A program made the translations under genes and the position numbers. Positions 1 through 64,000 of a stretch of DNA of 64,000 nucleotides are shown here, in pieces. The number at the start of each line of letters is the position of its first letter. Positions within the stretch are counted from its first letter, which is position 1. This DNA comes from a virus. The notes under the pieces were generated by a model. It did no database searches, had not been told where the DNA came from, and saw only the letters and a program-made list of their open reading frames with translations. Location of the stretch: positions 5,772 through 69,771 of the IMG/VR virus record IMGVR_UViG_3300044624_001994; one strand, given 5' to 3'.

Positions 1-880
1 TGCCTATTTTTTTTAATTCTTCTTCAGACATATTGCATTCCATTCGCAATTGCCCTAATGTTTTTCTTTTTACGAAACCTGCATAATCTATATCTCTGTG
101 GTCTTGGTATTTACTTGGTCGGCATACAAGTTCTTCCGGAGCAATTCTATCAATTTTTACTATGCCAGTGGCTTTTTCTAAATAGGTCAATGTAGCAGCA
201 ATATTCAAATCAATAATATCTTCAACTATTTGATTTTTGATTGTTGACCATCCCGATTCATAGTTTGTACATTCAATTGCATCTTGTATCATCAATTCCT
301 GATTCAATCTGAACCCGCCCATCTTATTAAATATCTCCACATCCTCTGGCGATTCAACTCCTTCGGGTAATTCTACATTTGTAGGCTGTACATTTGTTTG
401 TTGGAACAGTTGCTGCATTGCTGGATTCGAATACAATTTCATTTTCGAAACTTCCAATATTCTTTCCTTTGTACTTGTTTCATCTATTGCAGTAGTAACT
501 ACATCAAAATCCATTGTTATCATTTTACCTCTAACAATATCTCTGAATTTTGACATTACTTGTACATTATCCCAATTTATATTTAAGTAGCCTTCGTTTT
601 TATTTTTATCGTCACACTGGTCTAATAGGTCCATATAGATAGTTCTATCCTGCTGTCCTAATGCATACGCTCTTAACTCGTAAAAGGTTCTCCCTGATGG
701 CGTGTAACCACCATAAGGCACTAATGTCCTATCTGTTGCATATTGGCTCCAAACATACTGCGCCCAACGGAGAAAATATTTCTCATCCATTGAGTCAGGG
801 TCTTTTTCAGTTGGAACTGTATAACTGTTTTTTTTATACTGTTCCGTATTTATATATGCATTATCTCTGGTGCTTTCCAT
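1..880 (-). CDS. Portal protein, N-terminal part (runs off the left edge)
   Basis: Absent from the ORF track. Manual translation from ATG at 880 gives MESTRDNAYINTEQYKK...ELRAYALGQQD...GYLNINWDNVQVMSKFRDIV, resembling the N-terminus of portals of Bacteroidota podoviruses; directly downstream of the terminase. Confidence 0.75.
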   Translation of the reverse strand, partial: MESTRDNAYINTEQYKKNSYTVPTEKDPDSMDEKYFLRWAQYVWSQYATDRTLVPYGGYTPSGRTFYELRAYALGQQDRTIYMDLLDQCDDKNKNEGYLNINWDNVQVMSKFRDIVRGKMITMDFDVVTTAIDETSTKERILEVSKMKLYSNPAMQQLFQQTNVQPTNVELPEGVESPEDVEIFNKMGGFRLNQELMIQDAIECTNYESGWSTIKNQIVEDIIDLNIAATLTYLEKATGIVKIDRIAPEELVCRPSKYQDHRDIDYAGFVKRKTLGQLRMECNMSEEELKKIG

Positions 881-940
881 AAAAAAGTTTTTATTACGGA
901 CAAAAATAGTGATATAAATTTATAAATAAGTACATGATTA

Positions 941-3154
941 TTATCTTTTTCTATTATATTTTCTAAAGTAAGCGACATTATTATTAAATTCCTCCCTTCT
1001 TGCTTCAATTCTTTTTTTCATTACTGGTCCAGCTGCCAATAAAGCAAAACCACAAGCAACAGTTAAATCGCATTCAGTTCTGTTGTAAACTTTAAATTTT
1101 CTAAAATCATCAAGTATCAAGTAATGATGATAATTATGAACCCTATGAATAACATGCCATTTTAAAGCATCTACATACAAATTTATTATCGGAGCTGATG
1201 CTTTAGTGCCTTTTTCCCTTTTTTTGCTTCCATACTCGGTCCTTGTTTCTTTTGGCCTATCTTTTAAGTATGAACCGAATGACTGGCCATCTTTTTTTGA
1301 ATTTCTAAAGAACTGTCCAACGCCAGGCTTATCTTTTTCAAAAAACATCTGCACTCCATAATAGATAGCTGTCTTTAACATATCCTCATAAAATTCGTAT
1401 GGGTCTTGTGGCCTGTTAGCGTAAACACAAACAAACGTATCTGTTTTCATTAAATGGACTTCACTATCTTCAATCTCACCATTTTCATCACGATCAAGAT
1501 TCCCATCAACACTTTCATCATATTTTCGATAAACAGCACCAGCACCTCTTGAATGTATTGGACTTCCATCTTCGCCAGCTTTACCTTCAACCATGTGGTC
1601 GTAAGGGTCAACTCCAAAACTATAAATATCATCGTTGCCCGGCTTATACAATCCCTTACTTACAATTGTACGGTAATTTGGCTTAACAGGAAATTGGCTT
1701 ATATACCACCGGCCAGTAGGATTAGGATAGAACTCTACATTGCCACCAAACTGTCCACCTACCCATATTAAGTCACCTCTTACTTCTAATGGTTTTATCG
1801 GCCCAGTTTCCGGCATCTTACTTCTCCAGTTTAATCCATCCTCTATCTGCTGCTTTCTTCTGTCTAATAATACAGGCATAAGAACACAATCATCAATAGG
1901 CAAAGTAAATACATCTTGAATGGTAATTGGGTACTGCCTTTTAAACTGCGCCAATCCTTCCCAATCTCCAATATCTTCAAGTGACTTCCTTGTGTTGTTA
2001 ATAGTTTCTATTGTCCTTGTTTCATTGTAAAACCCAAATTCATCTGGCTCGTCAGACATGATACAACTTCTAAAGTATCGGTACAAGCCAGTAATAGTTC
2101 TGCCGTTGCCATCTCGCTTATTAGGATTAGAATTATCCCAAAAAAACTTGATGTTAGCCATGGTTGACATATTCTCACCTGACTTCTTTCCTTTCTTATA
2201 ATCTTCAACTGTTGTTGTCCATATTGATTTGCCTACTACTTTTCTATCATTGTTCAATGTCAATGTTCTTCTGATAACAGGCCATTGTTCTCTGATATTG
2301 AATGCGGTGATTTTACCAGGTTCATCTAAGTGATACCTACCTAAACGCTCACCATCATATCGCCCTTGAACAGATGCTTCAAAGTCTATTGATGATTCTA
2401 TTGGTTTAAATTTGAAATTTGATTCCAGCAACTTATTGCTTACATTTCCTTTACGCTTCTCATTTGAAATTTTCTTTCTTGTCATCCTTTGTTCGGGATA
2501 TGCAAACTCTAATGTCTGAGAAGGACTGTCAGAACCCTTTAAAAACGGCTTGAAGAAAGGTGTCATTTTATTATGGCCCTTGACTAATCGCTTAAAGTTT
2601 TTTTCAGCTGCATCGTCTTTTACGTTTTGCATTCCACCACGCTGATACCTTACCCGGCTACAATACTCCCATATAATAAACAGCGTTTTCTCTGTATCTC
2701 CAATACGCCTTGGCTTTATATCAAGCAATCCCAAACAATTGCCATCTCTTTCAATAAATTCCCATACAAGAAAAAACTCAACAGCTTCCATTCGAAATTC
2801 AGGCAATGTACCTTGTTCTGTATGCCAAAAATTAAAAAATGTCCATGCCTTGCCAGTAACATATATTTCCTGCCCACCAATAATCCACCATTCGCCATTT
2901 CTTCTTTTGTGCCACATCAATGACACAAATTCATCCATGACACGTTTAGGCCACATCTTAATGTCACCTGGTATTTGATCTCTTTTAAACTTTTGTTCCT
3001 TTAACGGCAATCCATAATTCCGCATTTTAGATTTTGGCGGTTTTCTTGGAACTGTTACTGGATATTCAAATCCCAAAACATTTATCGTTTCGGGATATGG
3101 AGGATAATCTGCTGTATATAAATTGTCCTTATCAAAATTAAACCTATCATCCAT
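941..3154 (-). CDS. terL: Terminase large subunit
   Basis: 737 aa; KPRRIGDT (terminase Walker A variant), HLDEPGK (Walker B), FGVDPYD nuclease motif and C-terminal DLTVA; adjacent to the portal. Confidence 0.9.
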   Translation of the reverse strand: MDDRFNFDKDNLYTADYPPYPETINVLGFEYPVTVPRKPPKSKMRNYGLPLKEQKFKRDQIPGDIKMWPKRVMDEFVSLMWHKRRNGEWWIIGGQEIYVTGKAWTFFNFWHTEQGTLPEFRMEAVEFFLVWEFIERDGNCLGLLDIKPRRIGDTEKTLFIIWEYCSRVRYQRGGMQNVKDDAAEKNFKRLVKGHNKMTPFFKPFLKGSDSPSQTLEFAYPEQRMTRKKISNEKRKGNVSNKLLESNFKFKPIESSIDFEASVQGRYDGERLGRYHLDEPGKITAFNIREQWPVIRRTLTLNNDRKVVGKSIWTTTVEDYKKGKKSGENMSTMANIKFFWDNSNPNKRDGNGRTITGLYRYFRSCIMSDEPDEFGFYNETRTIETINNTRKSLEDIGDWEGLAQFKRQYPITIQDVFTLPIDDCVLMPVLLDRRKQQIEDGLNWRSKMPETGPIKPLEVRGDLIWVGGQFGGNVEFYPNPTGRWYISQFPVKPNYRTIVSKGLYKPGNDDIYSFGVDPYDHMVEGKAGEDGSPIHSRGAGAVYRKYDESVDGNLDRDENGEIEDSEVHLMKTDTFVCVYANRPQDPYEFYEDMLKTAIYYGVQMFFEKDKPGVGQFFRNSKKDGQSFGSYLKDRPKETRTEYGSKKREKGTKASAPIINLYVDALKWHVIHRVHNYHHYLILDDFRKFKVYNRTECDLTVACGFALLAAGPVMKKRIEARREEFNNNVAYFRKYNRKR

Positions 3155-3157
3155 AGT

Positions 3158-3805
3158 TTAGAAATTTGGGTCCTCCGCAAACTGTTCTGCATAGCCACCT
3201 AATCCATCGTCAGCTGCTCTGTCATTTATCATTTTAGCAAGTCGATTATCAGGAAATAATTGGTACTCTATTTCCATTAAATCAAATGTTAGGTCCGTAA
3301 TTACTTGCGACAACTGCCTTCTTGCATTTACATCAGATGCCACGCTACCGTTTTTGTCCGGTACTGGAGGCTGTCTTAAATATTTGTTTAATTGGTGCAA
3401 GTTCATCTTACTGGAAAACCACGTTTCATACATGTGGTTGTTCATTATCTTAAAGAACTCATACATGACATTAGAATAAACAGCACCCATGTTTTCTATT
3501 TCTTTAAACTCGGCACTTTTAACTCCTATTTGTAATGAATGCATTGACTTGCCAGCACGAATATCGAAATTTCTTTCTTCGTAGTGTGGACTTTCGGGGT
3601 CTATCATTAATATAACAAAACGCAGAATTTTGTCTGTATTCTCTTTTCTCCACATTTCGTACTCCGCAGTATCGGGAACAACCCAAAATCTCTTAGGCTT
3701 GAATATTTTAAACTCTGAATCCATTGTTTTCGATGTTGTCACCGAAAATGGATTCAGAGCCATGTGTTCGTACTGCTTATAGTTTATATATACTGATGCC
3801 GACAT
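3158..3805 (-). CDS. Hypothetical protein, possibly terminase small subunit
   Basis: 215 aa ORF immediately upstream of terL; function inferred from position only. Confidence 0.4.
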   Translation of the reverse strand: MSASVYINYKQYEHMALNPFSVTTSKTMDSEFKIFKPKRFWVVPDTAEYEMWRKENTDKILRFVILMIDPESPHYEERNFDIRAGKSMHSLQIGVKSAEFKEIENMGAVYSNVMYEFFKIMNNHMYETWFSSKMNLHQLNKYLRQPPVPDKNGSVASDVNARRQLSQVITDLTFDLMEIEYQLFPDNRLAKMINDRAADDGLGGYAEQFAEDPNF

Positions 3806-3807
3806 AG

Positions 3808-4332
3808 TTATCTATTTGCTTCAAGATTGTTGTTTTTGAAATCATCAATAATTTCATTTGAATTATAGGCATTTATGATTCTATCCTTAACTTCTTGATC
3901 ATCAACAACAGCACCGTACAAATCAGATGCAATAAAAACTTCACCTTGGATGCTATAACTTCTTAATGACCTTTTATTGTTTATTTTAATCATCCTTATT
4001 AGTCTTTGTAAATTTGCTACGTTGTTTAAGTTACTACCAACAATAACTAAGGCAGAACGCAAGTTAGCACTTAGTGTTTCATCAATAGTTGATTTTTCCG
4101 TAATGTATGATGCCAGTAAACAACTGTTTGCATAATAAAAATATGATGTTTGACGAGTTGTCCTGTTTTTAATGTCATTAAACAATTGAACTGGTTCTAT
4201 TGCTTCATATTTTTCAGTTGCATAAAAATTGCATTCGTTGTCAAAGTTTTCTTTTTCATCCATTGCTTGCAATATTGCACTAACAATACTTGATGCATTG
4301 AATGGGTTATAATTAATAGTAGTGTATTTCAT
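3808..4332 (-). CDS. Hypothetical protein
   Basis: 174 aa ORF tightly packed in the operon. Confidence 0.7.
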   Translation of the reverse strand: MKYTTINYNPFNASSIVSAILQAMDEKENFDNECNFYATEKYEAIEPVQLFNDIKNRTTRQTSYFYYANSCLLASYITEKSTIDETLSANLRSALVIVGSNLNNVANLQRLIRMIKINNKRSLRSYSIQGEVFIASDLYGAVVDDQEVKDRIINAYNSNEIIDDFKNNNLEANR

Positions 4333-4353
4333 TTTTATAAATTAAAGTGTTGT

Positions 4354-5067
4354 TTAATCAATTATTGCTAATACATCTCTACGCTGCATCCTGTAATAAG
4401 GATATTTACCTTCATTTAGTTCTTTATGATATGCCCATTCAATTGGCACATTCAATGTTCTTCTAAATAGTATTTTTTTACCGACTGGTATGTCTTGGCC
4501 TTCAGGCTTGCCATCAATATAGCTTTTGTTATGCTCACCTATAAGACGAACTATGCCCATCCCTGGCACTCGTTCATCTTTAATCCACTTTTCGAAACCG
4601 CCACCTAAAGCAATCAATTCATCTTTACTGTAATCAATTGGCTCTACAAATATCCAACCATTTAAAGGAATCTGATTTTCATTGCGCAATGCAAGATACA
4701 ATGTATCGTAATCAATCAGTAACAATTTTTTATTTTTATACTCAATGTACTCTCCATTATCCAATACATTTGCATGATTATTGTATCTAAACCATACCAT
4801 GTCACCAACAGCAAGCTGATTGCAAGTTTCAAAATCAAGACTGGTTCTTACTGATTCTTGAATAATCTTTTGACTAATAGGGTTTCTGTTTTTTCTCAAT
4901 TTCTCTATGTAGCCATGGTTGCATACAAGCCTGTCTGGAAGCATTACTACCTGTCCTGATACTGACCAATGCCTTTCGGGATTAAAGCTGTCGTACAGCT
5001 CAAATACGCCATCGCTGGTGTAATGTCCTTTAGGCATAATCAATACTTTGTTATTCGCTATCTTCAT
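4354..5067 (-). CDS. Tandem GroES-like (co-chaperonin fold) protein
   Basis: Two GroES-like units: NNKVLIMP..SGQVVMLP..LAVGDMVWFRY..IEYKNKKLLLIDYDTL and PLNGWIFVEP..GIVRLIG..IPVGKKILFR..YYRMQRRDVLAII. Confidence 0.65.
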   Translation of the reverse strand: MKIANNKVLIMPKGHYTSDGVFELYDSFNPERHWSVSGQVVMLPDRLVCNHGYIEKLRKNRNPISQKIIQESVRTSLDFETCNQLAVGDMVWFRYNNHANVLDNGEYIEYKNKKLLLIDYDTLYLALRNENQIPLNGWIFVEPIDYSKDELIALGGGFEKWIKDERVPGMGIVRLIGEHNKSYIDGKPEGQDIPVGKKILFRRTLNVPIEWAYHKELNEGKYPYYRMQRRDVLAIID

Positions 5068-5500
5068 CTTCTTCGAATATATTTTTTAGAACTTCGTTAG
5101 AAGCCTCGTCAAGCAAATCAATGAATAGTGTTTTGGCCGCAAGTGACATTTGTTTAAATTGTTCAATTAGCATATTGGCAACTAATTCATCATCGTCTGC
5201 TGGATCGATAACTTTTATGTCAAGATGATGTACCAAGTAGTAATCATTGCCATTAAATTCAAATAATTGTTTGTTGCCAGCGGGCATTAACACTCTTCGG
5301 CCGACTGTAAGTGATGGGTGCATTCCGTACACATCATCCTGGCCAACAGAAACAATAATTGCCGAACGAACCTTAGTTTTTCTGTGCGGTTCTTCAAAAC
5401 CAGAAAAATCGTAAGTCGTTTTGTCCTCATAACATAAAACTACATGCCCTTTTGTGACCGTATAAGGGAAAACCGGTGCTTCAATCTTCTTTTGTTTCAT
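5051..5500 (-). CDS. GroES-like co-chaperonin with helical C-terminal extension
   Basis: GHVVL..AIIVSVG..LTVGRRVLM..FEFNGNDYYLVHHLDIKVI follows the Cpn10 pattern. Confidence 0.65.
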   Translation of the reverse strand: MKQKKIEAPVFPYTVTKGHVVLCYEDKTTYDFSGFEEPHRKTKVRSAIIVSVGQDDVYGMHPSLTVGRRVLMPAGNKQLFEFNGNDYYLVHHLDIKVIDPADDDELVANMLIEQFKQMSLAAKTLFIDLLDEASNEVLKNIFEEDEDSE

Positions 5501-6132
5501 TTTCTGTTAATAATTTGAATGATATTAAATAATTCTTCTTCAGTTCCACTCATTAAAAGCCTAAATCCTCTGTTTTTTATCAATCTTTCTATTTCGGTAG
5601 CCATTTTGTACTTGTTTTTTGACTTGTAGTAGTCTTTTTTGCTAAAATATACATGGCCGAGAACATCACCACCCATTTTTTCGCCCGAATAAACTTCATT
5701 ACTGCCAATAATGAACTTATATCGCCTTTGGCCAAAGAAAACAAAGTCATATTCAACGCTATCAATAGTGTATTCGTCTAAAAGTTCGCTGTCATTTGCT
5801 TGAAAATACAATAATCCATCAGGAGTAACATCTAAAAATCGATTCTTAAATATTGGGTCCTTGTAGGTAATGTACTTACCATCTTCCATCTTAACTATCC
5901 AGTCATTTTTCTGCACAATATAATCCATCCACTCGCCTTTATCGTGTGCAATTTTTATAATAGTGCCACAAAATCTAATGACATCTTCAAACACATCTCC
6001 ATTGTCCTCTATCCATTCTTTTATGCCAGCAGCATTCTTAATGTGCTTATACATTCCTGCCATTTCCTCATTGAACATAACAGCAGTTACAATTCTTGGC
6101 GTAAGTTTTATGTACAGATTTTTATTTGTCAT
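5497..6132 (-). CDS. Hypothetical phage protein
   Basis: 211 aa; start/stop overlap with neighbours. Confidence 0.7.
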   Translation of the reverse strand: MTNKNLYIKLTPRIVTAVMFNEEMAGMYKHIKNAAGIKEWIEDNGDVFEDVIRFCGTIIKIAHDKGEWMDYIVQKNDWIVKMEDGKYITYKDPIFKNRFLDVTPDGLLYFQANDSELLDEYTIDSVEYDFVFFGQRRYKFIIGSNEVYSGEKMGGDVLGHVYFSKKDYYKSKNKYKMATEIERLIKNRGFRLLMSGTEEELFNIIQIINRK

Positions 6133-6343
6133 ACTCTTTATCTACATGCTTAAACAACTCATTCGTTGAACTAACCTTTTTATCCATTATCTTTCCTGCA
6201 AAATCATTGCTTATTGGCCCTATCAACATAACGCCATAGGTAACAACTGGTCTATTATCTTCATCAATAGGATTGTACATAGTAAATTCTAATGCATCAA
6301 GTACAAACCTATGTATTATTTGACCAGGAACACTCATTACCAT
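6122..6343 (-). CDS. Hypothetical protein
   Basis: 73 aa, coupled to neighbours. Confidence 0.6.
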   Translation of the reverse strand: MVMSVPGQIIHRFVLDALEFTMYNPIDEDNRPVVTYGVMLIGPISNDFAGKIMDKKVSSTNELFKHVDKEYDK

Positions 6344-6579
6344 TCAATGATATACCTTAAACATGGAATGTTTATTTCGTCAGAAGCATTTAACTTCCTA
6401 ACATGATACCCTAACTTTTCCAACTTTGCAATAATTGAATCAGGTATCTTTTTGTCATAGATGCTTAATGAATACTCACCGCACTCAGCATTGTCTAATA
6501 TTTTTGCAATTAACGTACTAAAATCAAACAACTTTTCATTTTTGAGGTCGGCTAACTCCCTCGCTTTCTTTGATTCCAT
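6337..6579 (-). CDS. Hypothetical protein
   Basis: 80 aa, coupled to neighbours. Confidence 0.6.
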   Translation of the reverse strand: MESKKARELADLKNEKLFDFSTLIAKILDNAECGEYSLSIYDKKIPDSIIAKLEKLGYHVRKLNASDEINIPCLRYIIEW

Positions 6580-7036
6580 TTTCTACTTTGTGTTTATTGT
6601 ATGCCAAAAAAACCATTTTCTTACATTCTTCTAAATACCAATCCAACTGGTCCAACGGACATTGGACAACCATGCACATCAATTCTGCCAGCGTACCAAC
6701 AGTATCAAAACTTGTAGAATCCAATATCTCCCTTTCTGCTGCTGGAGCAGCGGACTTAAAGTTATTCAAAAACAAATTTACCGCAACCTCAAGGTCATTA
6801 AACCTTTTCTTCATAGCAAAGGACATTTTTTTTGGCTCCATTTCCGCAATGGCAAATCTTGAAGCGTTTAGCACCCCTACCAATAGCCATATTTTAGCTG
6901 TCAGTTCATTTACTTGCTTTTCGCCATACTTATCTACCATGACTTGTTTTTTCTCCTCTCCAGTCAAATGTGGGTTCTTGTTCCCAACGCCAATAACTTT
7001 TACCGAAGACTTACTCGGAACTACATTCTTGCTCAT
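6536..7036 (-). CDS. Hypothetical protein
   Basis: 166 aa in the operon. Confidence 0.65.
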   Translation of the reverse strand: MSKNVVPSKSSVKVIGVGNKNPHLTGEEKKQVMVDKYGEKQVNELTAKIWLLVGVLNASRFAIAEMEPKKMSFAMKKRFNDLEVAVNLFLNNFKSAAPAAEREILDSTSFDTVGTLAELMCMVVQCPLDQLDWYLEECKKMVFLAYNKHKVENGIKESEGVSRPQK

Positions 7037-7039
7037 GCA

Positions 7040-7246
7040 TCAAATTTTAATAATTTCCCTTTTAACATTTTTCCAATACTCTATATCAGCATCCTTGCAA
7101 TTTTCCAACAATAAATTGATAGCAACCATGGCCGATTGCTTGGCAATGATTGTGCAAAGTATTTCATTGCCACATTCAGTATCTTCATTCATCAGTATTA
7201 ACCGATATTGATGAACCAAACTATATGCTTCTTGTACACATTCCAT
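7040..7246 (-). CDS. Hypothetical phage protein
   Basis: 68 aa in the operon. Confidence 0.6.
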   Translation of the reverse strand: MECVQEAYSLVHQYRLILMNEDTECGNEILCTIIAKQSAMVAINLLLENCKDADIEYWKNVKREIIKI

Positions 7247-7255
7247 ACGATTTAT

Positions 7256-7465
7256 TTAATTGTCATCTTCTGGGTCTGGAGGCAAACCCTTAATTCTGTC
7301 CTCTAAAACATCAATCCGATTTTTATACTTGTCTATTTCTTCTTCCAACTCGCTCATACCATACTCCTGTTCAATTGTCAGCAATGCTTCTAAATAGCCT
7401 TTAGCAAATGCCAACTCTCTCATGTACTTTCGCTTAGTGTATCTTCTGTGATCTGCCATTACCAT
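7256..7465 (-). CDS. Hypothetical protein
   Basis: 69 aa in the operon. Confidence 0.6.
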   Translation of the reverse strand: MVMADHRRYTKRKYMRELAFAKGYLEALLTIEQEYGMSELEEEIDKYKNRIDVLEDRIKGLPPDPEDDN

Positions 7466-7803
7466 TCAATCAATGTGTTGCCAATAGAATCTCTTACATG
7501 CTTCTCATATTCCAAATGCTTTTGTACATTTTTTACCTGCGATAATGTCAGTTCTCTTAACTTACTCAACACTACCATATCTTCTCTCAACTTGCCTATC
7601 TCAATAGCTGCTATGCTATCAGCAATGTCAATGCGCTCCTGCGAGGTTTTTACATCATGCTTTAGCCGGTCCACAAGTTCTTCTAAATCAGAAATTGCTT
7701 GTTTTTGCTTATTGTGCTTTGCACCAATATCAAAAATGACAATATTGTAAACAATAAACACCAGCACCAAAATGCTATAAACTATCAAATTAAACTTATT
7801 CAT
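7459..7803 (-). CDS. Membrane-anchored coiled-coil protein (possible spanin component)
   Basis: N-terminal TM segment LIVYSILVLVFIVYNIVIF followed by a coiled-coil-like region. Confidence 0.4.
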   Translation of the reverse strand: MNKFNLIVYSILVLVFIVYNIVIFDIGAKHNKQKQAISDLEELVDRLKHDVKTSQERIDIADSIAAIEIGKLREDMVVLSKLRELTLSQVKNVQKHLEYEKHVRDSIGNTLIEW

Positions 7804-7805
7804 AT

Positions 7806-8276
7806 CTATTTAATTATAACGCCAAATAATGCACCTGCACCAAAACCAATCAACCCACCACCAATCCATTTCCAAATCTTTGTCCTATTCCTTCTCTTAT
7901 CCCTTTTAATGCAATCTATTAACAAATTGCCATTATGTTCAGTAACGCCCTTCAGCACTTCATATTCATCCAAACATACCTGCAAATGCCTTTCTTTAGC
8001 AGATAGAATAGACTGGCTTGCAACAAGCATACTGTCACATATACCATTGGCATAAACCAACATACTACTTTCTTCTTTACACCCGGCAATACTACGCTCA
8101 TAACTGGAAAACAAATCTATGACTCCAGATAATTGCTTGTTAGAAATCTTAACAGTATCTCCACTCCTAAGAATCCTAATCTTGTAATTGTTAGCCAGCA
8201 GGATAGTATCGGCAACTTGGGCCGATACTCCTACTGGTAAAATCAAAATACCTATGACTAATAAAAACTTCCACAT
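7806..8276 (-). CDS. Exported protein with signal peptide and C-terminal TM helix (possible spanin component)
   Basis: MWKFLLVIGILILPVGVSA signal; basic patch then WIGGGLIGFGAGALFGVII. Confidence 0.4.
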   Translation of the reverse strand: MWKFLLVIGILILPVGVSAQVADTILLANNYKIRILRSGDTVKISNKQLSGVIDLFSSYERSIAGCKEESSMLVYANGICDSMLVASQSILSAKERHLQVCLDEYEVLKGVTEHNGNLLIDCIKRDKRRNRTKIWKWIGGGLIGFGAGALFGVIIK

Positions 8277-8278
8277 AA

Positions 8279-10021
8279 CTAATGTCTTTCAGGGTACAAC
8301 ATTTTACCTAATACATTATTGTCTTGCTGCTCTTCCAACTGCAATACCCATTCGGTCAAATACAATTGCTTCGCAACACTCGCTGCATTCTTGACAGCAC
8401 TGATGACAACATCAGCAGGGTCTATAATGCCCTTGTCAATGAAATTAACATTTTCACCCTTACCCGGCAACACCCCATCAAAAAATTCAGTTTCGTCTAA
8501 AGAAATATCAATGTTTATATCTACTGCTTCAGGCTTAACAAACAAATTCTCATTGACCTTACAATAAACAACACTCAAACTTTCAACCAAAGCATTATAC
8601 CCCATAGCGTAATCGTATGTGTGCGAATCTTCGTCATGCTTAAATCCATCACGCAATGACTGCATGCCCTTTAGATAAGCTATTCCAGCACCTGGAACAA
8701 TACCACCTTTTAATGAAGCAAAACAGGCCCTCTGCACATCATCAATAACCATCTTGCGGTAATTTAACTCAATGTCACTATCTCCACCTACATAGATAGT
8801 ACCCATACCACTTACCAATCTTGATACCCGGTCACGATACATATCCCTTTCACCCTCAAACTCACTATCTTCAATTGACTGCTTTAACTTTTCTACCAAC
8901 GTATTCACAGCAGTACGCAAGCTAATCTCAATCTCAATATCATCAACAAAATCATTCTTTACATCGCTCGGTACAATAATGCACTTGTCCTTCTTCAGTA
9001 CAAACTTATCACAAACACCAAACTCCAACTTCTCCATGTAATCCAACCCTTTTCCAAAGCGGTCAAATACATTGCCAGTAATGTGTGAGAACACCTGCCT
9101 TGCACCAGTCAATACCTTCATGTCCTGCATATAGTCATATCGCATACCACCAAACGCCGGGGCCTTAACTACTAACACAGGCGCACCATTCTTCGCATTC
9201 AATGTCAATGTACTTAATGCACTCCCCTCTATATCACTTACAATCAAAACCAACGGCCTTTGTTTGCCATTTTCAATACATTGCTGCTTCCAAATAGTCA
9301 TTATCGGCTGAATTTCATCCCAATCGCTAATCTTAATGTCAGCTAACAGCACATAAGGATTAACAAGCTCTATCATTCCACTACCAGCCGACAAAAACTG
9401 CTTAAAAGGAATTGTGTGGAACACATAGCCATCAACCTTCTCAACCCACGTTTCTGGACCATTGCTGTCCTTAACCTCAATAATGCCATTCTCACCAACA
9501 CTTGTAACCAAATCACTTACCATACAACCAAGTTCACGATCGCCATTGGCACTAACAATAGCTACATTCTCTAATCGGTCCATAATGATACGACCATTAA
9601 CAACCATCAATCCCCTCTTATTCAAAATAAACTGCTTGAAATCTTCAACAGCAGTTTCAATGCCCCTGCATATTTCAAACTTGTTCACTCCCTCATAATC
9701 ACACAACGAATTTAATAACTTGTAAAGCTGATTAAACAACAATACCGTACTTGTCGTACCATCACCTACTTCCTTTACAGTCTTGCCAGCAGCATCAATA
9801 GCCATCATGGCCATCATATTGTGCAGCTTATTCTTCAAATTCAAATACCTCGCAACAGTAACACCATCCTTTGTACTCATTACACCATTAGGCGTATGTA
9901 TAGCAACTGTCCTTCCCCCAGGCCCCATCGTACTACACACAATGTCACATACATCTTGTAAGGAACTTAACATCTTTTTCTTAATGTCATCCGCATGAAT
10001 TGCATCCGTTAAATACTTCAT
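8279..10021 (-). CDS. groEL: Phage-encoded GroEL-like chaperonin
   Basis: STMGPGGRTV, TKDGVTVA, VGDGTTS, SANGD, KAPAFG, GGIVPGAG and GIIDP motifs. Confidence 0.93.
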   Translation of the reverse strand: MKYLTDAIHADDIKKKMLSSLQDVCDIVCSTMGPGGRTVAIHTPNGVMSTKDGVTVARYLNLKNKLHNMMAMMAIDAAGKTVKEVGDGTTSTVLLFNQLYKLLNSLCDYEGVNKFEICRGIETAVEDFKQFILNKRGLMVVNGRIIMDRLENVAIVSANGDRELGCMVSDLVTSVGENGIIEVKDSNGPETWVEKVDGYVFHTIPFKQFLSAGSGMIELVNPYVLLADIKISDWDEIQPIMTIWKQQCIENGKQRPLVLIVSDIEGSALSTLTLNAKNGAPVLVVKAPAFGGMRYDYMQDMKVLTGARQVFSHITGNVFDRFGKGLDYMEKLEFGVCDKFVLKKDKCIIVPSDVKNDFVDDIEIEISLRTAVNTLVEKLKQSIEDSEFEGERDMYRDRVSRLVSGMGTIYVGGDSDIELNYRKMVIDDVQRACFASLKGGIVPGAGIAYLKGMQSLRDGFKHDEDSHTYDYAMGYNALVESLSVVYCKVNENLFVKPEAVDINIDISLDETEFFDGVLPGKGENVNFIDKGIIDPADVVISAVKNAASVAKQLYLTEWVLQLEEQQDNNVLGKMLYPERH

Positions 10022-10031
10022 AGTTTTTTAT

Positions 10032-10328
10032 TTATCCGTTAACCAATATTGTTTCCATCTCTACCATGTATGCCTTAAAACAATCAATATGCTCAATCAT
10101 ACTCTTGTTGAATCCCATAATCTGCTTGCCACTATAATTGATACCCACAACACCTTCCGTTACATTCAGGATAACTTCAAAATTGCCCTTAATGTAAACA
10201 TAAAAGTCAGCTACAACCTCTCCCGATGCACCAAAGTTCTGTGTGCGACCAGACTTTACATACCCCCTGCCAGTCAAAAATGCCTCAACCTTATAAGGAC
10301 TACTACCTAATTTCTTTTCCTTTTCCAT
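10032..10328 (-). CDS. Hypothetical protein
   Basis: 98 aa in the operon. Confidence 0.6.
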   Translation of the reverse strand: MEKEKKLGSSPYKVEAFLTGRGYVKSGRTQNFGASGEVVADFYVYIKGNFEVILNVTEGVVGINYSGKQIMGFNKSMIEHIDCFKAYMVEMETILVNG

Positions 10329-10679
10329 CTAATTGTAAATTTTTTGAATTACTGAATCTATTTCTTTAAAATTTGTCTGCAAATGAACCTGATAACCACT
10401 GCCTATATGTACCTGATACAAAACATTAAAATCCATCTCACCCTTGTCATACAACCATACCATCCTAAACTGAATACTGCCATCCTCTTTCTTAATAGCA
10501 TTGGACAACGTACTTAACCTCTCCATCTCCCACTCATTAACTCCTACAACCAACACAATCCTATCCCGGTAGTCAATGTGCTTTATCTTATGTAAGTTCA
10601 TATAAAGTATAGCATGCCTCACAATACCGCCAGTATGCCCAATGAAATTATCTATAAAATCTTCATCCAATCGCATCAT
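10329..10679 (-). CDS. Hypothetical protein
   Basis: 116 aa in the operon. Confidence 0.6.
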   Translation of the reverse strand: MMRLDEDFIDNFIGHTGGIVRHAILYMNLHKIKHIDYRDRIVLVVGVNEWEMERLSTLSNAIKKEDGSIQFRMVWLYDKGEMDFNVLYQVHIGSGYQVHLQTNFKEIDSVIQKIYN

Positions 10680-10912
10680 TTTTTATTATACTTCGATACC
10701 GGTTCAACATGTAATCCAAAATAAGGCTGAACATTAAAATGCATAAACAACGTGCATATCGTACTCCACTTAGGGTCCACCATTCCATACTCAATCTTCT
10801 TAATCGTCAAAAATGATATGCCAGTAGCTTCCGCTAACTTCCTTCTCGAAAGTTTGTGTGCAGTCCTTATCATTCTTAACGAAATCCCAATAGTAATCGC
10901 ATCTTCAGCCAT
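10676..10912 (-). CDS. XRE/Cro-family helix-turn-helix regulator
   Basis: LRMIRTAHKLSRRKLAEATGISFLTIKKIEYGMVDPKWSTI is a typical HTH_3 pattern. Confidence 0.85.
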   Translation of the reverse strand: MAEDAITIGISLRMIRTAHKLSRRKLAEATGISFLTIKKIEYGMVDPKWSTICTLFMHFNVQPYFGLHVEPVSKYNKK

Positions 10913-11000
10913 TTTTGTGTGTCATATAGCGTATATTATCCCGTTTTTGGCATACTGCACTATTCTACTGAGTAGCACAGTAAGGGATATTAAAGTTGCA

Positions 11001-11031
11001 CAAAAATATAGCTTTTTTACAATTCAGCAAA
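11001..11031 (-). promoter_or_regulatory. Bacteroidota sigma-A type promoter for the leftward operon
   Basis: Minus strand TTTG (11028-11031), 19-nt spacer, TATTTTTG (11001-11008) matches the -33 TTTG / -7 TAnnTTTG consensus, ~90 nt upstream of the HTH gene. Confidence 0.7.
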
Positions 11032-11090
11032 CATTTGCTCATTTTTTTAAAAAGTTGCCTGGTATGTTTGTTAGGGGGTTTTAATATGAG

Positions 11091-11150
11091 AGCGGGGGGG
11101 CGGTCGGCGGCTCGGCGAATCGGTTTTTTACCCCACCCCCCCCAAATTCC
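11091..11150. other. GC-rich G-run/C-run element at the strand-divergence point (candidate packaging/terminus site)
   Basis: GCGGGGGGGCGGTCGGCGGCTCGGCG...CCCCACCCCCCCC in an otherwise AT-rich genome, non-coding, between divergent operons. Confidence 0.35.
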
Positions 11151-11422
11151 AGCCAAAACCTAAACCCAAATGCCCAAATGCTTTATTCATGGTCATTTGC
11201 TCCCTTGAATCCTCATTTTCCTATAATTTGCATTATGTTAAATAGAATCTGAAATGCCCATCAGCACTACGTTTCAGCGTTTGTTGTATATTATAGGGAA
11301 AAAATGTATTATATATACCGGTCAATTATCGTTCTGCTTCCTTCCATCTTGCTTTTTTTGTTCGTTCTGTTCATCCAGTCAGTTTTTTGTCTGTTCGTGA
11401 AGGATTTTTATTTGTTGCGTGG

Positions 11423-11430
11423 TATCTTTG
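11423..11430 (+). promoter_or_regulatory. Candidate -7 promoter element
   Basis: TATCTTTG (TAnnTTTG) 60 nt upstream of ORF 11491; no correctly spaced -33 element seen. Confidence 0.4.
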
Positions 11431-11490
11431 GCGAAATAAAACCACACACACAAAAAAGATCTTTTTAACTTTTTTATTTTTTCTCCCTGC

Positions 11491-11841
11491 ATGAACTTAC
11501 AAAAACTCTTAATTTGTTTAAATACCTCTGCCTTAAATGTGGCTAATTTTCATTCTTTGCCCTTAGGAGCAATTTATTTGCTTATCTTGATACAAGATAA
11601 GGATAACGCAGAAAAAACGCTTAAGACGCTTATTTTAGAGGTTGAGCAGCTAACAAACGCACACAGCTCAAAAATTGCAGCCGAAAGGCTTATAAATGAT
11701 AACTACATTGTAAGCCATAACACAAAATTTTTAATTGGTTCTTCCTTCAATAGGTTTTATTCTTTATCTGCCTTAGGTCGGGAAGTTCTTATATCATTAC
11801 AGATTGAAACAGACAAGCAGTTAAAAAGTGTTAAATTTTAG
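11491..11841 (+). CDS. Putative winged-helix (MarR-like) DNA-binding protein
   Basis: 116 aa; AAERLINDNYIV...RFYSLSALGREVL resembles a wHTH wing and terminal helix. Confidence 0.45.
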   Translation: MNLQKLLICLNTSALNVANFHSLPLGAIYLLILIQDKDNAEKTLKTLILEVEQLTNAHSSKIAAERLINDNYIVSHNTKFLIGSSFNRFYSLSALGREVLISLQIETDKQLKSVKF

Positions 11842-12122
11842 CCTTTTTTCTGTGTATTCAATAAATCTTTAAATTATTGAAAAATATTTTTTTTGACTGA
11901 AATGTAGTTCCAGCCTATGTTTCAGTCTTTTTTTGCTTGTTTCTTAGTGTATGGTTATAAAAAAAAGTTAGCTAAATATTTTTTTATTCAAATCTTTTTT
12001 CTGAATCTTTGTATGTCCTCAAGCGGAGGGCATGGATTGAAAATGTGCATATACGCAGTTCTCGTTGAACAACAGATGGCTTTTGCGTACATGGTGTAGT
12101 GGTTCTTTGACTTTGTGGGCTT

Positions 12123-12200
12123 CCTTATTTGTTGCAATTGTGCAATAGGGCAAATTTACAGAAAGGCGTAAAACGTCGGGTTCGATTCCCGAAATAAGGA
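12123..12200 (+). ncRNA. tRNA-like cloverleaf element (non-canonical)
   Basis: Acceptor stem CCTTATT/AATAAGG, arm TTGCA-ATTG-TGCAA, arm TTTAC-AGAAAGGC-GTAAA, canonical T-arm TCGGG-TTCGATT-CCCGA. Lacks a D-loop GG, a 7-nt anticodon loop and CCA. Confidence 0.55.
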
Positions 12201-12235
12201 CTATTTATTTATTCATCTTTTTAAAACTTACTACC

Positions 12236-12424
12236 ATGTTACAAAAAAAGTATTTTGCTAATCTATCAGTATTGAACGATAGAGTTTATTCTTACAACAC
12301 TTTCGTAGCTGAAATTTGCCACGAAACACAAGAGGTTAAAAGGCTGGGTTTTTGGTCAGTTACCACCAGCAAACATATAAATTATGTTGCTTCCTTGCTT
12401 AGATACAAAGTTGTTAACGCTTAA
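12236..12424 (+). CDS. Small hypothetical phage early protein
   Basis: 62 aa, VYSYNTFVAEI..WSVTTSKHINY; starts 35 nt after the tRNA-like element. Confidence 0.7.
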   Translation: MLQKKYFANLSVLNDRVYSYNTFVAEICHETQEVKRLGFWSVTTSKHINYVASLLRYKVVNA

Positions 12425-12439
12425 ATAAATTTTACTGCT

Positions 12440-12526
12440 ATGTTTATTTACATTCTTTATTATTCGGTCTGTGTTATTATGCTTATTACTTGCTTTGTTG
12501 GGTTTTACTATGCTGACAAAAAATAA
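12440..12526 (+). CDS. 28-aa hydrophobic peptide
   Basis: Manual translation MFIYILYYSVCVIMLITCFVGFYYADKK*; its TAA overlaps repeat copy 1. Confidence 0.55.
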   Translation: MFIYILYYSVCVIMLITCFVGFYYADKK

Positions 12527-12568
12527 CGGAACTTGGAGCATGGGCGGAATCGTTTTCCGCCTTCCGTT
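12525..12568 (+). repeat. Structured intergenic repeat copy 1 (type A)
   Basis: AACGGAA-CTTGGAGCATG-GGCGGAA-TCGTT-TTCCGCC-TTCCGTT. Confidence 0.97.
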
Positions 12569-12607
12569 CAAAACTTATTTATTTATTCATCTTAAAACTT
12601 AATTTTT

Positions 12608-12823
12608 ATGAAAATTATAATTGAAGACCAAACACTTTTTGGATTCCAAACTTGGGCAGGAGCAACAGAAACAAAAAATGCTATTTTAAAAGCTGATAAA
12701 GGGCATCACTTTGAACTTTTAATTGAGGAATTATACCCCGAAGGTTTAACAGATGTTCAATTAAACGACATTTTATGGCATGAGTGGGATTATATTTTCG
12801 AACAACTTGGTATAACTGAATAA
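12608..12823 (+). CDS. Small acidic hypothetical protein
   Basis: 71 aa, FQTWAGA..LTDVQLNDILW; lies between repeats 1 and 2. Confidence 0.75.
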   Translation: MKIIIEDQTLFGFQTWAGATETKNAILKADKGHHFELLIEELYPEGLTDVQLNDILWHEWDYIFEQLGITE

Positions 12824-12866
12824 ACGGAACTTGGAGCATGGGCGGAATCGTTTTCCGCCTTCCGTT
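12823..12866 (+). repeat. Structured intergenic repeat copy 2 (type A)
   Basis: Core identical to copy 1. Confidence 0.97.
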
Positions 12867-12902
12867 CAAAACTTATTTTTTCACTTTTTAATCTTAAATT
12901 TT

Positions 12903-13055
12903 ATGGAACTTTTATCTGTCATGTTAATCTCTTATTTCTGTCTGTTTTTGGTGTTTGCTTATACAGAAAGACACACCATTATTAAAAACCTATCAGATAG
13001 CAAAAAACGCTATTGGGATAGAAACAATTTCCAAGACTACAATAACTTTTTTTAA
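12903..13055 (+). CDS. Small membrane protein (50 aa)
   Basis: MELLSVMLISYFCLFLVFAY...; start moved to ATG 12903, 36 nt after the repeat. Confidence 0.55.
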   Translation: MELLSVMLISYFCLFLVFAYTERHTIIKNLSDSKKRYWDRNNFQDYNNFF

Positions 13056-13077
13056 CGCTCGCTTAAAACCTTATAAA

Positions 13078-13281
13078 ATGAAAACTTCAGAGTTAAAACA
13101 GAATTATTCAATATTTGGCAATAAAGGTACTGTTTGGTCAAATACTGCACACATTTATAAATCGGGTCAAGGTTTACTTTGTGGCACTCCTGCACTATCA
13201 ACTAATTGGGCAGCCATTGAAAAATTAGAAGAAATCGGATGTAAAGAATGTTTGGCTAAATACAAAGACGAACAAAAATAA
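13078..13281 (+). CDS. Small protein with His/Cys (possible zinc-binding) motif
   Basis: MKTSELKQ..AHIY..LLCG..GCKECLAKY; stop abuts repeat 3. Confidence 0.65.
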   Translation: MKTSELKQNYSIFGNKGTVWSNTAHIYKSGQGLLCGTPALSTNWAAIEKLEEIGCKECLAKYKDEQK

Positions 13282-13324
13282 ACGGAACTTGGAGCATGGG
13301 CGGAATCGTTTTCCGCCTTCCGTT
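13281..13324 (+). repeat. Structured intergenic repeat copy 3 (type A)
   Basis: Core identical to copy 1. Confidence 0.97.
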
Positions 13325-13360
13325 CAAAACTTATTTATTCATTCTTAAAATCTCAATTTT

Positions 13361-13672
13361 ATGAGCAGTTTAAAATTAGATAGTGTTTCAATGGTGATGT
13401 TAGATGTTAGCAAAATTCACCCTTTTATTCTTGACTTTATGGTAGGTCAAGCCGAATTTATTGACAATTCGGGAACATTAAACGAGAGTATATATTTTGC
13501 ATCATTTTTTGCCGATTTTCAGACCATATTTATTCCATTGTGGGATTCTGTTGCGACTGAATATAAAGATGGCTCAGAAACCCAATTAAAAGCCTTAGAA
13601 GCCATTAAACAATGGTATGAACTTGAAGTAATTTGTAAAAACTACTTTTATTGTATTTTAACGGGACAATAA
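13361..13672 (+). CDS. Hypothetical protein
   Basis: 103 aa between repeats 3 and 4. Confidence 0.7.
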   Translation: MSSLKLDSVSMVMLDVSKIHPFILDFMVGQAEFIDNSGTLNESIYFASFFADFQTIFIPLWDSVATEYKDGSETQLKALEAIKQWYELEVICKNYFYCILTGQ

Positions 13673-13715
13673 CGGAACTATGGAGCATGGGCGGAATCGT
13701 TTTCCGCCTTCCGTT
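13671..13715 (+). repeat. Structured intergenic repeat copy 4 (type A, +1 nt in linker)
   Basis: AACGGAA-CTATGGAGCATG-GGCGGAA-TCGTT-TTCCGCC-TTCCGTT. Confidence 0.97.
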
Positions 13716-13751
13716 CAAAACTTATTTTTTCATTCTTAAATTTTTAATCTC

Positions 13752-14039
13752 ATGTCATTACAGAAATTAAACTTTGCCAAATTAGAAGAATTTGAACCTA
13801 CAATTTACCATGAATTTGTAAATAGTCAAGGCAAACAAATTCGATTCGTTGAACATCCATTTGATGGTGATGAATACCCAATTATCATTATGTTTATGGA
13901 AGATAGAAAAGCATTCAATTCGGAATTTTACGATTTAGACGATATGCTTGCCGACCATAAAGATTACGAACCTATGTTAGTAATTGATTCAGAAGGTAAA
14001 AAACAATGTGTTTTCGGTTATGAACTAAAACTATATTAA
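13752..14039 (+). CDS. Acidic hypothetical protein
   Basis: 95 aa between repeats 4 and 5. Confidence 0.75.
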   Translation: MSLQKLNFAKLEEFEPTIYHEFVNSQGKQIRFVEHPFDGDEYPIIIMFMEDRKAFNSEFYDLDDMLADHKDYEPMLVIDSEGKKQCVFGYELKLY

Positions 14040-14082
14040 ACGGAACTTGGAGCATGGGGAGAATCGTTTTCTCCCTTCCGTT
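14039..14082 (+). repeat. Structured intergenic repeat copy 5 (type B)
   Basis: AACGGAA-CTTGGAGCATG-GGGAGAA-TCGTT-TTCTCCC-TTCCGTT. Confidence 0.97.
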
Positions 14083-14118
14083 CAAAACTTTATTTATTCA
14101 TTCTTAAAACTTAATACC

Positions 14119-14403
14119 ATGCAAAAAGCAAAAGTATTTTTGAACGTAACGGAAACCAATTTTGGCAAATTTCCAACACTACCAAACAATCAAAAAGTGA
14201 ACAGAGATACAATTGTTTACTATGCTTCAAAAGTTACTGATAAAGGAAAGGAAAGTATTTTTTTCTTGATAAGGCATAAAGATGCAAAGCTATTAAAAGA
14301 TAATAATTTTGACATTCAGTCAATTTTAGTTCCTGCTGGCTTCTATCCAGCTGCAATAAGTTACAAGTATAACGATACAAGACTTGAAATAAACTTTATT
14401 TAA
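14119..14403 (+). CDS. Hypothetical protein
   Basis: MQKAKVFLN...; start moved to ATG 14119, 36 nt after the repeat. Confidence 0.7.
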   Translation: MQKAKVFLNVTETNFGKFPTLPNNQKVNRDTIVYYASKVTDKGKESIFFLIRHKDAKLLKDNNFDIQSILVPAGFYPAAISYKYNDTRLEINFI

Positions 14404-14424
14404 AACTCACAAAATTTCGATTCT

Positions 14425-14727
14425 ATGAACTTAAACCACCATTTCTGGACAATCAATAAGCAATTCGTTTTAGATGTCTTAAAATACGAACTTGGAAGCG
14501 ATGTGACAATAATTGATGCATCTTATCGGAATGACGAATGCCCGAGTTTTGAAATTTCATATCAAGGCAAAGAAGGTAAATTATATTTGCCATCTCATTA
14601 TGAAGGTGAATTTAGCAATTATATGTTTTTCGAAGAAAAGGAATTTGAAAACATGGATGACATTAAATATTATTGTAGCTCAAATTTGGGTGAAATATTA
14701 CAATGCATCAATAATCACATTTTCTAA
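14425..14727 (+). CDS. Hypothetical protein
   Basis: 100 aa with DASYRNDECPSF motif. Confidence 0.7.
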   Translation: MNLNHHFWTINKQFVLDVLKYELGSDVTIIDASYRNDECPSFEISYQGKEGKLYLPSHYEGEFSNYMFFEEKEFENMDDIKYYCSSNLGEILQCINNHIF

Positions 14728-14744
14728 TTTTAAAACTTATTACA

Positions 14745-14942
14745 ATGCAAAAAGCTATCAAATTACTTGCAAAAGTAAAGACTAAAAGCAATTTCAGACA
14801 ATTGAATGATACCTACCTACCAATAGATGAAATGCAGGAAAGCAGGGTAACTTGCTTAGTCTATGACCATGACTACAAAAAGTACATTAAAGTAGATTTT
14901 CATCTCACAGAAGTAACAGATTTTAAAACAATTCAAAATTAA
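14745..14942 (+). CDS. Hypothetical protein
   Basis: 65 aa in the operon. Confidence 0.65.
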   Translation: MQKAIKLLAKVKTKSNFRQLNDTYLPIDEMQESRVTCLVYDHDYKKYIKVDFHLTEVTDFKTIQN

Positions 14943-14948
14943 CCTACC

Positions 14949-15122
14949 ATGACACACCAGCACGTCTTTTTAAAGACTTTATTTGCAAAGGTAATAGAAC
15001 CTACCAACAAAGGAGTAAAAGTTCTTACAATGGATAAAAAAGGATTCACAAAGACTGAAAAAACAGGCAAGATCCAGTTTTTTAGTACAGACGAATGGAA
15101 AACATTATTTAAAGCAATTTAA
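14949..15122 (+). CDS. Hypothetical protein (57 aa)
   Basis: Manual translation MTHQHVFLKTLFAKVIEPTNKGVKV...WKTLFKAI*; fills the gap between neighbours. Confidence 0.6.
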   Translation: MTHQHVFLKTLFAKVIEPTNKGVKVLTMDKKGFTKTEKTGKIQFFSTDEWKTLFKAI

Positions 15123-15133
15123 ACTCCTATTTT

Positions 15134-15373
15134 ATGACAGCAGCAGAAATTAGAACCAACACAAAAAACATGACTTTTGAACAAGCATGTGATTATATTC
15201 AAAGCATAGGTCTTGAACTGATTCCTTCAGAAAACCATCCTTTTCTGAAAAGTTGGGAAGTTAAAAACCATAAGGAATTTAGTCGAATCTCAAGTTATAT
15301 GGAATACGAACTGAAAGGCGCAAAACTTGTAAAAAGGAAAGCAGATGTATTGTTTTGTTTTCATGAATTTTAA
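15134..15373 (+). CDS. Hypothetical protein
   Basis: 79 aa; stop abuts repeat 6. Confidence 0.7.
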   Translation: MTAAEIRTNTKNMTFEQACDYIQSIGLELIPSENHPFLKSWEVKNHKEFSRISSYMEYELKGAKLVKRKADVLFCFHEF

Positions 15374-15416
15374 CGGAACTTGGAGCATTGGGGAGAATCG
15401 TTTTCTCCCTTCCGTT
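15372..15416 (+). repeat. Structured intergenic repeat copy 6 (type B)
   Basis: Linker CTTGGAGCATTG; type B stem. Confidence 0.97.
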
Positions 15417-15447
15417 CAAACTTATTTTTTAACCTGCTGACGATGAT

Positions 15448-15476
15448 TCGGTGACGATAATAGTTAGCAAAATTTT
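15448..15476 (+). repeat. Second repeat family, copy 1
   Basis: TCGGTGACGATAATAGTTAGCAAAATTTT, also at 19393 and (23-nt core) at 19426. Confidence 0.9.
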
Positions 15477-15484
15477 AATGCCTT

Positions 15485-16024
15485 ATGGAAAATTTAGAAT
15501 TATTGATTGGCAAAACTGCTGCTAAAAAAATCTTTGATAACAATGTCAATGTGATGCAATGCAGCGAGGATTCTATTCAGTATTTAATTGGGAAAAAAGC
15601 GGCTGCAAAGATAAGTGCTGCAAAGCAATTGTTTGTCGCTAAGGAAGAATCTGAAACGATAAGAAGCAGCAAGAATATTGCAGATATTTTTCGGGAATTA
15701 AAGTTTTTGGATATAGAACAAATGCACGTTTTATGTTTGAACAGAACTAACAAAGTAATAAGCAAGTTTATGCTGTCAAGTGGAGGTAGGTCGGCAACTT
15801 TATGCGATATGGCAGTATTGTATAAAAGAATATTACTTAGTAATGCCAGCGCATTTTGTGTAGTACACAACCATCCATCGGGCAACAATGCACCTTCGCA
15901 AATGGATATAGAATTGACTAAGAAAATATATCAAGCATCTTTAATTCTTGACTTAAAACTTCTTGACCATGTAATTATAGCTGGAGATGATTATTACAGT
16001 TTTTGTGACAATGGACATTTATAA
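15485..16024 (+). CDS. radC: RadC-family JAB/MPN domain protein
   Basis: EQMHVLCLN..N..VHNHPSGNNAPSQMD..LLDHVII JAMM motif. Confidence 0.92.
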   Translation: MENLELLIGKTAAKKIFDNNVNVMQCSEDSIQYLIGKKAAAKISAAKQLFVAKEESETIRSSKNIADIFRELKFLDIEQMHVLCLNRTNKVISKFMLSSGGRSATLCDMAVLYKRILLSNASAFCVVHNHPSGNNAPSQMDIELTKKIYQASLILDLKLLDHVIIAGDDYYSFCDNGHL

Positions 16025-16066
16025 CGGAACTTGGAGCATGGGGAGAATCGTTTTCTCCCTTCCGTT
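16023..16066 (+). repeat. Structured intergenic repeat copy 7 (type B)
   Basis: Core identical to copy 5. Confidence 0.97.
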
Positions 16067-16094
16067 CAAAACTTATTTTTTCACTTAATTTTTA

Positions 16095-16349
16095 ATGCTT
16101 ATGAACTATCAAAAAATGTATGAGGAATTGCTCGCTGAATTTGAGCAGTACAAAAGAGAATCTGTAAAATGGTCTGTGGATGACTTTTTAACTTACAATG
16201 ATATTTATGCCGACAAAGGTCTTTATATCACAATAGGCAGAGCAAAAAAAGCCTTAGAACACATGATTAAATCACATGATTCCGAATATGGAATTTCTTG
16301 GAGTAGTGTTGATTGTTTTTTCAATTTGTATGCTTTAAAATCTGAATAA
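16095..16349 (+). CDS. Hypothetical protein
   Basis: 84 aa, WSVDDF..HDSEYGISW. Confidence 0.7.
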   Translation: MLMNYQKMYEELLAEFEQYKRESVKWSVDDFLTYNDIYADKGLYITIGRAKKALEHMIKSHDSEYGISWSSVDCFFNLYALKSE

Positions 16350-16351
16350 CT

Positions 16352-16525
16352 ATGATGTTTTATTTTTTGATCTTGATAGGCATAGTTAAGCCACAAGACG
16401 ATGAATTGTATGCTTTTTTTACTCCCGATGGCAAAGTATATGAATACTGCTATAAGGAAGAAATTATTGAAGCAATAAAGACTGGGCAATTCTGCTATAA
16501 TGAAGATTTGCATTTAAACAAATAA
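16352..16525 (+). CDS. Hypothetical protein (57 aa)
   Basis: Manual translation MMFYFLILIGIVKPQDDELYAFFTPDGKVYEYCYKEEII...LHLNK*; stop overlaps repeat 8. Confidence 0.6.
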   Translation: MMFYFLILIGIVKPQDDELYAFFTPDGKVYEYCYKEEIIEAIKTGQFCYNEDLHLNK

Positions 16526-16568
16526 CGGAACTATGGAGCAAGGGGAGAATCGTTTTCTCCCTTCCGTT
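16524..16568 (+). repeat. Structured intergenic repeat copy 8 (type B)
   Basis: Linker CTATGGAGCAAG; type B stem. Confidence 0.97.
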
Positions 16569-16603
16569 CAAACTTATTTTTTCACTTTTTAATACTTAAA
16601 TTT

Positions 16604-17131
16604 ATGTTCGAAATTAAAGCAAAAATAGGCAATATTGACTTGTCAATGTTTGACCTTAAACAACTAACAGACAATGCTAATTCTTCTGCTGAAGCATTAC
16701 AGAAACACAATGATGATGTGTATTGTAAATTTCAAGAATTCGTTTTAGATTTTATCGAAAAAACAAATTCAGTTTTAGCTAAAATTGGATTAGACGAGAG
16801 ATTTATAAATACAAATTACCATATTAGAGAAAATTATATATGTTCACGTTCTAATGGTCTTTATTGTAAATATGATATTGGTCATGGAAGGGCATCAATC
16901 TATCTTTATTTTGAAACCGACAAAATAAGTGATAAATTAACTTATGATTTTAAAGGTCAAATAATAATAAGAAAAAGCTGGAATAATAATTTTATAAGAG
17001 AAGAATATGACTTAGAATCAGTAGGTCAGGTTTTTGAACTTGGAGCAGATGTTATTAAATTTTTTATAATTGATAGAGATGTTACTGATAATGATGCAAG
17101 ACGGAAATTAGAAAAGGAATTGACCTACTAA
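16604..17131 (+). CDS. Hypothetical protein
   Basis: 175 aa between repeats 8 and 9. Confidence 0.75.
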   Translation: MFEIKAKIGNIDLSMFDLKQLTDNANSSAEALQKHNDDVYCKFQEFVLDFIEKTNSVLAKIGLDERFINTNYHIRENYICSRSNGLYCKYDIGHGRASIYLYFETDKISDKLTYDFKGQIIIRKSWNNNFIREEYDLESVGQVFELGADVIKFFIIDRDVTDNDARRKLEKELTY

Positions 17132-17175
17132 ACGGAACTATGGAGCATGGGGAGAATCGTTTTCTCCCTTCCGTT
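17131..17175 (+). repeat. Structured intergenic repeat copy 9 (type B)
   Basis: Linker CTATGGAGCATG; type B stem. Confidence 0.97.
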
Positions 17176-17211
17176 CAAACTTATTTTTTCACTTTTTTAA
17201 TCTTTAATTTT

Positions 17212-17748
17212 ATGGCAAATATGTGTTATAACTATGTTGTGTTCAGCGGTGAACCAGCAAACATTGAAAAACTCAATCAAAGGATTGATGAAGCTATTGA
17301 AACTGAAAAAAGGACTCAATTAGCACAACAGATTCATAGTCACGAAGAAATTATTGATAGGCATTTTTTTGATTTAAGCAAAGACATGACTGATGAAACA
17401 GAACTGAATATCATGTATGACACAAAATGGGATAGCAATATCTTAGATGTTGCCAAAATTTGTGTTGAATTTGGAGTAACAGCTAATCATGAATTCAGTG
17501 AAACATCTTCTTACATCTATGGAAGCTGTTCTATTGATGAAAAAGGTAATGTCATTGAAGATACTGCACCAGCTGAATTTTGTGATTTGATTGATTATGA
17601 CGAAGAAAAAGATGTTTATATCTACAATGGCGATGAATGGACTTTTCAAGATGAAATTTTTGAATGGGAATATGAAAGATGGAAAGCAAAGCAACCCGAA
17701 CAATATTGGTTAAAGACTTATAATCTTAATGATTTTATAAACAAATAA
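17212..17748 (+). CDS. DUF1281/YubB-like ferredoxin-fold protein
   Basis: MANMCYNYVVFSG N-terminus and YDTKW motif resemble this family; start moved to ATG 17212. Confidence 0.55.
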   Translation: MANMCYNYVVFSGEPANIEKLNQRIDEAIETEKRTQLAQQIHSHEEIIDRHFFDLSKDMTDETELNIMYDTKWDSNILDVAKICVEFGVTANHEFSETSSYIYGSCSIDEKGNVIEDTAPAEFCDLIDYDEEKDVYIYNGDEWTFQDEIFEWEYERWKAKQPEQYWLKTYNLNDFINK

Positions 17749-17791
17749 CGGAACTATGGAGCAAGGGGAGAATCGTTTTCTCCCTTCCGTT
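17747..17791 (+). repeat. Structured intergenic repeat copy 10 (type B)
   Basis: Core identical to copy 8. Confidence 0.97.
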
Positions 17792-17824
17792 CTAACTTAT
17801 TTTTTAATTTTAATACTTAATTAC

Positions 17825-18943
17825 ATGAAAATTCAAATCGTAAAAGCAGAATTGCTTGAAGCAATCAAGACAGTTATCAAAATTGTTCCTTCTAAAGCAA
17901 TTATCCCCGACATTGAAAACATTTGTTTGCAGGGTAAAAATGGTATTGTTACCATCTCCGGTACTGACCTCACTACTTTTGTAAAGTACACATTGAATCA
18001 GAAATCTTACTTTGAAGGTAATTTTGAATTTCTGATTGATGCAGCAAAATTTGACAAAATTGCTTCTCTGTGCGATAATTATGTTGAAATGGAGGTAATG
18101 GGTGACAAGTGCAAAATAACTACCTTACAAGGTAATACAACGCTTCCTATATATGAAGCAAGTTGTTTTCCCGATAAGAAAGAAATAGGAGATAAAATAG
18201 CTGATTTTAGCGAAAAGCAAAATGTCTTTTTTCACATCAAAAAAGCTATTGGCTATGTAAGTACAGATGAATTGAGAATAAATATGTGCGGAGTTCATCT
18301 TGATATTGTTGATAATACCTTGTCAGTACAAGCAACAAACGCAAATATTCTTTATCTACATGATACAGAATGCGTCAGTAAAACCAACACAAGTGTTATT
18401 ATTCCTGCAAAGACTTGCAAGATCTTGACAAGTTTAGAAAATGATGATTTTTCTCTTTATCAAATATCTGGAACTGAATATAGATTCCAATATCAAACGA
18501 TTGACATATACTTTACTGCAACAGATGCAAAATACCCACAAGTAAGAAGCATTATTCCAAAGCAAAGTGACCATATCAATGTATTCAGTTTTAAGAAACA
18601 AGATATTATTAAGACGATAAGTGCAGTAATGATAACTGCCAATATTCAAACAAACGGAATCCAATTCTATGTTGGTGATGAAACAGCTAAAATCAAATCT
18701 GTTGACCTTGATAATAACATGGAAAGTGAAATGGAGCTGAAAGTTAGTATTGACAAAAAAGTTGATGATGTCTTTAAATTTGCTGTCAATGGTAAGTTTA
18801 TTACAGATGTTATAAACAGCATAAATTTGCCAAATTCGGAACAAATTACTTTTTACATGAGAGAGTTAAACAAGGCATTGTTATTCTATACAGATGACTT
18901 TAAAACGCTTCACATAGTAATGCCAATCGTATTTAATGACTAA
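17825..18943 (+). CDS. dnaN: DNA polymerase III beta subunit (sliding clamp) homolog
   Basis: 372 aa from MKIQIVKAELLEAI; GTDL, STDELRINMCGV, ATN, IIPAK, KYPQVRSIIP, VNGKFI and C-terminal IVMPI match the clamp pattern. Confidence 0.9.
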   Translation: MKIQIVKAELLEAIKTVIKIVPSKAIIPDIENICLQGKNGIVTISGTDLTTFVKYTLNQKSYFEGNFEFLIDAAKFDKIASLCDNYVEMEVMGDKCKITTLQGNTTLPIYEASCFPDKKEIGDKIADFSEKQNVFFHIKKAIGYVSTDELRINMCGVHLDIVDNTLSVQATNANILYLHDTECVSKTNTSVIIPAKTCKILTSLENDDFSLYQISGTEYRFQYQTIDIYFTATDAKYPQVRSIIPKQSDHINVFSFKKQDIIKTISAVMITANIQTNGIQFYVGDETAKIKSVDLDNNMESEMELKVSIDKKVDDVFKFAVNGKFITDVINSINLPNSEQITFYMRELNKALLFYTDDFKTLHIVMPIVFND

Positions 18944-18960
18944 CAACTTATTTATTCATG

Positions 18961-18987
18961 GGGCAGTATTTTGCTGCCCTATTTTTT
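18961..18987 (+). terminator. Hairpin / probable intrinsic terminator
   Basis: GGGCAG-TATTTTG-CTGCCC followed by TATTTTTT. Confidence 0.55.
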
Positions 18988-19007
18988 AATCCTTAATACT
19001 TAATATT

Positions 19008-19391
19008 ATGAAATTTGAAATTGTAAACCTGCAAAATGCAGATGTGCGTAAGAATCGCAAAGAAAACCACTTTTATAAGGAAGATGCAGTTATGACTATT
19101 ATTGATGGTAGAATACAATGCAAGTTTATTGTAAGGTACTATGCAACAAGCAAAACACACTACTGCTGTATATGGCTGACATTACCTAAAACAGCATATA
19201 TCCATAGTTCTGGCTGGGCTGGTGGTTATGGCTATCATAGGGAATCTGCTGCCTTAAATGATGCACTAAAGAATTGTGGCATTGAATTTTATAACTTAGC
19301 TGGTACTGGGCAAGGAGAAGAAGCATTGAAGATGTTGTTTAAGCATTTTTACCCCGATTTGACCTGCATGATTCATACTGCCCATGCGTAA
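19008..19391 (+). CDS. Hypothetical phage protein
   Basis: 127 aa with GWAGGYGYHRESAAL motif. Confidence 0.75.
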   Translation: MKFEIVNLQNADVRKNRKENHFYKEDAVMTIIDGRIQCKFIVRYYATSKTHYCCIWLTLPKTAYIHSSGWAGGYGYHRESAALNDALKNCGIEFYNLAGTGQGEEALKMLFKHFYPDLTCMIHTAHA

Positions 19392-19392
19392 C

Positions 19393-19448
19393 TCGGTGAC
19401 GATAATAGTTAGCAAAATTTTTAGTTCGGTGACGATAATAGTTAGCAA
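19393..19448 (+). repeat. Second repeat family, tandem copies 2 and 3 (33-nt period)
   Basis: TCGGTGACGATAATAGTTAGCAA at 19393 and 19426. Confidence 0.9.
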
Positions 19449-19465
19449 TTTTTTGCATCCGAACA

Positions 19466-19699
19466 TTGACTGACTATGATAAATGGCTTCATTGCCGGCA
19501 TCCCAATACGATAGTTTTTATCAAAACAGATGCCGGCATTTTAACATTTGATGACGATGCAATAAAAGTAGGAAAAGCAATTTCAAGAATTGTTAAAAAC
19601 GATATGTTGCTGATACCGGAAAATGTTAAACATTTGGAGATGTCACATCTTAGTAGGCTTGGTTACAATGTGAAAGAAATAATTTACTGCTGTGTATAA
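19466..19699 (+). CDS. Hypothetical protein, weakly MutS-N-terminal-like
   Basis: 77 aa, TTG start; HPNTIVFIK..TFDDDAIKVGK. Confidence 0.4.
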   Translation: MTDYDKWLHCRHPNTIVFIKTDAGILTFDDDAIKVGKAISRIVKNDMLLIPENVKHLEMSHLSRLGYNVKEIIYCCV

Positions 19700-19705
19700 A
19701 AACAC

Positions 19706-19739
19706 AAAGGGCACATGACTATTCATGTGCCCTTTTTTT
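19706..19739. terminator. Bidirectional intrinsic terminator between convergent operons
   Basis: AAAGGGCACATGA-CTAT-TCATGTGCCCTTT followed by a T tract. Confidence 0.85.
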
Positions 19740-19756
19740 GTGCCTTAATTTGGCTT

Positions 19757-20707
19757 CTAAACAGACATTAGCATCTCAATGAAGGTTGGGTCGGGATAGA
19801 TGTCATTCTTGCCTTGAAAGACATTTCCATGCGTGTAAATGCCAGGAACAAGATTGGCTTCTTGAAGCATAAAACCAAAGGCTTTTTCTACTCCTAATTT
19901 TTTGATATTTTTTATCAATCCCGACATGATGTCCATGCCATGTTCTTCCTTACAATATTCAATAATCTTTTGGCATGATTCAACTTGCTTCAGACTATAT
20001 TTGTGAAAATACTGGTTGAAACGATAAACATAGCCGAGATCAAATACTTCAGAATCTGATACTGGATTACCATACGCTGTGTAAAACGTATTTTTCTGCA
20101 ATGCAATCCATGTGTATTTGCCATCTACGATTTTATTATAACCGCCTTTTGTTAATCCACCATAGGAACAAATTTCTACGCCAATACTTTCCTTGTGCAA
20201 TTGTGTGTTGCCGACACCTGCGTGATAGGCATAGGAATCTTTTGGTATGCATCTGACCATAATACCATCGTTCCCATTGTCTTTGCCAGTAACAGTTAAG
20301 CCACCAACAATAAATTCTGTTGCGACTGAATTGTTATCATTGGCAAAGAAATCAGCTACTTGGTATGGATTGTCACCACCTGCCGTATGGTGAAAAATCA
20401 ACCATCGCTTTTTAAATGGTCCGGGGAAATAATTTGGTAGCCATCCCGTAGTAATTTGTTTGCCAGCAGGAATAATGTATTCTACGAACTGACTATTTTT
20501 AAAATTATCTGAATCTGAATCAGCAGACAACAAAACATTCCATGTGATTGGACCAACAATACCATCAGCTACAAGACCATGTAGTATTTGAAATTCAATG
20601 ACAGCCTTTTCTGTAACTGGACCAAAAATGCCATCGGGAATAAGTTTTAAAATTTCTTGCAAAGTAACAACTTCGCTTCCAACACTACCAATTTTAATAG
20701 TCTTCAT
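19757..20707 (-). CDS. Endolysin: peptidoglycan-binding domain + N-acetylmuramoyl-L-alanine amidase
   Basis: DGIFGPVTEKAVIEFQ..GLVADGIVGPITW (PG_binding_1); FHHTAG, SIGVEI, THGN..KND (Amidase_2-like). Confidence 0.88.
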   Translation of the reverse strand: MKTIKIGSVGSEVVTLQEILKLIPDGIFGPVTEKAVIEFQILHGLVADGIVGPITWNVLLSADSDSDNFKNSQFVEYIIPAGKQITTGWLPNYFPGPFKKRWLIFHHTAGGDNPYQVADFFANDNNSVATEFIVGGLTVTGKDNGNDGIMVRCIPKDSYAYHAGVGNTQLHKESIGVEICSYGGLTKGGYNKIVDGKYTWIALQKNTFYTAYGNPVSDSEVFDLGYVYRFNQYFHKYSLKQVESCQKIIEYCKEEHGMDIMSGLIKNIKKLGVEKAFGFMLQEANLVPGIYTHGNVFQGKNDIYPDPTFIEMLMSV

Positions 20708-21041
20708 CTCTTAATTTTTTAGATTCATAAATATCAATTGCTCTTGCTTCTGCTGCTGCTTCTTTATCATAATGATAACTTTCCATCAATGCAGTTTCTA
20801 ATATATCATTCAAATCATCTTCATTCATTTCCAGCATTTTTGCTATCTCTTCTGATGTCAGATTTTTCCCATCAACAAATGTATCGTTGATAAATACTTC
20901 TTCGTCATCATCAGGTTCTAATGGAACGCCATATCTATCTCTGCTACCTCTTTGTGCAGGAGAATATTCACCGTAAACATTTATGGTGATTCCATGTAAT
21001 TCAAGGCTTGTCTGTATTTTCATTTTCTTGTTGTTTTGCAA
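20694..21041 (-). CDS. Acidic hypothetical protein
   Basis: 115 aa in the operon. Confidence 0.65.
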   Translation of the reverse strand: MQNNKKMKIQTSLELHGITINVYGEYSPAQRGSRDRYGVPLEPDDDEEVFINDTFVDGKNLTSEEIAKMLEMNEDDLNDILETALMESYHYDKEAAAEARAIDIYESKKLRDEDY

Positions 21042-21219
21042 ATTCTACAAATTGTTCCCACGTTTTTTTTCTCATGTGCTTTGTGTAATCCTTTCGAATA
21101 AAAGCATCTTTTACTGGATGGTAAACATATTCATGTTTGTTTATTTTAATGCCACCAAAACGAACACCAAGGCTTATGTATGGCTGTTGTGATGCATTAA
21201 ATATTATGATTGCTTCCAT
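21001..21219 (-). CDS. Hypothetical protein
   Basis: 72 aa in the operon. Confidence 0.6.
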   Translation of the reverse strand: MEAIIIFNASQQPYISLGVRFGGIKINKHEYVYHPVKDAFIRKDYTKHMRKKTWEQFVEFAKQQENENTDKP

Positions 21220-22076
21220 TATAGTAAACCTGACATTTCCATTGCACGAACAAGACGAGTAAGACCAATGCCACCACCATAACGAGGAAAGAATTTATGT
21301 TCTAAAAATTGATTCAATTCTTCTATTACTCTGTCATATCCAAACAATTCGAATAGTTTTTCTGAGTATTTTCCACCTTCAATAGCAAAAAATGTTTCTC
21401 GCATTTGCTCTACATCGCAACTTCTTTCAGCTGAACCAATTGTTTCCTGCCCATGCAGAATTACATCGCACTTACTTGCTGTTGCGCCAGCACGTTTCAT
21501 ATTCCAAAAAGGATTTGTATGCTCCGGAAATAGGGTAAGGAAAAATACTGGACTTTCATTTTGGCTGATAAGACCTTCTGTTGCAGAATCAATTTCAAGT
21601 ACATTGTATTTCTTTTGCATCAGCTCATAAGTTGAGATGACATATTCTTCAGTAAAACCAAGAAATTGCAAAAGTTCTGTTTCTAATGCAATCATCTGTT
21701 CGTAATTTCCTGCAGATTCAAATTCAAACATCGGGAATATTTTGTGATGCCTTCCGGGTTCGGGATTTTTCTCATTGCGATAGCTTGTAGTTACACAGCA
21801 AAATCCTTTTTGTTCTGGAAAGGTAAGCAGATAATCTTCCAATGTCATTTGACCTGTCTGTGGTAATGGCCATTCAAGACCATCATAAGAAAACTTTGCA
21901 ATTGAATGCGGATTTTCGCAAGCTGCAAGAATAGCAAGTCTGTTCTGTGGATGAACTTCAGCAAATCCATTTTTTCTAATAAAGAATGATCGGAGTAATT
22001 CAGTTACTTTAGTGTACTTTTCAAATGGGATTTGTGGGTACATCTGTGAATTTAAAAAATCTGATAGCATTTTCAA
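21219..22076 (-). CDS. Class II (Asp/Asn/Lys-type) aminoacyl-tRNA synthetase catalytic-domain homolog lacking the anticodon-binding domain
   Basis: Motif 2 SYRNEKNPEPGRHHKIFPMFEFE, GQETIGSAER, motif 3 YGGGIGLTRL; only 285 aa, no N-terminal OB fold. Confidence 0.85.
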   Translation of the reverse strand: MKMLSDFLNSQMYPQIPFEKYTKVTELLRSFFIRKNGFAEVHPQNRLAILAACENPHSIAKFSYDGLEWPLPQTGQMTLEDYLLTFPEQKGFCCVTTSYRNEKNPEPGRHHKIFPMFEFESAGNYEQMIALETELLQFLGFTEEYVISTYELMQKKYNVLEIDSATEGLISQNESPVFFLTLFPEHTNPFWNMKRAGATASKCDVILHGQETIGSAERSCDVEQMRETFFAIEGGKYSEKLFELFGYDRVIEELNQFLEHKFFPRYGGGIGLTRLVRAMEMSGLL

Positions 22077-22091
22077 TTGTTTAAAAAGTGA

Positions 22092-22253
22092 TTAGATAAG
22101 AATTTTGTGCGTTGGGCGATAGATACCGTTGTTATGTTGCCCGGTCTGACTACAAAATTTACCAGGTAATTCTGCAAAATGAATCCAATTTCTGAATGTA
22201 GTCTTAATTGTTACTTCCATAACTTCACCAGTTCTAATATTTTGCGCCTTCAT
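22092..22253 (-). CDS. Small hypothetical protein
   Basis: MKAQNIRTGEVMEVTIK...; preceded by TATTTTTG at 22279-22286 on the minus strand. Confidence 0.5.
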   Translation of the reverse strand: MKAQNIRTGEVMEVTIKTTFRNWIHFAELPGKFCSQTGQHNNGIYRPTHKILI

Positions 22254-22268
22254 AGTTTTGTTAAATAT

Positions 22269-22314
22269 ATCCTGCAAGCAAAAATAGTATTTGTACTTAT
22301 GTTACTTGCAGGAT
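22269..22314. other. Inverted repeat enclosing a -7 promoter motif
   Basis: ATCCTGCAAG ... CTTGCAGGAT flanking CAAAAATA (minus-strand TATTTTTG). Confidence 0.45.
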
Positions 22315-22327
22315 TGGTTGATAAATA

Positions 22328-22855
22328 TTATAATTTTTTGTTATAGACTTCATTAAACTTCTTTGCATACTTATCGGTAGCTGTTTTCTGATAGCCTAAT
22401 GGTCCTCCACACCACATACGAGCCAATTGTTCGTAGCTTGGGTAATCTCCATACTTTTGGTAATAATAATGGCTGAAAATGCCCATCATTGACCAGAACA
22501 CATGAGAACTCGATTCAAGGTCAAACATGCTGTCATGATTGTAGCCTAATACTTTATCAAGCATTGTTCCCTGCAAGCAGATATTATGTATTTGTAAATG
22601 ACCTTTCGCTCTTCCACCATCTCCAGTTACTGCTGACTGCAAATAACAAGAATCTAAATTTGACATGGAAATTGCGCCCGATTCTATTTCTGCTATCGTC
22701 TTGAAGAACTTACTATCGCAAGTGTCCTTGTAAATAGTATCTGTCTTGACAATAATTTTTGCCGGAGCATGAATTATTTTTGCATCTCCTAAGTAGTAAT
22801 GCCCAAGAACGCCAACTACTAATCCTATAAGATAGCCTACCAAACCTTTACGCAT
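22328..22855 (-). CDS. Lysozyme-fold hydrolase (destabilase/i-type-like) with N-terminal membrane anchor
   Basis: IAEIESG, GDGGRAKGHLQIH, LARMWCGGPLGY..TDKYAKK. Confidence 0.7.
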   Translation of the reverse strand: MRKGLVGYLIGLVVGVLGHYYLGDAKIIHAPAKIIVKTDTIYKDTCDSKFFKTIAEIESGAISMSNLDSCYLQSAVTGDGGRAKGHLQIHNICLQGTMLDKVLGYNHDSMFDLESSSHVFWSMMGIFSHYYYQKYGDYPSYEQLARMWCGGPLGYQKTATDKYAKKFNEVYNKKL

Positions 22856-23337
22856 CTGAATACATTTTTAAGTTGTTCAGCTTTCGCTTCAGAAAAATTT
22901 TCCTCTACATATCCTCTTGATGTCCACACTCGCATTGTCTGTATGTTCTTAGTTGACAATTGCTCGTACTCCCATTGCTTACCAAACACGTTGAGGAAAT
23001 AAACAACAGCTGAATTTTCGCAATTAAAGTCATTGTTTGTCTGCAATTCAATTCTTGAATCGTCAGTAAAGAGAATTTGGATTTTAGCTTTTTCCTCAAT
23101 ACATCTTCCAGCACCAACAGCAACTATGCTAAATATAATGCTTTTGTTTGTTTCCATTACGGTAATATTTAATCCCTGCTGATTGTCAAACGTGACAATA
23201 ATGCTTTCCTTATTGACATAATATCCTTTCCCACCGACTTTGTCTTCGTGGTACTTTACCCATTTTTTGCAGTCATCACTCTGACCATAAATAGCTGATG
23301 TCAATAGGGCAAATAATAAAACGATTGAAGTTTTCAT
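22837..23337 (-). CDS. Secreted hypothetical protein
   Basis: MKTSIVLLFALLTSAIYGQ signal peptide of Bacteroidota type. Confidence 0.65.
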   Translation of the reverse strand: MKTSIVLLFALLTSAIYGQSDDCKKWVKYHEDKVGGKGYYVNKESIIVTFDNQQGLNITVMETNKSIIFSIVAVGAGRCIEEKAKIQILFTDDSRIELQTNNDFNCENSAVVYFLNVFGKQWEYEQLSTKNIQTMRVWTSRGYVEENFSEAKAEQLKNVFRCVKVW

Positions 23338-23356
23338 TGTAAATTGGTTTTTGAAA

Positions 23357-24004
23357 TTAAATAAAATCTTTGATTCGGTAATACACATTCATTGTAGCGA
23401 TTGTATCTTTTTCGCAGTATCTGACTATACTTTCTATGTCATTGTCAATCCAATACTTTTGATACACATCAGAACCCGACATTTCATCTTTAGGCGTTTC
23501 AATGCCTAATGTATTGCAGACAACAGCCAATGCCGTTTTAAAATTGCTGCCTACGTTCCACATTTCATTTGTATCAATTATCCAGCCAGTTTCCCATGGT
23601 TTTAAACCATTTGTGTTGATGAAATTTGGCACTATAATCGAATGTAAAATATATCGCTTAATTAGGAATGGGATGTCGAAAAACTTTATGCTGTGACCAC
23701 ATATTGTGTCTTTTCCCCTTACTAATTTCTGCATCATATCAGCAAAATCAATCAGTATTGTTTTTTCATCTCCACTAAAAGATTTTATCTTCTTGTCCTG
23801 CAACATATATGATGCGGAGATACAAATTACTTTCGAAAATTCTGGATATAATGGTCCTGCTGCCTTGTAAGTATCATTGGGTGTCATGCCCGGCTCTGCG
23901 TGTTTCTCGTGGTACTTATCTGCCCATAAAACAGCAGTAGCTTCTGGTGCAAGTGTCAGCTCCTTATACTCTGTTGTTGTTTCAATATCAATAAAAATCG
24001 TCAT
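23357..24004 (-). CDS. DEDD-family 3'-5' exonuclease (PolB-exo-like)
   Basis: IDIETT, GHSIKFFDIPF, DT, YCEKD motifs. Confidence 0.88.
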   Translation of the reverse strand: MTIFIDIETTTEYKELTLAPEATAVLWADKYHEKHAEPGMTPNDTYKAAGPLYPEFSKVICISASYMLQDKKIKSFSGDEKTILIDFADMMQKLVRGKDTICGHSIKFFDIPFLIKRYILHSIIVPNFINTNGLKPWETGWIIDTNEMWNVGSNFKTALAVVCNTLGIETPKDEMSGSDVYQKYWIDNDIESIVRYCEKDTIATMNVYYRIKDFI

Positions 24005-24015
24005 GCTTGTTTATT

Positions 24016-24876
24016 TTAGAATGGCAAATCATCTTCTTTCTCATAGCTTCCATCGTCTTGAAGGCGATACATATCTCCATCTGTATGTTTGTCATCAAGA
24101 ATCCTTTGAACTTCTATTTTTAAAGCAGTAAATCTTTCCTTGTCAATTGCTTTTTTGCAGTTGTCATTAAAGAACTTAACCATAGAAGGCCAGTCCTTCA
24201 GAATGTCATCAAATGACTTTGATTGTGCTTTTTTAACAATTCTTCCAACGGCAATTTCAACTTCCTCGGAATACTGCTCCTTGACATCTTTGTTTTCAAG
24301 CTGTCTTAGATTGTAGTCTAATTGAATTTCGCCATCCCAATTACGACCTAACAAATTAGGGTAAACATCGGTGAATAGTTTTTGCCTCCAAAAATCTATT
24401 CTTACTTCGTCTTGTGGTTTTCCTTTTGGAACACCTTTGTAACCACCATTGACTTCATCCCAGTCAGAAAATGCAAATTCCGCTTTTCTCTTATTGCATT
24501 TAATTGATACGCCAGGAGAATTTTTGATTTTTGTTGATGGGTAAACCCATATTTCAAGTTCACCCGGATTCGGTATTCCAAGTAAGATATTGACAATACG
24601 TTCCGAAAGGTATGAACCTTCTTTACATCTCACCACCATTCTCGTATCATGTTCTTGTGGATCGGAATCGTCAGTAAGAATAAATTGCCATTCGTAATGT
24701 GGTTCATCATCATTTGGTGCTTTCGCTTTCATCAGAATAATGTCTTCCAAATAACCACTAAGGGCATCTACCTTTACATCAGCTTCTCCCTTTACATATT
24801 TTAGGATAGCTTTTTCTTTACCGCTAATGCGATAATAAGTTTTGTTTGTCTGATTAGACTTTGTTAATTCAGCCAT
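24016..24876 (-). CDS. Putative single-stranded DNA-binding protein
   Basis: Acidic EKEDDLPF C-terminus; located in the replication module. Confidence 0.45.
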   Translation of the reverse strand: MAELTKSNQTNKTYYRISGKEKAILKYVKGEADVKVDALSGYLEDIILMKAKAPNDDEPHYEWQFILTDDSDPQEHDTRMVVRCKEGSYLSERIVNILLGIPNPGELEIWVYPSTKIKNSPGVSIKCNKRKAEFAFSDWDEVNGGYKGVPKGKPQDEVRIDFWRQKLFTDVYPNLLGRNWDGEIQLDYNLRQLENKDVKEQYSEEVEIAVGRIVKKAQSKSFDDILKDWPSMVKFFNDNCKKAIDKERFTALKIEVQRILDDKHTDGDMYRLQDDGSYEKEDDLPF

Positions 24877-25198
24877 TTTGATTGTTTTTTAAAGTTTCTA
24901 CTAATTTGTTCATTTCGTCATACATCTCCCAGTTTAATCTGAAGAATGAATTTTTCCTTGTTTTTTTGGCTTTAATGACTAAGCCAATTTTCTGCAAGTT
25001 ACTCAAACCCATGCTTACAGTTGCACTTGTATTGTTATCCTCTTTTACGCCTGATAGTGTCAAGTATTCATCCATAATATCCTTGAACTTGACATATCCC
25101 TCCGGGTACAAAGATAATATCTCTATGTAATACCGGTTGTTTGTAGTCATAGCATTGTATGCTTTTGCTAATTTTTTGTACTGCTCTAATTTATCCAT
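24869..25198 (-). CDS. Winged-helix DNA-binding protein (ArsR-like)
   Basis: RYYIEIL..SATVSMGLSNLQKIGLVIKAKK..FFRLN. Confidence 0.6.
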   Translation of the reverse strand: MDKLEQYKKLAKAYNAMTTNNRYYIEILSLYPEGYVKFKDIMDEYLTLSGVKEDNNTSATVSMGLSNLQKIGLVIKAKKTRKNSFFRLNWEMYDEMNKLVETLKNNQNG

Positions 25199-25772
25199 TT
25201 TTATCATATTTGTATAGTTCGTATCGTTCAATAATGCTTATCAGTATTTGTGCGTATTTTGGCTCTGTGGCGTAACCTGCCTTTTTTAATCCGTATGCCC
25301 ATTTCTTGTAATCTGTTCTTGGTAGCTTTGTGAGATGCTTGTATCTTGATGCTTGTGCCAGTAGATGGGAATGATACCTATATGACCACCATACAGATTT
25401 AAACTTCTCAAATTTGTCTGTCGGAGAATCGTCTGCATAAATGCCATACTTCCCCCTACCAGACCATTTCATTCCGAAATGATTATTTTCTCTTTTTGCC
25501 AGTCTTGATTGGCCCGCATCGGATTCTAATATCGCCTGACCTAATGTTATAGCAACAGGTATATTGTATCGCTTCGCTTCATAAATAGCAACAGCCTTAT
25601 ACCGTTCAATGTAATCTACAACATACTTTTTCTGATTCATCTTTGGCTCTACCTTTTGAGTAGTATTAACGCCTTTGCCTGATGCTATTGCTGGTGTAGC
25701 AATTGGGTGTGTTGTCCTTCTAAATGATTGCAATAGAAGAAAGACAAAAATTAACGCAAGAATGGTTCTCAT
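25191..25772 (-). CDS. GH73 glucosaminidase (FlgJ-like) with N-terminal signal/anchor
   Basis: ITLGQAILESDAGQSRLA..NNHFGMK..GLKKAGYATEPKYA. Confidence 0.9.
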   Translation of the reverse strand: MRTILALIFVFLLLQSFRRTTHPIATPAIASGKGVNTTQKVEPKMNQKKYVVDYIERYKAVAIYEAKRYNIPVAITLGQAILESDAGQSRLAKRENNHFGMKWSGRGKYGIYADDSPTDKFEKFKSVWWSYRYHSHLLAQASRYKHLTKLPRTDYKKWAYGLKKAGYATEPKYAQILISIIERYELYKYDKNG

Positions 25773-25810
25773 ACATCTTGATTTTAATTGTTATGTAATA
25801 ATTGTTAATG

Positions 25811-25842
25811 CAAATTTATAGGTAATTATTTTATTATTCAAG
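25811..25842 (-). promoter_or_regulatory. Bacteroidota-type promoter
   Basis: Minus-strand TAAATTTG (25811-25818) with (C)TTG 20 nt upstream. Confidence 0.55.
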
Positions 25843-25905
25843 TATTTTTAATAATATTTTTATTCTTTTTTATATTTGCATCCTCATACATCTATATCTA
25901 CCTTT

Positions 25906-25943
25906 AGCCGGCAGTAGGATTCTCAGTCCGAATGCCGGCTTTT
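25906..25943. terminator. Hairpin terminator at the end of dnaG
   Basis: AGCCGGCA...TGCCGGCT followed by TTT. Confidence 0.55.
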
Positions 25944-27147
25944 ATATTTTCTTCGATAGAATACTATTCAGTTCATCTATTAAAGCATATTGGCTCACTC
26001 CAGATTGTTCTGCTAATTCTCTTATTAGTAAATCTCTTTTAAGCATTGACTTTGATTCAGCTATGATTGATAGTACATCTCTTATCTTTTGCTCAATATC
26101 GCCTTCTCTTGTTTCGTACAGATATTCAATGACAGAAATAGAATCTGGTACATCTTCATCAGTTTTAAACATAGCAGGGTCGATCCCTGGGGCCAGTACA
26201 GATACCTCTATGTTTTTTATTCCTGCTGCTAATAGGTTTTTAATTGCTCTTTCTGTTGCCTTTTTTCCTGCATTGTCACCATCAAAGACCAGTACGCAAC
26301 TATCTGCATATCTTGCTATGATTTGTGCATGCTCAAATGTAAATGATGTTCCCAATGTGCCGACTGTCATAGGCATCCCTATATTGTGCATATTTATTAC
26401 ATCAAATGTTCCTTCTACTATAATTGCTGTTTTGTGAATTTTAATAGAAGATATGGCTTGGCGCATACCATACAGCACCGTTCCTTTGTGGAATATTTCT
26501 GTTTCTTGGGTGTTTAGGTATTTTTGTTTTGTGTTTGTTAGCGACCTTGCCGTAAAACCTATAATTCTTCCTGCTACATCTTCTATGGGAAATGTTATCC
26601 TATCTCGGAATATATTCCCATGTTGACCAGTTAAACCAACAGATTTTAATGCTTCTTTATCGGCCACTAAATCATATTTGTCTGGAGCATAGCCAATGTT
26701 CCATGTTTTTAAGATGTCTGCATTTTTTATTCCTCTTTCTACTATGTATCTTTTAATGGCTTTGTTATGCAGTAGTTCGCTTGAAAACTTTATTGCAGCA
26801 ATTTTTAGTGCTGTGTACATCTGTTGCAGGTGTTCTATATTTTCCTCTTTGCGCTCTGATACCTTTACGCCATATTCATTTGCAAGTTTACGCATTGCAT
26901 CTGATTGAGAAATGTTGTCATATTTGGCAACAAAACTTATTACATCTCCATTTTCTCCGCAACCGAAACACTTGTAAATCCCTTTCCTATCTGATACAGT
27001 AAATGAAGCTGTTTTTTCAGTATGAAATGGGCAATTAGCAGACAAATTTTGTCCGATATGCTTTAGCTTTCCAATTCTCTGTTCAATCTCTTTTACCAAT
27101 GATGCTGTTTTTATTACAGCATCAAAATCTGTTTTGTCATACATCAT
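25942..27147 (-). CDS. dnaG: DNA primase
   Basis: CPFHTEKTASF..YKCFGC (CHC2 zinc finger), FRDRITFPI, KYLNT, IVEGTFDV, FDGDNAG (Toprim). Confidence 0.95.
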   Translation of the reverse strand: MMYDKTDFDAVIKTASLVKEIEQRIGKLKHIGQNLSANCPFHTEKTASFTVSDRKGIYKCFGCGENGDVISFVAKYDNISQSDAMRKLANEYGVKVSERKEENIEHLQQMYTALKIAAIKFSSELLHNKAIKRYIVERGIKNADILKTWNIGYAPDKYDLVADKEALKSVGLTGQHGNIFRDRITFPIEDVAGRIIGFTARSLTNTKQKYLNTQETEIFHKGTVLYGMRQAISSIKIHKTAIIVEGTFDVINMHNIGMPMTVGTLGTSFTFEHAQIIARYADSCVLVFDGDNAGKKATERAIKNLLAAGIKNIEVSVLAPGIDPAMFKTDEDVPDSISVIEYLYETREGDIEQKIRDVLSIIAESKSMLKRDLLIRELAEQSGVSQYALIDELNSILSKKI

Positions 27148-27439
27148 CTATAAATTTTATTATTCGTTCTGAAAAAATTATAATATCATATCTCGTAATT
27201 TTTGTTTTAGGGTTACATACATCAATATAGCCGTAGAATAGCTTATCAATAACAAATACATCACATACGTTCCAGTATCCGTTTTCAATATAATTATGTA
27301 GGTAATCATCTGCTATTTGCCTTAATGCCTTATTCCAGTCAGCAACAGTAAACATATCTTGCATCACACAAGCTAATTTTACGTTATCATTACTTCCTTG
27401 CAATAAATCGTACAATTTTGTAGATGTCCCTGGTTTCAT
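27137..27439 (-). CDS. Hypothetical protein
   Basis: 100 aa in the operon. Confidence 0.6.
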   Translation of the reverse strand: MKPGTSTKLYDLLQGSNDNVKLACVMQDMFTVADWNKALRQIADDYLHNYIENGYWNVCDVFVIDKLFYGYIDVCNPKTKITRYDIIIFSERIIKFIDDV

Positions 27440-27447
27440 GATAAAAA

Positions 27448-28080
27448 TTATTTTGTATCGTAAAACATTCTATTGCTATCCTCTGTCTGCCATTTTTCGA
27501 AACCTTCGCAGTTGTAATATTCTTTGTTGACTAAATAATCAGGTTTTTCAGGGAAAGGCTTAGTGACAAATGATGGTTCGCTCCATTTTATTCTATTGTT
27601 TGGCTGCAAAGCAATTTGGCCGTTGTCTAATAAGATAATATGATGCGACTTATGTTCCATCGGGTCCTCTGATAGACTTAAATCCGTATTTAGGTCATTG
27701 CTACCCCAGTTTATTGTAGCGTAGTAGCTTCCGTTGTACCATTTCTTGTCTTTCATAAAAACAGATACTCGTGTGTCATAGACATAGCTAAGATGAACCA
27801 AAGAGAAATTGTACGAAAAGCAGTTCCATATTTGTAGGTAATGGAAAGGCAAGTCTGGATTAGGTGTTTTAGGCTCTAACAATAAAGCATGGGAAGGTAA
27901 TTTATCCCTCATAACTCCATTGTCCAATAGGACTTGAAATAATGCAGCTTGACCGGGCATGCACCGAACAGACATAATTACTGCTTCTGTAAATTCATTA
28001 AAACCTTTTTTGTTTTGGTAAAGATATTCATTCCTTACAAATACTTTTAAAGGGAAGAAATTGTGTTCAATGTGTGCCAT
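27448..28080 (-). CDS. Hypothetical phage protein
   Basis: 210 aa; LQIWNCFSY, EHKSHH, GQIALQPNNRI. Confidence 0.75.
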   Translation of the reverse strand: MAHIEHNFFPLKVFVRNEYLYQNKKGFNEFTEAVIMSVRCMPGQAALFQVLLDNGVMRDKLPSHALLLEPKTPNPDLPFHYLQIWNCFSYNFSLVHLSYVYDTRVSVFMKDKKWYNGSYYATINWGSNDLNTDLSLSEDPMEHKSHHIILLDNGQIALQPNNRIKWSEPSFVTKPFPEKPDYLVNKEYYNCEGFEKWQTEDSNRMFYDTK

Positions 28081-28277
28081 TACTTTTTTGATTTATAGGT
28101 TTTGTTGTAATATTGTTCGCCTTTTTCATCCCAACCTAATTGGCGTTGAGAATTAACTGCATCTTTTATCTGCTGCTCAAAAAGTTCTTCGGCTTGTTCA
28201 AATAATTCCGCATAATGCCCAGAATCTTCTAAAAAAAGTGATGGAAGATTTTGTTTTAAAAATTCTACTACTGTCAT
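28080..28277 (-). CDS. Hypothetical protein
   Basis: 65 aa, MTVVEFL..EQQIKDA..EQYYNKTY. Confidence 0.65.
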   Translation of the reverse strand: MTVVEFLKQNLPSLFLEDSGHYAELFEQAEELFEQQIKDAVNSQRQLGWDEKGEQYYNKTYKSKK

Positions 28278-28296
28278 ATAATTTATTTTTATTGTT

Positions 28297-29886
28297 TTAA
28301 AAAGGCATATCCGGATCTATATCAATACTTTCAGATTCACTATTTTTAAGATGTTGATTCGTCTGATTAGTGTAATTAAATGGCTTGTTTTTTAAGCTGG
28401 TAAATCTCGTTATAGGAGCATTAAAAAAACATTTTACAGTATCTAATGCTCCGTTTCTATGTTTCGAAATAATTAGCTCTGCTATGCCTTCTGTGTTCCC
28501 ATAATCATCTTCGAAAATTTTGTAATATTCAGAGCGATAAGTAAACAAAACTATGTCTGCATCCTGCTCTATTGAGCCGCTGTCACGAAGGTCTGATAGT
28601 AATGGCCTTTTATCCATTCTTGTTTCACATGACCTGCTTAACTGGGAAAGAGCAAATACTGGACAACCAGTAGATTTTGCAATTATCTTTAATCCTCGGC
28701 TGTTTTCACCAACTATGTTTTCTCTATTAGTAATCCTACTATCTATGCCCGACATCAATTGTATGTAATCCACATAGATTTTTTTAATACCATGCTTTTG
28801 TTTCATCGCCAATGATTTATCCAAAATGTATCTCCAATTTACTCCTGGTGTATCATCAATATAAATTGGTAAATTTGGCAATTCTTCCGATACAAATGTA
28901 AGCAATTCTTGTTTTTTGTAATTAACTGCTGTGTATAAATCGTAATTTTTAATAATGCAAAACATTCTTATAGCCAACTGCAATGCGCTCATTTCAAGTG
29001 AGAAGAATGCAATTGGTATTCCTTCTTTTACTGATTCAGCTGCATCTGATATTGCAAGTGCCGTTTTACCCATGCCGGGCCTTCCTGCTATAATTATTAA
29101 ATCTGTCGGCTGCCAACCCTTGGTAACAATATCTAATTCCGGAACACAAGAATTTAGGCCAGTAACTCCAGTGCCTTGCTGCAATGATTTTTCATATTTT
29201 TCAATATATTCCATCATCTGCTGCGCCAACGATACCCCATCTTGATATGTCTTTTGTTGCTGCTGCGCCAGTTGAGATAAATCTTCTATAAGTTTTAAGC
29301 GATACTCATGCGCCATGTCCGGATTTGTATTAAATGCTTCATGTACTGCCTCGGCACATCTTTTCCAAATTCCCCTTAAAACAAAATAGTCTTGTACTTC
29401 TTTTATTCGGTCCATGTAACCAACATCTGAAATGCAATCTTTAGTAATTGCTTCTAAATATCTTTTTCCCCCAGCTGCTTCTGTTTTCTTATTAGCTTCT
29501 AAGTAAACATAAACCGCATCTAATGTCAATTCTTTGCCCTTGTTATGCAATTCTTTGCAGGATGACCATATCAATGAGTGTCTTACATCATAAAAATGCT
29601 CTGATGTCAATGTAGTGCATTGAGGTAATACTATTCCAGGATAAAGTATAATTCTTGCCAACAATGATGTTTCTGATTCAATGTTATGCGGAGGTGTTTT
29701 TTGAAACAAAAATTCCGACAATACTTCTGTTCCAACATTTTTACTCAATAGATTTTGTAAAGATTCATCCAATTTTTCTTGAAGCCAAATTTGGTCATTG
29801 CGGCCCAACACATCTTCGAACTTTTTTACTATGCTGTTAACTTCCTCAATAATATGCCTATTGTTGTATTTTACTTTCTTATTCAT
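28297..29886 (-). CDS. dnaB: Replicative DNA helicase
   Basis: PPHNIESE, AGRPGMGKT, FSLEMS, VDYIQL, LSQLSR, RPLLSDLRDSGSIEQDAD, KHRNG. Confidence 0.96.
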   Translation of the reverse strand: MNKKVKYNNRHIIEEVNSIVKKFEDVLGRNDQIWLQEKLDESLQNLLSKNVGTEVLSEFLFQKTPPHNIESETSLLARIILYPGIVLPQCTTLTSEHFYDVRHSLIWSSCKELHNKGKELTLDAVYVYLEANKKTEAAGGKRYLEAITKDCISDVGYMDRIKEVQDYFVLRGIWKRCAEAVHEAFNTNPDMAHEYRLKLIEDLSQLAQQQQKTYQDGVSLAQQMMEYIEKYEKSLQQGTGVTGLNSCVPELDIVTKGWQPTDLIIIAGRPGMGKTALAISDAAESVKEGIPIAFFSLEMSALQLAIRMFCIIKNYDLYTAVNYKKQELLTFVSEELPNLPIYIDDTPGVNWRYILDKSLAMKQKHGIKKIYVDYIQLMSGIDSRITNRENIVGENSRGLKIIAKSTGCPVFALSQLSRSCETRMDKRPLLSDLRDSGSIEQDADIVLFTYRSEYYKIFEDDYGNTEGIAELIISKHRNGALDTVKCFFNAPITRFTSLKNKPFNYTNQTNQHLKNSESESIDIDPDMPF

Positions 29887-30928
29887 AAGTCTTTTGGGTT
29901 TTAATAATCGCCTCGTAAAGATGTTTGTAGTTTCGCTTGTAAGGAGATGTTTCTATTTCTTCAAGTAATTGTAACAACCAGTGCCTACTTTCTATTGTAG
30001 TGTCAAATTTCCATGCTAATGTAACCCATTCGTTTAATGTTGGTTGAACCATTTTTGACAAGAACTTAGTAGGCTTTATTTTTTCAGCAACTATATTGTA
30101 GAATTTTGTAATATCCTTTTCAATAAACTTGTCCAATCCTTTAGTTTTACCTGAATCTTCCATAGCTTTTATAAATGATTCTTTTTTGCTTTGAAGCGTT
30201 TCTCCTTTTACTGGTTTCACTTCTTCTCGATCTCTACCCATCCAATCGCAAAATCTTTTAAACAAGTCCGGAAATGTTTTCACCTGCTTGTAGTATTGTT
30301 GAGAAAATGAAGCTGCTGCAAATTTCCTCACATAGCTTTTAATTTCATCATCCGTTTTTTTGGTTCTTGCCAGTTCACGAGCAAGTTTAAGATTGGATTC
30401 GCTTTTAATAAATAATTCTAATTTTTCTACTGCATCGCTCATGTCATAGACAGAAAACCTTGGATAGAAATTTTCTGAAAATTGCGAAAATTCATCTTTC
30501 TCTATATTATTATTATTTTTTATTAATATATTATTATTTGTTCTCCCTTTGGTCGAATCAAGTTTCTCCTTTTGGGAGATACTTGTTTGCCGACTTTTTT
30601 CACTTAAAAGTAAATCGCTAATAGCATCTGATTTTAACCGATAATGCTTGACTGCCGGCAGGCCCCTTAGTGCCGTTTCAAGCAATCCATGTTCTTCTAA
30701 CACCTTAACACATTTTAGCTGTACTTTCGCAGACAATGTTGTTTCTTCTTCTATTTCGGCCTGTGTGCGATAAAAGAAACCATCTGATACTTTATCCGTG
30801 CCATCCCAATATAATTGAGCAGAGGCTAAATCTGCAAGTAATACGGCAGATTCTAAGCCGATTATCCTTGATAGTTTTTTATTTACTATCAGAAATGACT
30901 TTGACGATAAAAGATTTAATACGCTCAT
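29879..30928 (-). CDS. Replication initiator-like protein with N-terminal winged helix
   Basis: NKKLSRIIGLESAVLLADL..FFYRTQAEIEEETTLS..GLPAVKHYR; directly upstream of dnaB. Confidence 0.7.
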   Translation of the reverse strand: MSVLNLLSSKSFLIVNKKLSRIIGLESAVLLADLASAQLYWDGTDKVSDGFFYRTQAEIEEETTLSAKVQLKCVKVLEEHGLLETALRGLPAVKHYRLKSDAISDLLLSEKSRQTSISQKEKLDSTKGRTNNNILIKNNNNIEKDEFSQFSENFYPRFSVYDMSDAVEKLELFIKSESNLKLARELARTKKTDDEIKSYVRKFAAASFSQQYYKQVKTFPDLFKRFCDWMGRDREEVKPVKGETLQSKKESFIKAMEDSGKTKGLDKFIEKDITKFYNIVAEKIKPTKFLSKMVQPTLNEWVTLAWKFDTTIESRHWLLQLLEEIETSPYKRNYKHLYEAIIKTQKTYE

Positions 30929-30930
30929 AC

Positions 30931-30984
30931 AAAAAAGGAAGCCACCACCGGGGACTGGTAGCAGACAGTCTTACCGATGATGGC
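30931..30984 (-). terminator. Terminator/attenuator hairpin in the leader of the replication initiator
   Basis: Minus-strand RNA GCCAUCAUCGG/CCGGUGGUGGC (two G-U pairs) plus GACUG/CAGUC, then UUCCUUUUUU ending 2 nt before the ATG. Confidence 0.65.
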
Positions 30985-31031
30985 AAATATTTTATTGTTA
31001 TCAGATGATTATGTACTGCTACCTACACAAT

Positions 31032-31511
31032 TCACTTTCTAAACTTTGAGAATGCTTTGGCTCTTTGAGCAATCATGTAAGCATCTCTTTTATCTTGTTC
31101 ACTTTTTAATCCCTTGTAGTTTTCTAAAACCATTTTGTCTTGTCTGACTATGGCATCAAATATATTGTTTGGTATTTTTGCACCTTTTTGTTCTGGTGAA
31201 ATTTCTAAAACATTTTCTGTTCCAAACACTACTCTACATACATCTACTGTTGCTTGGCTTATGGCTTGATTTTTTCCTGCATCCCTTGATATTTTGGCAA
31301 TCACATTTTTATTGCCCTTCATATCAAATGTTACATTTTGCATATTTGAATTTTCTATCGCAATCCAAATTTTACTATCATACCTAAACTCGTACACCCA
31401 TTTTAAAAAATCCAAAAAGCCATTAAAGATTATAAACTTCGCAATCGTATCATCCATTATACAAACTGCAAATCCTTTTTGTCTAAATGATGGGTCTATG
31501 CCTATATACAT
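31032..31511 (-). CDS. RuvC-like Holliday junction resolvase
   Basis: YIGIDPS, IAIEN, KRDAYMIA (RNase H fold acidic residues). Confidence 0.75.
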   Translation of the reverse strand: MYIGIDPSFRQKGFAVCIMDDTIAKFIIFNGFLDFLKWVYEFRYDSKIWIAIENSNMQNVTFDMKGNKNVIAKISRDAGKNQAISQATVDVCRVVFGTENVLEISPEQKGAKIPNNIFDAIVRQDKMVLENYKGLKSEQDKRDAYMIAQRAKAFSKFRK

Positions 31512-31520
31512 GATACAAAA

Positions 31521-31547
31521 TAAAAGCCAGCGATTAACTGGCTTTTA
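31521..31547. terminator. Bidirectional hairpin
   Basis: TAAAAGCCAG-CGATTAA-CTGGCTTTTA. Confidence 0.6.
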
Positions 31548-31583
31548 AAACTTATTTATTGACCTTATTACTTAATGCCGATA

Positions 31584-31591
31584 CAAATATA
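31584..31591 (-). promoter_or_regulatory. Candidate -7 promoter element for the replication module
   Basis: Minus-strand TATATTTG in the intergenic gap. Confidence 0.45.
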
Positions 31592-31617
31592 GGAATAGAT
31601 TTTGAATAAAAAATATT

Positions 31618-31872
31618 TTATGATATTTTTTCTTTATCATTATTCTCTACTTTTTTCTGTTGCACTTTTCCGTACAGCAATGTTCCAACAAATGCTGCAA
31701 TTGATGTAAGAAATATAGACATACCAGACCAGTCTAATGAGCTGCATTTTGTTGCGTGAATGATAAGGTAAATAAAAACACCAACACATAACAAACAAAC
31801 GCAAAGTGTTCCAAGGAGAAGTGTCACTCGCATACTTGAAACATCGGTACTTTCTTTAAGGAAGTTAAACAT
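31618..31872 (-). CDS. Putative holin (2 TM)
   Basis: SSMRV motif, two hydrophobic helices, charged tail GKVQQKKVE. Confidence 0.55.
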   Translation of the reverse strand: MFNFLKESTDVSSMRVTLLLGTLCVCLLCVGVFIYLIIHATKCSSLDWSGMSIFLTSIAAFVGTLLYGKVQQKKVENNDKEKIS

Positions 31873-31877
31873 ATTAG

Positions 31878-32180
31878 TTAGTTTTTTTCAAGTTTTTCAA
31901 CAAGGTTGAGTAATTTTTTCATCATTGATGTATTGTTTTCAATGACATGATTGTTGGATGCAACAGTTTCCATTAGTTTTGTTCGATCTTCTACAAGATA
32001 CTCTTCAAGTCTTTTTTCTAATTCTTGTATTCTTGATTCGTTTTTCTTATGCCAAACAAAAAACTGTTTGCCCATAAAAACTATAACGCCAATCATTAGC
32101 ATTGCAAAAATGCCTAATACCCCATAATTGGTTAAATTGGAAACTACTGCCTGGTCTGCTTGCAATAAGAGTGTGTTCAT
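31878..32180 (-). CDS. Holin-like membrane protein (1 TM + coiled coil)
   Basis: LTNYGVLGIFAMLMIGVIVFM followed by a coiled coil. Confidence 0.5.
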   Translation of the reverse strand: MNTLLLQADQAVVSNLTNYGVLGIFAMLMIGVIVFMGKQFFVWHKKNESRIQELEKRLEEYLVEDRTKLMETVASNNHVIENNTSMMKKLLNLVEKLEKN

Positions 32181-32182
32181 TT

Positions 32183-32371
32183 TTATTTGTATTCAGTTAT
32201 AATTAAATATTTGACCCACCAACAATCAATGTTTTCGTTATTAAGTATTTGATACAAAGGTAATATCCAATCTCCATTTGTCATTCTTAATGGAGTAAAA
32301 ATATGACCTTCTGCATAATGTTTATCTAAAAGGTATTTTAGTTCTTCTTCATCTAATATACCACCTAACAT
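32183..32371 (-). CDS. Small protein, paralog of 32383-32604
   Basis: FTPLRMTNGDWIL..WWVKYLIITEY. Confidence 0.6.
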   Translation of the reverse strand: MLGGILDEEELKYLLDKHYAEGHIFTPLRMTNGDWILPLYQILNNENIDCWWVKYLIITEYK

Positions 32372-32382
32372 GTTTTTTATTT

Positions 32383-32604
32383 TTATTCTTCAAATAATGG
32401 AGGCTCAGGTTTTGGTGTATATTCAATCAAAGGTAGTGTTTTTACCCATTGAAATTCAGGAGTCACACATTGGTCAATCTCTTCAACTGAAATTATCCAA
32501 TCGTCATATGCATCCTGTATTGGGTTAAAATAGCTGTCCTCATCGTAAAGCTGACCGACAAGCTCATTTTTTTGCGATTCTGTTAATAGTCCTACGTATG
32601 TCAT
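32383..32604 (-). CDS. Small tail-fibre-associated protein
   Basis: FNPIQDAYDDWII..WVKTLPLIEY; follows the fibre gene. Confidence 0.6.
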   Translation of the reverse strand: MTYVGLLTESQKNELVGQLYDEDSYFNPIQDAYDDWIISVEEIDQCVTPEFQWVKTLPLIEYTPKPEPPLFEE

Positions 32605-34244
32605 AATCTTCCTAATGTTGTATTAAATGTTACTACTGCATTTCTTAAACTTAATCCTTCTGCTGCTGATAAGCCATCTCCTAAACTATGAAAAGCAATA
32701 GACATACTTGCATAATTTGCAGCTGCAGCAGCATTATTATGAGCAGCAAGATAACAATTTAAAGCAGGTAAAGAATTAGATGTTGTAGTTGTAGTTGGCG
32801 TTGTTGAAGTTCCATCAGCTTTAACTATAAACATATTGTTATTAGCTGTTCTTGACGATGCTCTAAATCCTTTTAATGAAGATGCTGTAACTGGTGATTC
32901 AGTATTTGTTATAGATAAATCTCTAAATGTTAATGTTGCTCCAGATGTTTCTATTGTTGTTCTAAAATTAAACGATGATGAACTTTGCGCTCCACCCATA
33001 CTTCTTAATCCTGTACCCGAGTTATCTGTATTATGATAAAAAGCATGATGATGTGAAAACTGTTGCAATATCGTATTAGCATTTAAAAATGTATCAGCAT
33101 AACCATTTGTACCATTTGGTAAAGCACCAGCAGAAGAATGAGTCCACCCACCTATAAAAGAAAGTCTATATGCTGCATTAGTATCTTGTGGATTTACAAG
33201 ATTCCATTTGTGTGTAGAAGCTGTTCCACCTACAAGTGGATAAACTGCTTTCATCTTAGTCCATATTCCTGCTGTTTTTAAATCATTTACAAAAGTATTA
33301 ACTGCTGACTTTTGAGTGTTATCTGTTATTTGTGAAGCATATAAGAAAGCATTTGTTTCATTGTTATATGCTGTATTATAATAGTTTGGATTAAAAGGAT
33401 TAACATTTCTACCTAATGCGTATTGATAACCTTCAACTATTTGATTAAATACTAATGCTTCGGTATCAGTTAATCCATCACCTATTGATGCAAAGGCACA
33501 TTCACGATTTGAAAAATATTGTGGTGTATCTGTTGAACCACCTCCGTGATTATTTGATGCGCCAATAAAATAATTAGTTGATGATGTTGCATTGCTTGGA
33601 GCAGCTCCTGTTACTACTTTAGTACCATTTCTAAAAATATTTATTACATTACTTGCGGTTCTATTACCATTAAAAAATCCTGATGTATCAGTTGCAGATA
33701 CAAAATTATAAGCTGCTGAATTGTTAAATCTAAAATACCAACTTCCTGAATTTCCCAAATCTAAATCTGTATAACTATCGGGTCCAGATTTTAAAGAACC
33801 CATGTCTATTCTTAATGATGCAGCAGAGTTATTAGTTCTTGAATAATAACTCATGTGCCCTGAGTTTAAAGAAAGATGTGTAGCAGAGTTAAGAAATGTA
33901 TTTGCATAAGCATTAGTTCCATTAGGTGTTGCGCCTGTTGAACTATGTGTCCATCCTCCTGAAAACACCAATCTAAAAGCTGCATTAGTATCTAAAGGAT
34001 TTTTTAAATTCCATTTGTGGCTACTTGCTGTACCACCAACAAATGGAAAAATGGCTTGCATTTTAATCCAAATACCAGCAGCTTTGCAATTAACAACTAA
34101 AGTATTTATTGCATTTTTTTGAGTATTATCTGTTAAAGATGCGGCAGTAATAAATGCCTGTGCATCTGGGTCAAAAGATGACTTAGCTTTTATATAAGTT
34201 CCTATTTTAGAACTTGTATTTCCTGCTTTTATATATGCTTTCAT
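32601..34244 (-). CDS. Tail fibre/receptor-binding-like protein with internal duplication
   Basis: Two ~250-aa units each containing P.VGGTAS.HKWNL.NP.DTNAA.RL.F.GGWTHSS.GA.PNGTN.YA.TFLN. Confidence 0.65.
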   Translation of the reverse strand: MKAYIKAGNTSSKIGTYIKAKSSFDPDAQAFITAASLTDNTQKNAINTLVVNCKAAGIWIKMQAIFPFVGGTASSHKWNLKNPLDTNAAFRLVFSGGWTHSSTGATPNGTNAYANTFLNSATHLSLNSGHMSYYSRTNNSAASLRIDMGSLKSGPDSYTDLDLGNSGSWYFRFNNSAAYNFVSATDTSGFFNGNRTASNVINIFRNGTKVVTGAAPSNATSSTNYFIGASNNHGGGSTDTPQYFSNRECAFASIGDGLTDTEALVFNQIVEGYQYALGRNVNPFNPNYYNTAYNNETNAFLYASQITDNTQKSAVNTFVNDLKTAGIWTKMKAVYPLVGGTASTHKWNLVNPQDTNAAYRLSFIGGWTHSSAGALPNGTNGYADTFLNANTILQQFSHHHAFYHNTDNSGTGLRSMGGAQSSSSFNFRTTIETSGATLTFRDLSITNTESPVTASSLKGFRASSRTANNNMFIVKADGTSTTPTTTTTSNSLPALNCYLAAHNNAAAAANYASMSIAFHSLGDGLSAAEGLSLRNAVVTFNTTLGRL

Positions 34245-35429
34245 CTATGCTTTAGTAATGTTTAAGTTAATAACTGCTGCTGTATTTACTGTAACTGTTA
34301 TTTTACTACCTATTGCAATAGTATTTGTAAGCGTATAAGATGCCCCATCATCAAGTATTGTAGTAGTGGGACTATTTAAAATATTGCTTATTGTGTTAAT
34401 CTTTAAAGCATAAGGAGCATAAATATCAACAGTAAGTGCATCAATCAACTCTACTGTATAAACAATACCACTATTAACCCAAAGTGTGCCGTTATACTCT
34501 AAAAAATCGCCATTTTCAGCACTTGTGATAGTCACATCGTGCAGCTCAGCTAATTCATCTACTCCTTCCTCAACCTTAACAAATATCTTTCCGTTTACTG
34601 CGTGTGCATAAGTTACCCAACCAAGTTGAACGGGATGATTTGCAGGTTCTATATTTGAAATTCCTCCTGCAACGGTTTCAGATAGCCATAAAGCGTCACC
34701 ATCTGCCCACGTTTCAGATTGCAAAGAACCCGTTGTATCTATACCCCTAACATATCCAAATGTGGTTATAAACCCTTCCTGATTGTTTGCAATGTTTTCC
34801 GTTACAAGTCCTAAAATTCCGCTGTGGTTAGCCTTCGTGTTTGCCTGTGCTAACAAAACAGCTAAACGCTGACCCTGTGAACCCCCTTCACTTGCTGTTC
34901 TAATCCTTACAACTTTGTATTCAGATTGCAGTAGGTTAGCACTTGTTTTATTTACAACTCTGATAACTTCTTCTTGGCCGATTTGTAGCGTTACATTGCC
35001 ACCTTTAAGACCTATGTCCAAAGTACCATCTGTGTTATTCCACGCCAATTCGCCAACACCAACAGAATGTGCTGCTGCTGTGTCAAAACCTAAGTAATCC
35101 AAGTCTATAATTCCAGCATTTGCACTATTACCAATACCTAAAACACCAGCTAAGTCCTGAGAGCCACCCCCTCCTAATTCAAAAAAAAAAATTTTCTCTA
35201 AGATTAAAATTAAGTCAAAAGCGTTGCCAGTAAATGGATTTAAAGTTCCTGCTAATAATTGAGTAGCAGTTACTTCTTCAGCGTTTAATCTAAATAGTTC
35301 AGAACCAAATTTTAACTGCAAAAATTTGTCATCAATAACATCTATTACAGAATTTGTTGGAACTATTTTAAATACTACTCCAGAATTATCGGCAAAACTT
35401 ACATTGCCATCATTTCTTATAATTTGCAT
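34245..35429 (-). CDS. Tail fibre-like structural protein
   Basis: Beta-rich; GFITTFGYVRGIDT and ELAELHDVTITS..GDFLEYNGTLWVN fibre-type motifs. Confidence 0.6.
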   Translation of the reverse strand: MQIIRNDGNVSFADNSGVVFKIVPTNSVIDVIDDKFLQLKFGSELFRLNAEEVTATQLLAGTLNPFTGNAFDLILILEKIFFFELGGGGSQDLAGVLGIGNSANAGIIDLDYLGFDTAAAHSVGVGELAWNNTDGTLDIGLKGGNVTLQIGQEEVIRVVNKTSANLLQSEYKVVRIRTASEGGSQGQRLAVLLAQANTKANHSGILGLVTENIANNQEGFITTFGYVRGIDTTGSLQSETWADGDALWLSETVAGGISNIEPANHPVQLGWVTYAHAVNGKIFVKVEEGVDELAELHDVTITSAENGDFLEYNGTLWVNSGIVYTVELIDALTVDIYAPYALKINTISNILNSPTTTILDDGASYTLTNTIAIGSKITVTVNTAAVINLNITKA

Positions 35430-35437
35430 CCTATGAG

Positions 35438-36022
35438 TTATTTAGGCTGATTGGTATATATTTGTGTAGGAGTTGATGTTACAACAATCGGGTCATCTGC
35501 TAAAAAAGACAGAATTGAACCAGTAACAGGTCCGGCATCGTCTGGAAATGGATAAACAGACTTTATGTTTTTTGTCATAAAGATTCTTTTAATTCCATCC
35601 TGTCCAGTAGCAAATAACATACCCAAGTTTTTATTAGTACCTTGATACCCGGCAATAGTCGTAATGTTTTGAGTAGTGTAAACATTCTCATATTTAGCTT
35701 CCTCAAACATTATCTTTGTACTTGTACCATTATGTTCAACCATCTGCTTAATGTGTTGCGTAAAGTAAATTACATTACGACCAGTTTTAAGATTGGTTGT
35801 ATAAATCATATTCAAGTTGTTCAATGTTACATTTTGCTGATTGAATACAGCAGTCAATGTTTCTTGAATTTCATCGGGTTTTTTAGCACCGATATATCGG
35901 ATGAAAGTCTTAGTTCCCAAATCATTTTGATAAATTGAGAAGATTCTTGGAACTGGAACTGCAATTGAATTTGAGTTTCCAACAAGTTTTACTAATATAA
36001 ATTGACCTTGACCTTTGCTCAT
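35438..36022 (-). CDS. Protein of three ~60-aa FlbD-like beta units
   Basis: Three similar units ending IQETLTAV, TTQNITTI and VTSTPTQI. Confidence 0.45.
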   Translation of the reverse strand: MSKGQGQFILVKLVGNSNSIAVPVPRIFSIYQNDLGTKTFIRYIGAKKPDEIQETLTAVFNQQNVTLNNLNMIYTTNLKTGRNVIYFTQHIKQMVEHNGTSTKIMFEEAKYENVYTTQNITTIAGYQGTNKNLGMLFATGQDGIKRIFMTKNIKSVYPFPDDAGPVTGSILSFLADDPIVVTSTPTQIYTNQPK

Positions 36023-36041
36023 TGTATTATGTTTTTAGTTG

Positions 36042-37214
36042 TTATATTATTACTTTTCTTATTGAACGTGCATTTACAATAGCATTTTTAGTAAAATTTT
36101 GCAAACCAAAATCTCCAACACCAACAGCATTTATAATACTTGATTCTGAGCTTGACCAGTATGTATTAAATGTTTCTATTGGAGTGCCAAAATTAATTTC
36201 AAGCACTGGATTGACTAAAAATCTATTATTAAATAATATTCTTAATTCATCTGAAGAAGGTAAATACCAATCAGTAAATCCTCCTGTTGTATTTGAAATG
36301 CAATCTTGTGCAGCGCCAGTTAAAAATCCTGGTTGATTTACAATATTAAATGTATTAAGCATACCATTCCATGTACTTTCTGCATTAGCTGTAATAGATA
36401 CATTACTCCACGCTACATTAAATATAATTGTTGGATTCACAATTAAGCATTCGCTAAATGCATTAAGTGGATTTCTAAAAACATAAAATACAACACCTCC
36501 TCCAAAAGGTTCACCAATATATCTTGAAAATCCACTACTACTTCCGGCAGGCCCCTGCGGACCAATAGGACCTTGTAATCCTGTTGCTCCTTGTGGGCCT
36601 TGTGGTCCAGTTGCTCCTTGTGCTGCAAGTAATGCCCAATTTGCTGTGTCAAGTATTGGATTTGTAACCGATGGACCTACTGGGTTAATGCAAAAATACG
36701 ATGCACCATTGTAGCTAACTGCATCGTCAACTACATAAGTGCTTGATGCAGACCATGTGCCTTGCCAGTTTAATCCTGCCGGCCCTACTGGTCCAGGAAC
36801 ACCTTGCGGGCCTTGTGGGCCAGTTGGCCCTGCAACGCCTTGCGGACCTTGTGAACCTCCAGTTTGCGCTAATGCTATTTGCGCTGAAAGGGAAACGATG
36901 TCCTCGTTTACAAAAATTGGAGAACGGCCATTAAAGTAAATTTTACTGTCATTTACTCCTGCCGGCTCAATCAACTTTATCTTATGAAATGGAATTAAAA
37001 ATTGAGTTGTCGGATCAATGCTACTTGTAACATATAGCAATTCTCTTGGACCACATGATAACAATATTGTTGCTAAATTTTCAGAAACCTGCTCTTTTAT
37101 TGATACTGTATAGATTATTTCTGTCGGATTTAAACCAGTTTTTTGTATAATTTCAACTTCTTGTGTTGCCAAAATTAGCTTTTTCCCTGACGATAATTTA
37201 GTAACTGTAAGCAT
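36042..37214 (-). CDS. Collagen-repeat fibre protein with C-terminal DUF1566 (Lcl/C-lectin-like) domain
   Basis: Two G-X-Y tracts; GGGVVFYV, GGFTDWYLPSSDEL, YWSSSE, ARSIR. Confidence 0.8.
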   Translation of the reverse strand: MLTVTKLSSGKKLILATQEVEIIQKTGLNPTEIIYTVSIKEQVSENLATILLSCGPRELLYVTSSIDPTTQFLIPFHKIKLIEPAGVNDSKIYFNGRSPIFVNEDIVSLSAQIALAQTGGSQGPQGVAGPTGPQGPQGVPGPVGPAGLNWQGTWSASSTYVVDDAVSYNGASYFCINPVGPSVTNPILDTANWALLAAQGATGPQGPQGATGLQGPIGPQGPAGSSSGFSRYIGEPFGGGVVFYVFRNPLNAFSECLIVNPTIIFNVAWSNVSITANAESTWNGMLNTFNIVNQPGFLTGAAQDCISNTTGGFTDWYLPSSDELRILFNNRFLVNPVLEINFGTPIETFNTYWSSSESSIINAVGVGDFGLQNFTKNAIVNARSIRKVII

Positions 37215-37244
37215 ATTAGTGTTATTTTGAGGTAAATATAAGTG

Positions 37245-40200
37245 TTAATTATTAAATAGTTTCTTTTTGACATAAGATTTTTTATTAAGATAAATCGTTT
37301 CATTGCCTATTTCTATATAGCCATTATTTAAGAACTTATCATACTCAGCAGTTTTTTCTCTCCATATCTTGTAAATGACTTCAGCATCTTTAATAAACTG
37401 CTCATACGCACCTTTTCTATCACCATCTTCTTGTGTAGATACAAATGCTTCAATGACCTTTTCTAAGTCATTATAATCAGATGATTGCCATAAATCATAT
37501 TTGTTAGCCATTTCTTTAATACCTTGTACAGCTGTAATGTTTTCTATGTCGCTTTTTCTAATAAATCCTGATATTTTCATAATGTCAATAGCATTGTCAA
37601 ATATTGATTCGGATTCCCAAGATGCCTTGCCTATAAAACTGTTTTTATCATCGCCAGGCTTATATTTATTTAAAGCTGCATTGTATTCCTTTTCGCTTTC
37701 ATAGTCATCTCTTTCGGGTACACCAGGGCGTAATGTTTCAACTGTTTTCGTACCTACTTCTCCGAAAAATGTAAAATATGATTTTATCAAGTGGTCAATA
37801 TTTCTACTATCTTGACCGCCTAATGCATCGCCAAGAATATTGCCTAAATAGGAACCAGTTCCTTCTTTCTCTCTATCAGCAACTGGTACTTTAGATTCTC
37901 CGTATGGAATAATAGTTGACTTATAAAACGTATTATAGTTTGTAGATACTTCTACTATTGGCTTTAAAGTTCCAATAATATCCCACTTTAACTTGTTTGG
38001 ATTAAATAAAGAATATGCGTTTCCGTAAGAACCTATATGACCTCTAAATGCTTTTTCCATATCTTTTGTATGAATACCTTGCACTAATCTTTCAGCAGAT
38101 GTACCCATTAAACCATATTCAAATGGCTTTGGTATTCTTATCATTTCATTTGACACAGCTGGTATTTTGAAATTATAGAATAGGTCACGCTCGTGCGGAG
38201 GCAATTCCATGTATTCGTCTTCATAACCACCTAAATATGCCATTGCATAGAAGAAAATAGAAGGCAATGCAGCACCTGCAATTATAGATGAAAATGCTTG
38301 TGCCGGATTTTCTCTCATTGCTTGCAACATTCTTAATTGACCTTGTAGCTGTGCATTCGAAAATGGTATAACTCTGTTAATTAATTTCATGACAGTACCA
38401 ATCTTAGCAAAGTCCATCAAATCCCTTGCTTGATAGGCAGCATATAAAGCAGCATCATACTCGTCATAGCCCAATTTAGTCATAGCGTATTTATATGCAG
38501 ATTGATATTCTGTAACCCTTGTTACACGTTCTCCTTGAGCTAACCAATTATCGTAATTATTGTAAATGTTTTTTAATGTTTGAAAATCTACAACAATACT
38601 ACCTGAACCTTTTTTGGCAAATTTTCTCATTTCCCTATAAAGCGCAGCATAGTAATGCTCTCTTGACTTTGTATAATATCCTGCTTGTCCACCACCATAC
38701 AACTGAAGCATTTTATCAGCATCACTTCTTGTAAGTGTTGCAATTTCTAATATGTTATCAATTTCTTGTTTTGAGAATCCATATTCCTCCATTGCCGCTC
38801 TTGTGTTAAAATTATTATATAGCGTTCTGCTTATAAATAATTGTTGCTGTAAATCTCTTATGATGTTCCTTGCAGCAAAAAATGGATTTTTGGTAGCTGT
38901 AAATCTTACTAATTTGGCTTGCGCCCCAACTATGTTTAATGTCATATTGAGCAATGCACTTTGCTTATCTCCTTTAAAAGTAGTAGATAATGCTTCGTAA
39001 ACGGCCGGGTCAAATTCCCATACTTCACGCACACCATTATTAAAAATAACAATAGCTGGCCTATCGCCTATTTGCTGATTAGGGGCCATTTGTATCTGTC
39101 GGCCGATATTAGCAGTTGCTTGCGGAGAACCTTGTTCCATTCCACGATTACTTCTTAATAAATCAGCAAATTGATTGAGCATATAATTTGTATCAGCTTC
39201 TTCAATCGCTTTGTACATATTTGTCATTAAGTTCTCGTATGGATCAAATCTATCCCTTGAACTACCAACAATTTTGTCATCAAATGTTTGTCTTCCTGAT
39301 GCCGTTTTAAACAATGATGCTTGTGTAGAATCATCAAAATTTGTATCAAATCCCGGCGTTGAACTCATGACACGATTCATAGCAACATACTGCAAGTTAT
39401 TATCTTTGATTTCTTTTACAAATTCAGGAGATAACCTGCCATGGTCCATCATGTAAAACAAAATTTGGTCCGCAAATACCCGGTATCTTCTTGCTGCCTC
39501 TTTTAGCATTTCTTGTTTCTCTGGTGTTAATTCAGTTTTGACAGCATTAAGCAGTTCTTTTGCTGCATCAAAGTCATTTTGCCCAAGCAAACCAAGTCCA
39601 GATATTACTCTTTGTTTTATCTTGTTCAACAATGGATGATTAGATATGTCGGGGTGTAATGTATCATAGTCACTATTTACCCAATCCATCAATTTATCAA
39701 TTGTTGCAACATTATCAATGTTTATTCTAAATCCATTGTCAAGTAAAAACTGCGCTTTTTCTTCAGCATTTTTTACCGGGTCTGTTGTTTTTCTATCAAT
39801 GTTATAAAATTCATATTTAATTTGAGCGTAGTCGGCATCTGATATTTTATACATATCAAATATCTCTTCCTTTGCAAAACGCTTAGACAACTCAACGGTA
39901 CGCTCTGCAACCATGTATGAACCTACAAGTTGCTTTGCTTCTACTATCTCTTTTAATCTTTTTTTAAAGCCTTTAAATCCTGCTTCTAACATACCGAATG
40001 GTTCAGAAAGCCAACGAAGTGTTATAGCTTCTTTTTTGCCAGTCTTTGGATTGGTGTCCATTGCTTGTGTATAACCTTTTGGACCTAATCGAACCATACC
40101 ATCTTGTTGCAATAGACCAATTTTATCACCAATGCCCGGCAATTGCCTTGCAAGCCAGTAAGGGTTTTTAGAAGGTCTAATTTCTTGCATTCCTTTGATG

Positions 40201-43200
40201 CCCATCAATTGTTTTTGAGCCTTAATCAATGCTTGTTTTTCGTCTGAAAATGCACGTTTTACCTTGTCAATAAAACTCATTTTAAATGCAGTCATGTCAT
40301 ACTGCTTAAATCCCCAAGCCACTAATCTATTATCCCACCATCTTGCAAGATTTTCTCTTGCAGAAGATGTAGCCGACAAATCATATTCATTCATTTGATT
40401 TGTTGCAATAGCTTTTTGAAAGCTATCCAATCCCATCAATCCTCTTAGTGTTTGGCCGATAGATGTAATGTTTGCCAAGTCTTGTTCACCTACTGCCTGT
40501 TCAAAAAAGTCATAAAACTCTGGAGCCAATCTTTTTGCTTCAGCAGGATTAAGCATATATGCTCTTGTAAACTCTGCTATGCCCTCACCACGCAAGTAAG
40601 CCATCGCAGCTGCTTCAGATGCACCCTCTGGAGGAGGCGATCCAAACGGCCAGAATTTGCTTAATTCAGCATCGAACTGGTCATCTGTTGGTGTCAGCTT
40701 TTTGTAGTCTTGAATCAAGTGCCCAAGTTCATGCACAATAACATCTAAGTCATTTACCTTTCTTATCATTATTGCAGCATTTATAGTATTATAGCTTCCT
40801 GCCGCACGAGGACTTCCAGGATAGCCATACTTCATAAATGCTTTTAACTTGTTTCTTGCATCACGAATAATCTTTGCAACTTTTACTGGTGACATACCAT
40901 ACAAAGGTGCAACTTTTACACGCTCACCATCGGGAGTTAAAGTAGGCGAACCTGTACTTGTTCCCGGTATTGGGTTGGTTGTTGATAAATGCTTGTGTGT
41001 TGCTTTGTTTATTTCTTCGGGTGTAAGTGTACCATTATTGAATTTTTCAATTAATGCTTCCAGTTCAGCTTTTCTATCAATAGGGAAATTCCAAACTTTA
41101 AATTTTATATTATAATTTCCACCTAACGCTTTTAATATATCCTTCATTGGGAAGGAATTTTTAATAGAAATAAACTGTGTTCCTGCTCCTGGAACAGTAA
41201 CTACTTCCAACTTTACATTGTGTTTTACCCCTTCTTTTTTCTCATCTCTTTTTTTCTGTCGTTCTTCTTTCTTCTTTTCAACAACAGCTTCAAATTCATC
41301 CATTTTATCAAGTTCTGTCTGCGTAGCAGGGTCAACACCATACCCTTGAAACATACCGAGAATGCCAGTCTTTCTTGTGACTTTTGATTCTTTGTTTGTT
41401 TCAGATGGAGTATTGCCATATAAGACAATTGCTTGCGCTTCAGACTTAGTATTCCTTCGGCTTACTCTACCCATGACTTGATTGAATACATTGGCATCGT
41501 AGCTTGCTTGTGCAACGTATAAGACACGAGGTCTTGAACCTACTGTATCATCTAAAGAAATACCTGTTGACATCGAATCCATTGAACCGATAATTACATT
41601 TACTTCTCCATTTTGAAATTTTCTTACTGCTTCTGACTTATCAGTTTTAGCTGTTACTTCAGAAAACTTAATACCGGCTGCAGCTAATTCTGCTTTAAGG
41701 TTCATAAGAAATGAAGGTCTTGTCACTTCTGTCATAGAGTAACCATTACCATCCAATCCTTTAATTTTAATATCATTTACATTTTGAGAAACAACAACAA
41801 CAGACTTGCCATTTGCTAAGTCATTTTTAATTCTGATAGCAACTGCCTTGGCTTTATATGATTCAACCAATTTATCAAGCATATTGATTTTTTGCTCTCT
41901 AAGTTCACGTTGAATTTTATCATCCAATAAATCCATGTCGTATTCTGACAATCCTTTATACCTGCCATCCCATGACCTATTGCCATTACTTGTTAGTTGT
42001 TGTCCAGTTCTCTTATCTGTATATGGCCCTTTCTTAACCCTATCAATTCTTGTGTCCCAAGCATAGGTAACATTGTCTATTTCATCAATTTGCTCTGGTG
42101 TTAATTCCATTTTGTCATTGGAAATTGTACCCCAAAACGGATATTCCCTTCTTATAGACATACCTTCTTGGTATGCTTTCTGCATTACATCATTTATTTT
42201 TTTGACTGTATCAGTCATAGACACTCTGCCATTTCTTGCAAATCCATTTTCGGTAATGATAATGCCAAATGCATCCATGAACTCTTGCTTTGTCATGCCC
42301 ATCATTTCAGGCATAAAGTACATAGCATTTTCTATTTTGTCACCGGGCGTAGCAGTTGAATATAAAACCTTATCTGTTTTAATTTTTTCAGATGCTTTAT
42401 ACCTACCAGAATAGTTTTTCAAGTTATGGGCTTCGTCATAAATAACTAAACCATAATCTCCATCACTTTCTTTTTCAAGACTATTATATGTAATTAATTT
42501 GATGCCTTTTGCTTGCAAGTCTATGCCCATTGCAAGTGCATCAGGACCAAATGCCGTTTCAATAATCTGCTTGTTTTCTGTTACAATCAGCACTGGCTTG
42601 CCGGTCCTTTCCGCTACTTCGACAGCAGCAGCAATCATTTGCCTTGTCTTGCCTACACCCATGCTATCATTAAGCAAAAATGCCTTTTTATCGTTAGTGT
42701 ACCAATTTGTAAGCATAAGATTAACCGCATACCTTTGATGTTCGTCAAGGTCTGCTCCATATCTTTCTGCTGGCACAAATTGCTCTGTGTCCTTTGGCAT
42801 TTTATCGTAGTTATGATAACGCAAAGGAGGCCTTACTCCAGGTTGTTTTTTCTGTTCTATTGGCAATGATTGTTTACCATCAGCTTCGAATCCCAATGCT
42901 TCTTTAGATTCTACTTCTTGATCGCCTTCAGCTACCTTCTCCTGCGTTTTTCTTTTAGCTTCAAACCTAACTTTGTCCTGTACGCTTTTAGTGTAATCTG
43001 AGAACCTTGGCGTAGTAGTATCTAATGAAGGTGGTATTTTACTATTCCAAATGTCATTAAGATATGGCTTAATTCTATCGCCAATCTTTTCAATCATGAA
43101 TTTATCCCACTCTTCTCTTGTAATCGAATCGGGATTGTTTGCAAAAGTTTCTTTAAATTGTTCAACAGCATAGTAGCCTACCTTAACACCAGCTCTGATA

Positions 43201-46200
43201 ATGTCAATTACTTTAACATCTGTTTGCTTACTTTCCGGTCCTTTGCCTAAATTCTTAAATAAATTATCTAAATCCTTTAAGGCATCGTTAAGATTCTTAT
43301 TGGTTTCAGCTTTTTTATCTTTTACATTTTTTGCCTTAGATTCTGTCTTAGGCTTAGTAGGTGTCTTTCTTGGTGTTGCCTGTTTTTTAGCAGCTGACTT
43401 TTTAGATGTTTTTAAAGATTCTTTGTAGTCTGGAATTAGCTTCTTAGCAGCTTCAAATGATTCCGCATAAACAGTATTTGTGTCACCGCTTAAATACTCT
43501 TGAATGTAAAAATAGTCATCACCACTGATAAGACCTTTCTTATACATATCCTTGGCTATATCTGCCGTTAATATGATTTCTACTTCATCAACGTAGTTAT
43601 CAAATTCTTCATTAGCAGCTTCTAACTCTTTTTCAGTTTCAGCAGTTTCTGACTTTTTCTCTAATTCTGTTTGCGCTGGAGGAATACCTTTTTCAGCATT
43701 TTGCTTGCTATATTCTTCAAAAACCATGTCATAGATAGTCTTTACCATATCGGGGTGCATGCCAGAATTGATAAGACTTTCTTCGATATTAGCTAATGCA
43801 ATTTCCGGGTCAACGCCATTTTTAATCATCTCATTGAAGATGCTTATGGCATTGTCTGCTCCTATTGTTTCTTGTCGGCCTTTTTCTGTTTCAAAGCCTC
43901 CCTTTTCATCTGCAACAATTCCGAGGTCCTTATTAGATGTTTCATCTTGTTTTCTTCTCGTTTCTTCATCTCTTCCGGTTTTTCCTTCAGGAGCAGTGAA
44001 CGATAGTTCCCCTGCTGTATTTCCTTCTGTTCCAAATAAATCCGGGCCAGTCGCTCCTTCTCCTTCAATAGCTGTTGTGGTGTCATAATCTTCAATTTTA
44101 AGGTTTAATTTATTATTTTTAAATGCAAGGTTGAATGCTTCTTCTATGCTTGGAATTTCATACCCTAATGTTTCTAACATTGAGATTTCTCCTTCTTTTA
44201 CGTTAGTTCTTACTGTTTTTTCATAATCAGTAAATACTTTAAGAATAGCTTGATGTTTTTTAGTTGGTGTTTTTAGTTCCGGATTTAATCGTTCAATGTC
44301 AATGAACAATTTCATCATTGCAAGCTGTACAGGATTATATCTTTTTAATGGTATTTCTGTATCATTTGCTTCTTGCATTTGAATCCATGAATCAAAACGC
44401 AATCCTTTGCTCAATGCAGCGGTATTGTAATACTCCCTCATACCAATTATTGCCATGTGCAAATCATTTTGGTAAGAACGCTCGTAATTAGTACTAAGCA
44501 TCGGAATAATAATACGCTTAATTGCATCCTCAGCGTATTGTGGCAATCGATTAACTTCTTGCCATAGGTTGGGATGGCCACCTTCTAATCCCAATTGGAA
44601 AATTGCATCTTCTAATGCTTTAGCTAAATCTGAAGATAGTTTACCTTCAAATATATTTTGCATTGCTTCTTGACGATTTATTACACCTGCATCAATTAGC
44701 AAATCAATAAATTTTTTCCCTGCTGAACGTATTGCCTGATTTATAGTTTCATCGGGGTCAGCATTTTCTAATAAAACAGTTACAGCTTGTCTAAACTTAC
44801 CTTTGTCTGCTCTACGTATTCTTGCAATTGCTTGCGCTTGCGGTCCACCAACATCTATCATGTCAGTGTCCATATAGTTGCCCAATGTTATAGCTTGCTC
44901 GTCTGTTGTTTGTATCATACGAACAAGAATTGGTGCTTTCATGTTTTTTACAACATTAGGGTCCAATCCAAACAATGCAGCATTTTGAATTAAATACTCT
45001 TTGTATTCTTGTGCTTTGTCCGGGTATTCATTATAGGCTATTTTTAACCCTTCAGTTCTACCTGTTCCTTGTACAAGTTCACCTCTTTCATTGACTACTG
45101 GTGCGCCTATGTATGCAATTGGTCCTTCAACAGCCAATGGCGATTCAAGTGCCATTGCTTTTATTTGACCAGCCAATGCAAAATATTCTCCTAAACCCCT
45201 TGGCTTTGGTTGTGCTGCACCTAAAAAGAAATGCATATTTGGGTCACCCTTATAGTGCGATTGTTGTACTTCATCAGCTTCTAACAAAACATACTTTGCA
45301 GGAACTTTTGTTTTTGGCGTAAAATATACAACAGTATCTCTACCTTCAATTTTATCAGCAATTGGATCGGGTCTAAAATACTTTTCTCCATCAACAACAC
45401 GATACCCCCTCCTAATGTCTTTTTTGACATCATTTTCTGTGTTTTTCTCTGTTGTTTCTTCCGTTAAATTTGGATTCGTAGTACGAGCTACAAATGATTC
45501 TCTTCGGTCAACACTTTCAACTGGCCTTCCTATAATTGATTCAACTGCTTCAACCAATTCAGGATTGTTATTGTTTTTGAGTGCATCCTGATATACTTTT
45601 GCAATTTGTTCTGATAGTTTAGGATTCCTTACGGCCCTGTCAATTGCATCTTGTCTATCAGCGAGAACTTCATTTATAGATTCTGTATCGCTATCTTTAC
45701 CGAGGACTTCTTCTATATATCCAGTAGCTGTTTGTGTGACTTTTTCTAAGTCAGACTTGTCGTTATTGTTTAACTCTTGATTGGCAGAATACTTTAGCTG
45801 TGTAACATCAACTTGCATTTGACCAATTCCGCTACCGGCAGGTCCAACTATTACGGCAGCATTCGCTCCATTATATCCTCTAAAACTAACTTCAGTTTCA
45901 GTTCCATCTTTTGCTGTGAAAATTACTTTGTCATCCGGCTGAAATCTTGTTGGAGCATTTGCTTCATTTAGTAATCTTGCAGTTTTTTGTGTCTTACTTT
46001 CTTTAGCAGTAAAACCTGATGGAGATTTACTTACATTTTCAAGTATTTTTATTATTTTTTCTGCTCTAACAGTTTCAAATAAATTTAAATTGTCATTTTT
46101 TAAAGCAGCAATATAATTTTGTATGCTATAATTAATATCTGGCCTTTTCATGATATCCATAACTTTAGATAATGGAATCTTTTTACCAGCCTCCTTACTC

Positions 46201-49200
46201 ATAGCCAACCTTACATCATTTACATTTTTTATTTGTTCTTTAGTAATACCATCATATAAGTATTTTGCTATTGACCTTGAATCGTCTTTACCTATTGATG
46301 CAATAAATTCAGCTTCATTTTTTTCAATTTCATTTATTTGTTCTATTCTTTGTCTAACTTCAGCTTGTTTTTTAGCTATTTCTTCATCCTTCTTTTTTTC
46401 GCTTAGTTCTCTTTTTTCTTTTATTTGCGCTAATTCGCTATCAGTTGGCTTGTTTTTAAGAAAAGCCTTAACCGCTTCCATGTCTTGTTTAAAATCATTT
46501 AACGATAATTCTTTCTTTTCAGGAGTAGTCTTATTGCTTGTTATAAAATCACTGGTCAATCTAATAGGATTAAGTGTAGGATAATTGAAAAAATCATCCG
46601 GTCTTCTTCCTCCCGAAAGTTCTTTAATACGATTTAATTCTTTTTGTAGTTCAATAGCTTCATCTACTATATCCTTTAATTCTGGAACCGATTGCAATAC
46701 TTCTAAAAGCTTTAACGGAACTCCATTTAAAGATTCAATATATTTTCTTGTTATTTTTTCTGGTATTGGCTGTTGTTGTTTTTCTTTAGCAGCTAATTCA
46801 GCAAGTTCTTTGTTTTGTTCTGTAATCGGTTTAATAACATCATTATCATTGAAATCTGAATATATGTTTTTAAAGTTTTCTTTTGCGCTTGCTTCAAGTA
46901 TTTCTTCAATGTTTTGTGGCGTATTTTCATTAAGTTCAGCAACAGCAAAAGAATAGTTATCTCTTCCAACTGTTGTAGAAGGCCTTGCAGTATCTAATCT
47001 AAGTCCAACAACAACATACTTTTTACCTTTATACTCTATTATTTCAGAAAATGATTTACCGGAGCTTATATTATTCATTACTTGCGTTGAACTCCTTACA
47101 TCAAAAGAATTCTTAGAAACTGCTTTAAATCCTTCAGCAAGTCCTGATAAAATTATATCAGGTTTTACTTTAGCTGGTTGAGGAGTTTTACCTTCTAATG
47201 CTGCAATTTCTGCATCATATCTTTTATTAATTTCATTTATTTTACTAATAGTTTCTGGGTCATACGCTTTATTAAAATCTTGTTCTGTTTCTAAATAAGG
47301 TTTAAATTTAGGTTTACTTTCAAAGTTTCCTGAATTTACATTTTGAGATTTAGGACTTTTATCAGGTCTATGTTCTGAAGTTCTAAATAACCTATAAAAT
47401 TTAGCACCTGGAAAATTAGGACTATCTTCTATTGTTACATAATAAGGATATTCTTTTAATTCATCTTGTCTATTTTTTTCTATTTCAGCTATTGCTTCTG
47501 CATTAGATTTTTGAGATGTAGGCATTTCTTTACCTAACAGCTTTTCAACTGCATCGACCAACATAGGATTGCTCCCATCTGCTTTAGCCTTGTGGTAGGC
47601 TTCAGAGATAGCGTTAGCATCATTTTTAAGCAATTGTTCACTTAACTCTATTTGTTCCTTTAAAGACCTATATTCTTCGTCACTTTCAAAATCTTTGATT
47701 CCTTTACTTACAAGTTCTTTAGTTCTTTCAATTACCTTTTCATATAATTGCTTATTTAAAGCATTTATTTCTTGTGCAGGTATTTCTTTAGTGATGTCCT
47801 TTCCCTCCAATGCCTTGGCTGTACTCTCTACATCTTTTAATGCAGGATTCTCTTCTTTTTTAGGAGGAGCAGTAAACCCACCTGTGCCGGTTGCCGGAAC
47901 ATTACCTTTGCCAGTAGTAGTTGGCGCATTGCCCCTACCTACTGGAGTGAATCCTTCTTTTTGTAATCCAGCTTTGTAATCTTCTATTTTCTTGTCATAT
48001 CTTTCAATGATTTCATCCATGACAGTTTTGTCGCTGCCAATAGAATAAACATCATCTAAATAATCTTTATTATTTTCTAACTCTGCATTTCGTTCATCTT
48101 TTATCTTTTGTATTTCTGCTTGTTGCGTTGGAGTTAATTCTTTTGTAGGCTTAACCGTTTCTTTTGTTGCTGGTTTTTTTGTTTTGACATCATCAATCAT
48201 TTTGTCATATCGATCAATAATATCATCCATTACAGTCTTACCGCTGCCATCCGGCAACAGGTCATCTAATTGGTCACGCTTGCTATCTAATTCGTCATTA
48301 CGCTGACTTTTTAGCTTTTGTATCTCTGCATCTTGTTCAGCTGTTGTTTCGGCTACTGGTTGTTGTTTTTCTCTTACAACAGTTTTGGCTTTTAACTCTT
48401 CAATCTGTTGGTCGTACCTATCAACAATTTCATCCATTACAGTCTTACCACCAGTTTTAGATGCTTGTTCTAATTCTTTAATTTTCTGGTCATATTCTTT
48501 TGAAATTTTATCCGCTTCAGGAGATGTAGTAATGACTGCTGAATCTTCTATCGTCATTATGTCATCAAGTTCAGCTTCAGCATCTTTTCTATCTATCAAT
48601 TCATCACCAATAGTTACAGTTCCTTTTCCATTATCAGGTTGAGATAGTGCATTTATAAGTTCCTGCTTTCTCGCTTTTTCTTCGGGAGTTAATTCATCTG
48701 CTACTATACCACCATCAGGCAATTTATCTAATTCTGCTTGTTTCTGTTTCTTTAATTCCTCTATTTGCGCCGTATTGTCAACAGTTACTTCATTGTCAAG
48801 TTCGTCTTTTTTGCTATCTAATTCATCGTTACGCTGGCTTTTTAGCTTTTGTATTTCTGCATCAAGTTCAGCTTGGGTCATAGTAGTTTTGCCAGCACCT
48901 TCTCCCTTGCCCTGACCTTCTTTTCCATACCCAATTTGTCCAGATTCAGCATCACTTTTCTTGGTTTCTATTAACATATTTAAACCTAACAATTGCTTTT
49001 CAATGTTACGTTTATCTTGAATAGCTTGAACCAAATTACCACCTGCTCTTACTTCTTCAATTTTAGCTTCAGCATCTTTCAGTTTTTGCTCTAATGAAGC
49101 CTTTGTTTGTTCTAAAATCTCTGGAGTTAGTTTATTTGCAGCTTCCGTAAGTAATCTTCTTTCAGTACCACCAGGCAATTTAGGCAATTGTTCGGCCGCA

Positions 49201-52200
49201 AATTGGTCAACTGCATCAATACCAACAGCTTCAATTTTCATCCTTTCATTTGCATGCTTTTGTGTTACTTTTTCAAGTAATTTTATATCATCAGTTTCTA
49301 AATCTCCACGTTTTAATGCACTGGCATTTTCGGGATTAAGCGCAAGACTTTCAAATTCACTTCTACTTAATGGAACGCCATTATAAGAAAACGAATACAC
49401 TTCTGCATCACTTTTAAGCGTTTCAATTTCAGCATCAATTACTTTTACCTTATCAAGTAATTTTGTTCTTTCACTTGAATTTCCATCAATATTGGCATCA
49501 AGACGATCGGCTTGTGAAATTAATTTATTTTTTTCGTACTGCAATGCAGAGTATCTATCAAATTGCTTAGATTTAAAATCAAACGGTATGTCACCATTTT
49601 GTGCTTCCATGAACATGTTGTATGCATGTTTCATAATTTGTCTTGCATCGGCAATTTCTTCTTCTGATATTACTCCTTGGGCTTCTAATGTATCAATTGT
49701 TTTAATCAATTGGTCAAGCCTTCCTTTCATTGATTCTGCAGAAACATCTTTAGCACTATAATCGTTAAAATATTTCTTTACTTGCTTATTTATTTGACCT
49801 AATGCGGACCTGTCTTGAAATCCACCCATACCAACAGCAAATACTAATTCCATAACTCCACCAACTGCCATTATTTCTTGACCTGCATCTGACATTGCAA
49901 ATTCTTGAAATGTAATATATGGGTCAGTTGCTGTTACGTTTTTATATTCTTGAAAAAGTTCCTCTGCTGCTCCAGTTGTAATTTGCAAAGCACCTTTACC
50001 ACCATAACCAACAATAGTTTTAAAAACATCTAATTTTTTATTTGTACTTCCAGCTGCACGTATTTTACCTGACTTTTTAAATATATCATAGAATTGCAAT
50101 GCATCAACTGCTATTAATTGTAAATTTCCATCTCTAACATGATTAAATTGCCTTAACGCCTCATCGTATGTTTCTCCATTTGCTAAGGCCTCTTGAAAAG
50201 TTCCTGCGGCTTCCATGTTTGCCTCAATAACCCTTGATGACGCTGCACCAACAACAGACGCAATAGCTGTTCTTGATGACATTGATAAGCCAGTGCGTGC
50301 AAATAGTCCAATAGAGCCTCTTGTTACTATACTTCCTACTCCTGCTCCTGGTATCATTAATGGGGCCATACTACCTGCATTTGAGATATACCAATCTGGC
50401 TTTAAAAGGTCCATTAAATCAAAATTACCAAAATCAGGTGTTGGAATATTTGCTCTTATTGAATTATTTGCAGCAAGTCCATAGTCTGGAAATTGAAATG
50501 ATGGTGCAAAGTATTTTATGCTGCCAAATATAGCATCTTGTAGATTTTGCGTACCATTATACAAAGACGATAACATTTGCTCCGCAACGCCCATCCTATC
50601 CCATCTCATTTTTTTTAATTTCTTATCATAGGTTTCCATTTCATCCATATAAACCTCTGCAATAGTTTTATACTTATTTTCATATTCCGCCTTTGATATT
50701 CCATATCTTTTCTTAAAATCTTCATCTGAAACACCTGTAAATTTTTCCAAGTCTTTCATTTGAGTTTCAAGTAATTTTGCCCTACTTTTTAAATTTTGTT
50801 CATCATTAATTGCCATTTCAAGCAATTTTGACTTTCGGGTATTAAATATTTTATAGAGGTCTTGGTATTCTTGATTAGATGTCAAAAGAATATTTTCTAA
50901 TATTTTATTTGCATCCACCGCTTTAATTTTGCCCGCATCAACATCTGCTTGTAAAGTTTTCTTTTTTTCTTCTAATTCCCTTAATTTATTGTTTTGCCAT
51001 GTTTTGCTTTGTGATTCCCATTCTTTATTTATATCATTACCTAATTTTTCGAATTTTGCTTTATACACAGATACATCTCTTGTAAATTGGTCATTAGCAA
51101 CACCAATATTAGCTGCCATTTTTTTAGCTTGCTCTTCTAACTCTTTATTTTCTAAAGTTAATTGTTCAGGTGTAGGTAAATTTAATTTTTCTAATGCTCT
51201 ATTTATTCTACCTTCAAGTAAATCTACATTCTCTTGATTATTAGCTCTTTCATACAAATATGTTCTAAGTGCTGATTTTTGTTCAACACTTAAATTAGGA
51301 TATTCTTTTAAAACTTCTTCTAAGTACGGTTGTACAAATCTTGCCCTATTTCTTATTGTTGGAGCTAATCCTTTAACCCTCATATTTGGGCCAATAGATG
51401 GAGTGTTTAATTCTTGTGCTATCCAAGTACCCCATGTTGCTTCATGTTCTTGATAGTATTTATCCCATTCTGCTTTTAATTCACCATATCCTTGTTGAAT
51501 TTCTTCTTTAGACATTCCGGCTTTTTTAGCCTCTGCAAGCCAATCTTCAAGAAATGCTTGATTGTATCTACCACCAGTTACTGCATCATATAAATCAGTT
51601 TTTTCTTTTAATTTTTCATAAGCAGTATTCTGTATATTTTCCCAGCTATTTTTATCATTTTTTTTCTTTTCCTCATCTTTTTCTGCCATTTTAATTAAAG
51701 ACTCATTAAGAGATTGAACCTCTTTTAAAGCCTTATCTTCTTTTGCAAAAAATTGCTGTGCTGCAATTGGCACATCTTGTTGTGGAAGACTTCTCATGTA
51801 ACTATCTTCATGCTGTACTTCTTTATACGCTTCTACTCTTCTATCTTCCAGCCTTGAAATCATTTCCTTTTCTCTACTATCATCAATAGAGCCGCTTACT
51901 TTTAACTGTTTTACATTTTCTATTTTTTGGTCATATTCTGCTTTAACCTCAGTTAATTTTGTATTGTATTCTTTGGTTTTTCTTGCTTCTTCTTCTCTAA
52001 TTGGTTTATTCGTAAATTTTTCAATACCATATTCAAATGGTGAACGATACAACATTGCACCAGCATTTATATCTTCTTCAGTATAATCTTTTACTCCGTA
52101 AGCATCAACACCACCAACCAAATTATTTGCGTAAGGATTTGTCCAATTATTTGTTTGCGTTGTGGTATTGTCTACTGGATTATCATTTGTAATATATTTA

Positions 52201-52523
52201 CTGAAGAGGTCCAGAAATGCGTTTCTTTGTTCTTCTTCTTTTGATGAACCAGTTGTAGATTCTTGCGAGGATGTTTCTTTTGGAACTTGATTTTTTTTTT
52301 GCTCTACTGGCTTTGTACCATCGCCAAAAATACTATTATTAAAAGCGTTGTAATCTTTATACTTGTCAGATATTAAATCTTTTTGCACAAGATAATTATG
52401 CAATTCTTTTCTTTCTGCATCTGTCGAAAAATCTCTTAACAACGCTTCTTCAGTTGTTCCTCCATAAATTTTATTTTCATTCAAAAACTTAATAAGTCTT
52501 TGTCTTTCTATTGGATCCGGCAT
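37245..52523 (-). CDS. Giant (5092 aa) polyvalent, probably virion-ejected protein: ParB-like (ddrB-type), SF2 helicase, zincin peptidase, LPD38-like C-terminus
   Basis: GAPVVNERGELVQGTGR (~45050-45300); DSMGVGKT, DEAH, STATP, TGISL, QVMGRVSR (~41450-42680); HELGH (~40720); IPKPFEYG (~38120). Confidence 0.8.
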   Translation of the reverse strand: MPDPIERQRLIKFLNENKIYGGTTEEALLRDFSTDAERKELHNYLVQKDLISDKYKDYNAFNNSIFGDGTKPVEQKKNQVPKETSSQESTTGSSKEEEQRNAFLDLFSKYITNDNPVDNTTTQTNNWTNPYANNLVGGVDAYGVKDYTEEDINAGAMLYRSPFEYGIEKFTNKPIREEEARKTKEYNTKLTEVKAEYDQKIENVKQLKVSGSIDDSREKEMISRLEDRRVEAYKEVQHEDSYMRSLPQQDVPIAAQQFFAKEDKALKEVQSLNESLIKMAEKDEEKKKNDKNSWENIQNTAYEKLKEKTDLYDAVTGGRYNQAFLEDWLAEAKKAGMSKEEIQQGYGELKAEWDKYYQEHEATWGTWIAQELNTPSIGPNMRVKGLAPTIRNRARFVQPYLEEVLKEYPNLSVEQKSALRTYLYERANNQENVDLLEGRINRALEKLNLPTPEQLTLENKELEEQAKKMAANIGVANDQFTRDVSVYKAKFEKLGNDINKEWESQSKTWQNNKLRELEEKKKTLQADVDAGKIKAVDANKILENILLTSNQEYQDLYKIFNTRKSKLLEMAINDEQNLKSRAKLLETQMKDLEKFTGVSDEDFKKRYGISKAEYENKYKTIAEVYMDEMETYDKKLKKMRWDRMGVAEQMLSSLYNGTQNLQDAIFGSIKYFAPSFQFPDYGLAANNSIRANIPTPDFGNFDLMDLLKPDWYISNAGSMAPLMIPGAGVGSIVTRGSIGLFARTGLSMSSRTAIASVVGAASSRVIEANMEAAGTFQEALANGETYDEALRQFNHVRDGNLQLIAVDALQFYDIFKKSGKIRAAGSTNKKLDVFKTIVGYGGKGALQITTGAAEELFQEYKNVTATDPYITFQEFAMSDAGQEIMAVGGVMELVFAVGMGGFQDRSALGQINKQVKKYFNDYSAKDVSAESMKGRLDQLIKTIDTLEAQGVISEEEIADARQIMKHAYNMFMEAQNGDIPFDFKSKQFDRYSALQYEKNKLISQADRLDANIDGNSSERTKLLDKVKVIDAEIETLKSDAEVYSFSYNGVPLSRSEFESLALNPENASALKRGDLETDDIKLLEKVTQKHANERMKIEAVGIDAVDQFAAEQLPKLPGGTERRLLTEAANKLTPEILEQTKASLEQKLKDAEAKIEEVRAGGNLVQAIQDKRNIEKQLLGLNMLIETKKSDAESGQIGYGKEGQGKGEGAGKTTMTQAELDAEIQKLKSQRNDELDSKKDELDNEVTVDNTAQIEELKKQKQAELDKLPDGGIVADELTPEEKARKQELINALSQPDNGKGTVTIGDELIDRKDAEAELDDIMTIEDSAVITTSPEADKISKEYDQKIKELEQASKTGGKTVMDEIVDRYDQQIEELKAKTVVREKQQPVAETTAEQDAEIQKLKSQRNDELDSKRDQLDDLLPDGSGKTVMDDIIDRYDKMIDDVKTKKPATKETVKPTKELTPTQQAEIQKIKDERNAELENNKDYLDDVYSIGSDKTVMDEIIERYDKKIEDYKAGLQKEGFTPVGRGNAPTTTGKGNVPATGTGGFTAPPKKEENPALKDVESTAKALEGKDITKEIPAQEINALNKQLYEKVIERTKELVSKGIKDFESDEEYRSLKEQIELSEQLLKNDANAISEAYHKAKADGSNPMLVDAVEKLLGKEMPTSQKSNAEAIAEIEKNRQDELKEYPYYVTIEDSPNFPGAKFYRLFRTSEHRPDKSPKSQNVNSGNFESKPKFKPYLETEQDFNKAYDPETISKINEINKRYDAEIAALEGKTPQPAKVKPDIILSGLAEGFKAVSKNSFDVRSSTQVMNNISSGKSFSEIIEYKGKKYVVVGLRLDTARPSTTVGRDNYSFAVAELNENTPQNIEEILEASAKENFKNIYSDFNDNDVIKPITEQNKELAELAAKEKQQQPIPEKITRKYIESLNGVPLKLLEVLQSVPELKDIVDEAIELQKELNRIKELSGGRRPDDFFNYPTLNPIRLTSDFITSNKTTPEKKELSLNDFKQDMEAVKAFLKNKPTDSELAQIKEKRELSEKKKDEEIAKKQAEVRQRIEQINEIEKNEAEFIASIGKDDSRSIAKYLYDGITKEQIKNVNDVRLAMSKEAGKKIPLSKVMDIMKRPDINYSIQNYIAALKNDNLNLFETVRAEKIIKILENVSKSPSGFTAKESKTQKTARLLNEANAPTRFQPDDKVIFTAKDGTETEVSFRGYNGANAAVIVGPAGSGIGQMQVDVTQLKYSANQELNNNDKSDLEKVTQTATGYIEEVLGKDSDTESINEVLADRQDAIDRAVRNPKLSEQIAKVYQDALKNNNNPELVEAVESIIGRPVESVDRRESFVARTTNPNLTEETTEKNTENDVKKDIRRGYRVVDGEKYFRPDPIADKIEGRDTVVYFTPKTKVPAKYVLLEADEVQQSHYKGDPNMHFFLGAAQPKPRGLGEYFALAGQIKAMALESPLAVEGPIAYIGAPVVNERGELVQGTGRTEGLKIAYNEYPDKAQEYKEYLIQNAALFGLDPNVVKNMKAPILVRMIQTTDEQAITLGNYMDTDMIDVGGPQAQAIARIRRADKGKFRQAVTVLLENADPDETINQAIRSAGKKFIDLLIDAGVINRQEAMQNIFEGKLSSDLAKALEDAIFQLGLEGGHPNLWQEVNRLPQYAEDAIKRIIIPMLSTNYERSYQNDLHMAIIGMREYYNTAALSKGLRFDSWIQMQEANDTEIPLKRYNPVQLAMMKLFIDIERLNPELKTPTKKHQAILKVFTDYEKTVRTNVKEGEISMLETLGYEIPSIEEAFNLAFKNNKLNLKIEDYDTTTAIEGEGATGPDLFGTEGNTAGELSFTAPEGKTGRDEETRRKQDETSNKDLGIVADEKGGFETEKGRQETIGADNAISIFNEMIKNGVDPEIALANIEESLINSGMHPDMVKTIYDMVFEEYSKQNAEKGIPPAQTELEKKSETAETEKELEAANEEFDNYVDEVEIILTADIAKDMYKKGLISGDDYFYIQEYLSGDTNTVYAESFEAAKKLIPDYKESLKTSKKSAAKKQATPRKTPTKPKTESKAKNVKDKKAETNKNLNDALKDLDNLFKNLGKGPESKQTDVKVIDIIRAGVKVGYYAVEQFKETFANNPDSITREEWDKFMIEKIGDRIKPYLNDIWNSKIPPSLDTTTPRFSDYTKSVQDKVRFEAKRKTQEKVAEGDQEVESKEALGFEADGKQSLPIEQKKQPGVRPPLRYHNYDKMPKDTEQFVPAERYGADLDEHQRYAVNLMLTNWYTNDKKAFLLNDSMGVGKTRQMIAAAVEVAERTGKPVLIVTENKQIIETAFGPDALAMGIDLQAKGIKLITYNSLEKESDGDYGLVIYDEAHNLKNYSGRYKASEKIKTDKVLYSTATPGDKIENAMYFMPEMMGMTKQEFMDAFGIIITENGFARNGRVSMTDTVKKINDVMQKAYQEGMSIRREYPFWGTISNDKMELTPEQIDEIDNVTYAWDTRIDRVKKGPYTDKRTGQQLTSNGNRSWDGRYKGLSEYDMDLLDDKIQRELREQKINMLDKLVESYKAKAVAIRIKNDLANGKSVVVVSQNVNDIKIKGLDGNGYSMTEVTRPSFLMNLKAELAAAGIKFSEVTAKTDKSEAVRKFQNGEVNVIIGSMDSMSTGISLDDTVGSRPRVLYVAQASYDANVFNQVMGRVSRRNTKSEAQAIVLYGNTPSETNKESKVTRKTGILGMFQGYGVDPATQTELDKMDEFEAVVEKKKEERQKKRDEKKEGVKHNVKLEVVTVPGAGTQFISIKNSFPMKDILKALGGNYNIKFKVWNFPIDRKAELEALIEKFNNGTLTPEEINKATHKHLSTTNPIPGTSTGSPTLTPDGERVKVAPLYGMSPVKVAKIIRDARNKLKAFMKYGYPGSPRAAGSYNTINAAIMIRKVNDLDVIVHELGHLIQDYKKLTPTDDQFDAELSKFWPFGSPPPEGASEAAAMAYLRGEGIAEFTRAYMLNPAEAKRLAPEFYDFFEQAVGEQDLANITSIGQTLRGLMGLDSFQKAIATNQMNEYDLSATSSARENLARWWDNRLVAWGFKQYDMTAFKMSFIDKVKRAFSDEKQALIKAQKQLMGIKGMQEIRPSKNPYWLARQLPGIGDKIGLLQQDGMVRLGPKGYTQAMDTNPKTGKKEAITLRWLSEPFGMLEAGFKGFKKRLKEIVEAKQLVGSYMVAERTVELSKRFAKEEIFDMYKISDADYAQIKYEFYNIDRKTTDPVKNAEEKAQFLLDNGFRINIDNVATIDKLMDWVNSDYDTLHPDISNHPLLNKIKQRVISGLGLLGQNDFDAAKELLNAVKTELTPEKQEMLKEAARRYRVFADQILFYMMDHGRLSPEFVKEIKDNNLQYVAMNRVMSSTPGFDTNFDDSTQASLFKTASGRQTFDDKIVGSSRDRFDPYENLMTNMYKAIEEADTNYMLNQFADLLRSNRGMEQGSPQATANIGRQIQMAPNQQIGDRPAIVIFNNGVREVWEFDPAVYEALSTTFKGDKQSALLNMTLNIVGAQAKLVRFTATKNPFFAARNIIRDLQQQLFISRTLYNNFNTRAAMEEYGFSKQEIDNILEIATLTRSDADKMLQLYGGGQAGYYTKSREHYYAALYREMRKFAKKGSGSIVVDFQTLKNIYNNYDNWLAQGERVTRVTEYQSAYKYAMTKLGYDEYDAALYAAYQARDLMDFAKIGTVMKLINRVIPFSNAQLQGQLRMLQAMRENPAQAFSSIIAGAALPSIFFYAMAYLGGYEDEYMELPPHERDLFYNFKIPAVSNEMIRIPKPFEYGLMGTSAERLVQGIHTKDMEKAFRGHIGSYGNAYSLFNPNKLKWDIIGTLKPIVEVSTNYNTFYKSTIIPYGESKVPVADREKEGTGSYLGNILGDALGGQDSRNIDHLIKSYFTFFGEVGTKTVETLRPGVPERDDYESEKEYNAALNKYKPGDDKNSFIGKASWESESIFDNAIDIMKISGFIRKSDIENITAVQGIKEMANKYDLWQSSDYNDLEKVIEAFVSTQEDGDRKGAYEQFIKDAEVIYKIWREKTAEYDKFLNNGYIEIGNETIYLNKKSYVKKKLFNN

Positions 52524-52564
52524 AATTTATTTATTAATATTTTTCTATAATTTTGTTTTATATC

Positions 52565-54331
52565 TTAGAATTTTTTCTTTTTTGTATCTTCAGTATTTGT
52601 GTTTCCAGTATTTGTGTTTCCGGTATTCTTTTGTTGAAATACATTACCGTCACCATAATTAAATCCTTCTCCGAGTACTTCTTGAAATCTTCTTTTTCCT
52701 TGTACGCCTTTTAATGCTGACATATAATAACGATTAGATGAAGAAGATGGGAAACTTCTAATTCCATTTTCAGGGTCATCCACAGGATTATTTGACAAAT
52801 CATAGACTATATATTCATATTCGTCAGTTTTACTTGTAGTTACACCAAATTGGGTTTCAGATTTTAATGTTCCTGGGTCTTTTTTAGCTTTAACTACTAA
52901 TACTTCACCTTTACTGCTGTTAATTTTTTCTTTTTGCTCAGGATTGAATAGAGTAACATCAAAACCTCCTAACCATCCACTTCCGAAACTAAATGTTTCG
53001 CTTTGGCCTGGAGTATATGCTTCTATAATTGTAGAACCATCTTCTGTTTTAGTTCCTATAATATATCCTTGTGATTGTTCTTTAGCAATTTTCTGCTCTT
53101 CTGCTGTTTTTCCAAGTTTTCCAACTAATGCCTTTCTCCAAATATCATGGTCTTTTTTAATTTCTTGGGTTGTATAACCAGTACCTTCAATGCCTTGTAT
53201 TTCATCTAATTGACTACCTCTATCAATTTCTATTTCCACTTGCGTTTTCATGTATCTTTCTAACCACTTAACAGCTCCATCGTAATCTTTTACTCGTTCT
53301 CCTTCGGGTGCATCTTTTGTAGTTTCTTTTAAAAAATCCAATAACTTAGGCTGTAAAGCTAAATTTGCTTTAGCAGTTTCTGTCCATCTTTCAGGAGGTA
53401 CATCTTTTACATTTTTCCACGTTGTTTTGCCAAGTTCATACTCGTACTTTCCTTTTTCTACATTAGGTTTAGGTAATACAATAGCTTTTAAATCAAACGG
53501 TTTTTTATCATAATAATTTTCAAGCTGCATTTTACCTAAAACCTCTTCCTGTGACACACCAGCTTCCTTTGCCTTTGTTTCTATTTCAGAAAACATTTCA
53601 GGACTTTGTTGCTTAATATTTGCAAGGTCAGCTTTTAATGTTAAAACATATTCTCTTTTACTTGGGTCTGCTACTGCTTGACTTATATGACCTTGTAGTC
53701 TTTCTTCAGATGGTTCTGGGTCTGTTGTTGCTATTTGTGCTGCAAATTCACCTAAAAATTTAGTTCTATTAAATTCTGGTCTTGCAATTTCTAAATTTGG
53801 AGGCAGTAATCCTTTTTCTTTAATTTCTTTTAAACTATATTGAGAAAACCATGCTAACAAATTGTCTTTACTTTCTTGTGTGTATTTTCCTTCTTTGTCA
53901 GCATCAATAACAGCTTTTTCTTTAACGTACATGTCTTTGACCTGCTGTGACATTTTCGCATCTTGGTCAAATAAATCCAATTCAGTTCTGTATCTTAATG
54001 CCTCAGGCGTAGTTCCGTTTAACGGATCTACACCTGCTGCCATAAGTTGACCACCAAATGTCATTAATTCATTTGCCTTTCCTGTCATTTCAGCATCATG
54101 TTGAATCCACCAAGATTCTGTACCGGGTCTTTTTTTATCCGCTTCTTTTTTAGCTTCAACTGCTGCCTTTTTTTCCTCAGCTTTTAACTTTTGTTGGTCG
54201 TCTATTAGACTTGTAAATGCTGCCAACGAATCATCCGCTTCGCCAAGAACAACTGCTCTGTCAACACCCTGTTGACCAGTATAAACCGAACCTATTGTAC
54301 CGCCGGGTCCTCCAAATTGATTTGCTGCCAT
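52565..54331 (-). CDS. Putative internal virion/ejection protein
   Basis: 588 aa, helical and charged; between the pilot-like and giant genes. Confidence 0.5.
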   Translation of the reverse strand: MAANQFGGPGGTIGSVYTGQQGVDRAVVLGEADDSLAAFTSLIDDQQKLKAEEKKAAVEAKKEADKKRPGTESWWIQHDAEMTGKANELMTFGGQLMAAGVDPLNGTTPEALRYRTELDLFDQDAKMSQQVKDMYVKEKAVIDADKEGKYTQESKDNLLAWFSQYSLKEIKEKGLLPPNLEIARPEFNRTKFLGEFAAQIATTDPEPSEERLQGHISQAVADPSKREYVLTLKADLANIKQQSPEMFSEIETKAKEAGVSQEEVLGKMQLENYYDKKPFDLKAIVLPKPNVEKGKYEYELGKTTWKNVKDVPPERWTETAKANLALQPKLLDFLKETTKDAPEGERVKDYDGAVKWLERYMKTQVEIEIDRGSQLDEIQGIEGTGYTTQEIKKDHDIWRKALVGKLGKTAEEQKIAKEQSQGYIIGTKTEDGSTIIEAYTPGQSETFSFGSGWLGGFDVTLFNPEQKEKINSSKGEVLVVKAKKDPGTLKSETQFGVTTSKTDEYEYIVYDLSNNPVDDPENGIRSFPSSSSNRYYMSALKGVQGKRRFQEVLGEGFNYGDGNVFQQKNTGNTNTGNTNTEDTKKKKF

Positions 54332-55185
54332 TATTCGTTTGGATTATAATCGTAATAATTTAAATCTGTTGCGCCATAGCCACTACTTGTAAATGGAGTG
54401 CCAGGTCCAGTAACATTTCTATTACCGAAATTATTGTACATGTTAGGTGCGTCAAATGGCATTAAAGGGTTCATGCCCGCTTGCTTCATTTCATATTCTC
54501 TTAATGCTTTTGCGGCATCGGCACTATTGAATGAGTATTTTTTCTGACCACCACCCATTAGCGAACCACCCATTCCTGCGCCACCGCCTCCGCCGCCTCT
54601 ACCAACATTTACGCCCTTTTTCATGCCACCCATTAACCCACCAATTAAACTTGTGCCAATTCCAGCCAATGAATCAAGACCACCATAAATGTTTTGCCTT
54701 GCTGCTCCATACATATCTCTAAACTCGTTGTACTTGTCACGATATGGCGCAAACTTATTTATTTGCCATTCCTGGTCACGATAATCAGCTATTTGGCCCA
54801 ATGACTGCATGTATGCTTTTTCATTCGCCATTTGCTGATTTAACGCTTGCGTGTTTATCTCTCGCAATTGGTTTGCAGACTGACCTTGTATGTTAGAAAT
54901 CAATGCAAATGGATTACCTGCTTCAGATGATTGAGCAAAGGCATTTGCCGCTTGTTGCTCAACTCGGTCCATATATGCTCCTTGACCGGGCATAAATTTA
55001 TCAGCATATCTGTTTTGGGCAACATTCATTGACCTCAATGCTTCTTCGGGTGTTTTATATTCAGGCCTTTTAAGTCTTGACAATCCTATGCCTGCTTGTG
55101 CTTGTTGTTTCATTCCTGTAAACAACTGATATGCTGCCGGAACAGCAGAAGTTAATCCTCCTAAAATTGATAGTGGTATAAACAT
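54331..55185 (-). CDS. Putative pilot/ejection protein
   Basis: Gly/Ala/Gln/Met-rich with amphipathic N-terminus; position after the tail stabilisation gene. Confidence 0.5.
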   Translation of the reverse strand: MFIPLSILGGLTSAVPAAYQLFTGMKQQAQAGIGLSRLKRPEYKTPEEALRSMNVAQNRYADKFMPGQGAYMDRVEQQAANAFAQSSEAGNPFALISNIQGQSANQLREINTQALNQQMANEKAYMQSLGQIADYRDQEWQINKFAPYRDKYNEFRDMYGAARQNIYGGLDSLAGIGTSLIGGLMGGMKKGVNVGRGGGGGGAGMGGSLMGGGQKKYSFNSADAAKALREYEMKQAGMNPLMPFDAPNMYNNFGNRNVTGPGTPFTSSGYGATDLNYYDYNPNE

Positions 55186-55189
55186 AATT

Positions 55190-58100
55190 TTATGCTTTAG
55201 TGTCCATTGAAAGTGTATGCTCTACATCTACACGCCTTAATACGCTAAACTGGCTCGAATTTACTAACTCTAATTCTATTATCAAAATTTCTCCCCTTAA
55301 AACTCTTCCATTTAGCAATTTTCTTATTTCTCTTTCTGTCAAATTTGGTATAGAATTAAACCTTGGGTCTGGGTCAGTTTTATCCCTTAGAAAATCTGCT
55401 TTCCATATTCCTTCTTCAACAGAAAAATGCGATGGGGCTAATTCACTTAACATTCCATTAGGGTATGAATAGCTTTTTGGTGCATAGATGTATGGTGCTG
55501 ACCATTGATGGTCTGCTTGTATTTGCAAGTTCCACCAGTTTTTAACTGCTCTTGGTCCATTGTTGGAAACAAATTTTACTTTTGCATTGTACTGGCTGCC
55601 AAAAAAATTGCAATGAACACTACCAATGCCATTGTGTAACCAAAGAATACCATCTTTAAATGATACCAATTTATCACCAACAGCTTGATGCCATTCACCT
55701 ACATAGTCATTAAAATTATTCCAACGATTTTTGCCTTCAGCAAATTCTATATTCATTCCTTCTTCAAATAAATCATTTGGCATAAATGACATTCCATACA
55801 TGCCGTATTCTCGGTGAAAATATCCATAAACCCTTGTAAGTTTTCTGTTTACAGGAAATAATTCTCTGCCAATGTTATTAAAATATCTCTTGGCTTTATA
55901 ATCAGAAATTGAATACTGGCCATTAGTTGCATATCTCCACACTATACCCTGGTATAAATCTAAGCCATAGACATACCCATCTTGTTCAATAACCGATTCG
56001 GGATTATGCGTACCATAGTCAAATTTTAGTTCATCCGCAATGTTTAAAATTTGGTCTGAACGCCCAATAGAACCTGCCCCAGTCAAATCCAATATTCTAT
56101 CCTTGCCTACATATATCGGTTGTGTTTTGTTTTGACACACGCAAAGCAATACATTATCAGCAGCTATCATCTTCATGATAGTGCCATACTTTAAATCCAA
56201 TGATTGGAAATCAATTGATTTATATGCCGACAAACCATTAATTTTAGAATCAGGTATGTATATGCCCGACAATCTTATCCTGTTAAAATAAAATCTTTCT
56301 CCAAAATCATCATCTTTTACATTTGGCCTTCCAATGTCGGAAAATTCACTATCAAATCTATCTGTTATACTTGCATTTTCTACTTGATAATTAAATGTTA
56401 CTGTATCACCAACAGAATAGTTCTTTACCCTCCAATAAGTATCGCCACCTGCCAAAAATCCTTCTGCCGGCTGAACACCTACAATTTGATTTTGTAATGT
56501 TCCAGCATGCCTTCTTGTTGGCAAACCTGCATCAAGTATTTTATGACATTCTCCCATTTCAAAAAATACTACTTCTTCATTTTTTTGAGGAGTATATGCT
56601 TCAATTAACCATCCTGCTTTAATTTCTCTAAATATCTCCGGGGTTTCTATGACAAGATAGTATTTAAGGCCATCTCTATAAATACCAACAATTTCAAAGT
56701 CATAAATGCCTGTATTTATTACCAATGTACCAGTATCGTCTAAGATAAATCTTATTCGGTCTTTAGGTTGTGCCGAAAACCCATTTAAGTTAGTGCCAAA
56801 GAAAAACCATTCTACACTATTGCTTGTAGGTACATCATCAACTATCAATCCACTTAGCTCCAGCATAACGTGCGTGGCATCTCCACTTGAAAAAGATGTT
56901 GGAACTGGAGTTGCTTCAACTGAAGATATAATTGAGTATTCAACTGAATTTATAATCCATTGTAAATATCTCCTGTAATAACTGTCTTTTGTAAGTACAA
57001 CACGATAATGCGTTGCCCATTCTGGCGGTTGACTATAAATTGTCCATACTGGACTTGCACGAGTAAATCCAACGCCTGTTTCAGTAAAATACGGAATACG
57101 CAACACATCGCCTTCAGCAACTGTTGCTTTTCTATTACCACGATCTTCATACACAATACCAGTACGATATACACCACCACGTTTTAAATACCTATCCAAC
57201 TGAACTATTGCCCCATTTATAGGATAAACAATTGTGGTTGCAGTATAAGGATTAGTTGAATCATACGGACTTGAACAGAAATTAGAAACATCTGGAGTTT
57301 GTGATTGTATGTTTGGAGGATAGTCATAGCAATTGTCTGTTGGATATGTAGAAATTAAATTGTCATCATTACGATAATCGAAGTCATAAGGACAATAAAT
57401 AGTTATTGAATAACCACCAAGTATATCAGTAAACTGAGGTCTGCCATTTCTTTGATACCATACTAACACATTTTTTAAAGGCGTTCCATTGTTTTCTTCA
57501 ATATTGCCTTCAATAATTGTTTTGTTTTTGGTAGTTACAACTTTATCTACATTATAGATAATAACTTGTGTTGCTAAGTTTAATCTAAAATTTGTTAAAC
57601 CATCTCCATTAGAATCAACATCTGTATTAGTCCATAATGCTTCTAAACCATTGTTATACATAACAAGCCCAGTATCAGGCGGTGATGCACCTGCCCACTG
57701 TAAATTTCTTGTTGTATTTGCACAAGCATCTCTGACAGCGATTCTCGTTTCTTTTATATCTGATAAATCTTGATTGATAAAAAATGGGTCAAACATAGCT
57801 GTTAACCATAATGTCCATCCATAGCCATTATGGTCTGTAACCAAATTAGAACTTAATGAAAAATCAATAGTTACGCCATCTAAATAGTTACCCAAAGGAA
57901 CCCATTGGAAAAGCAAGCTACCGTTCCATCCTTGCAAAAATATATTTTGTCTTTCTACGCCAATAGCACCTCTTCTAATAGAATTTGTACTTGCATTTCC
58001 ATTAGCATCTAAATAATAAAATTCACAACCGGCATACGCATTGTTAAATGGTACTGCATCTGATGTTACGCCTATTTCCCAATTTTGTATTAATATTGGT

Positions 58101-60037
58101 CCATACCCTGGTTCTGATGATAAATCAAATATATTCCCAGCTAATGTTAAATCAAGAGTTCTTTCGTATTGGGCCTCACCTGCTAATAATGAACCTGCAC
58201 AATCAATAACTGGAGCAGATGTTCTTTGCCATGCTATTCCATTATTCAAATTGTATATTTCACCTTTTGAATCATCAAATCTACATCTCCAATTAGCAAC
58301 ACGCATAACATATATACCTCTTGGTACATTTTTTATTTCAAATTCACCGGTAGGCGTAACAACTGCTGGAACATCAAATGATTCAGATATTCCATAGAAG
58401 GATGTTCCTGCAAGATAAACAACAAATCCATTTATTACTAATTCATTTGGGTCTGCAGGAACTAATGTAGAAATCTGCCTACTTCTAAAATACCCATCAT
58501 TATGCATGTTGGCAAAATAGTTTAATTCAATCTTACCTTTTATGTTCACATAGCATTGGTCATCAGGAGTAGTATCGAAATCCCATTTCAATTCAATACA
58601 GTCAGGATTGTCATAGTTTTCAAGGTTAGCGCCATAGTAAAGTCTATTGTTACCATCCCTGTCTGAAACAGTTTCCATTGTTCCAGATATTCTTGGCAAT
58701 GAATCGAATAGTTTTAACGCTTGTGTTTGTCCGCTTGCAACAACATCATCACTGGCAACAACAGAATACATTTTATCATTTCTGAAATTATATATCTGCT
58801 TGTTAATGCCTATTTCACAAATATCCATAACATCAATTGAACGGAACACACCATCGTTACCTTCTCTAAATGCTATTTCTACTTTTCGAATTATATTTAA
58901 ACTATCGGGATCGTTTAACCTTTCGTCTGTATAATCAATTTCGATAGTGTTTAGATTGACCAAAAATTCTCCTGCCTTGTCAATAGGTAATGCAATCAAT
59001 GTAATTGGCCCCCACGCAGACTTTTCTCCATCATCGTACCAATACCTCAACCTGAACTGAAAGATTGTCTGATTGACATTATTTGCAGGATAATTGGTAT
59101 CAACTTTATAGATTGGAAATGCCTCACATCTTGGAGGATATTTTAGCACTTCAATATGTTCTTCTCTTATTACATCAGGATAATGATTTGTCCTTACAAA
59201 TAATATGTTTTTGTCCGGTGTTGGAGGAGCAGTTTCATATATTTCTAAGTACGTTGATGCATCATTCATTACAATTGAAATTCTGCATTGGTCACAATAT
59301 TCAGCTACTAACCATTTTGACAAAAAATTTAATTGTATTGTAAGCTGATTTAAAAATCCATAAGGGTCATTTACAAATGCATTTAATAATGCAGATGGTA
59401 CTGTTGTACCATTTATTATAGCACCTGTTGCTCTATCTCTTATTTCTACTACAACTGAATTACCATCTACTAATGATGTAGCAAATTGATTTTGTCCAGG
59501 CAAACCAGCTATTACTTCGTACTCTAAAGGCTTATTGGTTATATTCGATTTAACGGCATTTATTTTTCTTGGGGGATTACCTTCAATGGAATTACTTTCT
59601 GAAAAAGAATCAACCCAATATAAATACCTATCATCTATGTATCTTGCATGACTAATTTTCCAATCTAAATTAAAATTTAATGCTTGGCCTTGCATTACTA
59701 ATTCAATGCTGCCATTAACATTTGGACTTAAATTGTCGTTTGGATTAAATTTGTAAATAGCATGATTGCTTTTACTGTTATAGACAAAGTAATAAATTAC
59801 TCCATTTCTTTTATCCTCACATGCACCAATGACTACATTGTTACCAGACAATGGTAAAAATGGATTGAATATTTCAACTTGACCAGGCGCATTTGTCATT
59901 GCACCGGGCAATGCACCAGCAGTGTTTAATACATTGTATGCCTCTATATAGTCTTGTGGATTTATAAAGTGCAAATCATCATCAAGGTTCATACCACCGA
60001 CAAATACATTAGGCCGGTTAAGATGTTCTTCTTGCAT
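55190..60037 (-). CDS. Tail stabilisation/nozzle-like protein (crAss-like podovirus type)
   Basis: 1615 aa, beta-rich; FVGGMNLDDD N-terminus, YYGANLENYD, GIVYEDRGNR, YGTHNPES, HCNFFGSQY. Confidence 0.7.
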   Translation of the reverse strand: MQEEHLNRPNVFVGGMNLDDDLHFINPQDYIEAYNVLNTAGALPGAMTNAPGQVEIFNPFLPLSGNNVVIGACEDKRNGVIYYFVYNSKSNHAIYKFNPNDNLSPNVNGSIELVMQGQALNFNLDWKISHARYIDDRYLYWVDSFSESNSIEGNPPRKINAVKSNITNKPLEYEVIAGLPGQNQFATSLVDGNSVVVEIRDRATGAIINGTTVPSALLNAFVNDPYGFLNQLTIQLNFLSKWLVAEYCDQCRISIVMNDASTYLEIYETAPPTPDKNILFVRTNHYPDVIREEHIEVLKYPPRCEAFPIYKVDTNYPANNVNQTIFQFRLRYWYDDGEKSAWGPITLIALPIDKAGEFLVNLNTIEIDYTDERLNDPDSLNIIRKVEIAFREGNDGVFRSIDVMDICEIGINKQIYNFRNDKMYSVVASDDVVASGQTQALKLFDSLPRISGTMETVSDRDGNNRLYYGANLENYDNPDCIELKWDFDTTPDDQCYVNIKGKIELNYFANMHNDGYFRSRQISTLVPADPNELVINGFVVYLAGTSFYGISESFDVPAVVTPTGEFEIKNVPRGIYVMRVANWRCRFDDSKGEIYNLNNGIAWQRTSAPVIDCAGSLLAGEAQYERTLDLTLAGNIFDLSSEPGYGPILIQNWEIGVTSDAVPFNNAYAGCEFYYLDANGNASTNSIRRGAIGVERQNIFLQGWNGSLLFQWVPLGNYLDGVTIDFSLSSNLVTDHNGYGWTLWLTAMFDPFFINQDLSDIKETRIAVRDACANTTRNLQWAGASPPDTGLVMYNNGLEALWTNTDVDSNGDGLTNFRLNLATQVIIYNVDKVVTTKNKTIIEGNIEENNGTPLKNVLVWYQRNGRPQFTDILGGYSITIYCPYDFDYRNDDNLISTYPTDNCYDYPPNIQSQTPDVSNFCSSPYDSTNPYTATTIVYPINGAIVQLDRYLKRGGVYRTGIVYEDRGNRKATVAEGDVLRIPYFTETGVGFTRASPVWTIYSQPPEWATHYRVVLTKDSYYRRYLQWIINSVEYSIISSVEATPVPTSFSSGDATHVMLELSGLIVDDVPTSNSVEWFFFGTNLNGFSAQPKDRIRFILDDTGTLVINTGIYDFEIVGIYRDGLKYYLVIETPEIFREIKAGWLIEAYTPQKNEEVVFFEMGECHKILDAGLPTRRHAGTLQNQIVGVQPAEGFLAGGDTYWRVKNYSVGDTVTFNYQVENASITDRFDSEFSDIGRPNVKDDDFGERFYFNRIRLSGIYIPDSKINGLSAYKSIDFQSLDLKYGTIMKMIAADNVLLCVCQNKTQPIYVGKDRILDLTGAGSIGRSDQILNIADELKFDYGTHNPESVIEQDGYVYGLDLYQGIVWRYATNGQYSISDYKAKRYFNNIGRELFPVNRKLTRVYGYFHREYGMYGMSFMPNDLFEEGMNIEFAEGKNRWNNFNDYVGEWHQAVGDKLVSFKDGILWLHNGIGSVHCNFFGSQYNAKVKFVSNNGPRAVKNWWNLQIQADHQWSAPYIYAPKSYSYPNGMLSELAPSHFSVEEGIWKADFLRDKTDPDPRFNSIPNLTEREIRKLLNGRVLRGEILIIELELVNSSQFSVLRRVDVEHTLSMDTKA

Positions 60038-60040
60038 TTT

Positions 60041-60886
60041 TTATCTTTTTGGAGATGATTTATATGTTCCTCTAAGTGCTGCTACATAATCCTCTAAGGT
60101 ATATGTTTCATACGTTTTCTTCAACAATCTGTAATGTATTTTAAATTGTTGAAATTCTCGTTCTGCTGCACCAGGATTCTTATCAGCTTTAACCATAGCT
60201 GCTGTTTTATACATAAGCACAGGAACAGCTTTTTTGGGAATTAAATCGTATTGGTCATCTGATAATGCAGCATTGTATTCAATGACTATTTCTGCACCCG
60301 GATATACATCTGTGCCATCACCCATGATTAGTCTATTGTTACGTTCATCCATTCGATACGTTCCCGATCTCCACATCTTCGGTGTCATGCCATACAAGTA
60401 ATTTACAAAAGGACCACTAAGGCCTAAATATCTTTCTGTAAAAGAATCGATACTTTGGTCGCAATTTACATTGTGAAACGTACAAGATGCACAGCAAGCA
60501 GTAGGCGTTGTTGGTGTCGCAAGTTCATTTTCGCATTCACAACAATCAAATACTGGTTCCTGCCCCGGTATGCATCTGTCATCCTGCCTTCCTATAAGTC
60601 TAATCCTACCATCATCGCAACATACTCCTACTTTACTCAATGTTTGGAAGTCTTGTGGCAAATCTAATGTCATGTTATCATTAACTTCTAACACAACTGA
60701 TTTTATAGCTTTTGGTATAAGATACAAGTGCAATTCCTGTACAGCTAATCTTAAAAACCTTGATACCTTTACATATAGTGTTTTGGCTTCGTCATCGCCC
60801 AAATACGCACATATATCCCTGACCGTATGGTCATAGGTCTGAAATGAAATTGGGTCTTGCCTTGGGCTATTGTGCATGTTTAACAT
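60041..60886 (-). CDS. Tail ring/adaptor-like structural protein with Cys-rich insert
   Basis: LDLPQDF, IVIEYNA; position in the tail module. Confidence 0.55.
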   Translation of the reverse strand: MLNMHNSPRQDPISFQTYDHTVRDICAYLGDDEAKTLYVKVSRFLRLAVQELHLYLIPKAIKSVVLEVNDNMTLDLPQDFQTLSKVGVCCDDGRIRLIGRQDDRCIPGQEPVFDCCECENELATPTTPTACCASCTFHNVNCDQSIDSFTERYLGLSGPFVNYLYGMTPKMWRSGTYRMDERNNRLIMGDGTDVYPGAEIVIEYNAALSDDQYDLIPKKAVPVLMYKTAAMVKADKNPGAAEREFQQFKIHYRLLKKTYETYTLEDYVAALRGTYKSSPKR

Positions 60887-60892
60887 AAGCTA

Positions 60893-61564
60893 TTATCTTA
60901 TTGGGTTTTTTTGAATATTTATTGGCGTACTGCCATCTGAATTGTTGTTTCTCAAATCTTCTGGTATTGATTTTTCTCCGCTAAACCATTGCTGCAAAAT
61001 TTGTAAAACTTCAAATTCTGTTCCTGATGGAACTGGTATTTCATCATTAGGCCCTAAGTCATTTGCAGAAACAACTGATTTTAGAATTACTTTTTTAATT
61101 GAACTTGGAATGTTTTTAAAAAACACTCGCTGCGTTTCGCCTAATCGCTCAAACCAATATCTCGTAATATCCCTTAACACATGTTCAATTCCAACATCTT
61201 CAAATTGTCCTTTTAGCTTTTTAAATTCTCTGTAACCAGCCATTGGCGCAATGGTATCTATACCTCTGTTGCCTGGCAAAGGAACTACTCTTACTGTTGG
61301 CTGAATATAGAACAATTCTCTTTCTTCGTCATACAAAACATCTAAATAAAATGTTCCTAAGAAATCTACATCAATGCCAGTAGAGTTTCCACCATACTCC
61401 TGCATAGATTCTTGTCGGCGTATTCTTGATTCTTTCAGCACGACAAAATTTACAGCAGCTGCAAGCATTGCTGATATATCTTCACGCTTTATGTTTATGT
61501 CTGGATTTAATTGGCCTCCTGTTATATACAGATAAACCAATTCAACCATTTCGCCTTTAGTCAT
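60893..61564 (-). CDS. Tail ring/adaptor-like structural protein
   Basis: 223 aa in the tail module. Confidence 0.5.
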   Translation of the reverse strand: MTKGEMVELVYLYITGGQLNPDINIKREDISAMLAAAVNFVVLKESRIRRQESMQEYGGNSTGIDVDFLGTFYLDVLYDEERELFYIQPTVRVVPLPGNRGIDTIAPMAGYREFKKLKGQFEDVGIEHVLRDITRYWFERLGETQRVFFKNIPSSIKKVILKSVVSANDLGPNDEIPVPSGTEFEVLQILQQWFSGEKSIPEDLRNNNSDGSTPINIQKNPIR

Positions 61565-61566
61565 GA

Positions 61567-62262
61567 CTATATAACTTTTTGGTTTTTAAATGCATTCTTT
61601 TGTTGTACCCATGAAATTAAAGCAGTTTCACGCAATGCTATTCCTTTCATAAACAACAACAAATCAACAATATTATCTCTGTCCTGGTCAAGCCATTCAA
61701 GATTTATTGATGTTAATGGGTCATAAACTTCAATTCTATTTACAACATCAACCGTTGTAGCGTATTCCGCTTGTATTGGTTTTCTAATGTACTTGAAATG
61801 AATATATCCAGTCAAATCCAATGGATATAACTGGATGTTATTGTTTATGAATGTATGCTTGTAAATTCCTTTAGCTTTACTTGGCTTTCGAATAGGCGAT
61901 GACAATGTTTCCATTACTTCGTTTGCTGCCAAATAGTGACACGGAGATGGCTTTATTGTTGGCTCGTTTTGTCCGCAATCAGGATTGTTTATTTCAAGAT
62001 AACCAACTTCCAGTCTGTGCCTGTAATCGTTAGGAAATGCAACCTGCGCTCCGGGGCCAATTATTAAATTGCTTTGCTTTAGAAATGGCATTAAACTATC
62101 AACTATAATTTGTCCTTCTTCAAACAACTTATAGTAGTATCTCATTAACATATCTTGACATTGATTTAAATGCCGGTTAAACTCCTCTGAAGAAGTGTAA
62201 CCGGCATTGTTTTTTCTTGTCAAGTCATTAACGGCCTCAAAAATGTATTGAACATTAATCAC
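61567..62262 (-). CDS. Tail ring/adaptor-like structural protein
   Basis: KNNAGYTSSEEFN, FPNDY, YIRKP. Confidence 0.6.
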   Translation of the reverse strand: MINVQYIFEAVNDLTRKNNAGYTSSEEFNRHLNQCQDMLMRYYYKLFEEGQIIVDSLMPFLKQSNLIIGPGAQVAFPNDYRHRLEVGYLEINNPDCGQNEPTIKPSPCHYLAANEVMETLSSPIRKPSKAKGIYKHTFINNNIQLYPLDLTGYIHFKYIRKPIQAEYATTVDVVNRIEVYDPLTSINLEWLDQDRDNIVDLLLFMKGIALRETALISWVQQKNAFKNQKVI

Positions 62263-62266
62263 GACA

Positions 62267-64000
62267 TTATATTTTGAATTTGGTTACTATAAAATGTTTC
62301 CACGTTGATACATGATCGCCCATGCCTAAATCAAAAATCAATGTTAAAGGTTGAGCTATTGACCAATCAATTGTACCTGTACTATTTTGATGCAATGCTT
62401 CAATAAATACTCCAGTAGACAATTCATATATTTCACTTGTAAATGCACAATAAAAAGAAGTCGCTCCTGTTCTGACTATCCTACCTTTTAATGTTTGCTT
62501 GTACGTTTCATTTGCTGTATGCTGAAACAAAGGAAATCCTGACACACTAAATACTGGATTATCGCCAGTCGTTCCTTGTACTGTCAATAGACAATCTATA
62601 TCAATGTAATCTCCAGTGCTTTTTAATGTATTTAATGGCATATTATATGTCAATACTGGCGTTCCACCTGCACCATCATCATTATAATTAGCATTTGTTG
62701 GATTATCATTAAAATACAAAACATTTGTAACTGGACTATAATCGCATGCGCCATTTACAGGATTTACCAATGTCAAAACATCGCCCGGTTGAGCAGTTGA
62801 TGATATTGTGTTTGGTGTTCTAATTCTTAGACCTAACGCTCCTTCTATTTCAAGCAAAACAGATGCAACAAGTTCCAAATTATTAAAATCTAACAATCCG
62901 CTACCACTTTGCAATGTAATGCTTGTAAGCGCATCAAGTAAAATATTCCCACTTGTAGATTGTAAATTAAGATCATTTAAAGCATTTAAAATTATGCTTT
63001 TCATTCCCTGCAATTCAAAATCATAAACACCAGCAGCTGATATTGATGTATCTTGCGATAAAATACCTCCAAGTCTAAAGTCACTGGTTGCTCCAGGTAC
63101 TAACGTAATACCATTTGATGCAGTATATACATTTGATAAAATTGCCAAAAACGAAGGGTCAAGACTAATTGTTGCTGTCAATCCAGCTTGATTTACTACA
63201 ATCGGATATATGCCAACAATATCCGTTACAGCACCTGAGCCTCCACACGAAGGAGATACTGCTATTGGTTGGTCACCATTGCCTTCCGAACATCCACAAT
63301 CGCACCCAATCAAAGCAATTAGCTTCTTGTAAATGTCATATACCTTAGTGTAATTTCCGCAATTTCGATACAATTCTAAAAGTGTAATTAATTGTTGCAC
63401 TTGATAAATTGTATCTCTTTCATAGACTGGCAAGTTAGGCCATCCACCAACTCTTGATGCTTTTGATTCTAATGCTGCCATTGTTTTTGCAAGACACTCA
63501 ACCAATGCACACAAATTAAAGTCACAAGCTATTTTTTCGCTGTATGAAGCAAGTAAATTCTCAATGACTACAATAGTGCCATCTCCATTTGTATGCTCGT
63601 ATTCGGCTTCTAAATTGACTATGTAGGTTACATTTGAATAATCAAATCCAAGTGTTATTGTAGCATCTGTTGTGACAACAGGTGTCGGCGTTGGCTGTCC
63701 GGGAATGGTCGGTATAACTACCGTAAGTATTCTTGAATTTAGAGTTACATCATAGCCAGCTAAACTGTAAACAGTATTGTCGGTTGCTGTCAATTGATAA
63801 CAGAAACAATTTACATCAATGTTTAATTTAGGAACAATTTTGCAACTTGCAATACTGCCTTCTTTTAATACATTGAGATTTATTGTTGATGTAACTTCCG
63901 AATATACGCCTGGAATTGTGACATCTTCAATAAAATACTTTAGGATGTATGTGCCTTCTAAGGTATTTCCATTAGAATCTAACGGAAGATTCACCAAAGG
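62267..64000 (-). CDS. Structural protein (5' end beyond the right edge)
   Basis: Frame stays open to position 64000; Cys-rich CDCGC linker then beta-rich fibre-like region. Confidence 0.6.
   Translation of the reverse strand, partial: PLVNLPLDSNGNTLEGTYILKYFIEDVTIPGVYSEVTSTINLNVLKEGSIASCKIVPKLNIDVNCFCYQLTATDNTVYSLAGYDVTLNSRILTVVIPTIPGQPTPTPVVTTDATITLGFDYSNVTYIVNLEAEYEHTNGDGTIVVIENLLASYSEKIACDFNLCALVECLAKTMAALESKASRVGGWPNLPVYERDTIYQVQQLITLLELYRNCGNYTKVYDIYKKLIALIGCDCGCSEGNGDQPIAVSPSCGGSGAVTDIVGIYPIVVNQAGLTATISLDPSFLAILSNVYTASNGITLVPGATSDFRLGGILSQDTSISAAGVYDFELQGMKSIILNALNDLNLQSTSGNILLDALTSITLQSGSGLLDFNNLELVASVLLEIEGALGLRIRTPNTISSTAQPGDVLTLVNPVNGACDYSPVTNVLYFNDNPTNANYNDDGAGGTPVLTYNMPLNTLKSTGDYIDIDCLLTVQGTTGDNPVFSVSGFPLFQHTANETYKQTLKGRIVRTGATSFYCAFTSEIYELSTGVFIEALHQNSTGTIDWSIAQPLTLIFDLGMGDHVSTWKHFIVTKFKI

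What the first reader, a model, noticed from the sequence alone, without database searches (positions are those of the whole stretch)
12123..12235. tRNA-like cloverleaf in 'slot zero' of the array
A 78-nt fold has a 7-bp acceptor stem (CCTTATT/AATAAGG), two internal arms and a canonical T-arm (TCGGG-TTCGATT-CCCGA). It lies 35 nt before the first ATG and is followed by the same TATTTATTTATTCATCTT leader as repeat copy 1, so it is positionally equivalent to the repeats. It cannot be a normal decoding tRNA (8-nt loop, no D-loop GG, no CCA).
Basis: partly seen in the sequence, partly recalled or inferred. Interest (0 to 1): 0.75.

Follow-up and report, generated by a model that had tools for sequence, protein, structure and literature searches.

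The report
Phage tRNA mimic heading gene array
A 78-base RNA element that copies only the upper half of a transfer RNA sits at the head of a phage's block of small genes, and it probably borrows the host's tRNA-trimming enzymes to cut or shape the phage's messenger RNA.

Summary
Window 12123-12200 (+) has a 7-bp acceptor stem stacked on a canonical T-arm (TCGGG-TTCGATT-CCCGA), two non-tRNA hairpins, no usable anticodon arm and no CCA. ARAGORN and Rfam do not call it a tRNA. It is not chance. Related phages carry T-arm/acceptor "mini tRNA-like" elements in the same intergenic slots, on the coding strand, each 31-48 nt before an ORF start, with compensatory changes in the stems. A covariance model built from such minis in other viral contigs also matches all ten stem-loop repeats of this window over its full length. 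It matches slot zero itself only at the T-arm. The phage's true tRNA-Met lies in the same kind of slot with the same CTATTT trailer. Best reading (about 0.5): tRNA-mimicking punctuation signals, like plant-mitochondrial t-elements, cut by host RNase P and RNase Z in a polycistronic transcript. Transcription and cleavage are inferred, because no RNA data were available. Rivals: a structural UTR insulator, a promoter-terminator/recombination cassette, a decoy RNA, or a decayed tRNA gene. No description in phages was found in five literature searches.

The parts
12123..12129 (+). Acceptor-stem 5' strand CCTTATT (T12122 can add an 8th pair with A12200)
12130..12147 (+). Hairpin 1 in the D-arm position (7 bp, loop ATTG). 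It has no D-loop GG.
12155..12172 (+). Hairpin 2 in the anticodon-arm position (UUUAC/GUAAA, 8-nt loop). It is not a usable anticodon arm.
12176..12192 (+). Canonical T-arm TCGGG-TTCGATT-CCCGA. This is the only part matched by covariance model R1 (12177-12191, 15.7 bits).
12193..12200 (+). Acceptor 3' strand AATAAGG plus A12200 at the discriminator position
12201..12235 (+). Trailer and leader: CTA, a T-rich spacer, then an A-rich stretch before the start codon. CTATTT also follows the phage's true tRNA-Met. Lake strains carry 4-nt and 2-nt deletions at 12210 and 12221.
12236..12424 (+). First ORF after the element (62 aa; weak matches to phrog_5643 and phrog_4264, both of unknown function)
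12525..17808 (+). Ten intergenic repeat copies starting at 12525, 12823, 13281, 13671, 14038, 15372, 16023, 16524, 17131 and 17747. Each is ACGGAA, an 11-nt linker containing UGG, GGCGGA, AUCGUUU, UCCGCC, UUCCGU. This is a 47-nt minihelix with the architecture of the mini tRNA-like family but an altered T-loop.
11895..11927 (+). Terminator-like hairpin with a T run upstream of the element. No further terminator-like site is listed on the + strand until 18958.
12082..12115 (+). Possible Bacteroidota-type promoter (TTTG, 22 nt, TGACTTTG) that would start transcription about at 12121-12123. This is my reading of the sequence and is weak, because the spacing is longer than the recalled consensus.
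   Evidence: consensus recalled, not tested
11220..11241 (+). CCTATAATTTGCATTATGTTAA, a noncoding motif upstream of the + strand block. It is conserved exactly (2 free positions) in 41 IMG/VR contigs.

Best explanation
The element is a non-decoding mimic of the upper half of a tRNA: an acceptor stem stacked on a T-arm with the canonical T-loop, followed by a tRNA-gene-like CTA trailer. It lies on the coding strand at the head of a roughly 6.8-kb, terminator-free block of small genes. It is the largest and most tRNA-like member of a set of 11 intergenic slots. The other ten hold a 47-nt minihelix of the same architecture. I propose that the elements are transcribed within a polycistronic mRNA. 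Host tRNA end-processing enzymes would recognise them: RNase P cutting before C12123, and RNase Z cutting after A12200, possibly followed by CCA addition. This would define the 5' end of the downstream message about 35 nt before its start codon, separate the cistrons and leave structured, nuclease-resistant ends. It would be a phage counterpart of mitochondrial tRNA punctuation and plant-mitochondrial t-elements. Shown: the structure, its strand and position, its recurrence in related phages with compensatory changes, and its likeness to the phage's own tRNA slot. Inferred: transcription, cleavage, and which enzymes act.
For: 1) tRNA-specific features are kept and decoding features are lost. 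The 7/5 acceptor/T geometry, the TTCGATT loop and the abutting 3' strand are present. There is no tRNA call.
2) The phage's true tRNA-Met (genome c1440-1512) lies in the same layout: ORF stop, hairpin, tRNA, N-CTATTT, A/T-rich leader, ATG.
3) 18 T-arm elements were found in four related phages (window 1, L087 4, L088 6, G001 7). All are on the ORF strand. 17 of 17 testable ones are followed by an ATG-ORF of at least 49 aa, 31-48 nt after the T stem. 16 of 17 have a fully paired closing acceptor helix, with at least 8 unrelated acceptor sequences. G003 adds two more, alongside plain hairpins followed by CTACAAA.
4) Covariation: L088 has 8 of 13 pairs with changes on both sides. L087 has 2 of 12. 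G001 has one-sided U-A/U-G and C-G/U-G changes that pair only in RNA of this strand. The window repeats have 2 of 14.
5) The T-loop TTCGAYT is unchanged in all 18 while the stems differ. This points to sequence-specific recognition of the T-loop, as by tRNA-processing enzymes (general knowledge; the tRNA elbow review PMC4810234 was seen only as a search listing).
6) Model R1, built from 9 minis (8 from 7 other IMG/VR contigs, 1 from G003), hits L088 (6 hits, E 5e-9 to 3.5e-7), L087, G003 and G001. It hits all 10 window repeats over its full length at 15.8-21.5 bits. It gives 0 hits at E<=0.01 in 1.14 Mb of control loci holding 55 true tRNAs and 0 in a further 358 kb.
7) A pattern-based control on the same 79 loci found no non-tRNA T-arm elements outside one tRNA cluster.
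8) No terminator-like site is listed between 11927 and 18958 on the + strand.
9) Precedent: plant mitochondrial t-elements carry GGTTCRANYCC, and acceptor-stem-like stem-loops are proposed as RNase P/Z signals at mRNA ends (PMC1920247, passages read).
Against: No RNA evidence exists: none of the 24 listed sequencing runs is on record as RNA. No orthologue of this exact 78-nt sequence could be fetched, so its own stems have no covariation test. Natural variants inside 12123-12200 were not displayed, because the variant table was cut at 11544. R1 matches slot zero only at the T-arm (15.7 bits; E 0.44, 0.018). The ten repeats carry AUCGUUU instead of UUCGAUU, so if the T-loop is what the enzymes read, most slots of this phage lack it. 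An antisense site at 13773-13818 scores 22.8 bits, as high as the repeats, so matches of about 21 bits can arise by chance and the E-values are rough. The first base is C, not the G usual at tRNA position 1. The fold's z-score is only -2.1. In the stretches held, only 2 of 41 contigs sharing the upstream motif show such elements. The host and its RNase P and RNase Z are unknown.
Confidence: 0.5

Rival explanations
1. Structural 5'-UTR module that does not use tRNA enzymes. A compact, self-contained fold just upstream of each start keeps the A/U-rich initiation region free of pairing with upstream coding RNA, and/or protects a 5' end. The host appears to initiate translation without Shine-Dalgarno pairing.
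For: Only 1 of 51 genes has an SD-like motif, and A is enriched at -13 to -11 in 37, 35 and 32 of 51 genes. In such a system an unstructured leader matters (recalled from work on Flavobacterium translation). Plain hairpins replace T-arm elements in some slots: G001 slot zero and G003. The window repeats have lost the canonical T-loop. Spacing to the ATG is narrow at 31-48 nt.
Against: An insulator needs no particular loop sequence. Yet TTCGAYT is unchanged in 18 of 18 elements with differing stems, and a GG-containing D-loop-like linker is conserved in the minis. The CTA trailer matches that of a real tRNA gene.
Confidence: 0.15
2. Composite terminator/promoter cassettes that also serve as recombination sites for shuffling small-gene cassettes, like the PeSL motifs of T4-type phages. 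On this reading the tRNA-like fold is just one variant of the stem-loop part.
For: The repeats bound cassettes of one to four small genes. In other lake strains, contigs join repeat to repeat (13350 to 12898) and carry different genes after 12901 and 13350 and before 12524 and 12872. PeSLs are described as conserved promoter-terminator motifs between variable small genes (PMC2839356 and PMC4122927, seen as search listings only).
Against: sigma-70-like promoter matches are not enriched (40 found against 40.0 expected) and none of the repeats is listed as terminator-like. I saw no TTTG / TAnnTTTG (recalled Bacteroidota consensus) in the leaders on reading them. In L088 one leader is only 27 nt from helix end to ATG, too short to hold a promoter downstream of the structure. 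G-U-preserving changes argue for selection on RNA of this strand. Shuffling at repeats may simply follow from having repeats.
Confidence: 0.12
3. A decayed tRNA gene: a pseudogene left in a position where some relatives keep a real tRNA, with no present function of its own.
For: It has cloverleaf-like four-helix topology and tRNA length. One motif-bearing contig (L112) has a genuine tRNA-Cys 635-706 nt downstream of the conserved motif, compared with about 900-980 nt for this element. Relatives carry odd tRNAs nearby (L085, G002).
Against: Decay has spared exactly the 12 pairs and the loop that processing enzymes read, with no mismatch, while the rest is unrecognisable. It shares its leader with the functional-looking array. 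It is identical over 12023-12200 in one other lake strain's contig (record 13). Equivalent slots in relatives hold selected elements.
Confidence: 0.1
4. Released small tRNA-mimic RNAs with a job of their own. After excision and CCA addition they would act as decoys or sponges for host factors that act on tRNA acceptor ends or elbows, such as defence toxins that modify tRNA 3' ends. Alternatively they are substrates of a phage enzyme.
For: The elements keep just the acceptor/T half and, in the minis, a D-loop-like GG that could form the elbow. They lie in early-type small-gene arrays, where anti-defence genes are commonly found (general knowledge). The phage encodes a 283-aa class II aaRS catalytic core without an anticodon-binding domain.
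Against: G001 and G002 have no match to the aaRS-like gene, although G001 has seven elements. Its homologues are in cyanophages. Nothing links the elements to any defence system. This reading presupposes the processing of the main explanation.
Confidence: 0.08
5. A chance resemblance with no biological meaning.
For: The fold's z-score is modest. Loosely defined T-arm-plus-acceptor hits occur by chance about 0.5 times per genome. One AT-rich hit of that kind exists at genome 25285-25371.
Against: The strict definition gives 0.013 expected per genome. The element is intergenic, on the coding strand, with the array's leader. The same element class occupies the same slots in relatives.
Confidence: 0.02

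Closest known systems
Plant-mitochondrial t-elements (Forner et al. 2007, PMC1920247; passages read)
   Same: Non-canonical tRNA-like folds carrying GGTTCRANYCC lie next to mRNA ends within longer transcripts. They are proposed, and partly shown, to direct RNase P and RNase Z cuts. Simple acceptor-stem-like stem-loops are proposed as equivalent signals, which parallels the ten repeats here.
   Different: The system is organellar, with scattered single elements rather than an ordered array. Here the elements are in a phage, repeat in up to 11 slots, are often reduced to about 47 nt, and have no mapped RNA ends.
Mitochondrial tRNA punctuation (e.g. abstract start of PMC8601606, seen in the listing)
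   Same: Polycistronic transcripts are cut into messages by excising tRNA-shaped units between genes. In this phage the true tRNA-Met also lies between two ORFs.
   Different: In mitochondria the punctuating units are functional tRNAs. Here 11 of the phage's 12 such units (slot zero, ten repeats, one true tRNA-Met) cannot decode.
PeSL promoter-terminator cassettes of T4-type phages (PMC2839356 and PMC4122927; listings only)
   Same: Conserved composite motifs lie between small, variable, early-type genes, and cassette shuffling occurs at the motifs.
   Different: PeSLs are a promoter plus a terminator hairpin. Here no promoter or terminator signature was found, and the structure mimics a tRNA.
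tRNA-like domain of tmRNA, and 3' tRNA-like structures of plant RNA viruses (recalled)
   Same: They use acceptor/T-arm mimicry without a decoding anticodon arm.
   Different: tmRNA was excluded here. Viral TLSs sit at genome 3' ends, end in CCA and are aminoacylated. This element is internal, upstream of ORFs, and has no CCA.
mascRNA of MALAT1 (recalled, not checked)
   Same: A tRNA-like fold inside a long transcript is cut by RNase P and RNase Z and defines the end of the neighbouring RNA.
   Different: It is eukaryotic and nuclear, a single element, and marks the 3' end of a non-coding RNA.

Membership tests
Canonical decoding tRNA | Called by tRNA finders | tested here: not met
   ARAGORN default gives 0 genes in the window. 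-ps and -ps90 give nothing here. -ps80 gives a 'tRNA-???' with a 4-nt anticodon among 20 low-grade calls. -i -ps gives a 'tRNA-Cys' with a 350-nt intron and a mismatched acceptor, judged spurious.
Canonical decoding tRNA | Match to the Rfam tRNA covariance model (gathering score 29 bits) | tested here: not met
   No tRNA match even at E<=10 on 11800-12600. None at gathering score on the whole window.
Canonical decoding tRNA | 7-bp acceptor stem, and a 5-bp T stem with a 7-nt T-loop abutting the acceptor 3' strand | tested here: met
Canonical decoding tRNA | 5-bp anticodon stem with a 7-nt loop, and a D loop with G18 G19 | tested here: not met
   The middle hairpin has an 8-nt loop. Hairpin 1 has a 4-nt loop without GG.
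t-element-type processing signal | GGTTCRANYCC T-arm motif inside a non-canonical tRNA-like fold, within a transcribed region | tested here: met
   GGTTCGATTCC at 12179-12189. It is on the same strand as the flanking ORFs. Transcription itself was not shown.
t-element-type processing signal | Element ends coincide with mRNA 5'/3' ends; cleavage by RNase P or RNase Z | not testable with these tools
   No RNA run is listed. An enzymatic test is needed.
Compact 'mini tRNA-like' family (model R1: 6-bp acceptor, linker of about 11 nt with AUGGU, 6-bp T stem, TTCGAYT, CUAA trailer) | Full-length match to covariance model R1 | tested here: not met
   Slot zero matches only model positions 20-34 (12177-12191, 15.7 bits). 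By contrast, the ten repeats match positions 1-47 at 15.8-21.5 bits.
Compact 'mini tRNA-like' family (model R1) | Intergenic, on the ORF strand, CTA(A/T) right after the closing helix, ORF start within about 50 nt | tested here: met
tmRNA | ARAGORN or Rfam tmRNA call, and a tag reading frame | tested here: not met
PeSL-type promoter-terminator cassette | Recognisable early promoter plus a terminator hairpin in each unit | tested here: not met
   Promoter-like sites: 40 found against 40.0 expected. No repeat is listed as terminator-like. The scan covers only sigma-70-type promoters, so phage-specific promoters are not excluded.
PeSL-type promoter-terminator cassette | Lies between small variable genes, with cassette exchange at the motifs | tested here: met
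tRNA-gene 3' fragment (phage attachment-site core) | Only the 3' part of a tRNA gene is present, with an integrase nearby | tested here: not met
   The complementary 5' acceptor strand is present 63 nt upstream of the 3' strand. No integrase was found among the 48 proteins or protein halves scanned. Not all ORFs were scanned.

The most novel reading that the evidence does not exclude
Phages of several lineages carry an undescribed class of 40-80-nt mimics of the upper half of a tRNA: an acceptor/T-arm minihelix, often with a D-loop-like AUGGU, followed by CUAA. They are placed directly upstream of genes. On this reading the elements recruit the host's RNase P, RNase Z and CCA-adding enzymes to punctuate early polycistronic mRNAs, as mitochondria do with tRNAs. 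The excised CCA-tailed minis might in addition act as decoys for host factors that attack tRNA acceptor ends. This window would show an array in transition, with one cloverleaf-like element and ten T-loop-altered minis.
Probability: 0.3. Interest if true: 0.9.

Novelty: new variant of a known kind. Interest (0 to 1): 0.8.

Why it matters
tRNA-shaped processing signals in mRNA are known from organelles and a few eukaryotic transcripts. I did not find them described as an organising principle of phage operons. If these elements are cut by RNase P and RNase Z, they would explain how phages of Shine-Dalgarno-less (probably Bacteroidota) hosts turn long early transcripts into separate, stable, translatable messages. 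They would also give a sequence signature for annotating early-gene cassettes in uncultured phages. They would provide natural minimal substrates for bacterial tRNA-processing enzymes, and compact RNA "cutting sites" for synthetic operons. No Rfam family matched it at gathering score. The prediction is directly testable with one in-vitro cleavage assay.

Tried and rejected
- Intron-containing tRNA. ARAGORN -i -ps predicts a tRNA-Cys spanning window 11762-12201 with a 350-nt intron. I rejected it. The acceptor has a mismatch, the D arm is poor, the 5' half lies inside ORF 11491-11841, and the same mode gave two other implausible intron calls.
- tmRNA, riboswitch, Y-RNA or any curated RNA family. 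No Rfam match at gathering score. Only chance-level matches at E<=10.
- Close relatives by DNA. No megablast or blastn match of value in the phage collection. Exact patterns of the repeat and of the T-arm/acceptor found nothing in IMG/VR. The beta-clamp protein found no relative in IMG/VR.
- RNA evidence. No RNA holder is listed among the 24 runs. The one read-laying run used DNA contigs. Its table of substitutions was cut at position 11544, with 104 rows not shown, so variation inside 12123-12200 was not seen. No indel is listed inside the element, but 2 indel rows were not shown.
The DFDxD motif occurs nowhere in six frames. Pfam finds ParB, SNF2 and LPD38 domains in the 5092-aa protein and a crAss muzzle C-terminal domain in the 1615-aa protein. 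The phi14:2 preprint (passages read) reports no common motif at early promoters.
- Link between the elements and the aaRS-core-only gene. G001 and G002 have no match to the gene. It is present in cyanophages.
- Wider IMG/VR pattern scan.
- Literature. No paper describing such elements in phages appeared in searches or 110. The library lacks most subscription journals.
Full report
**What is there.** The window is bases 5772-69771 of a 69,771-bp IMG/VR virus record with a 127-bp terminal overlap. At 12123-12200 (+) the sequence reads as follows:
- CCTTATT
- an 18-nt hairpin
- 7 unpaired bases
- an 18-nt hairpin with an 8-nt loop
- ACG
- TCGGG-TTCGATT-CCCGA
- AATAAGG
- A

RNAfold returns this four-helix fold as the minimum-energy structure. 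The energy is -20.2 kcal/mol with z = -2.12, and 8 of 200 shuffles fold as well. The acceptor is 7 bp, or 8 with T12122-A12200. The T stem is 5 bp, the T-loop is the canonical 7-mer, and the T stem's 3' strand runs straight into the acceptor 3' strand as in a tRNA. The D and anticodon regions are not tRNA-like, and no CCA follows. After A12200 come CTA, a T-rich spacer and an A-rich stretch, with ATG at 12236. The 18-mer TATTTATTTATTCATCTT is shared with repeat copy 1.

**Not a tRNA, and not chance.** ARAGORN finds nothing in the window. Rfam finds nothing at gathering score, and no tRNA or tmRNA match appears even at E<=10 around the site. Permissive ARAGORN modes give only low-grade or implausible calls. 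Under a strict definition the genome has one such element, against 0.013 expected from Markov simulations, with 4 of 300 simulations containing at least one. That definition was fixed after seeing the element. GGTTCRANTCC occurs only here and in the phage's true tRNA-Met.

**Setting.**
- Genes left of 11160 and right of 19757 run on the minus strand. Between them lies a plus-strand block of small genes.
- A terminator-like hairpin lies at 11895-11927. No other is listed on the + strand until 18958, after the beta-clamp gene.
- From 12525 to 17808, ten intergenic copies of a repeat separate cassettes of one to four genes.
- RNAalifold folds the repeat as a 6-bp outer stem, an unpaired run of 13 alignment columns on the 5' side (11-12 nt in each copy), and an 8-bp hairpin whose 3' strand abuts the outer 3' strand. 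Two pairs are changed on both sides in 4 of 10 copies.
- Only 1 of 51 genes has a Shine-Dalgarno-like motif, and A is enriched at -13 to -11. From recalled work on Flavobacterium, this suggests a Bacteroidota host.
- A Pfam match to the crAss muzzle C-terminal domain points the same way.

**The phage's real tRNA uses the same layout.** tRNA-Met lies at genome c1440-1512, outside the window. It sits between a 502-aa ORF and a 353-aa ORF in this order: stop codon, GC hairpin, tRNA, T-CTATTTTT..., A/T-rich leader, ATG. Slot zero has A-CTATTTATTT... in the same place.

**Relatives.** The chaperonin gene lies 2 kb away at 8279-10021 (-). It has phage relatives of 33-94% identity. I could read DNA for these:
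- G001 (35% identity, 70.9 kb).
- G002 (46%, 59.6 kb).
- The metagenome contigs L085, L087 and L088.
- Later G003 (50.3 kb).

On the strand divergent from the chaperonin, as in the window, they carry T-arm elements in the intergenic slots:
- G001 has six 58-nt repeats plus a different seventh element.
- L087 has a divergent first element plus three repeats of 49-51 nt.
- L088 has six elements.

That makes 18 with the window's own. All have the loop TTCGAYT. Seventeen of 17 testable ones are followed by an ORF of at least 49 aa, 31-48 nt after the T stem. Sixteen of 17 have a fully paired closing helix, built from at least eight unrelated acceptor sequences. In almost all, CTA(A) follows the helix directly.

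Covariation supports the pairing:
- L088: 8 of 13 pairs changed on both sides.
- L087: 2 of 12 pairs changed on both sides.
- G001: only one-sided changes that swap Watson-Crick for G-U pairs. These pair in RNA of this strand but would be A-C mismatches on the other strand.

In G001 the first slot holds a plain hairpin followed by CTA. G003 has two T-arm minis plus plain hairpins followed by CTACAAA. T-arm elements and simple hairpins therefore substitute for one another in these slots.

**Controls.** I examined 79 other chaperonin-bearing viral loci, totalling 1.14 Mb with 55 ARAGORN tRNAs. A T-arm-plus-closing-helix scan found 52 hits. Forty-five lie in tRNAs. The other 7 all lie in one locus (L033), inside a cluster of 22 tRNA genes.

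**A family model.** Of those 67, 39 have a fully paired acceptor of at least 6 bp within 70 nt. Shuffled upstream sequence gives 5.2.

Many of these are compact, about 40-50 nt:
- a 6-bp acceptor
- (A)AUGGUU
- about 4 nt
- a 6-bp T stem
- TTCGAYT
- (N)CUAA
- then an A/T-rich leader and an ATG

No Rfam family covers them at gathering score.

I built covariance model R1 from nine of them. Eight come from seven contigs outside this clade, and one is from G003. The seed alignment contains one row misaligned by one column. Its results were:
- It finds the six L088 elements at E 5e-9 to 3.5e-7.
- It finds G003's second element, three L087 elements and G001's odd element at E 1e-5 to 0.01.
- It finds the G001 repeats only weakly.
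- It finds nothing at E<=0.01 in the 1.14-Mb control set or in a further 358 kb.
- With filters off on 11800-18000, it aligns over positions 1-47 to all ten window repeats. Nine score 20.1-21.5 bits and one scores 15.8.

In that alignment the repeat reads ACGGAA, CUUGGAGCAUG, GGCGGA, AUCGUUU, UCCGCC, UUCCGU, UCAAA. This is the family's architecture with an altered T-loop.

Slot zero itself is matched only at its T-arm (15.7 bits). An antisense site at 13773-13818 scores 22.8 bits with four non-canonical pairs. So scores near 21 bits are not proof on their own. The repeats' matches gain weight from their position, their strand and their perfect pairing.

**Interpretation.** The array has 11 slots. 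The first holds a large, cloverleaf-like mimic with an intact T-arm. The other ten hold minis whose T-loop has drifted. What is conserved across the class is the part of a tRNA read by RNase P, RNase Z and the CCA-adding enzyme: the coaxial acceptor/T helix, the T-loop and, in the minis, a D-loop-like GG. This is general knowledge; the elbow review was seen only as a listing. Also conserved is a trailer like that of the phage's real, CCA-less tRNA gene.

The closest described system is the plant-mitochondrial t-element. It has the same GGTTCRANYCC motif and non-canonical folds at mRNA ends, with RNase P and RNase Z implicated. "Acceptor-stem-like stem-loops" are proposed there as equivalent signals (PMC1920247, passages read).

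I therefore favour tRNA-type punctuation of a polycistronic early transcript, at about 0.5. I put about 0.85 on the weaker claim that this is a selected, RNA-level tRNA mimic belonging to a class of intergenic elements. Everything about transcription and cleavage is inference.

**Rivals and caveats.**
- A pure structural insulator fits an SD-less host and the interchange with plain hairpins. It does not explain the unchanged T-loop.
- A PeSL-like promoter-terminator/recombination cassette fits the cassette shuffling seen among lake strains. No promoter or terminator signature was found, and one L088 leader is only 27 nt long.
- A decayed tRNA gene is possible for slot zero alone, since L112 has a real tRNA-Cys in a comparable position. 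That leaves the intact 12-bp helix and the shared leader unexplained.
- A decoy role is speculative.
- A possible Bacteroidota-type promoter just upstream (12082-12115) would put the element at the very 5' end of the primary transcript. This rests on my reading and a recalled consensus.

**Novelty.** Five literature searches found no description of such elements in phages, within a library that lacks most subscription journals. I rate the finding a new variant of a known kind, tRNA-like processing signals, with high interest because it makes a one-assay prediction.

Noticed in passing
window 11220-11241 (+): The 22-nt motif CCTATAATTTGCATTATGTTAA (two free positions) occurs once in the window. 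It is found exactly in 41 IMG/VR contigs of 5-185 kb, and upstream of the arrays in G001, G002 and L087. It is preceded by G- and C-homopolymer runs at about 11078-11145. Its function is unknown; an early promoter, an origin or a small RNA are possibilities.
   Followed up: partly
window 12525-17808 (+); read laying on 11200-13400: In other lake-water strains, contigs join repeat to repeat (13350 back to 12898) and carry different genes after 12901 and 13350 and before 12524 and 12872. The repeats therefore bound exchangeable gene cassettes. The leader after slot zero has 4-nt and 2-nt deletions (12210, 12221) in two runs.
   Followed up: partly
119 IMG/VR loci L148-L266 (e.g. L176:2537-2583, L176:2889-2935, L216:2031-2077, L185:2060-2105): Compact elements of about 40-50 nt, with acceptor, AUGGUU, T-arm and CUAA, lie upstream of ORFs in many unrelated viral contigs, some with Shine-Dalgarno sites. 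67 of 125 pattern hits are not tRNAs, and 39 of those 67 have a closing helix against 5.2 in shuffled controls. No Rfam family matches at gathering score.
   Followed up: partly
window 13773-13818 (-): An antisense site inside ORF 13752-14039 matches model R1 at 22.8 bits, with four non-canonical pairs and a TTCAAAT loop. It is probably chance, but it scores as high as the repeats.
   Followed up: partly
window 21219-22070 (-): A 283-aa protein consists of only a class II (Asp/Lys/Asn-type) aminoacyl-tRNA synthetase catalytic core, with no anticodon-binding domain (Pfam E 8e-10; phrog_29758 E 1e-87). Homologues at about 50% identity are annotated 'tRNA ligase' in Prochlorococcus phages P-SSM2, P-SSM5 and P-SSM7. 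G001 and G002 have no match, and there is no PDB relative by sequence.
   Followed up: partly
window 37245-52523 (-) and 55190-60037 (-): A 5092-aa ORF carries ddrB-ParB, SNF2/ResIII helicase and LPD38 domains (a polyvalent protein). A 1615-aa ORF carries a crAss muzzle C-terminal domain. No DFDxD RNA-polymerase motif occurs anywhere in the genome.
   Followed up: partly
own genome c1440-1512 (outside the window, 4.3 kb to its left): The only ARAGORN tRNA of the phage is tRNA-Met (CAT), with no encoded CCA. It sits between a 502-aa and a 353-aa ORF, after a GC hairpin and before a CTATTTTT leader.
   Followed up: yes
L085:2335-2447 (+); L100 (G002):4146-4266 (+): Downstream of the chaperonin, L085 has a tRNA with a canonical D arm. 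ARAGORN -i reads it as an ochre suppressor (anticodon tta) with a 39-nt intron. G002 has a 121-nt tRNA-like element with a slipped T-arm, followed by a terminator-like hairpin (Rfam tRNA 13.7 bits only).
   Followed up: partly
L104 = NC_021806 (Cellulophaga phage phi14:2) 4031-4500 and about 1763-1850: ARAGORN calls a tmRNA (tag GSSVQKLAMVA) in the unannotated early intergenic region (Rfam tmRNA 46 bits against a gathering score of 47). A preprint reports that region as highly transcribed non-coding RNA of unknown function. A second, non-called tRNA-like element with GGTTCGAATCC lies near 1829.
   Followed up: partly
L033:8811-13223 (+): Seven elements share the acceptor (AGTCAGG or a close variant; one differs) and the T-arm in six of seven, but have variable inserts of 71-126 nt. 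They lie inside a cluster of 22 tRNA genes in an unrelated 75-kb viral contig, and ARAGORN does not call them without the intron option.
   Followed up: no
window 15485-16024, 17212-17748, 17825-18943 (+): The array's cargo includes a RadC-like JAB-domain protein, a protein with a DUF1281_C ferredoxin-like domain, and a DNA polymerase III beta clamp. The clamp's likely start (ATG 17825) follows the last repeat.
   Followed up: partly
window 11269-11544: Strain variation is very dense here, with 40 listed substitutions in about 275 nt, across the putative 54-aa ORF 11304-11468. That ORF may not be coding.
   Followed up: no

What the first reader, a model, noticed from the sequence alone, without database searches (positions are those of the whole stretch)
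12525..12568. The repeat may be a minimal tRNA mimic (tRNA-punctuation hypothesis)
The repeat can be drawn as a 7-bp outer stem stacked directly on a 6-bp arm with a 7-nt loop ATCGTTT, like a tRNA acceptor stem plus T-arm. That loop matches the T-loop TTCGATT at 5 of 7 positions, with the 54/58 pair reversed. The unpaired linker holds an invariant TGG reminiscent of D-loop G18-G19. Established: RNase P and RNase Z recognise acceptor/T-arm domains, and mitochondrial transcripts are cut at punctuating tRNAs. Inference: host tRNA-processing enzymes may cut this early transcript into gene units or release small decoy RNAs. RNase III-type processing, as in the T7 early region, is an alternative.
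Basis: inference. Interest (0 to 1): 0.75.

Follow-up and report, generated by a model that had tools for sequence, protein, structure and literature searches.

The report
Repeated hairpin cassettes between phage genes
A freshwater phage separates ten small genes with near-identical 80-base spacers, each holding a bulged RNA hairpin and a T-rich leader; they look like portable gene-expression and gene-shuffling cassettes, and their likeness to tRNA is not shown.

Summary
The 44-nt element at 12525-12568 is one of exactly 10 same-strand copies (12525-17791). Each starts inside the TAA stop of one small gene. Each is followed by a conserved T-rich box 28-30 nt before the next ATG (63 in c6, which carries an insertion). 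All 14 proposed pairs hold, and two inner-stem pairs changed on both sides.

The tRNA-specific claims fail where tested:
- The Rfam tRNA model finds nothing in either stem type.
- The T-loop 54/58 pair and the G53-C61 pair are absent.
- The stack is 13-14 bp with a likely pentaloop.
- Cutting at the stem base would remove part of every stop codon.

The context is still suggestive. A near-threshold tRNA-like element (12123-12200, perfect T-arm, aberrant anticodon arm) heads the array and carries the same leader. The phage's CCA-less tRNA-Met is followed by the same T-box.

Strain variants gain, lose or replace genes with breakpoints at the repeats. Linker and stem variants show all four combinations among copies.

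Best reading (0.45): a PeSL-like composite intergenic cassette, read as RNA, that also acts as a recombination site in a Bacteroidota podophage. tRNA-enzyme punctuation remains a live rival (0.18). No RNA data exist and no homologues were found elsewhere.

The parts
12524..12607 (+). Cassette c1 (the finding): TAA, bulged hairpin 12525-12568 (type I inner stem), T-box at 12579, leader, up to the ATG at 12608
12821..12902 (+). Cassette c2: hairpin 12823-12866 (type I), leader to ATG 12903
13279..13360 (+). Cassette c3: hairpin 13281-13324 (type I), leader to ATG 13361
13670..13751 (+). Cassette c4: hairpin 13671-13715 (type I, 12-nt linker), leader to ATG 13752
14037..14118 (+). Cassette c5: hairpin 14039-14082 (type II inner stem), leader to ATG 14119
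15371..15484 (+). Cassette c6: hairpin 15372-15416 (type II, extra T in the linker); the leader is lengthened by an insertion that contains a 29-nt repeat also found at 19393 and 19426; ATG 15485
16022..16094 (+). Cassette c7: hairpin 16023-16066 (type II), leader to ATG 16095
16523..16603 (+). Cassette c8: hairpin 16524-16568 (type II, 12-nt linker), leader to ATG 16604
17129..17211 (+). Cassette c9: hairpin 17131-17175 (type II, 12-nt linker), leader to ATG 17212
17746..17824 (+). Cassette c10: hairpin 17747-17791 (type II, 12-nt linker), leader to ATG 17825 (sliding clamp gene)
12123..12235 (+). Head unit: tRNA-like element 12123-12200 (7-bp acceptor stem, T-arm 12176-12192 matching GGTTCRANYCC, aberrant anticodon arm), followed by a leader of the same family up to ATG 12236
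18944..19007 (+). Tail unit: T-box at 18948, then a canonical terminator hairpin 18958-18982 whose 3' end plus T-run again forms the T-box 28 nt before ATG 19008
11254..19735 (+). The + strand block of about 21 small, mostly family-less genes that holds all cassettes. It lies between a divergent HTH gene with its control region and a bidirectional terminator at 19706-19735

Best explanation
The 44-nt element is the structured half of an intergenic cassette of about 80 nt. The cassette fills, base for base, the space between the stop codon of one small gene and the start codon of the next. It does so ten times in the + strand block of ORFan-type genes of a phage of about 70 kb, probably one that infects Flavobacteriales.

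It is read on the mRNA strand. A 7-bp inner helix is stacked on a 6-7-bp outer helix, with an 11-12-nt bulge on the 5' side. This hairpin marks, insulates or stabilises the end of the upstream message.

A conserved T-rich box at a fixed 28-30 nt from the ATG starts or conditions the downstream message, either as a promoter-like element or as a defined 5' UTR.

Because about 66 nt are nearly identical in all copies, the copies exchange sequence with one another. They also serve as crossover points at which gene cassettes are gained, lost or replaced. This is how the PeSL promoter/stem-loop cassettes of T4-like phages work.

Shown: the anatomy, base pairing, orientation, fixed spacing, exchange among copies, and strain breakpoints at the repeats. 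Inferred: that the hairpin acts in RNA, that it forms or protects 3' ends, and that the T-box is a promoter or UTR signal. The enzyme that reads the hairpin is unknown.
For: - Extent. Identity begins at the TAA in 10 of 10 copies. In 9 of them this is the stop of the upstream gene; c1's TAA ends a 33-codon open frame that continues the frame of gene 12236-12424 after its stop. The cassette ends at the ATG, and the distance from stem end to ATG is 28-39 nt in 9 of 10 copies and 68 in c6.
- Pairing. 14 of 14 pairs are always standard and 2 pairs are compensatory. The covariation score was reached by 0 of 500 shuffles.
- Orientation. All 10 copies lie on the coding strand and only in the small-gene block.
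- No duplication. The 19 flanking genes compared are unrelated, with a best blastp E of 0.019, so the repeats are not by-products of gene duplication. 6 of the 10 largest block genes scanned match no Pfam or PHROG family.
- T-box. The 11-nt T-box with at most 1 mismatch occurs 26 times in the genome, 15 of them in this block. It starts 28-31 nt before the ATG in 10 of the 11 units made up of c1-c10 and the tRNA-like unit; the exception is c6 at 63 nt. In c7 this counts from the second ATG (22 nt to the first). The box that follows tRNA-Met differs by one missing T and is therefore not among the 26.
- Same box in other units. The same box follows three other kinds of 3' structure: the tRNA-like element, tRNA-Met, and the terminator at 18958-18982.
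- Spacing of host-type boxes. Canonical Bacteroidota -7 boxes lie 28, 33 and 46 nt before three minus-strand genes. In F. psychrophilum the box lies at -12 to -5 and the median 5' UTR is 24 nt (PMC9723704, passages).
- Exchange among copies. Stem type (I or II) and linker length (11 or 12 nt) occur in all four combinations. Between strains, c1 gains and c8 loses the linker A.
- Strain breakpoints. One contig joins 15112 to 15371, so gene 15134-15373 is missing and the junction lies at the start of c6. Another replaces 16267-16347 by 409 nt. Contigs about 5-6% diverged end inside the repeats.
- Precedent. PeSLs run from stop codon to ATG, combine a promoter and a stem-loop, flank ORFans and mediate shuffling (PMC2839356, passages; PMC4122927, abstract).
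Against: - No RNA data exist, so no 5' or 3' end, promoter activity or termination is shown (one search listed no RNA holder).
- The T-box lacks the conserved G of the Bacteroidota -7 box in every unit, and no -33 element is present. The full -33/-7 pattern is not enriched in the window: 4 found against 6.6 expected.
- The hairpin is not a canonical terminator. Its T-run starts 6-7 nt after the stem, whereas three canonical terminators in the same block have the T-run abutting the stem.
- A plain stabiliser or attenuator hairpin does not explain the invariant 7-nt linker core or the invariant loop.
- In a 181-nt context the outer stem is not part of the MFE fold.
- A ribosome terminating at the overlapping stop codon would melt the outer stem. 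This is an inference.
- The breakpoints come from assembled contigs of metagenomes. Repeats break assemblies, so some joints with short sides may be artefacts.
- No relatives with the element were found, so all the covariation comes from one genome and amounts to one or two events.
Confidence: 0.45

Rival explanations
1. Minimal tRNA mimic. Host RNase P and/or RNase Z recognise the stacked outer and inner helices as an acceptor/T-arm domain. They cut the polycistronic transcript at each cassette, freeing gene-sized mRNAs and a small RNA of about 45 nt.
For: - The topology matches an acceptor stem plus T-arm joined by a linker.
- A tRNA-like element with an intact acceptor stem and T-arm but an unusable anticodon arm (8-nt loop without U33) sits at the head of the array, in front of the same leader. 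Its leader matches c1's at 30 of 40 aligned columns.
- In strain variants its two T-loop changes fall on positions 57 (G to A) and 59, which the T-loop consensus allows.
- tRNA-Met has no encoded CCA. It lies 7 nt after a hairpin and 28 nt before the next ATG, so it must be cut out of a longer transcript, and it is followed by the same T-box.
- The RNase Z family rings in Bacteroides thetaiotaomicron among the control genomes.
- The inner arm and the T-arm of the tRNA-like element agree at 11 of 17 positions when aligned by structure (my own count, made post hoc).
- t-elements and even simple acceptor-like stem-loops are proposed RNase P/Z signals (PMC1920247, passages).
Against: - The Rfam tRNA model gives no hit at E<=10 on c1 or c5 (2 of 10 copies tested).
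- The repeat model R1 does not hit the tRNA-like element.
- The repeat lacks the GGTTCRANYCC motif that defines t-elements.
- U54-A58 is reversed and G53-C61 is replaced by A-U, which can simply extend the stem and leave a pentaloop.
- The stack is 13-14 bp.
- The 3' flank is not discriminator-CCA-like.
- A cut at the stem base removes 1-2 nt of the stop codon in 10 of 10 copies. In bacteria that makes non-stop mRNA.
- The loop match is weak statistically: P 0.02 to 0.12.
Confidence: 0.18
2. Binding site for a sequence-specific phage or host protein. On RNA this would be a translational or stability regulator of all the block's genes. On DNA it would be a repeated operator or roadblock at gene ends, like mycobacteriophage stoperators. 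The stems present the invariant linker and loop to the protein.
For: - The invariant 7-nt linker core and the 9-nt loop region, in 10 of 10 copies, are not needed for a plain hairpin.
- Strict orientation and placement at stop codons.
- A small HTH protein is encoded divergently next to the block (10676-10912).
Against: - The two compensatory pairs argue for a nucleic-acid helix and against a duplex-DNA half-site. The type II inner arms do not share the half-site word of the outer arms.
- No RNA-binding protein was identified among the proteins scanned. Not every ORF was scanned.
- Invariance may merely reflect recent homogenisation by exchange between copies.
Confidence: 0.15
3. Leaky intrinsic terminator or attenuator only. 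The hairpin plus the distal T-run sets a polarity gradient along the block, and the T-box is merely its U-tract.
For: - A GC-rich hairpin is followed by a T-run.
- The tail unit uses a canonical terminator whose T-run coincides with the T-box.
- PeSL stem-loops terminate efficiently (PMC2839356, passages).
Against: - The T-run starts 6-7 nt after the stem, and the consensus scan did not call any copy, while it called three true terminators nearby.
- A U-tract has no reason to sit at a fixed 28-30 nt from the next ATG.
- This reading does not explain the bulge or the invariant linker.
Confidence: 0.1
4. An RNase III or other double-strand or structure-specific endonuclease site, as between the T7 early genes. 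The remaining hairpin would protect the upstream mRNA.
For: - Intercistronic position in a same-strand block of small genes.
- An irregular hairpin with an asymmetric interruption.
Against: - There are only 14 bp in all, split 7+7 by a one-sided 11-12-nt bulge. From recall, T7 sites have about two helical turns.
- There is no evidence for cleavage.
Confidence: 0.06
5. A selfish miniature mobile element, or an integron-attC-like recombination site folded as single-stranded DNA, that spreads between genes.
For: - The array of same-orientation ORFan cassettes, each followed by an imperfect inverted repeat with extrahelical bases, looks like a chromosomal integron (resemblance recalled).
- Cassette content varies between strains.
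Against: - The genome has no tyrosine recombinase. PF00589 gave 0 matches while the control rang in 14 of 14 genomes.
- The 3' end does not fit the attC core GTTRRRY (recalled consensus).
- No copies exist outside this block or in any other record searched.
- There are no target-site duplications; the units abut the stop and start codons exactly.
Confidence: 0.04

Closest known systems
PeSL (promoter-early stem-loop) cassettes of T4-like myoviruses (Arbiol et al. 2010, PMC2839356; Comeau et al. 2014, PMC4122927)
   Same: [quoted passage not shown]
- A stem-loop plus an AT-rich expression signal.
- Many near-identical copies flanking small ORFan genes in a plastic region.
- Insertions, deletions and replacements between close relatives with breakpoints in the element.
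   Different: - The phage lineage and host phylum differ: a podophage of Bacteroidota with no Shine-Dalgarno sequences.
- The stem-loop comes first and is a two-tier helix with an invariant 11-12-nt bulge, not a polyG/polyC hairpin inside or next to a sigma-70 promoter.
- No canonical host promoter could be recognised in it.
- Promoter and terminator activity, shown for PeSLs, are untested here.
t-elements of plant mitochondria and tRNA punctuation of mitochondrial transcripts (Forner et al. 2007, PMC1920247)
   Same: - Structured, tRNA-shaped RNA between coding regions is proposed to be cut by RNase P and RNase Z to make mRNA ends.
- The element at 12123-12200 meets the t-element definition: a T-arm matching GGTTCRANYCC and a non-canonical cloverleaf.
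- The stop codons here overlap the element, as at some mitochondrial junctions.
   Different: - The ten repeats themselves lack the T-arm motif and score nothing with the tRNA model.
- As far as I recall, bacteria are not known to complete truncated stop codons by polyadenylation.
- No ends have been mapped.
RNase III processing sites between the early genes of phage T7 (recalled, not read here)
   Same: Intercistronic irregular hairpins in an early polycistronic transcript; after cutting, the hairpin protects the upstream mRNA.
   Different: The T7 sites are longer (about two helical turns) with an internal loop. Here there are 14 bp with a one-sided bulge, and the sequence is nearly identical in all copies.
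Stoperators and start-associated sequences of mycobacteriophages (recalled, not read here)
   Same: Many oriented copies of a short conserved sequence placed at gene ends or in front of start codons.
   Different: Those are 13-17-bp protein-binding or translation-linked words without a helix kept by compensatory change.

Membership tests
tRNA / tRNA-like structure (Rfam RF00005) | Scores with the tRNA covariance model | tested here: not met
   No tRNA hit at E<=10 in 86-nt windows around c1 and c5 (2 of 10 copies, one per stem type). The same kind of search gives 27.9 bits (threshold 29) for 12123-12200.
tRNA / tRNA-like structure (Rfam RF00005) | T-loop: U54-A58 reverse-Hoogsteen pair, closing pair G53-C61, 7-nt loop TTCRANY | tested here: not met
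   Positions 54 and 58 are A and U (reversed), and the closing pair is A-U. The fold programme pairs them and leaves a 5-nt loop. 4 of the 6 constrained positions are met; chance P is 0.12.
tRNA / tRNA-like structure (Rfam RF00005) | 5' acceptor strand, intervening segment, T hairpin, then the 3' acceptor strand directly abutting; a 12-bp coaxial stack | tested here: inconclusive
   The topology is met. The stack is 13-14 bp, not 12. From recall, 13 bp occurs in tRNA-Sec.
tRNA / tRNA-like structure (Rfam RF00005) | D-loop G18-G19 contacting the T-loop | not testable with these tools
   The invariant GG lies in the linker. A tertiary contact cannot be computed here.
Plant-mitochondrial t-element | GGTTCRANYCC T-arm motif in a non-canonical cloverleaf | tested here: not met
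   Absent from all 10 repeats (alignment). Present at 12179-12189 within the tRNA-like element. The definition comes from PMC1920247 passages.
Plant-mitochondrial t-element | mRNA ends coincide with the ends of the element | not testable with these tools
   No RNA run was listed.
PeSL cassette | Spans the gap from stop codon to ATG; many copies flank ORFans in a plastic region | tested here: met
PeSL cassette | Contains a stem-loop | tested here: met
PeSL cassette | Contains a host-consensus early promoter | tested here: inconclusive
   The T-box resembles the phage's own canonical -7 boxes and sits at the same distance from the ATG. It lacks the conserved G and has no -33 element. Activity is untested.
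PeSL cassette | Breakpoints of indels or replacements between close relatives lie in the element | tested here: met
   Junction 15112 to 15371 at the start of c6. Contigs of 5-6% diverged strains end in the repeats. Linker alleles swap between strains. This is contig-level evidence only.
PeSL cassette | Sequence homology to PeSLs, or occurrence in T4-like myoviruses | tested here: not met
   This is a different phage. Its terminase is nearest to Flavobacterium and Cellulophaga podophages at 25% identity, and a crAss muzzle domain is present. It is therefore an analogue, not a member.
Intrinsic terminator | GC-rich hairpin immediately followed by a T-run | tested here: not met
   None of the 10 copies was called, while three canonical sites in the block were. 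The T-run starts 6-7 nt after the stem.
Integron attC site | Tyrosine recombinase (IntI) in the element | tested here: not met
   PF00589 gave 0 matches in the genome, while the control rang in 14 of 14 genomes.
N4-type hairpin promoter for a virion RNA polymerase | The phage encodes a virion or own RNA polymerase | tested here: inconclusive
   No PF00940 match, but that control was silent. No DFDxD motif in six frames. No Sigma70_r2 match, with the control ringing in 10 of 14 genomes. The N-terminal 1700 aa of the 5092-aa protein match nothing.

The most novel reading that the evidence does not exclude
The phage punctuates its small-gene transcript with a graded series of tRNA-derived processing signals. 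The series runs from a real tRNA (tRNA-Met), through a tRNA-like element that kept only the acceptor/T-arm domain (12123-12200), to ten copies of a 44-nt minimal version. All are followed by the same T-rich trailer and are cut by host RNase P and/or RNase Z. That would be a bacterial-virus counterpart of mitochondrial tRNA punctuation and t-elements, and it would release a family of small RNAs of about 45 nt of unknown use.
Probability: 0.15. Interest if true: 0.75.

Novelty: new variant of a known kind. Interest (0 to 1): 0.45.

Why it matters
If the main reading holds, portable stop-to-start expression cassettes that double as recombination sites are not a peculiarity of T4-like coliphages and cyanophages. 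They would also have arisen in an unrelated podophage of Bacteroidota, a phylum with different promoters and no Shine-Dalgarno sequences. That would make them a general way for phages to shuffle accessory genes while keeping them expressed.

The element is also a compact, testable case. It has two helices with natural compensatory variants, an invariant bulge, and a box at fixed distance from the ATG.

If the tRNA-enzyme reading holds instead, it would be, to my knowledge, the first phage example of tRNA-style punctuation by a minimal mimic. No literature search was run for that point.

Tried and rejected
- Relatives carrying the element. None were found, so no between-genome covariation could be obtained.
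  - Exact or degenerate patterns gave 0 hits in viral contigs and 0 in metagenome contigs.
  - Megablast of 12000-18500 against phages gave no match.
  - The sliding-clamp protein gave no viral locus and only 23-24%-identical metagenome loci.
  - The DnaB protein gave 4 loci at 33-35% identity.
  - Model R1 gave one 12.8-bit hit in 8 loci and 0 hits in the 80 viral loci (1,217,494 bases) that carry the aaRS-like gene.
  - The 5 closest of those loci, and the first 50 kb of Flavobacterium phage elemoA, have no comparable repeat array.
- Genome contigs. The 2 hits (Peribacillus, Metabacillus) lie in one homologous coding region and have no stems, so they are chance matches.
- RNA evidence. No RNA holder was listed, so nothing can be said on expression. 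Bins with little contig cover in variant strains (12601-12867, 16606-17139) are not used as evidence.
- Canonical Bacteroidota promoter in the cassette. Rejected as stated above. A minus-strand 8-nt match to the -7 box appears in c6, c8 and c9 only. It amounts to one event and is not significant. The sigma-70 scan was at background, 42 found against 40.9 expected.
- Coding potential of the ATG in the 12-nt linker. The frame is open into the next gene only in c9 and c10. The clamp's Pfam match starts at the later ATG.
- A partner RNA for the linker or loop. Only chance 7-mers were found.
- Link to the phage's tRNA-synthetase-like gene.
  - It is a stand-alone class IIb catalytic core.
  - It is 55-57% identical to proteins of Weeksellaceae and Moheibacter chromosomes.
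  - More than 7,600 homologues were found, and 322 viral stretches encode relatives.
  - Its fold is nearest to AspRS/AsnRS catalytic domains, TMq up to 0.67.
  - From recall, archaeal asparagine synthetases have this form. I dropped a connection to the repeats.
- Own RNA polymerase, sigma factor or integrase. None was found.
- Supplementary files of the papers were not opened. The PeSL alignments and the F. psychrophilum promoter tables in them could bear on the promoter comparison.
Full report
**What the window is.** The window is bases 5772-69771 of a 69,771-nt IMG/VR virus record. My script found that its last 127 nt repeat its first 127 nt.
- Most genes lie on the minus strand. They include a large terminase, a GroEL-like chaperonin, DnaB, a primase, an amidase endolysin, a 1615-aa protein with a crAss muzzle C-terminal domain, and a 5092-aa polyvalent protein with ddrB-ParB, SNF2 and LPD38 domains.
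- The terminase is nearest, at 25% identity, to podophages of Flavobacterium, Cellulophaga and Tenacibaculum.
- An auxiliary tRNA-synthetase-like gene is 55-57% identical to proteins on Weeksellaceae and Moheibacter chromosomes.
- Shine-Dalgarno-like words occur before 1 of 58 gene starts, against 6% of random 17-mers.
- All 24 sequencing runs listed as holders are lake, freshwater or unspecified metagenomes on record as DNA.
- The host is therefore very probably a freshwater member of the Bacteroidota, likely Flavobacteriales. This is inferred.

**The observation.** The element at 12525-12568 is copy 1 of a family of exactly ten, all on the + strand between 12525 and 17791.
- They lie in the only + strand block of the genome (about 11254-19735). 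The block holds about 21 small genes.
- Among the ten largest block genes, only a RadC-like JAB protein and a DUF1281_C protein match Pfam, and three more match PHROGs of unknown function. Six match nothing in either library. The sliding clamp was identified separately.
- The genes are not paralogues; the best mutual blastp E is 0.019.
- Identity between copies begins at the TAA stop of the upstream gene, whose last one or two A's are the first bases of the outer stem. This holds in 10 of 10 copies. In c1 the TAA closes a 33-codon open frame that continues gene 12236-12424 after an earlier stop.
- Identity ends at the next ATG. The whole intergenic gap, 73-84 nt (114 in c6), is therefore the repeat.

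**Anatomy.**
- The element has a 7-nt outer 5' strand, then an 11-12-nt linker with an invariant 7-nt core, then a 7-bp inner helix with a 5-nt loop, then the outer 3' strand with no gap.
- A spacer of 6-7 nt follows, then a T-rich box, then about 20 AT-rich bases.
- All 14 pairs are standard in all 9 distinct rows. Two inner pairs differ on both sides between copies c1-c4 (type I) and c5-c10 (type II). Sliding the partners by 1-3 columns drops pairing to 39-69%.
- This supports a nucleic-acid helix over a protein half-site. It amounts to only one or two evolutionary events in one genome.
- The inner helix is robust. The outer helix is lost in the MFE fold of c10 and of a 181-nt context. It would also be melted by a ribosome terminating on the overlapping stop codon, which is an inference.

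**Tests of the tRNA-mimic reading on the repeat itself.**
- ARAGORN finds no tRNA in the window.
- Rfam finds no family at the repeats in the 9-kb block.
- In 86-nt windows with lax filters, the tRNA model gives no hit at E<=10 on c1 or c5.
The two misses are positions 54 and 58, which make the defining pair, and the G53-C61 closing pair is A-U. Chance probabilities are 0.02 and 0.12.
- The stack is 13-14 bp.
- A cut at the base of the 7-bp stem would truncate the stop codon in every copy.
- The repeat is therefore not a member of the tRNA or t-element families by the features I could test.

**Unexpected context in favour of tRNA-type punctuation.**
- At 12123-12200 there is a 78-nt element that the tRNA model matches end to end at 27.9 bits (threshold 29; E 2.8e-4 in a 151-nt search). 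It lies just before the first cassette-type gene.
- It has a 7-bp acceptor stem and a perfect T-arm. Its anticodon arm has a weak stem and an 8-nt loop without U33. Default ARAGORN misses it.
- It is followed by a leader of the same family as the cassettes. That leader agrees with c1's at 30 of 40 aligned columns, and the first 18 are identical but for one gap.
- In strains about 5% diverged, its four substitutions include two in the T-loop, at positions 57 (G to A) and 59. Both are allowed by the T-loop consensus.
- Outside the window, the phage's only ARAGORN-called tRNA is tRNA-Met (CAT). It has no encoded CCA. It lies 7 nt after a hairpin that lacks a T-run and 28 nt before the next ATG, and it is followed at once by the same T-box. 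It can hardly have its own promoter, so it must be excised from a longer transcript. This is inferred.
- The RNase Z family rings in Bacteroides thetaiotaomicron among the control genomes.
- This phage therefore does place tRNA-shaped RNAs where the repeats sit.

**The T-box.**
- The 11-nt box with at most 1 mismatch occurs 26 times in the genome, 15 of them in the block.
- It starts 28-31 nt before the ATG in 10 of the 11 units made up of c1-c10 and the tRNA-like unit. The exception is c6, at 63 nt. In c7 the figure counts from the second ATG; it is 22 nt to the first.
- At 16313 a one-mismatch copy inside a coding region lies 39 nt before ATG 16352.
- After the clamp gene a canonical terminator (18958-18982) replaces the bulged hairpin. 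Its last bases plus its T-run recreate the box 28 nt before ATG 19008.
- After tRNA-Met a one-base-shorter form of the box begins 27 nt before the ATG.
- A U-tract has no reason to keep a fixed distance from the next start codon. A promoter or a 5'-UTR signal does.
- Two canonical Bacteroidota -7 boxes elsewhere in this genome differ from the cassette box only in the last base (G instead of T). They lie 28 and 33 nt before their ATGs.
- In F. psychrophilum the box occupies -12 to -5 and the median 5' UTR is 24 nt (PMC9723704, passages).
- Against a promoter: the conserved G is missing in every unit, there is no -33 element, and the full pattern is not enriched.
- The phage shows no sigma-70-type factor, no T7-type polymerase and no crAss-type polymerase motif. 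The T7-type control was silent.

**Exchange and shuffling.**
- Stem type and linker length occur in all four combinations among the ten copies. That needs recombination between copies or recurrent mutation.
- I laid the contigs of four metagenome runs from other samples on the block. They show strains 5-6% diverged in the genes. Their contigs stop inside the repeats.
- In those strains c1 gains and c8 loses the linker A.
- One contig joins 15112 to 15371, so gene 15134-15373 is absent and the junction lies at the first base of c6.
- Another contig replaces 16267-16347 by 409 other letters.
- Short-sided joints between distant cassettes (13740 to 17125, 14112 to 12898) may be assembly artefacts of the repeat.

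**Comparison with what is known.** This is the behaviour described for PeSLs. Those are composite promoter/stem-loop elements that run from stop codon to ATG, flank ORFans in the hyperplastic regions of T4-like phages and mediate insertions, deletions and replacements (PMC2839356, passages; PMC4122927, abstract).

**Verdict.** I rank the PeSL-like composite cassette first (0.45).
- It accounts for the exact stop-to-ATG extent, the orientation, the fixed box spacing, the interchangeable 3' structures (tRNA, tRNA-like element, terminator, bulged hairpin), the mosaic of variants and the strain breakpoints.
- It does not explain the invariant bulge and loop. Those point to a specific reader, either an RNA-processing enzyme (tRNA-type 0.18, RNase III-type 0.06) or a binding protein (0.15).
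- A pure attenuator (0.10) and a mobile or attC-like element (0.04) fit worse.
- Nothing like the element was found in Rfam or in any collection searched. A search of the paper library for intergenic stem-loop repeats in Flavobacterium phages listed nothing relevant (listing only).
- I class it as a new variant of a known kind.

Noticed in passing
window 12123-12200 (+): A tRNA-like element: the Rfam tRNA model scores 27.9 bits against a threshold of 29. It has a 7-bp acceptor stem and a perfect T-arm, but an anticodon arm with an 8-nt loop and no U33. Default ARAGORN misses it. Strain variants change T-loop positions 57 and 59 only.
   Followed up: yes
G000:C1 1440-1512 (minus strand; outside the window): The phage's only called tRNA is tRNA-Met (CAT). 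It has no encoded CCA and is wedged between a GC hairpin (7 nt upstream) and the next gene's ATG (28 nt downstream). It is followed by the same T-rich box as the cassettes.
   Followed up: partly
window 21219-22076 (-): A stand-alone class IIb aminoacyl-tRNA-synthetase catalytic core (285 aa, Pfam tRNA-synt_2) with no anticodon-binding domain. It is 55-57% identical to Weeksellaceae and Moheibacter proteins. Relatives are encoded in 322 viral stretches. The AlphaFold model (pLDDT 75.7) is nearest to AspRS/AsnRS catalytic domains. It may be an asparagine-synthetase-type enzyme (recalled).
   Followed up: partly
window 11093-11135 (+): A GC-rich island with a run of 7 G and a run of 8 C in an otherwise AT-rich divergent control region. 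It lies between the small HTH gene (10676-10912, minus strand) and the + strand block. The fold energy is no better than shuffles (z 0.11).
   Followed up: partly
window 15448-15476, 19393-19421, 19426-19454 (+): A 29-nt word present three times at 93-100% identity: once as an insertion in the leader of cassette c6, and twice in tandem after gene 19008-19391. An 80% relative lies at 13393. Its function is unknown.
   Followed up: no
window 37245-52523 (-): A 5092-aa polyvalent protein with ddrB-ParB, SNF2/ResIII helicase and LPD38 domains. Its N-terminal 1700 aa match nothing in Pfam, PHROGs or PDB sequences and contain internal repeats of about 210 nt (48.0-48.9 kb).
   Followed up: partly
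window 12236-12526 (+): Gene 12236-12424 ends at a TAA, after which the same frame stays open for 33 codons up to the TAA of cassette c1. Variant strains carry a 4-nt deletion at 12422. This looks like a recently truncated gene whose original stop was the cassette's.
   Followed up: partly
window 15424, 16576, 17183 (minus strand): In c6, c8 and c9 (the copies with the shorter spacer), the reverse complement of the spacer plus T-box is a perfect 8-nt match to the Bacteroidota -7 box. It points antisense into the upstream gene. It is probably chance, since it amounts to one event.
   Followed up: partly
window 8279-10021 (-) and 55190-60037 (-): A phage-encoded GroEL-type chaperonin, also present in Flavobacterium elemoviruses. 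A 1615-aa virion protein with a crAss muzzle C-terminal domain.
   Followed up: no

Follow-up and report, generated by a model that had tools for sequence, protein, structure and literature searches.

The window analysed here is a stretch of 64,000 nucleotides (positions 5,772 to 69,771 of the virus record IMGVR_UViG_3300044624_001994), and all coordinates refer to it. It belongs to an uncultured freshwater (lake) podophage of Bacteroidota type. The only block of plus-strand genes in this phage contains small accessory genes, a RadC-like gene and a beta-clamp gene. Ten copies of a hairpin-forming repeat were located in one 5.3-kb stretch of this block, all on the plus strand (Table 1), between genes that are small and mostly without family. 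A pattern scan of the entire 69,771-bp record returned ten forward matches and no reverse match; the control with the pattern read backwards gave none on either strand, and the number of 40-nt pattern matches expected by chance was 0.00 (100 shuffles). Covariance-model scores were 87.0 to 96.6 bits for the ten copies, compared to 23.8 bits for the runner-up and at most 15.7 bits for the 23 others listed. The only other match of note, among the matches listed, is the lone hairpin at 31520. The segment 13671-14082 extends from the start of the outer stem of copy 4 to the end of the outer stem of copy 5, i.e. over the boundary between two types of inner stem (A and B).

Table 1. Repeat copies and associated features of the plus-strand block and its surroundings (window coordinates; loop-motif starts are on the plus strand).
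Feature	Position	Strand	Loop-motif start	Remarks
Copy 1, type A	12524..12607	+	12547	opens on the TAA stop of a 28-aa ORF and runs through the bulged hairpin, U-rich spacer and leader to ATG at 12608
Copy 2, type A	12821..12902	+	12845	
Copy 3, type A	13279..13360	+	13303	
Copy 4, type A	13670..13751	+	13694	bulge with extra A
Parts of copy 4	outer stem 13671-13677/13709-13715; bulge 13678-13689; inner stem 13690-13696/13702-13708; loop 13697-13701			
Copy 5, type B	14037..14118	+	14061	
Parts of copy 5	outer stem 14039-14045/14076-14082; bulge 14046-14056; inner stem 14057-14063/14069-14075; loop 14064-14068			
Copy 6, type B	15371..15484	+	15395	bulge with extra T; 5' of the RadC-like gene
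Copy 7, type B	16022..16094	+	16045	
Copy 8, type B	16523..16603	+	16547	bulge with extra A and T>A
Copy 9, type B	17129..17211	+	17154	bulge with extra A; true start of downstream gene 17212
Copy 10, type B	17746..17824	+	17770	bulge with extra A and T>A; true start of beta-clamp gene 17825
Cro/C1-type HTH protein, 78 aa	10676..10912	-		heads the diverging minus-strand genes; HTH_3, E 2.6e-6
116-aa protein, first gene of the plus-strand block	11491..11841	+		winged-helix MarR/PadR-like structural lead
Terminator-like hairpin, canonical, with T run	11895..11927	+		near the start of the plus-strand block
tRNA-like cloverleaf (12123-12200), then shared leader module to ATG at 12236	12123..12235	+		family D9
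Clamp stop, spacer motif, canonical terminator hairpin (18958-18982) with T run, copy-10-like leader to ATG 19008	18941..19007	+		family D13
Bidirectional terminator-like hairpin	19706..19735	.		closes the plus-strand block against converging minus-strand genes
Lone simple hairpin, then the post-stem spacer motif of the repeat	31520..31563	+		between two minus-strand genes

The repeat unit occupies the full spacer between two genes and is organized as follows: the TAA stop, a hairpin of 7+7 bp, a U-rich spacer, an A-rich initiation region and the next ATG. In all ten copies the upstream ORF ends with a TAA that shares 1-2 nt with the start of the outer stem; in nine of them the leader runs up to the ATG of the next gene, 28-39 nt past the stem. 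The exception is copy 6, in which a longer spacer takes the place of the leader and holds a copy of another 29-nt repeat (15448-15476). The two stems of the hairpin are coaxial: the 3' strand is continuous and the 5' strand carries a conserved bulge of 11-13 nt. A run of T begins 7-8 nt past the outer stem, and the initiation region is unstructured and of Bacteroidia type. Copies share about 80 nt of identity, with a core of 46 nt that is uniform except for the stem swap and the bulge. The nucleotides flanking the repeat (TA and CA) differ, so that there is no flanking target duplication.

The alignment of the ten copies bears out the two inner stems of the original prediction, GGCGGAA/TTCCGCC in copies 1-4 and GGGAGAA/TTCTCCC in copies 5-10, as well as the perfect pairing claimed for both: all 140 cells of the 14 proposed pairs hold a standard pair in the ten rows. 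When the 3' partner is slid by 1-3 columns, as a control, pairing drops to 38-69%. Two of the 14 pairs vary and 12 are invariant. The variable ones change on both sides, from C-G to G-C and from G-C to A-U (4 copies versus 6), which is the swap of two base pairs described at the outset; the C-G to G-C flip has no route via a wobble pair. All other changes between the outer arms were likewise found in the unpaired bulge, as had been proposed: copies 4, 8, 9 and 10 have one more A, copy 6 has one more T, and copies 8 and 10 show a T>A change. Further variation lies directly 3' of the outer stem and in the leader. The predicted RNA fold reaches -18.4 kcal/mol for type A (z -2.8) and -17.4 kcal/mol for type B (z -2.6), and shuffled sequences fold as well in 1 and 4 cases out of 200 respectively. 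Every copy tested is predicted to form the hairpin (z about -2.5 to -2.8), and uncompensated states of the stem would be 1-6 kcal/mol weaker.

The doubly compensated change was originally presented as direct evidence of selection on the fold. The change is confirmed, and a constraint on the hairpin predicts it; as direct proof it falls short, since there are just two stem types, hence a single A-versus-B comparison, to which the 12 invariant pairs add no information. Two other processes would lead to the same pattern: templated correction of a quasi-palindrome would change the second arm without selection, and a palindromic operator also predicts symmetric changes in its half-sites. Moreover, every pair is Watson-Crick whichever strand is read, and the two strands fold equally well, so that the pattern does not distinguish between RNA, single-stranded DNA or one strand and the other. 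We take the doubly compensated change to suggest, short of proof, that the fold matters.

The distribution of transcription and translation signals was then considered. A Shine-Dalgarno-like core precedes one of 55 genes of this phage, and A is enriched upstream of their starts (n = 55 genes; 41 at position -13, 41 at -12, 35 at -11, 31 at -6 and 32 at -3). These positions match the initiation rules of F. johnsoniae as given in excerpts of PMC6847099. The leaders of the repeats bear these runs of A. The scarcity of Shine-Dalgarno cores and the A enrichment are those of a Bacteroidia-like host, as judged from sequence. The Bacteroidota -7 box, TAnnTTTG (consensus from the excerpts of PMC6847099), was absent from the plus strand of all ten elements, and a sigma-70 promoter scan did no better than on shuffled sequences (41 found, 40.1 expected). 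Since no element has this box on its plus strand, the genes between the repeats are probably co-transcribed. A scan for canonical intrinsic terminators (G+C-rich hairpin with a T run within 0-2 nt) flagged none of the ten repeats; the same scan flags 11895, 18958 and 19706 in this phage. Three smaller proposals were discarded. A small ORF within the repeat is not maintained (copies 8 and 10 have lost the internal ATG, and the reading frame is not the same between copies); initiation from the GGAG of the bulge does not agree with the rarity of Shine-Dalgarno-like cores; and an antisense promoter was rejected because TAAGTTTG occurs on the minus strand of only 3 of 10 elements, and this sequence has a G at a position that is virtually never G in the excerpts of PMC6847099.

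Two further elements of the block share parts of the repeat. The cloverleaf at 12123-12200 stands where the hairpin stands in the ten copies, and the similarity to the leader starts directly after its acceptor end. It scores 27.9 bits with the Rfam tRNA model (RF00005; gathering threshold 29 bits, E 2e-4 in a search with 116 nt), and ARAGORN predicts no tRNA gene in the window, this cloverleaf included. That the same leader follows both a tRNA-like element and a true terminator (18958) indicates that a structured RNA plus leader is a recurring unit. An attP-type tRNA fragment was considered as well and rejected, since a search of genome contigs with the 3' portion of the cloverleaf gave no match. 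A Rfam search of the region 11000-19500 with E up to 1 gave four weak matches and no credible family on the repeat; a MIR319 match on the minus strand (29 bits versus 54, below threshold) overlaps copy 5, and two others fall on the 18958 terminator.

The order of the copies, four of type A followed by six of type B, is as the original prediction had it, and an order with a single boundary has a chance probability of 2/210 (P = 0.0095). Of the two explanations proposed with it, directional growth of the array or local gene conversion, the second is favored. Each of three other markers (bulge variant, spacer variant and leader class) is found with both stem types; because these markers are mosaic relative to the stem type, recombination or gene conversion among copies is preferred to simple directional growth. 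Related strains suggest the same, with rearrangement joints located at the repeats. Among the nine joints listed from contigs of four lake metagenome runs, six have an end in an element or within 6 nt of it, and four have both ends so placed (expected 21%; binomial tail 0.004); the contigs are k-mer-based, with possible repeat artefacts, and in several joints one side is short (21-34 nt) or the insert unknown. Five of the 12 indels listed for related lake contigs fall in elements: all concern the bulge, the spacer or the leader, and none the stem. None of the runs listed as containing matching sequence is recorded as RNA. None of the 40 substitutions listed lies in an element (497 others stand outside this list), a count that is not used here for stem substitutions in relatives.

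We favor, at about an even chance, an intergenic cassette whose hairpin acts at the level of the transcript, and which is homogenized and shuffled by recombination, in the manner of the promoter-early stem-loops (PeSLs) of T4-type myoviruses. This reading builds on the anatomy of the unit, its copy number and pairing, the missing host promoter box and canonical terminator, the initiation signature and the mosaic markers. In the polycistronic transcript the hairpin would form an intercistronic structure, marking a processing site, protecting the upstream 3' end and/or attenuating read-through, and would keep the start regions insulated from the coding sequence that precedes them. The A-to-B change leaves the inner helix intact. 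The 80 nt or so of identity may supply the homology for recombination and gene conversion between copies, by which neighboring copies would be homogenized into an A block and a B block, and gene cassettes shuffled between strains. The RNA-level role, the participation of a nuclease or protein and recombination as the homogenizing force are inferred from this organization. No nuclease, RNA-binding protein or recombinase was recognized in the proteins scanned, several of which had no match and one of which (5,092 aa) has about 2,400 residues without assignment in those scans. About ten intergenic hairpins with an internal unpaired region are also found in the polycistronic messages of T7, where RNase III cuts and leaves a protective 3' hairpin. 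The T7 sites have roughly two helical turns and a symmetric internal loop, and their sequences differ from one another. The likeness lies in the number of hairpins, their intergenic position and their unpaired region; here, by contrast, the helix has 14 bp, which is short for RNase III, the bulge is one-sided, and the copies are near-identical.

According to the excerpts of PMC2839356 and PMC4122927, what defines PeSLs is a consensus early promoter for the host sigma-70 together with a Shine-Dalgarno site, and their stem-loop has been shown to terminate transcription. Like the PeSLs of these sources, the present repeats combine a stem-loop with an AT-rich part and recur between small genes, most of them without family. 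PeSLs lie in a plastic region of orphan genes, and indels that distinguish related phages end in them; the contig joints described above may reflect a similar situation here. A stable stem-loop is present in our elements (-17 to -18 kcal/mol, with 140 of 140 cells paired), and a promoter for the host primary sigma factor is not (TAnnTTTG in 0 of 10). Compared to the PeSLs of these excerpts, the present repeats lack both the Bacteroidota -7 box and a Shine-Dalgarno site, their hairpin is bulged and has no adjacent U run, their copies are far more uniform, and the phage belongs to an unrelated lineage of podovirus type. With moderate confidence we regard the cassette as a variation on such PeSL-type systems. 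If the favored reading is correct, the PeSL idea of cassettes that regulate and shuffle accessory genes would reach beyond T4-type phages, without an embedded promoter.

The transcription and translation signals of Bacteroidota differ from textbook ones. Under the same reading, the repeat would be a clean natural example, in a Bacteroidota phage, of a standard expression linker reused ten times and made of a stop codon, an insulating hairpin, a spacer and a start region free of a Shine-Dalgarno site. It would also offer a compact part for multigene constructs in Flavobacteriia. Types A and B constitute a natural compensatory pair for testing the function of the hairpin.

A first alternative, unlikely but with several points on its side, places the function in the DNA: the repeat would be a phage-specific promoter and/or a palindromic operator bound by a dimeric phage regulator, with the inner inverted repeat (7 bp, 5-bp spacer, 7 bp) as the operator and types A and B as two operator classes, possibly temporal. 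Phage promoters usually appear as co-oriented conserved motifs just 5' of genes, and the ten co-oriented, highly conserved motifs directly upstream of genes correspond to this description. The symmetric changes of the half-sites suit a dimer site as well as a hairpin. Two proteins might bind such a site: the Cro-type HTH protein at the divergent junction and the 116-aa protein that opens the block. The latter, which has no Pfam or PHROG match, gives a TM of 0.61-0.69 to winged-helix MarR/PadR-like structures, below the bar for naming, and is on this modelled likeness a candidate DNA-binding partner. These two have different folds, which leaves no obvious paralogous pair for two near-identical operator classes. 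The window sequence also contains GGAAC and CGTT separated by 18-19 nt, an arrangement that we take to resemble ECF-type spacing. The promoter part of this explanation has against it the lack of a plus-strand -7 box in any element; no sigma factor or RNA polymerase was found in Pfam, PHROG and PDB-sequence searches, and the 5,092-aa and 1,615-aa virion-type proteins showed no polymerase family and no PDB-sequence match. A symmetric dimer, moreover, leaves unexplained both the exact start of the element on the stop codon and the outer inverted repeat, which does not vary, directly adjoins the 3' arm of the inner one and has a gap of 11-13 nt on one side only.

A second alternative is more doubtful. 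The hairpin would mimic the tRNA acceptor/T-arm minihelix and direct host RNase P and/or RNase Z to cut the long early transcript at the stop codons, and the cloverleaf at 12123-12200 would be an ancestral or alternative form of the same signal. Structured elements placed exactly at gene borders are known from tRNA punctuation in mitochondria and from tRNA-like substrates of RNase P. The repeat is comparable in three respects: the outer stem (7 bp) and the inner stem stack on each other along an unbroken 3' strand, opposite a bulged 5' strand, as in acceptor/T-arm topology; all ten copies begin precisely on the stop codon; and one border, that of the first cassette, has the near-threshold cloverleaf before the shared leader. 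On the other hand tRNA models do not recognize the hairpin (no match of copy 4 to Rfam tRNA or tRNA-like families at E up to 10 in a search with 101 nt, and nothing from ARAGORN in the window), the loop has 5 nt and not 7, CCA is not encoded, and processing is putative. If this explanation held, minihelix punctuation would be the counterpart, in a bacterial virus, of mitochondrial tRNA punctuation. The presence of a tRNA-like element at the equivalent position makes the processing hypothesis specific and directly testable.

It is still less probable that the repeat is a selfish miniature hairpin element of REP or MITE type, with no role for the phage, in which the compensation would come from templated correction of the quasi-palindrome. 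Template-switch correction during replication gives perfectly complementary arms in one step, and the repeat is indeed a short palindromic unit, restricted to intergenic DNA and nearly identical from copy to copy; repetitive hairpin-forming elements have reportedly been found in sponge mitochondria. In enterobacteria, REP and BIME are palindromes located just after stop codons, which are co-transcribed with the genes and have been proposed to protect upstream messages and to attenuate transcription. REPs are chromosomal, occur in hundreds of copies in both orientations and are tied to RAYT transposases. The position just past the stop codon is common to both; the present repeat differs by its ten copies in one orientation, its phage location and its fusion to a start region, and no such enzyme was found (no transposase or Y1-type enzyme in Pfam/PHROG scans). 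A selfish element also accounts poorly for copies that are co-oriented with the genes in a single block, span exactly from stop to start with a working-type initiation region, lack a target duplication (TA versus CA) and have no counterpart elsewhere in the genome or in a genome collection of 185,579 species.

A function as single-stranded DNA (N4-type hairpin promoter, priming signal or attC-like recombination site) is highly improbable: a fold of -11.5 (A) or -9.7 (B) kcal/mol is predicted for DNA, rearrangements end at the repeats, and the bulged hairpin directly 3' of each gene resembles integron cassette sites, which are imperfect hairpins with extrahelical bases after each gene, in one orientation, with a content varying between strains; but attC sites require the IntI integrase and a conserved R box, vary widely in sequence and do not bear the initiation region of the next gene, whereas here the wide variation and the R box are absent (the outer arms do not fit the R-box consensus) and no recombinase, integron integrase or virion RNA polymerase was detected in Pfam and PHROG scans of the ORFs of the record, some of which had no match at all.

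Homologous repeats were sought in several collections, which may omit records very near this genome, so that blanks do not mean relatives without the repeat. The gapped repeat pattern matched no locus in viral contigs; six loci in metagenome contigs were attributed to chance, as each is a lone match within conserved coding sequence of higher G+C. The 22-nt repeat pattern gave no match in the genome contigs of the 185,579-species collection, and blastn of 5.6 kb against a phage collection gave none. Viral-contig searches with the clamp alone and with a three-sequence clamp alignment gave no locus. A DnaB search gave four loci (33-35% identity) without analogous repeat arrays. The genes of the elemo Flavobacterium phage, whose TerL is 25% identical, are tightly packed, with no such array in the first 32 kb. 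The translated repeat, used as an N-terminal region, returned one candidate and none scored. The literature search found no printed report on such repeats in Flavobacterium or Cellulophaga phages, among the matches listed.

Copy 10 is read by gene callers as a 23-aa N-terminal extension of the beta-clamp. Homologues of the clamp exist at 95, 93, 76 and 60% identity. In five related clamp proteins that read through copy 10, the peptide of the type-B stem is kept in all five, and variation is limited to one codon of the bulge and one codon after the stem.

A pattern scan, alignment and a covariance model all confirm the ten-copy repeat described in the original prediction. A 40-nt pattern with free stem positions gave 8 matches at up to 3 mismatches, compared to 0.00 expected (100 shuffles), and a looser scan combined with alignment recovered ten copies, all on the + strand. 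Over the whole 69,771-bp record, which bears 127-bp terminal repeats and of which the window covers bases 5772-69771, the repeat was found 10 times forward and never in reverse (backwards control: 0 and 0). The covariance model, trained on the ten copies themselves, gave them 87.0 to 96.6 bits; the next best match reached 23.8 bits and the remaining 23 among those listed 15.7 bits at most. The inner stems are as previously read: GGCGGAA/TTCCGCC in copies 1-4 (type A) and GGGAGAA/TTCTCCC in copies 5-10 (type B).

Each unit opens with the TAA that ends the preceding ORF, and in 10 cases out of 10 this stop codon shares one or two bases with the start of the outer stem. The outer stem (7 bp, AACGGAA/TTCCGTT) is followed by a conserved bulge of 11-13 nt, present on the 5' side only and containing TGGAGCA, then by the inner stem of type A or B (7 bp) and a TCGTT loop; the inner and outer 3' arms follow each other directly, which leaves the helix with an unbroken 3' strand. 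Downstream of the hairpin lie CAAAAC (or CAAAC, or CTAAC), then a T-rich run, and lastly an AT-rich leader, which terminates at the ATG of the next gene, 28-39 nt past the stem, in 9 of the 10 copies, the exception being copy 6, where the spacer is longer. Public gene calls read through copies 9 and 10 as N-terminal extensions (MEHGENRF...); shorter cluster members place the true downstream starts at 17212 and 17825. The TAA of copy 1 is the exact end of a strongly hydrophobic ORF, which may encode a genuine small membrane peptide.

Positions of the features discussed in the text (window coordinates)
Feature	Position	Strand	Remark
GroEL gene	8279-10021	-
G+C-rich island	11075-11150
Block holding all repeats	11.3-19.4 kb	+
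Canonical terminator	11895-11927		hairpin and adjacent T run
tRNA-like cloverleaf	12123-12200	+
Hydrophobic ORF	12440-12526	+	28 aa
A/B boundary	13671-14082		outer stem of copy 4 to outer stem of copy 5
TAnnTTTG boxes	15424, 16576, 17183	-	perfect
29-nt repeat	15448-15476, 19393-19421, 19426-19454	+
Read-through stretches of copies 9 and 10	17140-17211, 17756-17824	+	read through in gene calls
Canonical terminator	18958-18982		hairpin and adjacent T run
Canonical terminator	19706-19735		hairpin and adjacent T run
Simple hairpin	31520-31563	+
Polyvalent protein, single ORF	37245-52523	-	5,092 aa; ddrB-ParB, SNF2/ResIII helicase, LPD38 domains

The perfect pairing of the stems is borne out: in the ten-copy alignment the 14 proposed pairs fill 140 cells, every one of them with a standard pair, two adjacent pairs being altered on both sides between A and B and the other 12 invariant. 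Shifting the 3' partner by 1-3 columns lowers pairing to 38-69%. Percent paired and the covariation score were equalled by none of 500 shuffles; the number of pairs altered on both sides was equalled by 432 of 500 and is therefore non-discriminating here. As had been stated, the remaining variation of the core is confined to its unpaired part, the bulge alone varying between the outer arms. Predicted RNA folds reach -18.4 kcal/mol (z -2.8) for type A and -17.4 kcal/mol (z -2.6) for type B, and the opposite strand of the hairpin folds equally well. In a trimmed core the natural states lie at -17.4 (A) and -16.1 kcal/mol (B) and the 14 non-natural combinations of the four variable sites between -11.8 and -18.2 kcal/mol, including the two singly compensated states (-18.2 and -15.9) and one G-U intermediate (-15.2); all routes via the C-G to G-C flip cross a state at -11.8 to -13.8 kcal/mol. 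This landscape is the one that a constrained helix predicts.

The original prediction took the double change as direct evidence of selection on a single-stranded RNA or DNA fold, and this interpretation holds in part. The compensated change fits a constrained helix, but A versus B is one comparison of two alleles, and the claim of selection exceeds it. Correction of one arm templated by its partner would give the same paired pattern without selection, and symmetric half-sites of a dimer operator would equally yield it. Since every pair is Watson-Crick, the stem changes are uninformative on strand and on RNA versus DNA.

The predicted order of four A followed by six B stands, with a single boundary (chance probability 0.0095), which fits neighbour-favouring exchange. 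Other markers are mosaic with respect to stem type: an extra A in the bulge is found in copies 4 (A) and 8-10 (B), the CAAAC spacer in copies 6, 8 and 9, leaders starting with CAT in copies 1, 3, 4 (A) and 5 (B), and leaders starting with CAC in copies 2 (A) and 7-9 (B). Stem type combines with bulge type in all four possible ways, and likewise with leader class. This mosaic points to exchange among copies or recurrent change.

Pattern and protein scans recovered no DNA of a relative, near relatives possibly lying outside the collections. Homologues of the clamp show 95, 93, 76 and 60% identity, and five related clamp proteins are called with a 23-residue extension, which is copy 10 read through. 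In this comparison, blind to synonymous changes, the type-B stem peptide is kept in all five; one bulge codon differs from the window and, in one protein, a post-stem codon as well. The phage DNA is present in lake-water metagenome runs, and contigs of four runs were compared over 11000-19500. These strains are several per cent diverged (63 differences in 1,129 nt for one contig). In one joint the start of copy 6 skips to that of copy 9, in another the gene at 15134-15373 is lost with a breakpoint exactly at copy 6, and in a third a copy-5-like leader is fused to the gene that follows copy 2 in the window. Among those listed, 5 of 12 indels fall within elements, all in bulge, spacer or leader, and 6 of 9 joints terminate on at least one side inside an element or no more than 6 nt from it (21% expected, binomial tail 0.004), 4 of the 9 doing so on both sides; these rearrangements are suggestive only, because k-mer contigs may break or misjoin at repeats, several joints are flanked by short sides or contain unidentified inserts, and 497 further substitutions lie beyond those considered.

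The genes of the record are nearly all on the - strand, and the repeats sit in the sole + strand block. The - strand genes include portal, large terminase, GroEL, primase, DnaB, an O-like initiator, exonuclease, endolysins, tail fibre proteins, a 1,615-aa protein with a C-terminal crAss muzzle domain and a giant polyvalent protein, whose ~2,400 N-terminal residues gave no family match and no PDB sequence match. The + block contains small genes mostly without family, a RadC-like gene, a protein with an Api92-like domain and the beta-clamp. Identity of the terminase to its counterparts in Flavobacterium "elemo" and Cellulophaga phages is 25%, and all 90 records matched in the terminase search are below 60% identity. 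An SD-like core precedes just 1 of 55 genes, and A is enriched at -13, -12 and -11 (41, 41 and 35 of 55), -6 (31) and -3 (32). An initiation signature with those A positions is described for Flavobacterium johnsoniae in passages of PMC6847099; judging from this match of the start regions, the host is very likely a member of the Bacteroidia.

Among described systems, the promoter-early stem-loop (PeSL) of T4-type myoviruses comes nearest. The repeat shares the stop-to-ATG span, stem-loop and AT-rich part described for PeSL in PMC2839356 and PMC4122927, and may share their orphan-gene setting and recombination at the motifs. The host promoter that defines PeSL was searched and not found; the repeat also has no SD, and its hairpin is not terminator-like. 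For these reasons it is classed not as a PeSL but as a PeSL-kind variant, belonging to an unrelated lineage of phages. With a T run that begins 7-8 nt past the stem, all ten repeats fall short of a canonical terminator. REP elements, T7 RNase III sites, attC sites and tRNA punctuation each have only single features in common with the repeat. Rfam gave no credible family match on it, one weak below-threshold match overlapping copy 5.

The best reading, to which we give about an even chance, is that of an expression linker: the unit would join stop to start within a co-transcribed accessory operon. In RNA the hairpin would act as an intercistronic structure, in processing, 3'-end protection and/or attenuation, and would insulate the unstructured start region downstream, while the 80 nt shared by the copies would drive gene conversion and cassette shuffling.

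That the repeat is instead a DNA operator or a phage-specific promoter seems unlikely: the first gene of the + block gives a putative winged-helix lead and a Cro-type protein is encoded, but the outer repeat is asymmetric and a promoter box is missing. The Bacteroidota -7 box TAnnTTTG is present on the + strand in none of the ten elements, and its only non-coding + strand occurrences near the block, at 11063 and 11423, are upstream of the first gene. On the - strand, a perfect box (TAAGTTTG), which carries a disfavoured G, faces back into the hairpin in just the three copies with a CAAAC spacer and not in the other seven.

The leader, in the 3' half of the unit, forms a module of its own; it bears A runs at about -11 to -14 and at -5/-6, the marks of start regions in this genome. 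Leader similarity is also found just after the acceptor end of a tRNA-like cloverleaf preceding the gene at 12236, and a repeat-type leader trails the second of the true terminators, ahead of the gene at 19008. The post-stem motif occurs at three further sites outside the repeats (8 matches in total, 0.33 expected), one of them following a simple hairpin, with leader-like sequence. This genome thus reuses a unit made of structured RNA, spacer and start region. The simple hairpin sits between two - strand genes, and on that strand reads as terminator-like, 12 nt ahead of the following ATG.

The cloverleaf reaches 27.9 bits with the Rfam tRNA model (gathering score 29); its acceptor, D and T arms are good and its anticodon arm aberrant, i.e. 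it is degenerate. ARAGORN called no tRNA there, and the species genome collection contains no exact copy of the cloverleaf's 3' part. A mimic of a tRNA minihelix, cleaved by tRNA-processing enzymes, is the boldest reading compatible with the evidence, and quite improbable. Pfam and PHROG scans, in which many proteins are matchless, gave no sigma factor, RNA polymerase, integrase, transposase or ribonuclease family, nor were these classes seen in PDB-sequence searches of two giant proteins. A selfish hairpin element is very improbable, and roles as single-stranded DNA are hardly to be expected.

Other features were also observed. In the divergent intergenic region (otherwise 33% G+C) separating the - and + gene blocks, a G+C-rich island, with G runs then C runs, may serve as an origin or form a structure; several substitutions in 11111-11134 set related lake strains apart. 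A second repeat family, with identical or 93% identical copies, is possibly a regulator site: one copy separates repeat copy 6 from the RadC-like gene, and two tandem copies directly follow the last + strand gene. Among 34 ORFs scanned, a small one matches Cpn10 (GroES), a GroEL/GroES pair being also present in the distantly related elemo Flavobacterium phage, and another matches a class II tRNA-synthetase domain (E 8e-10).
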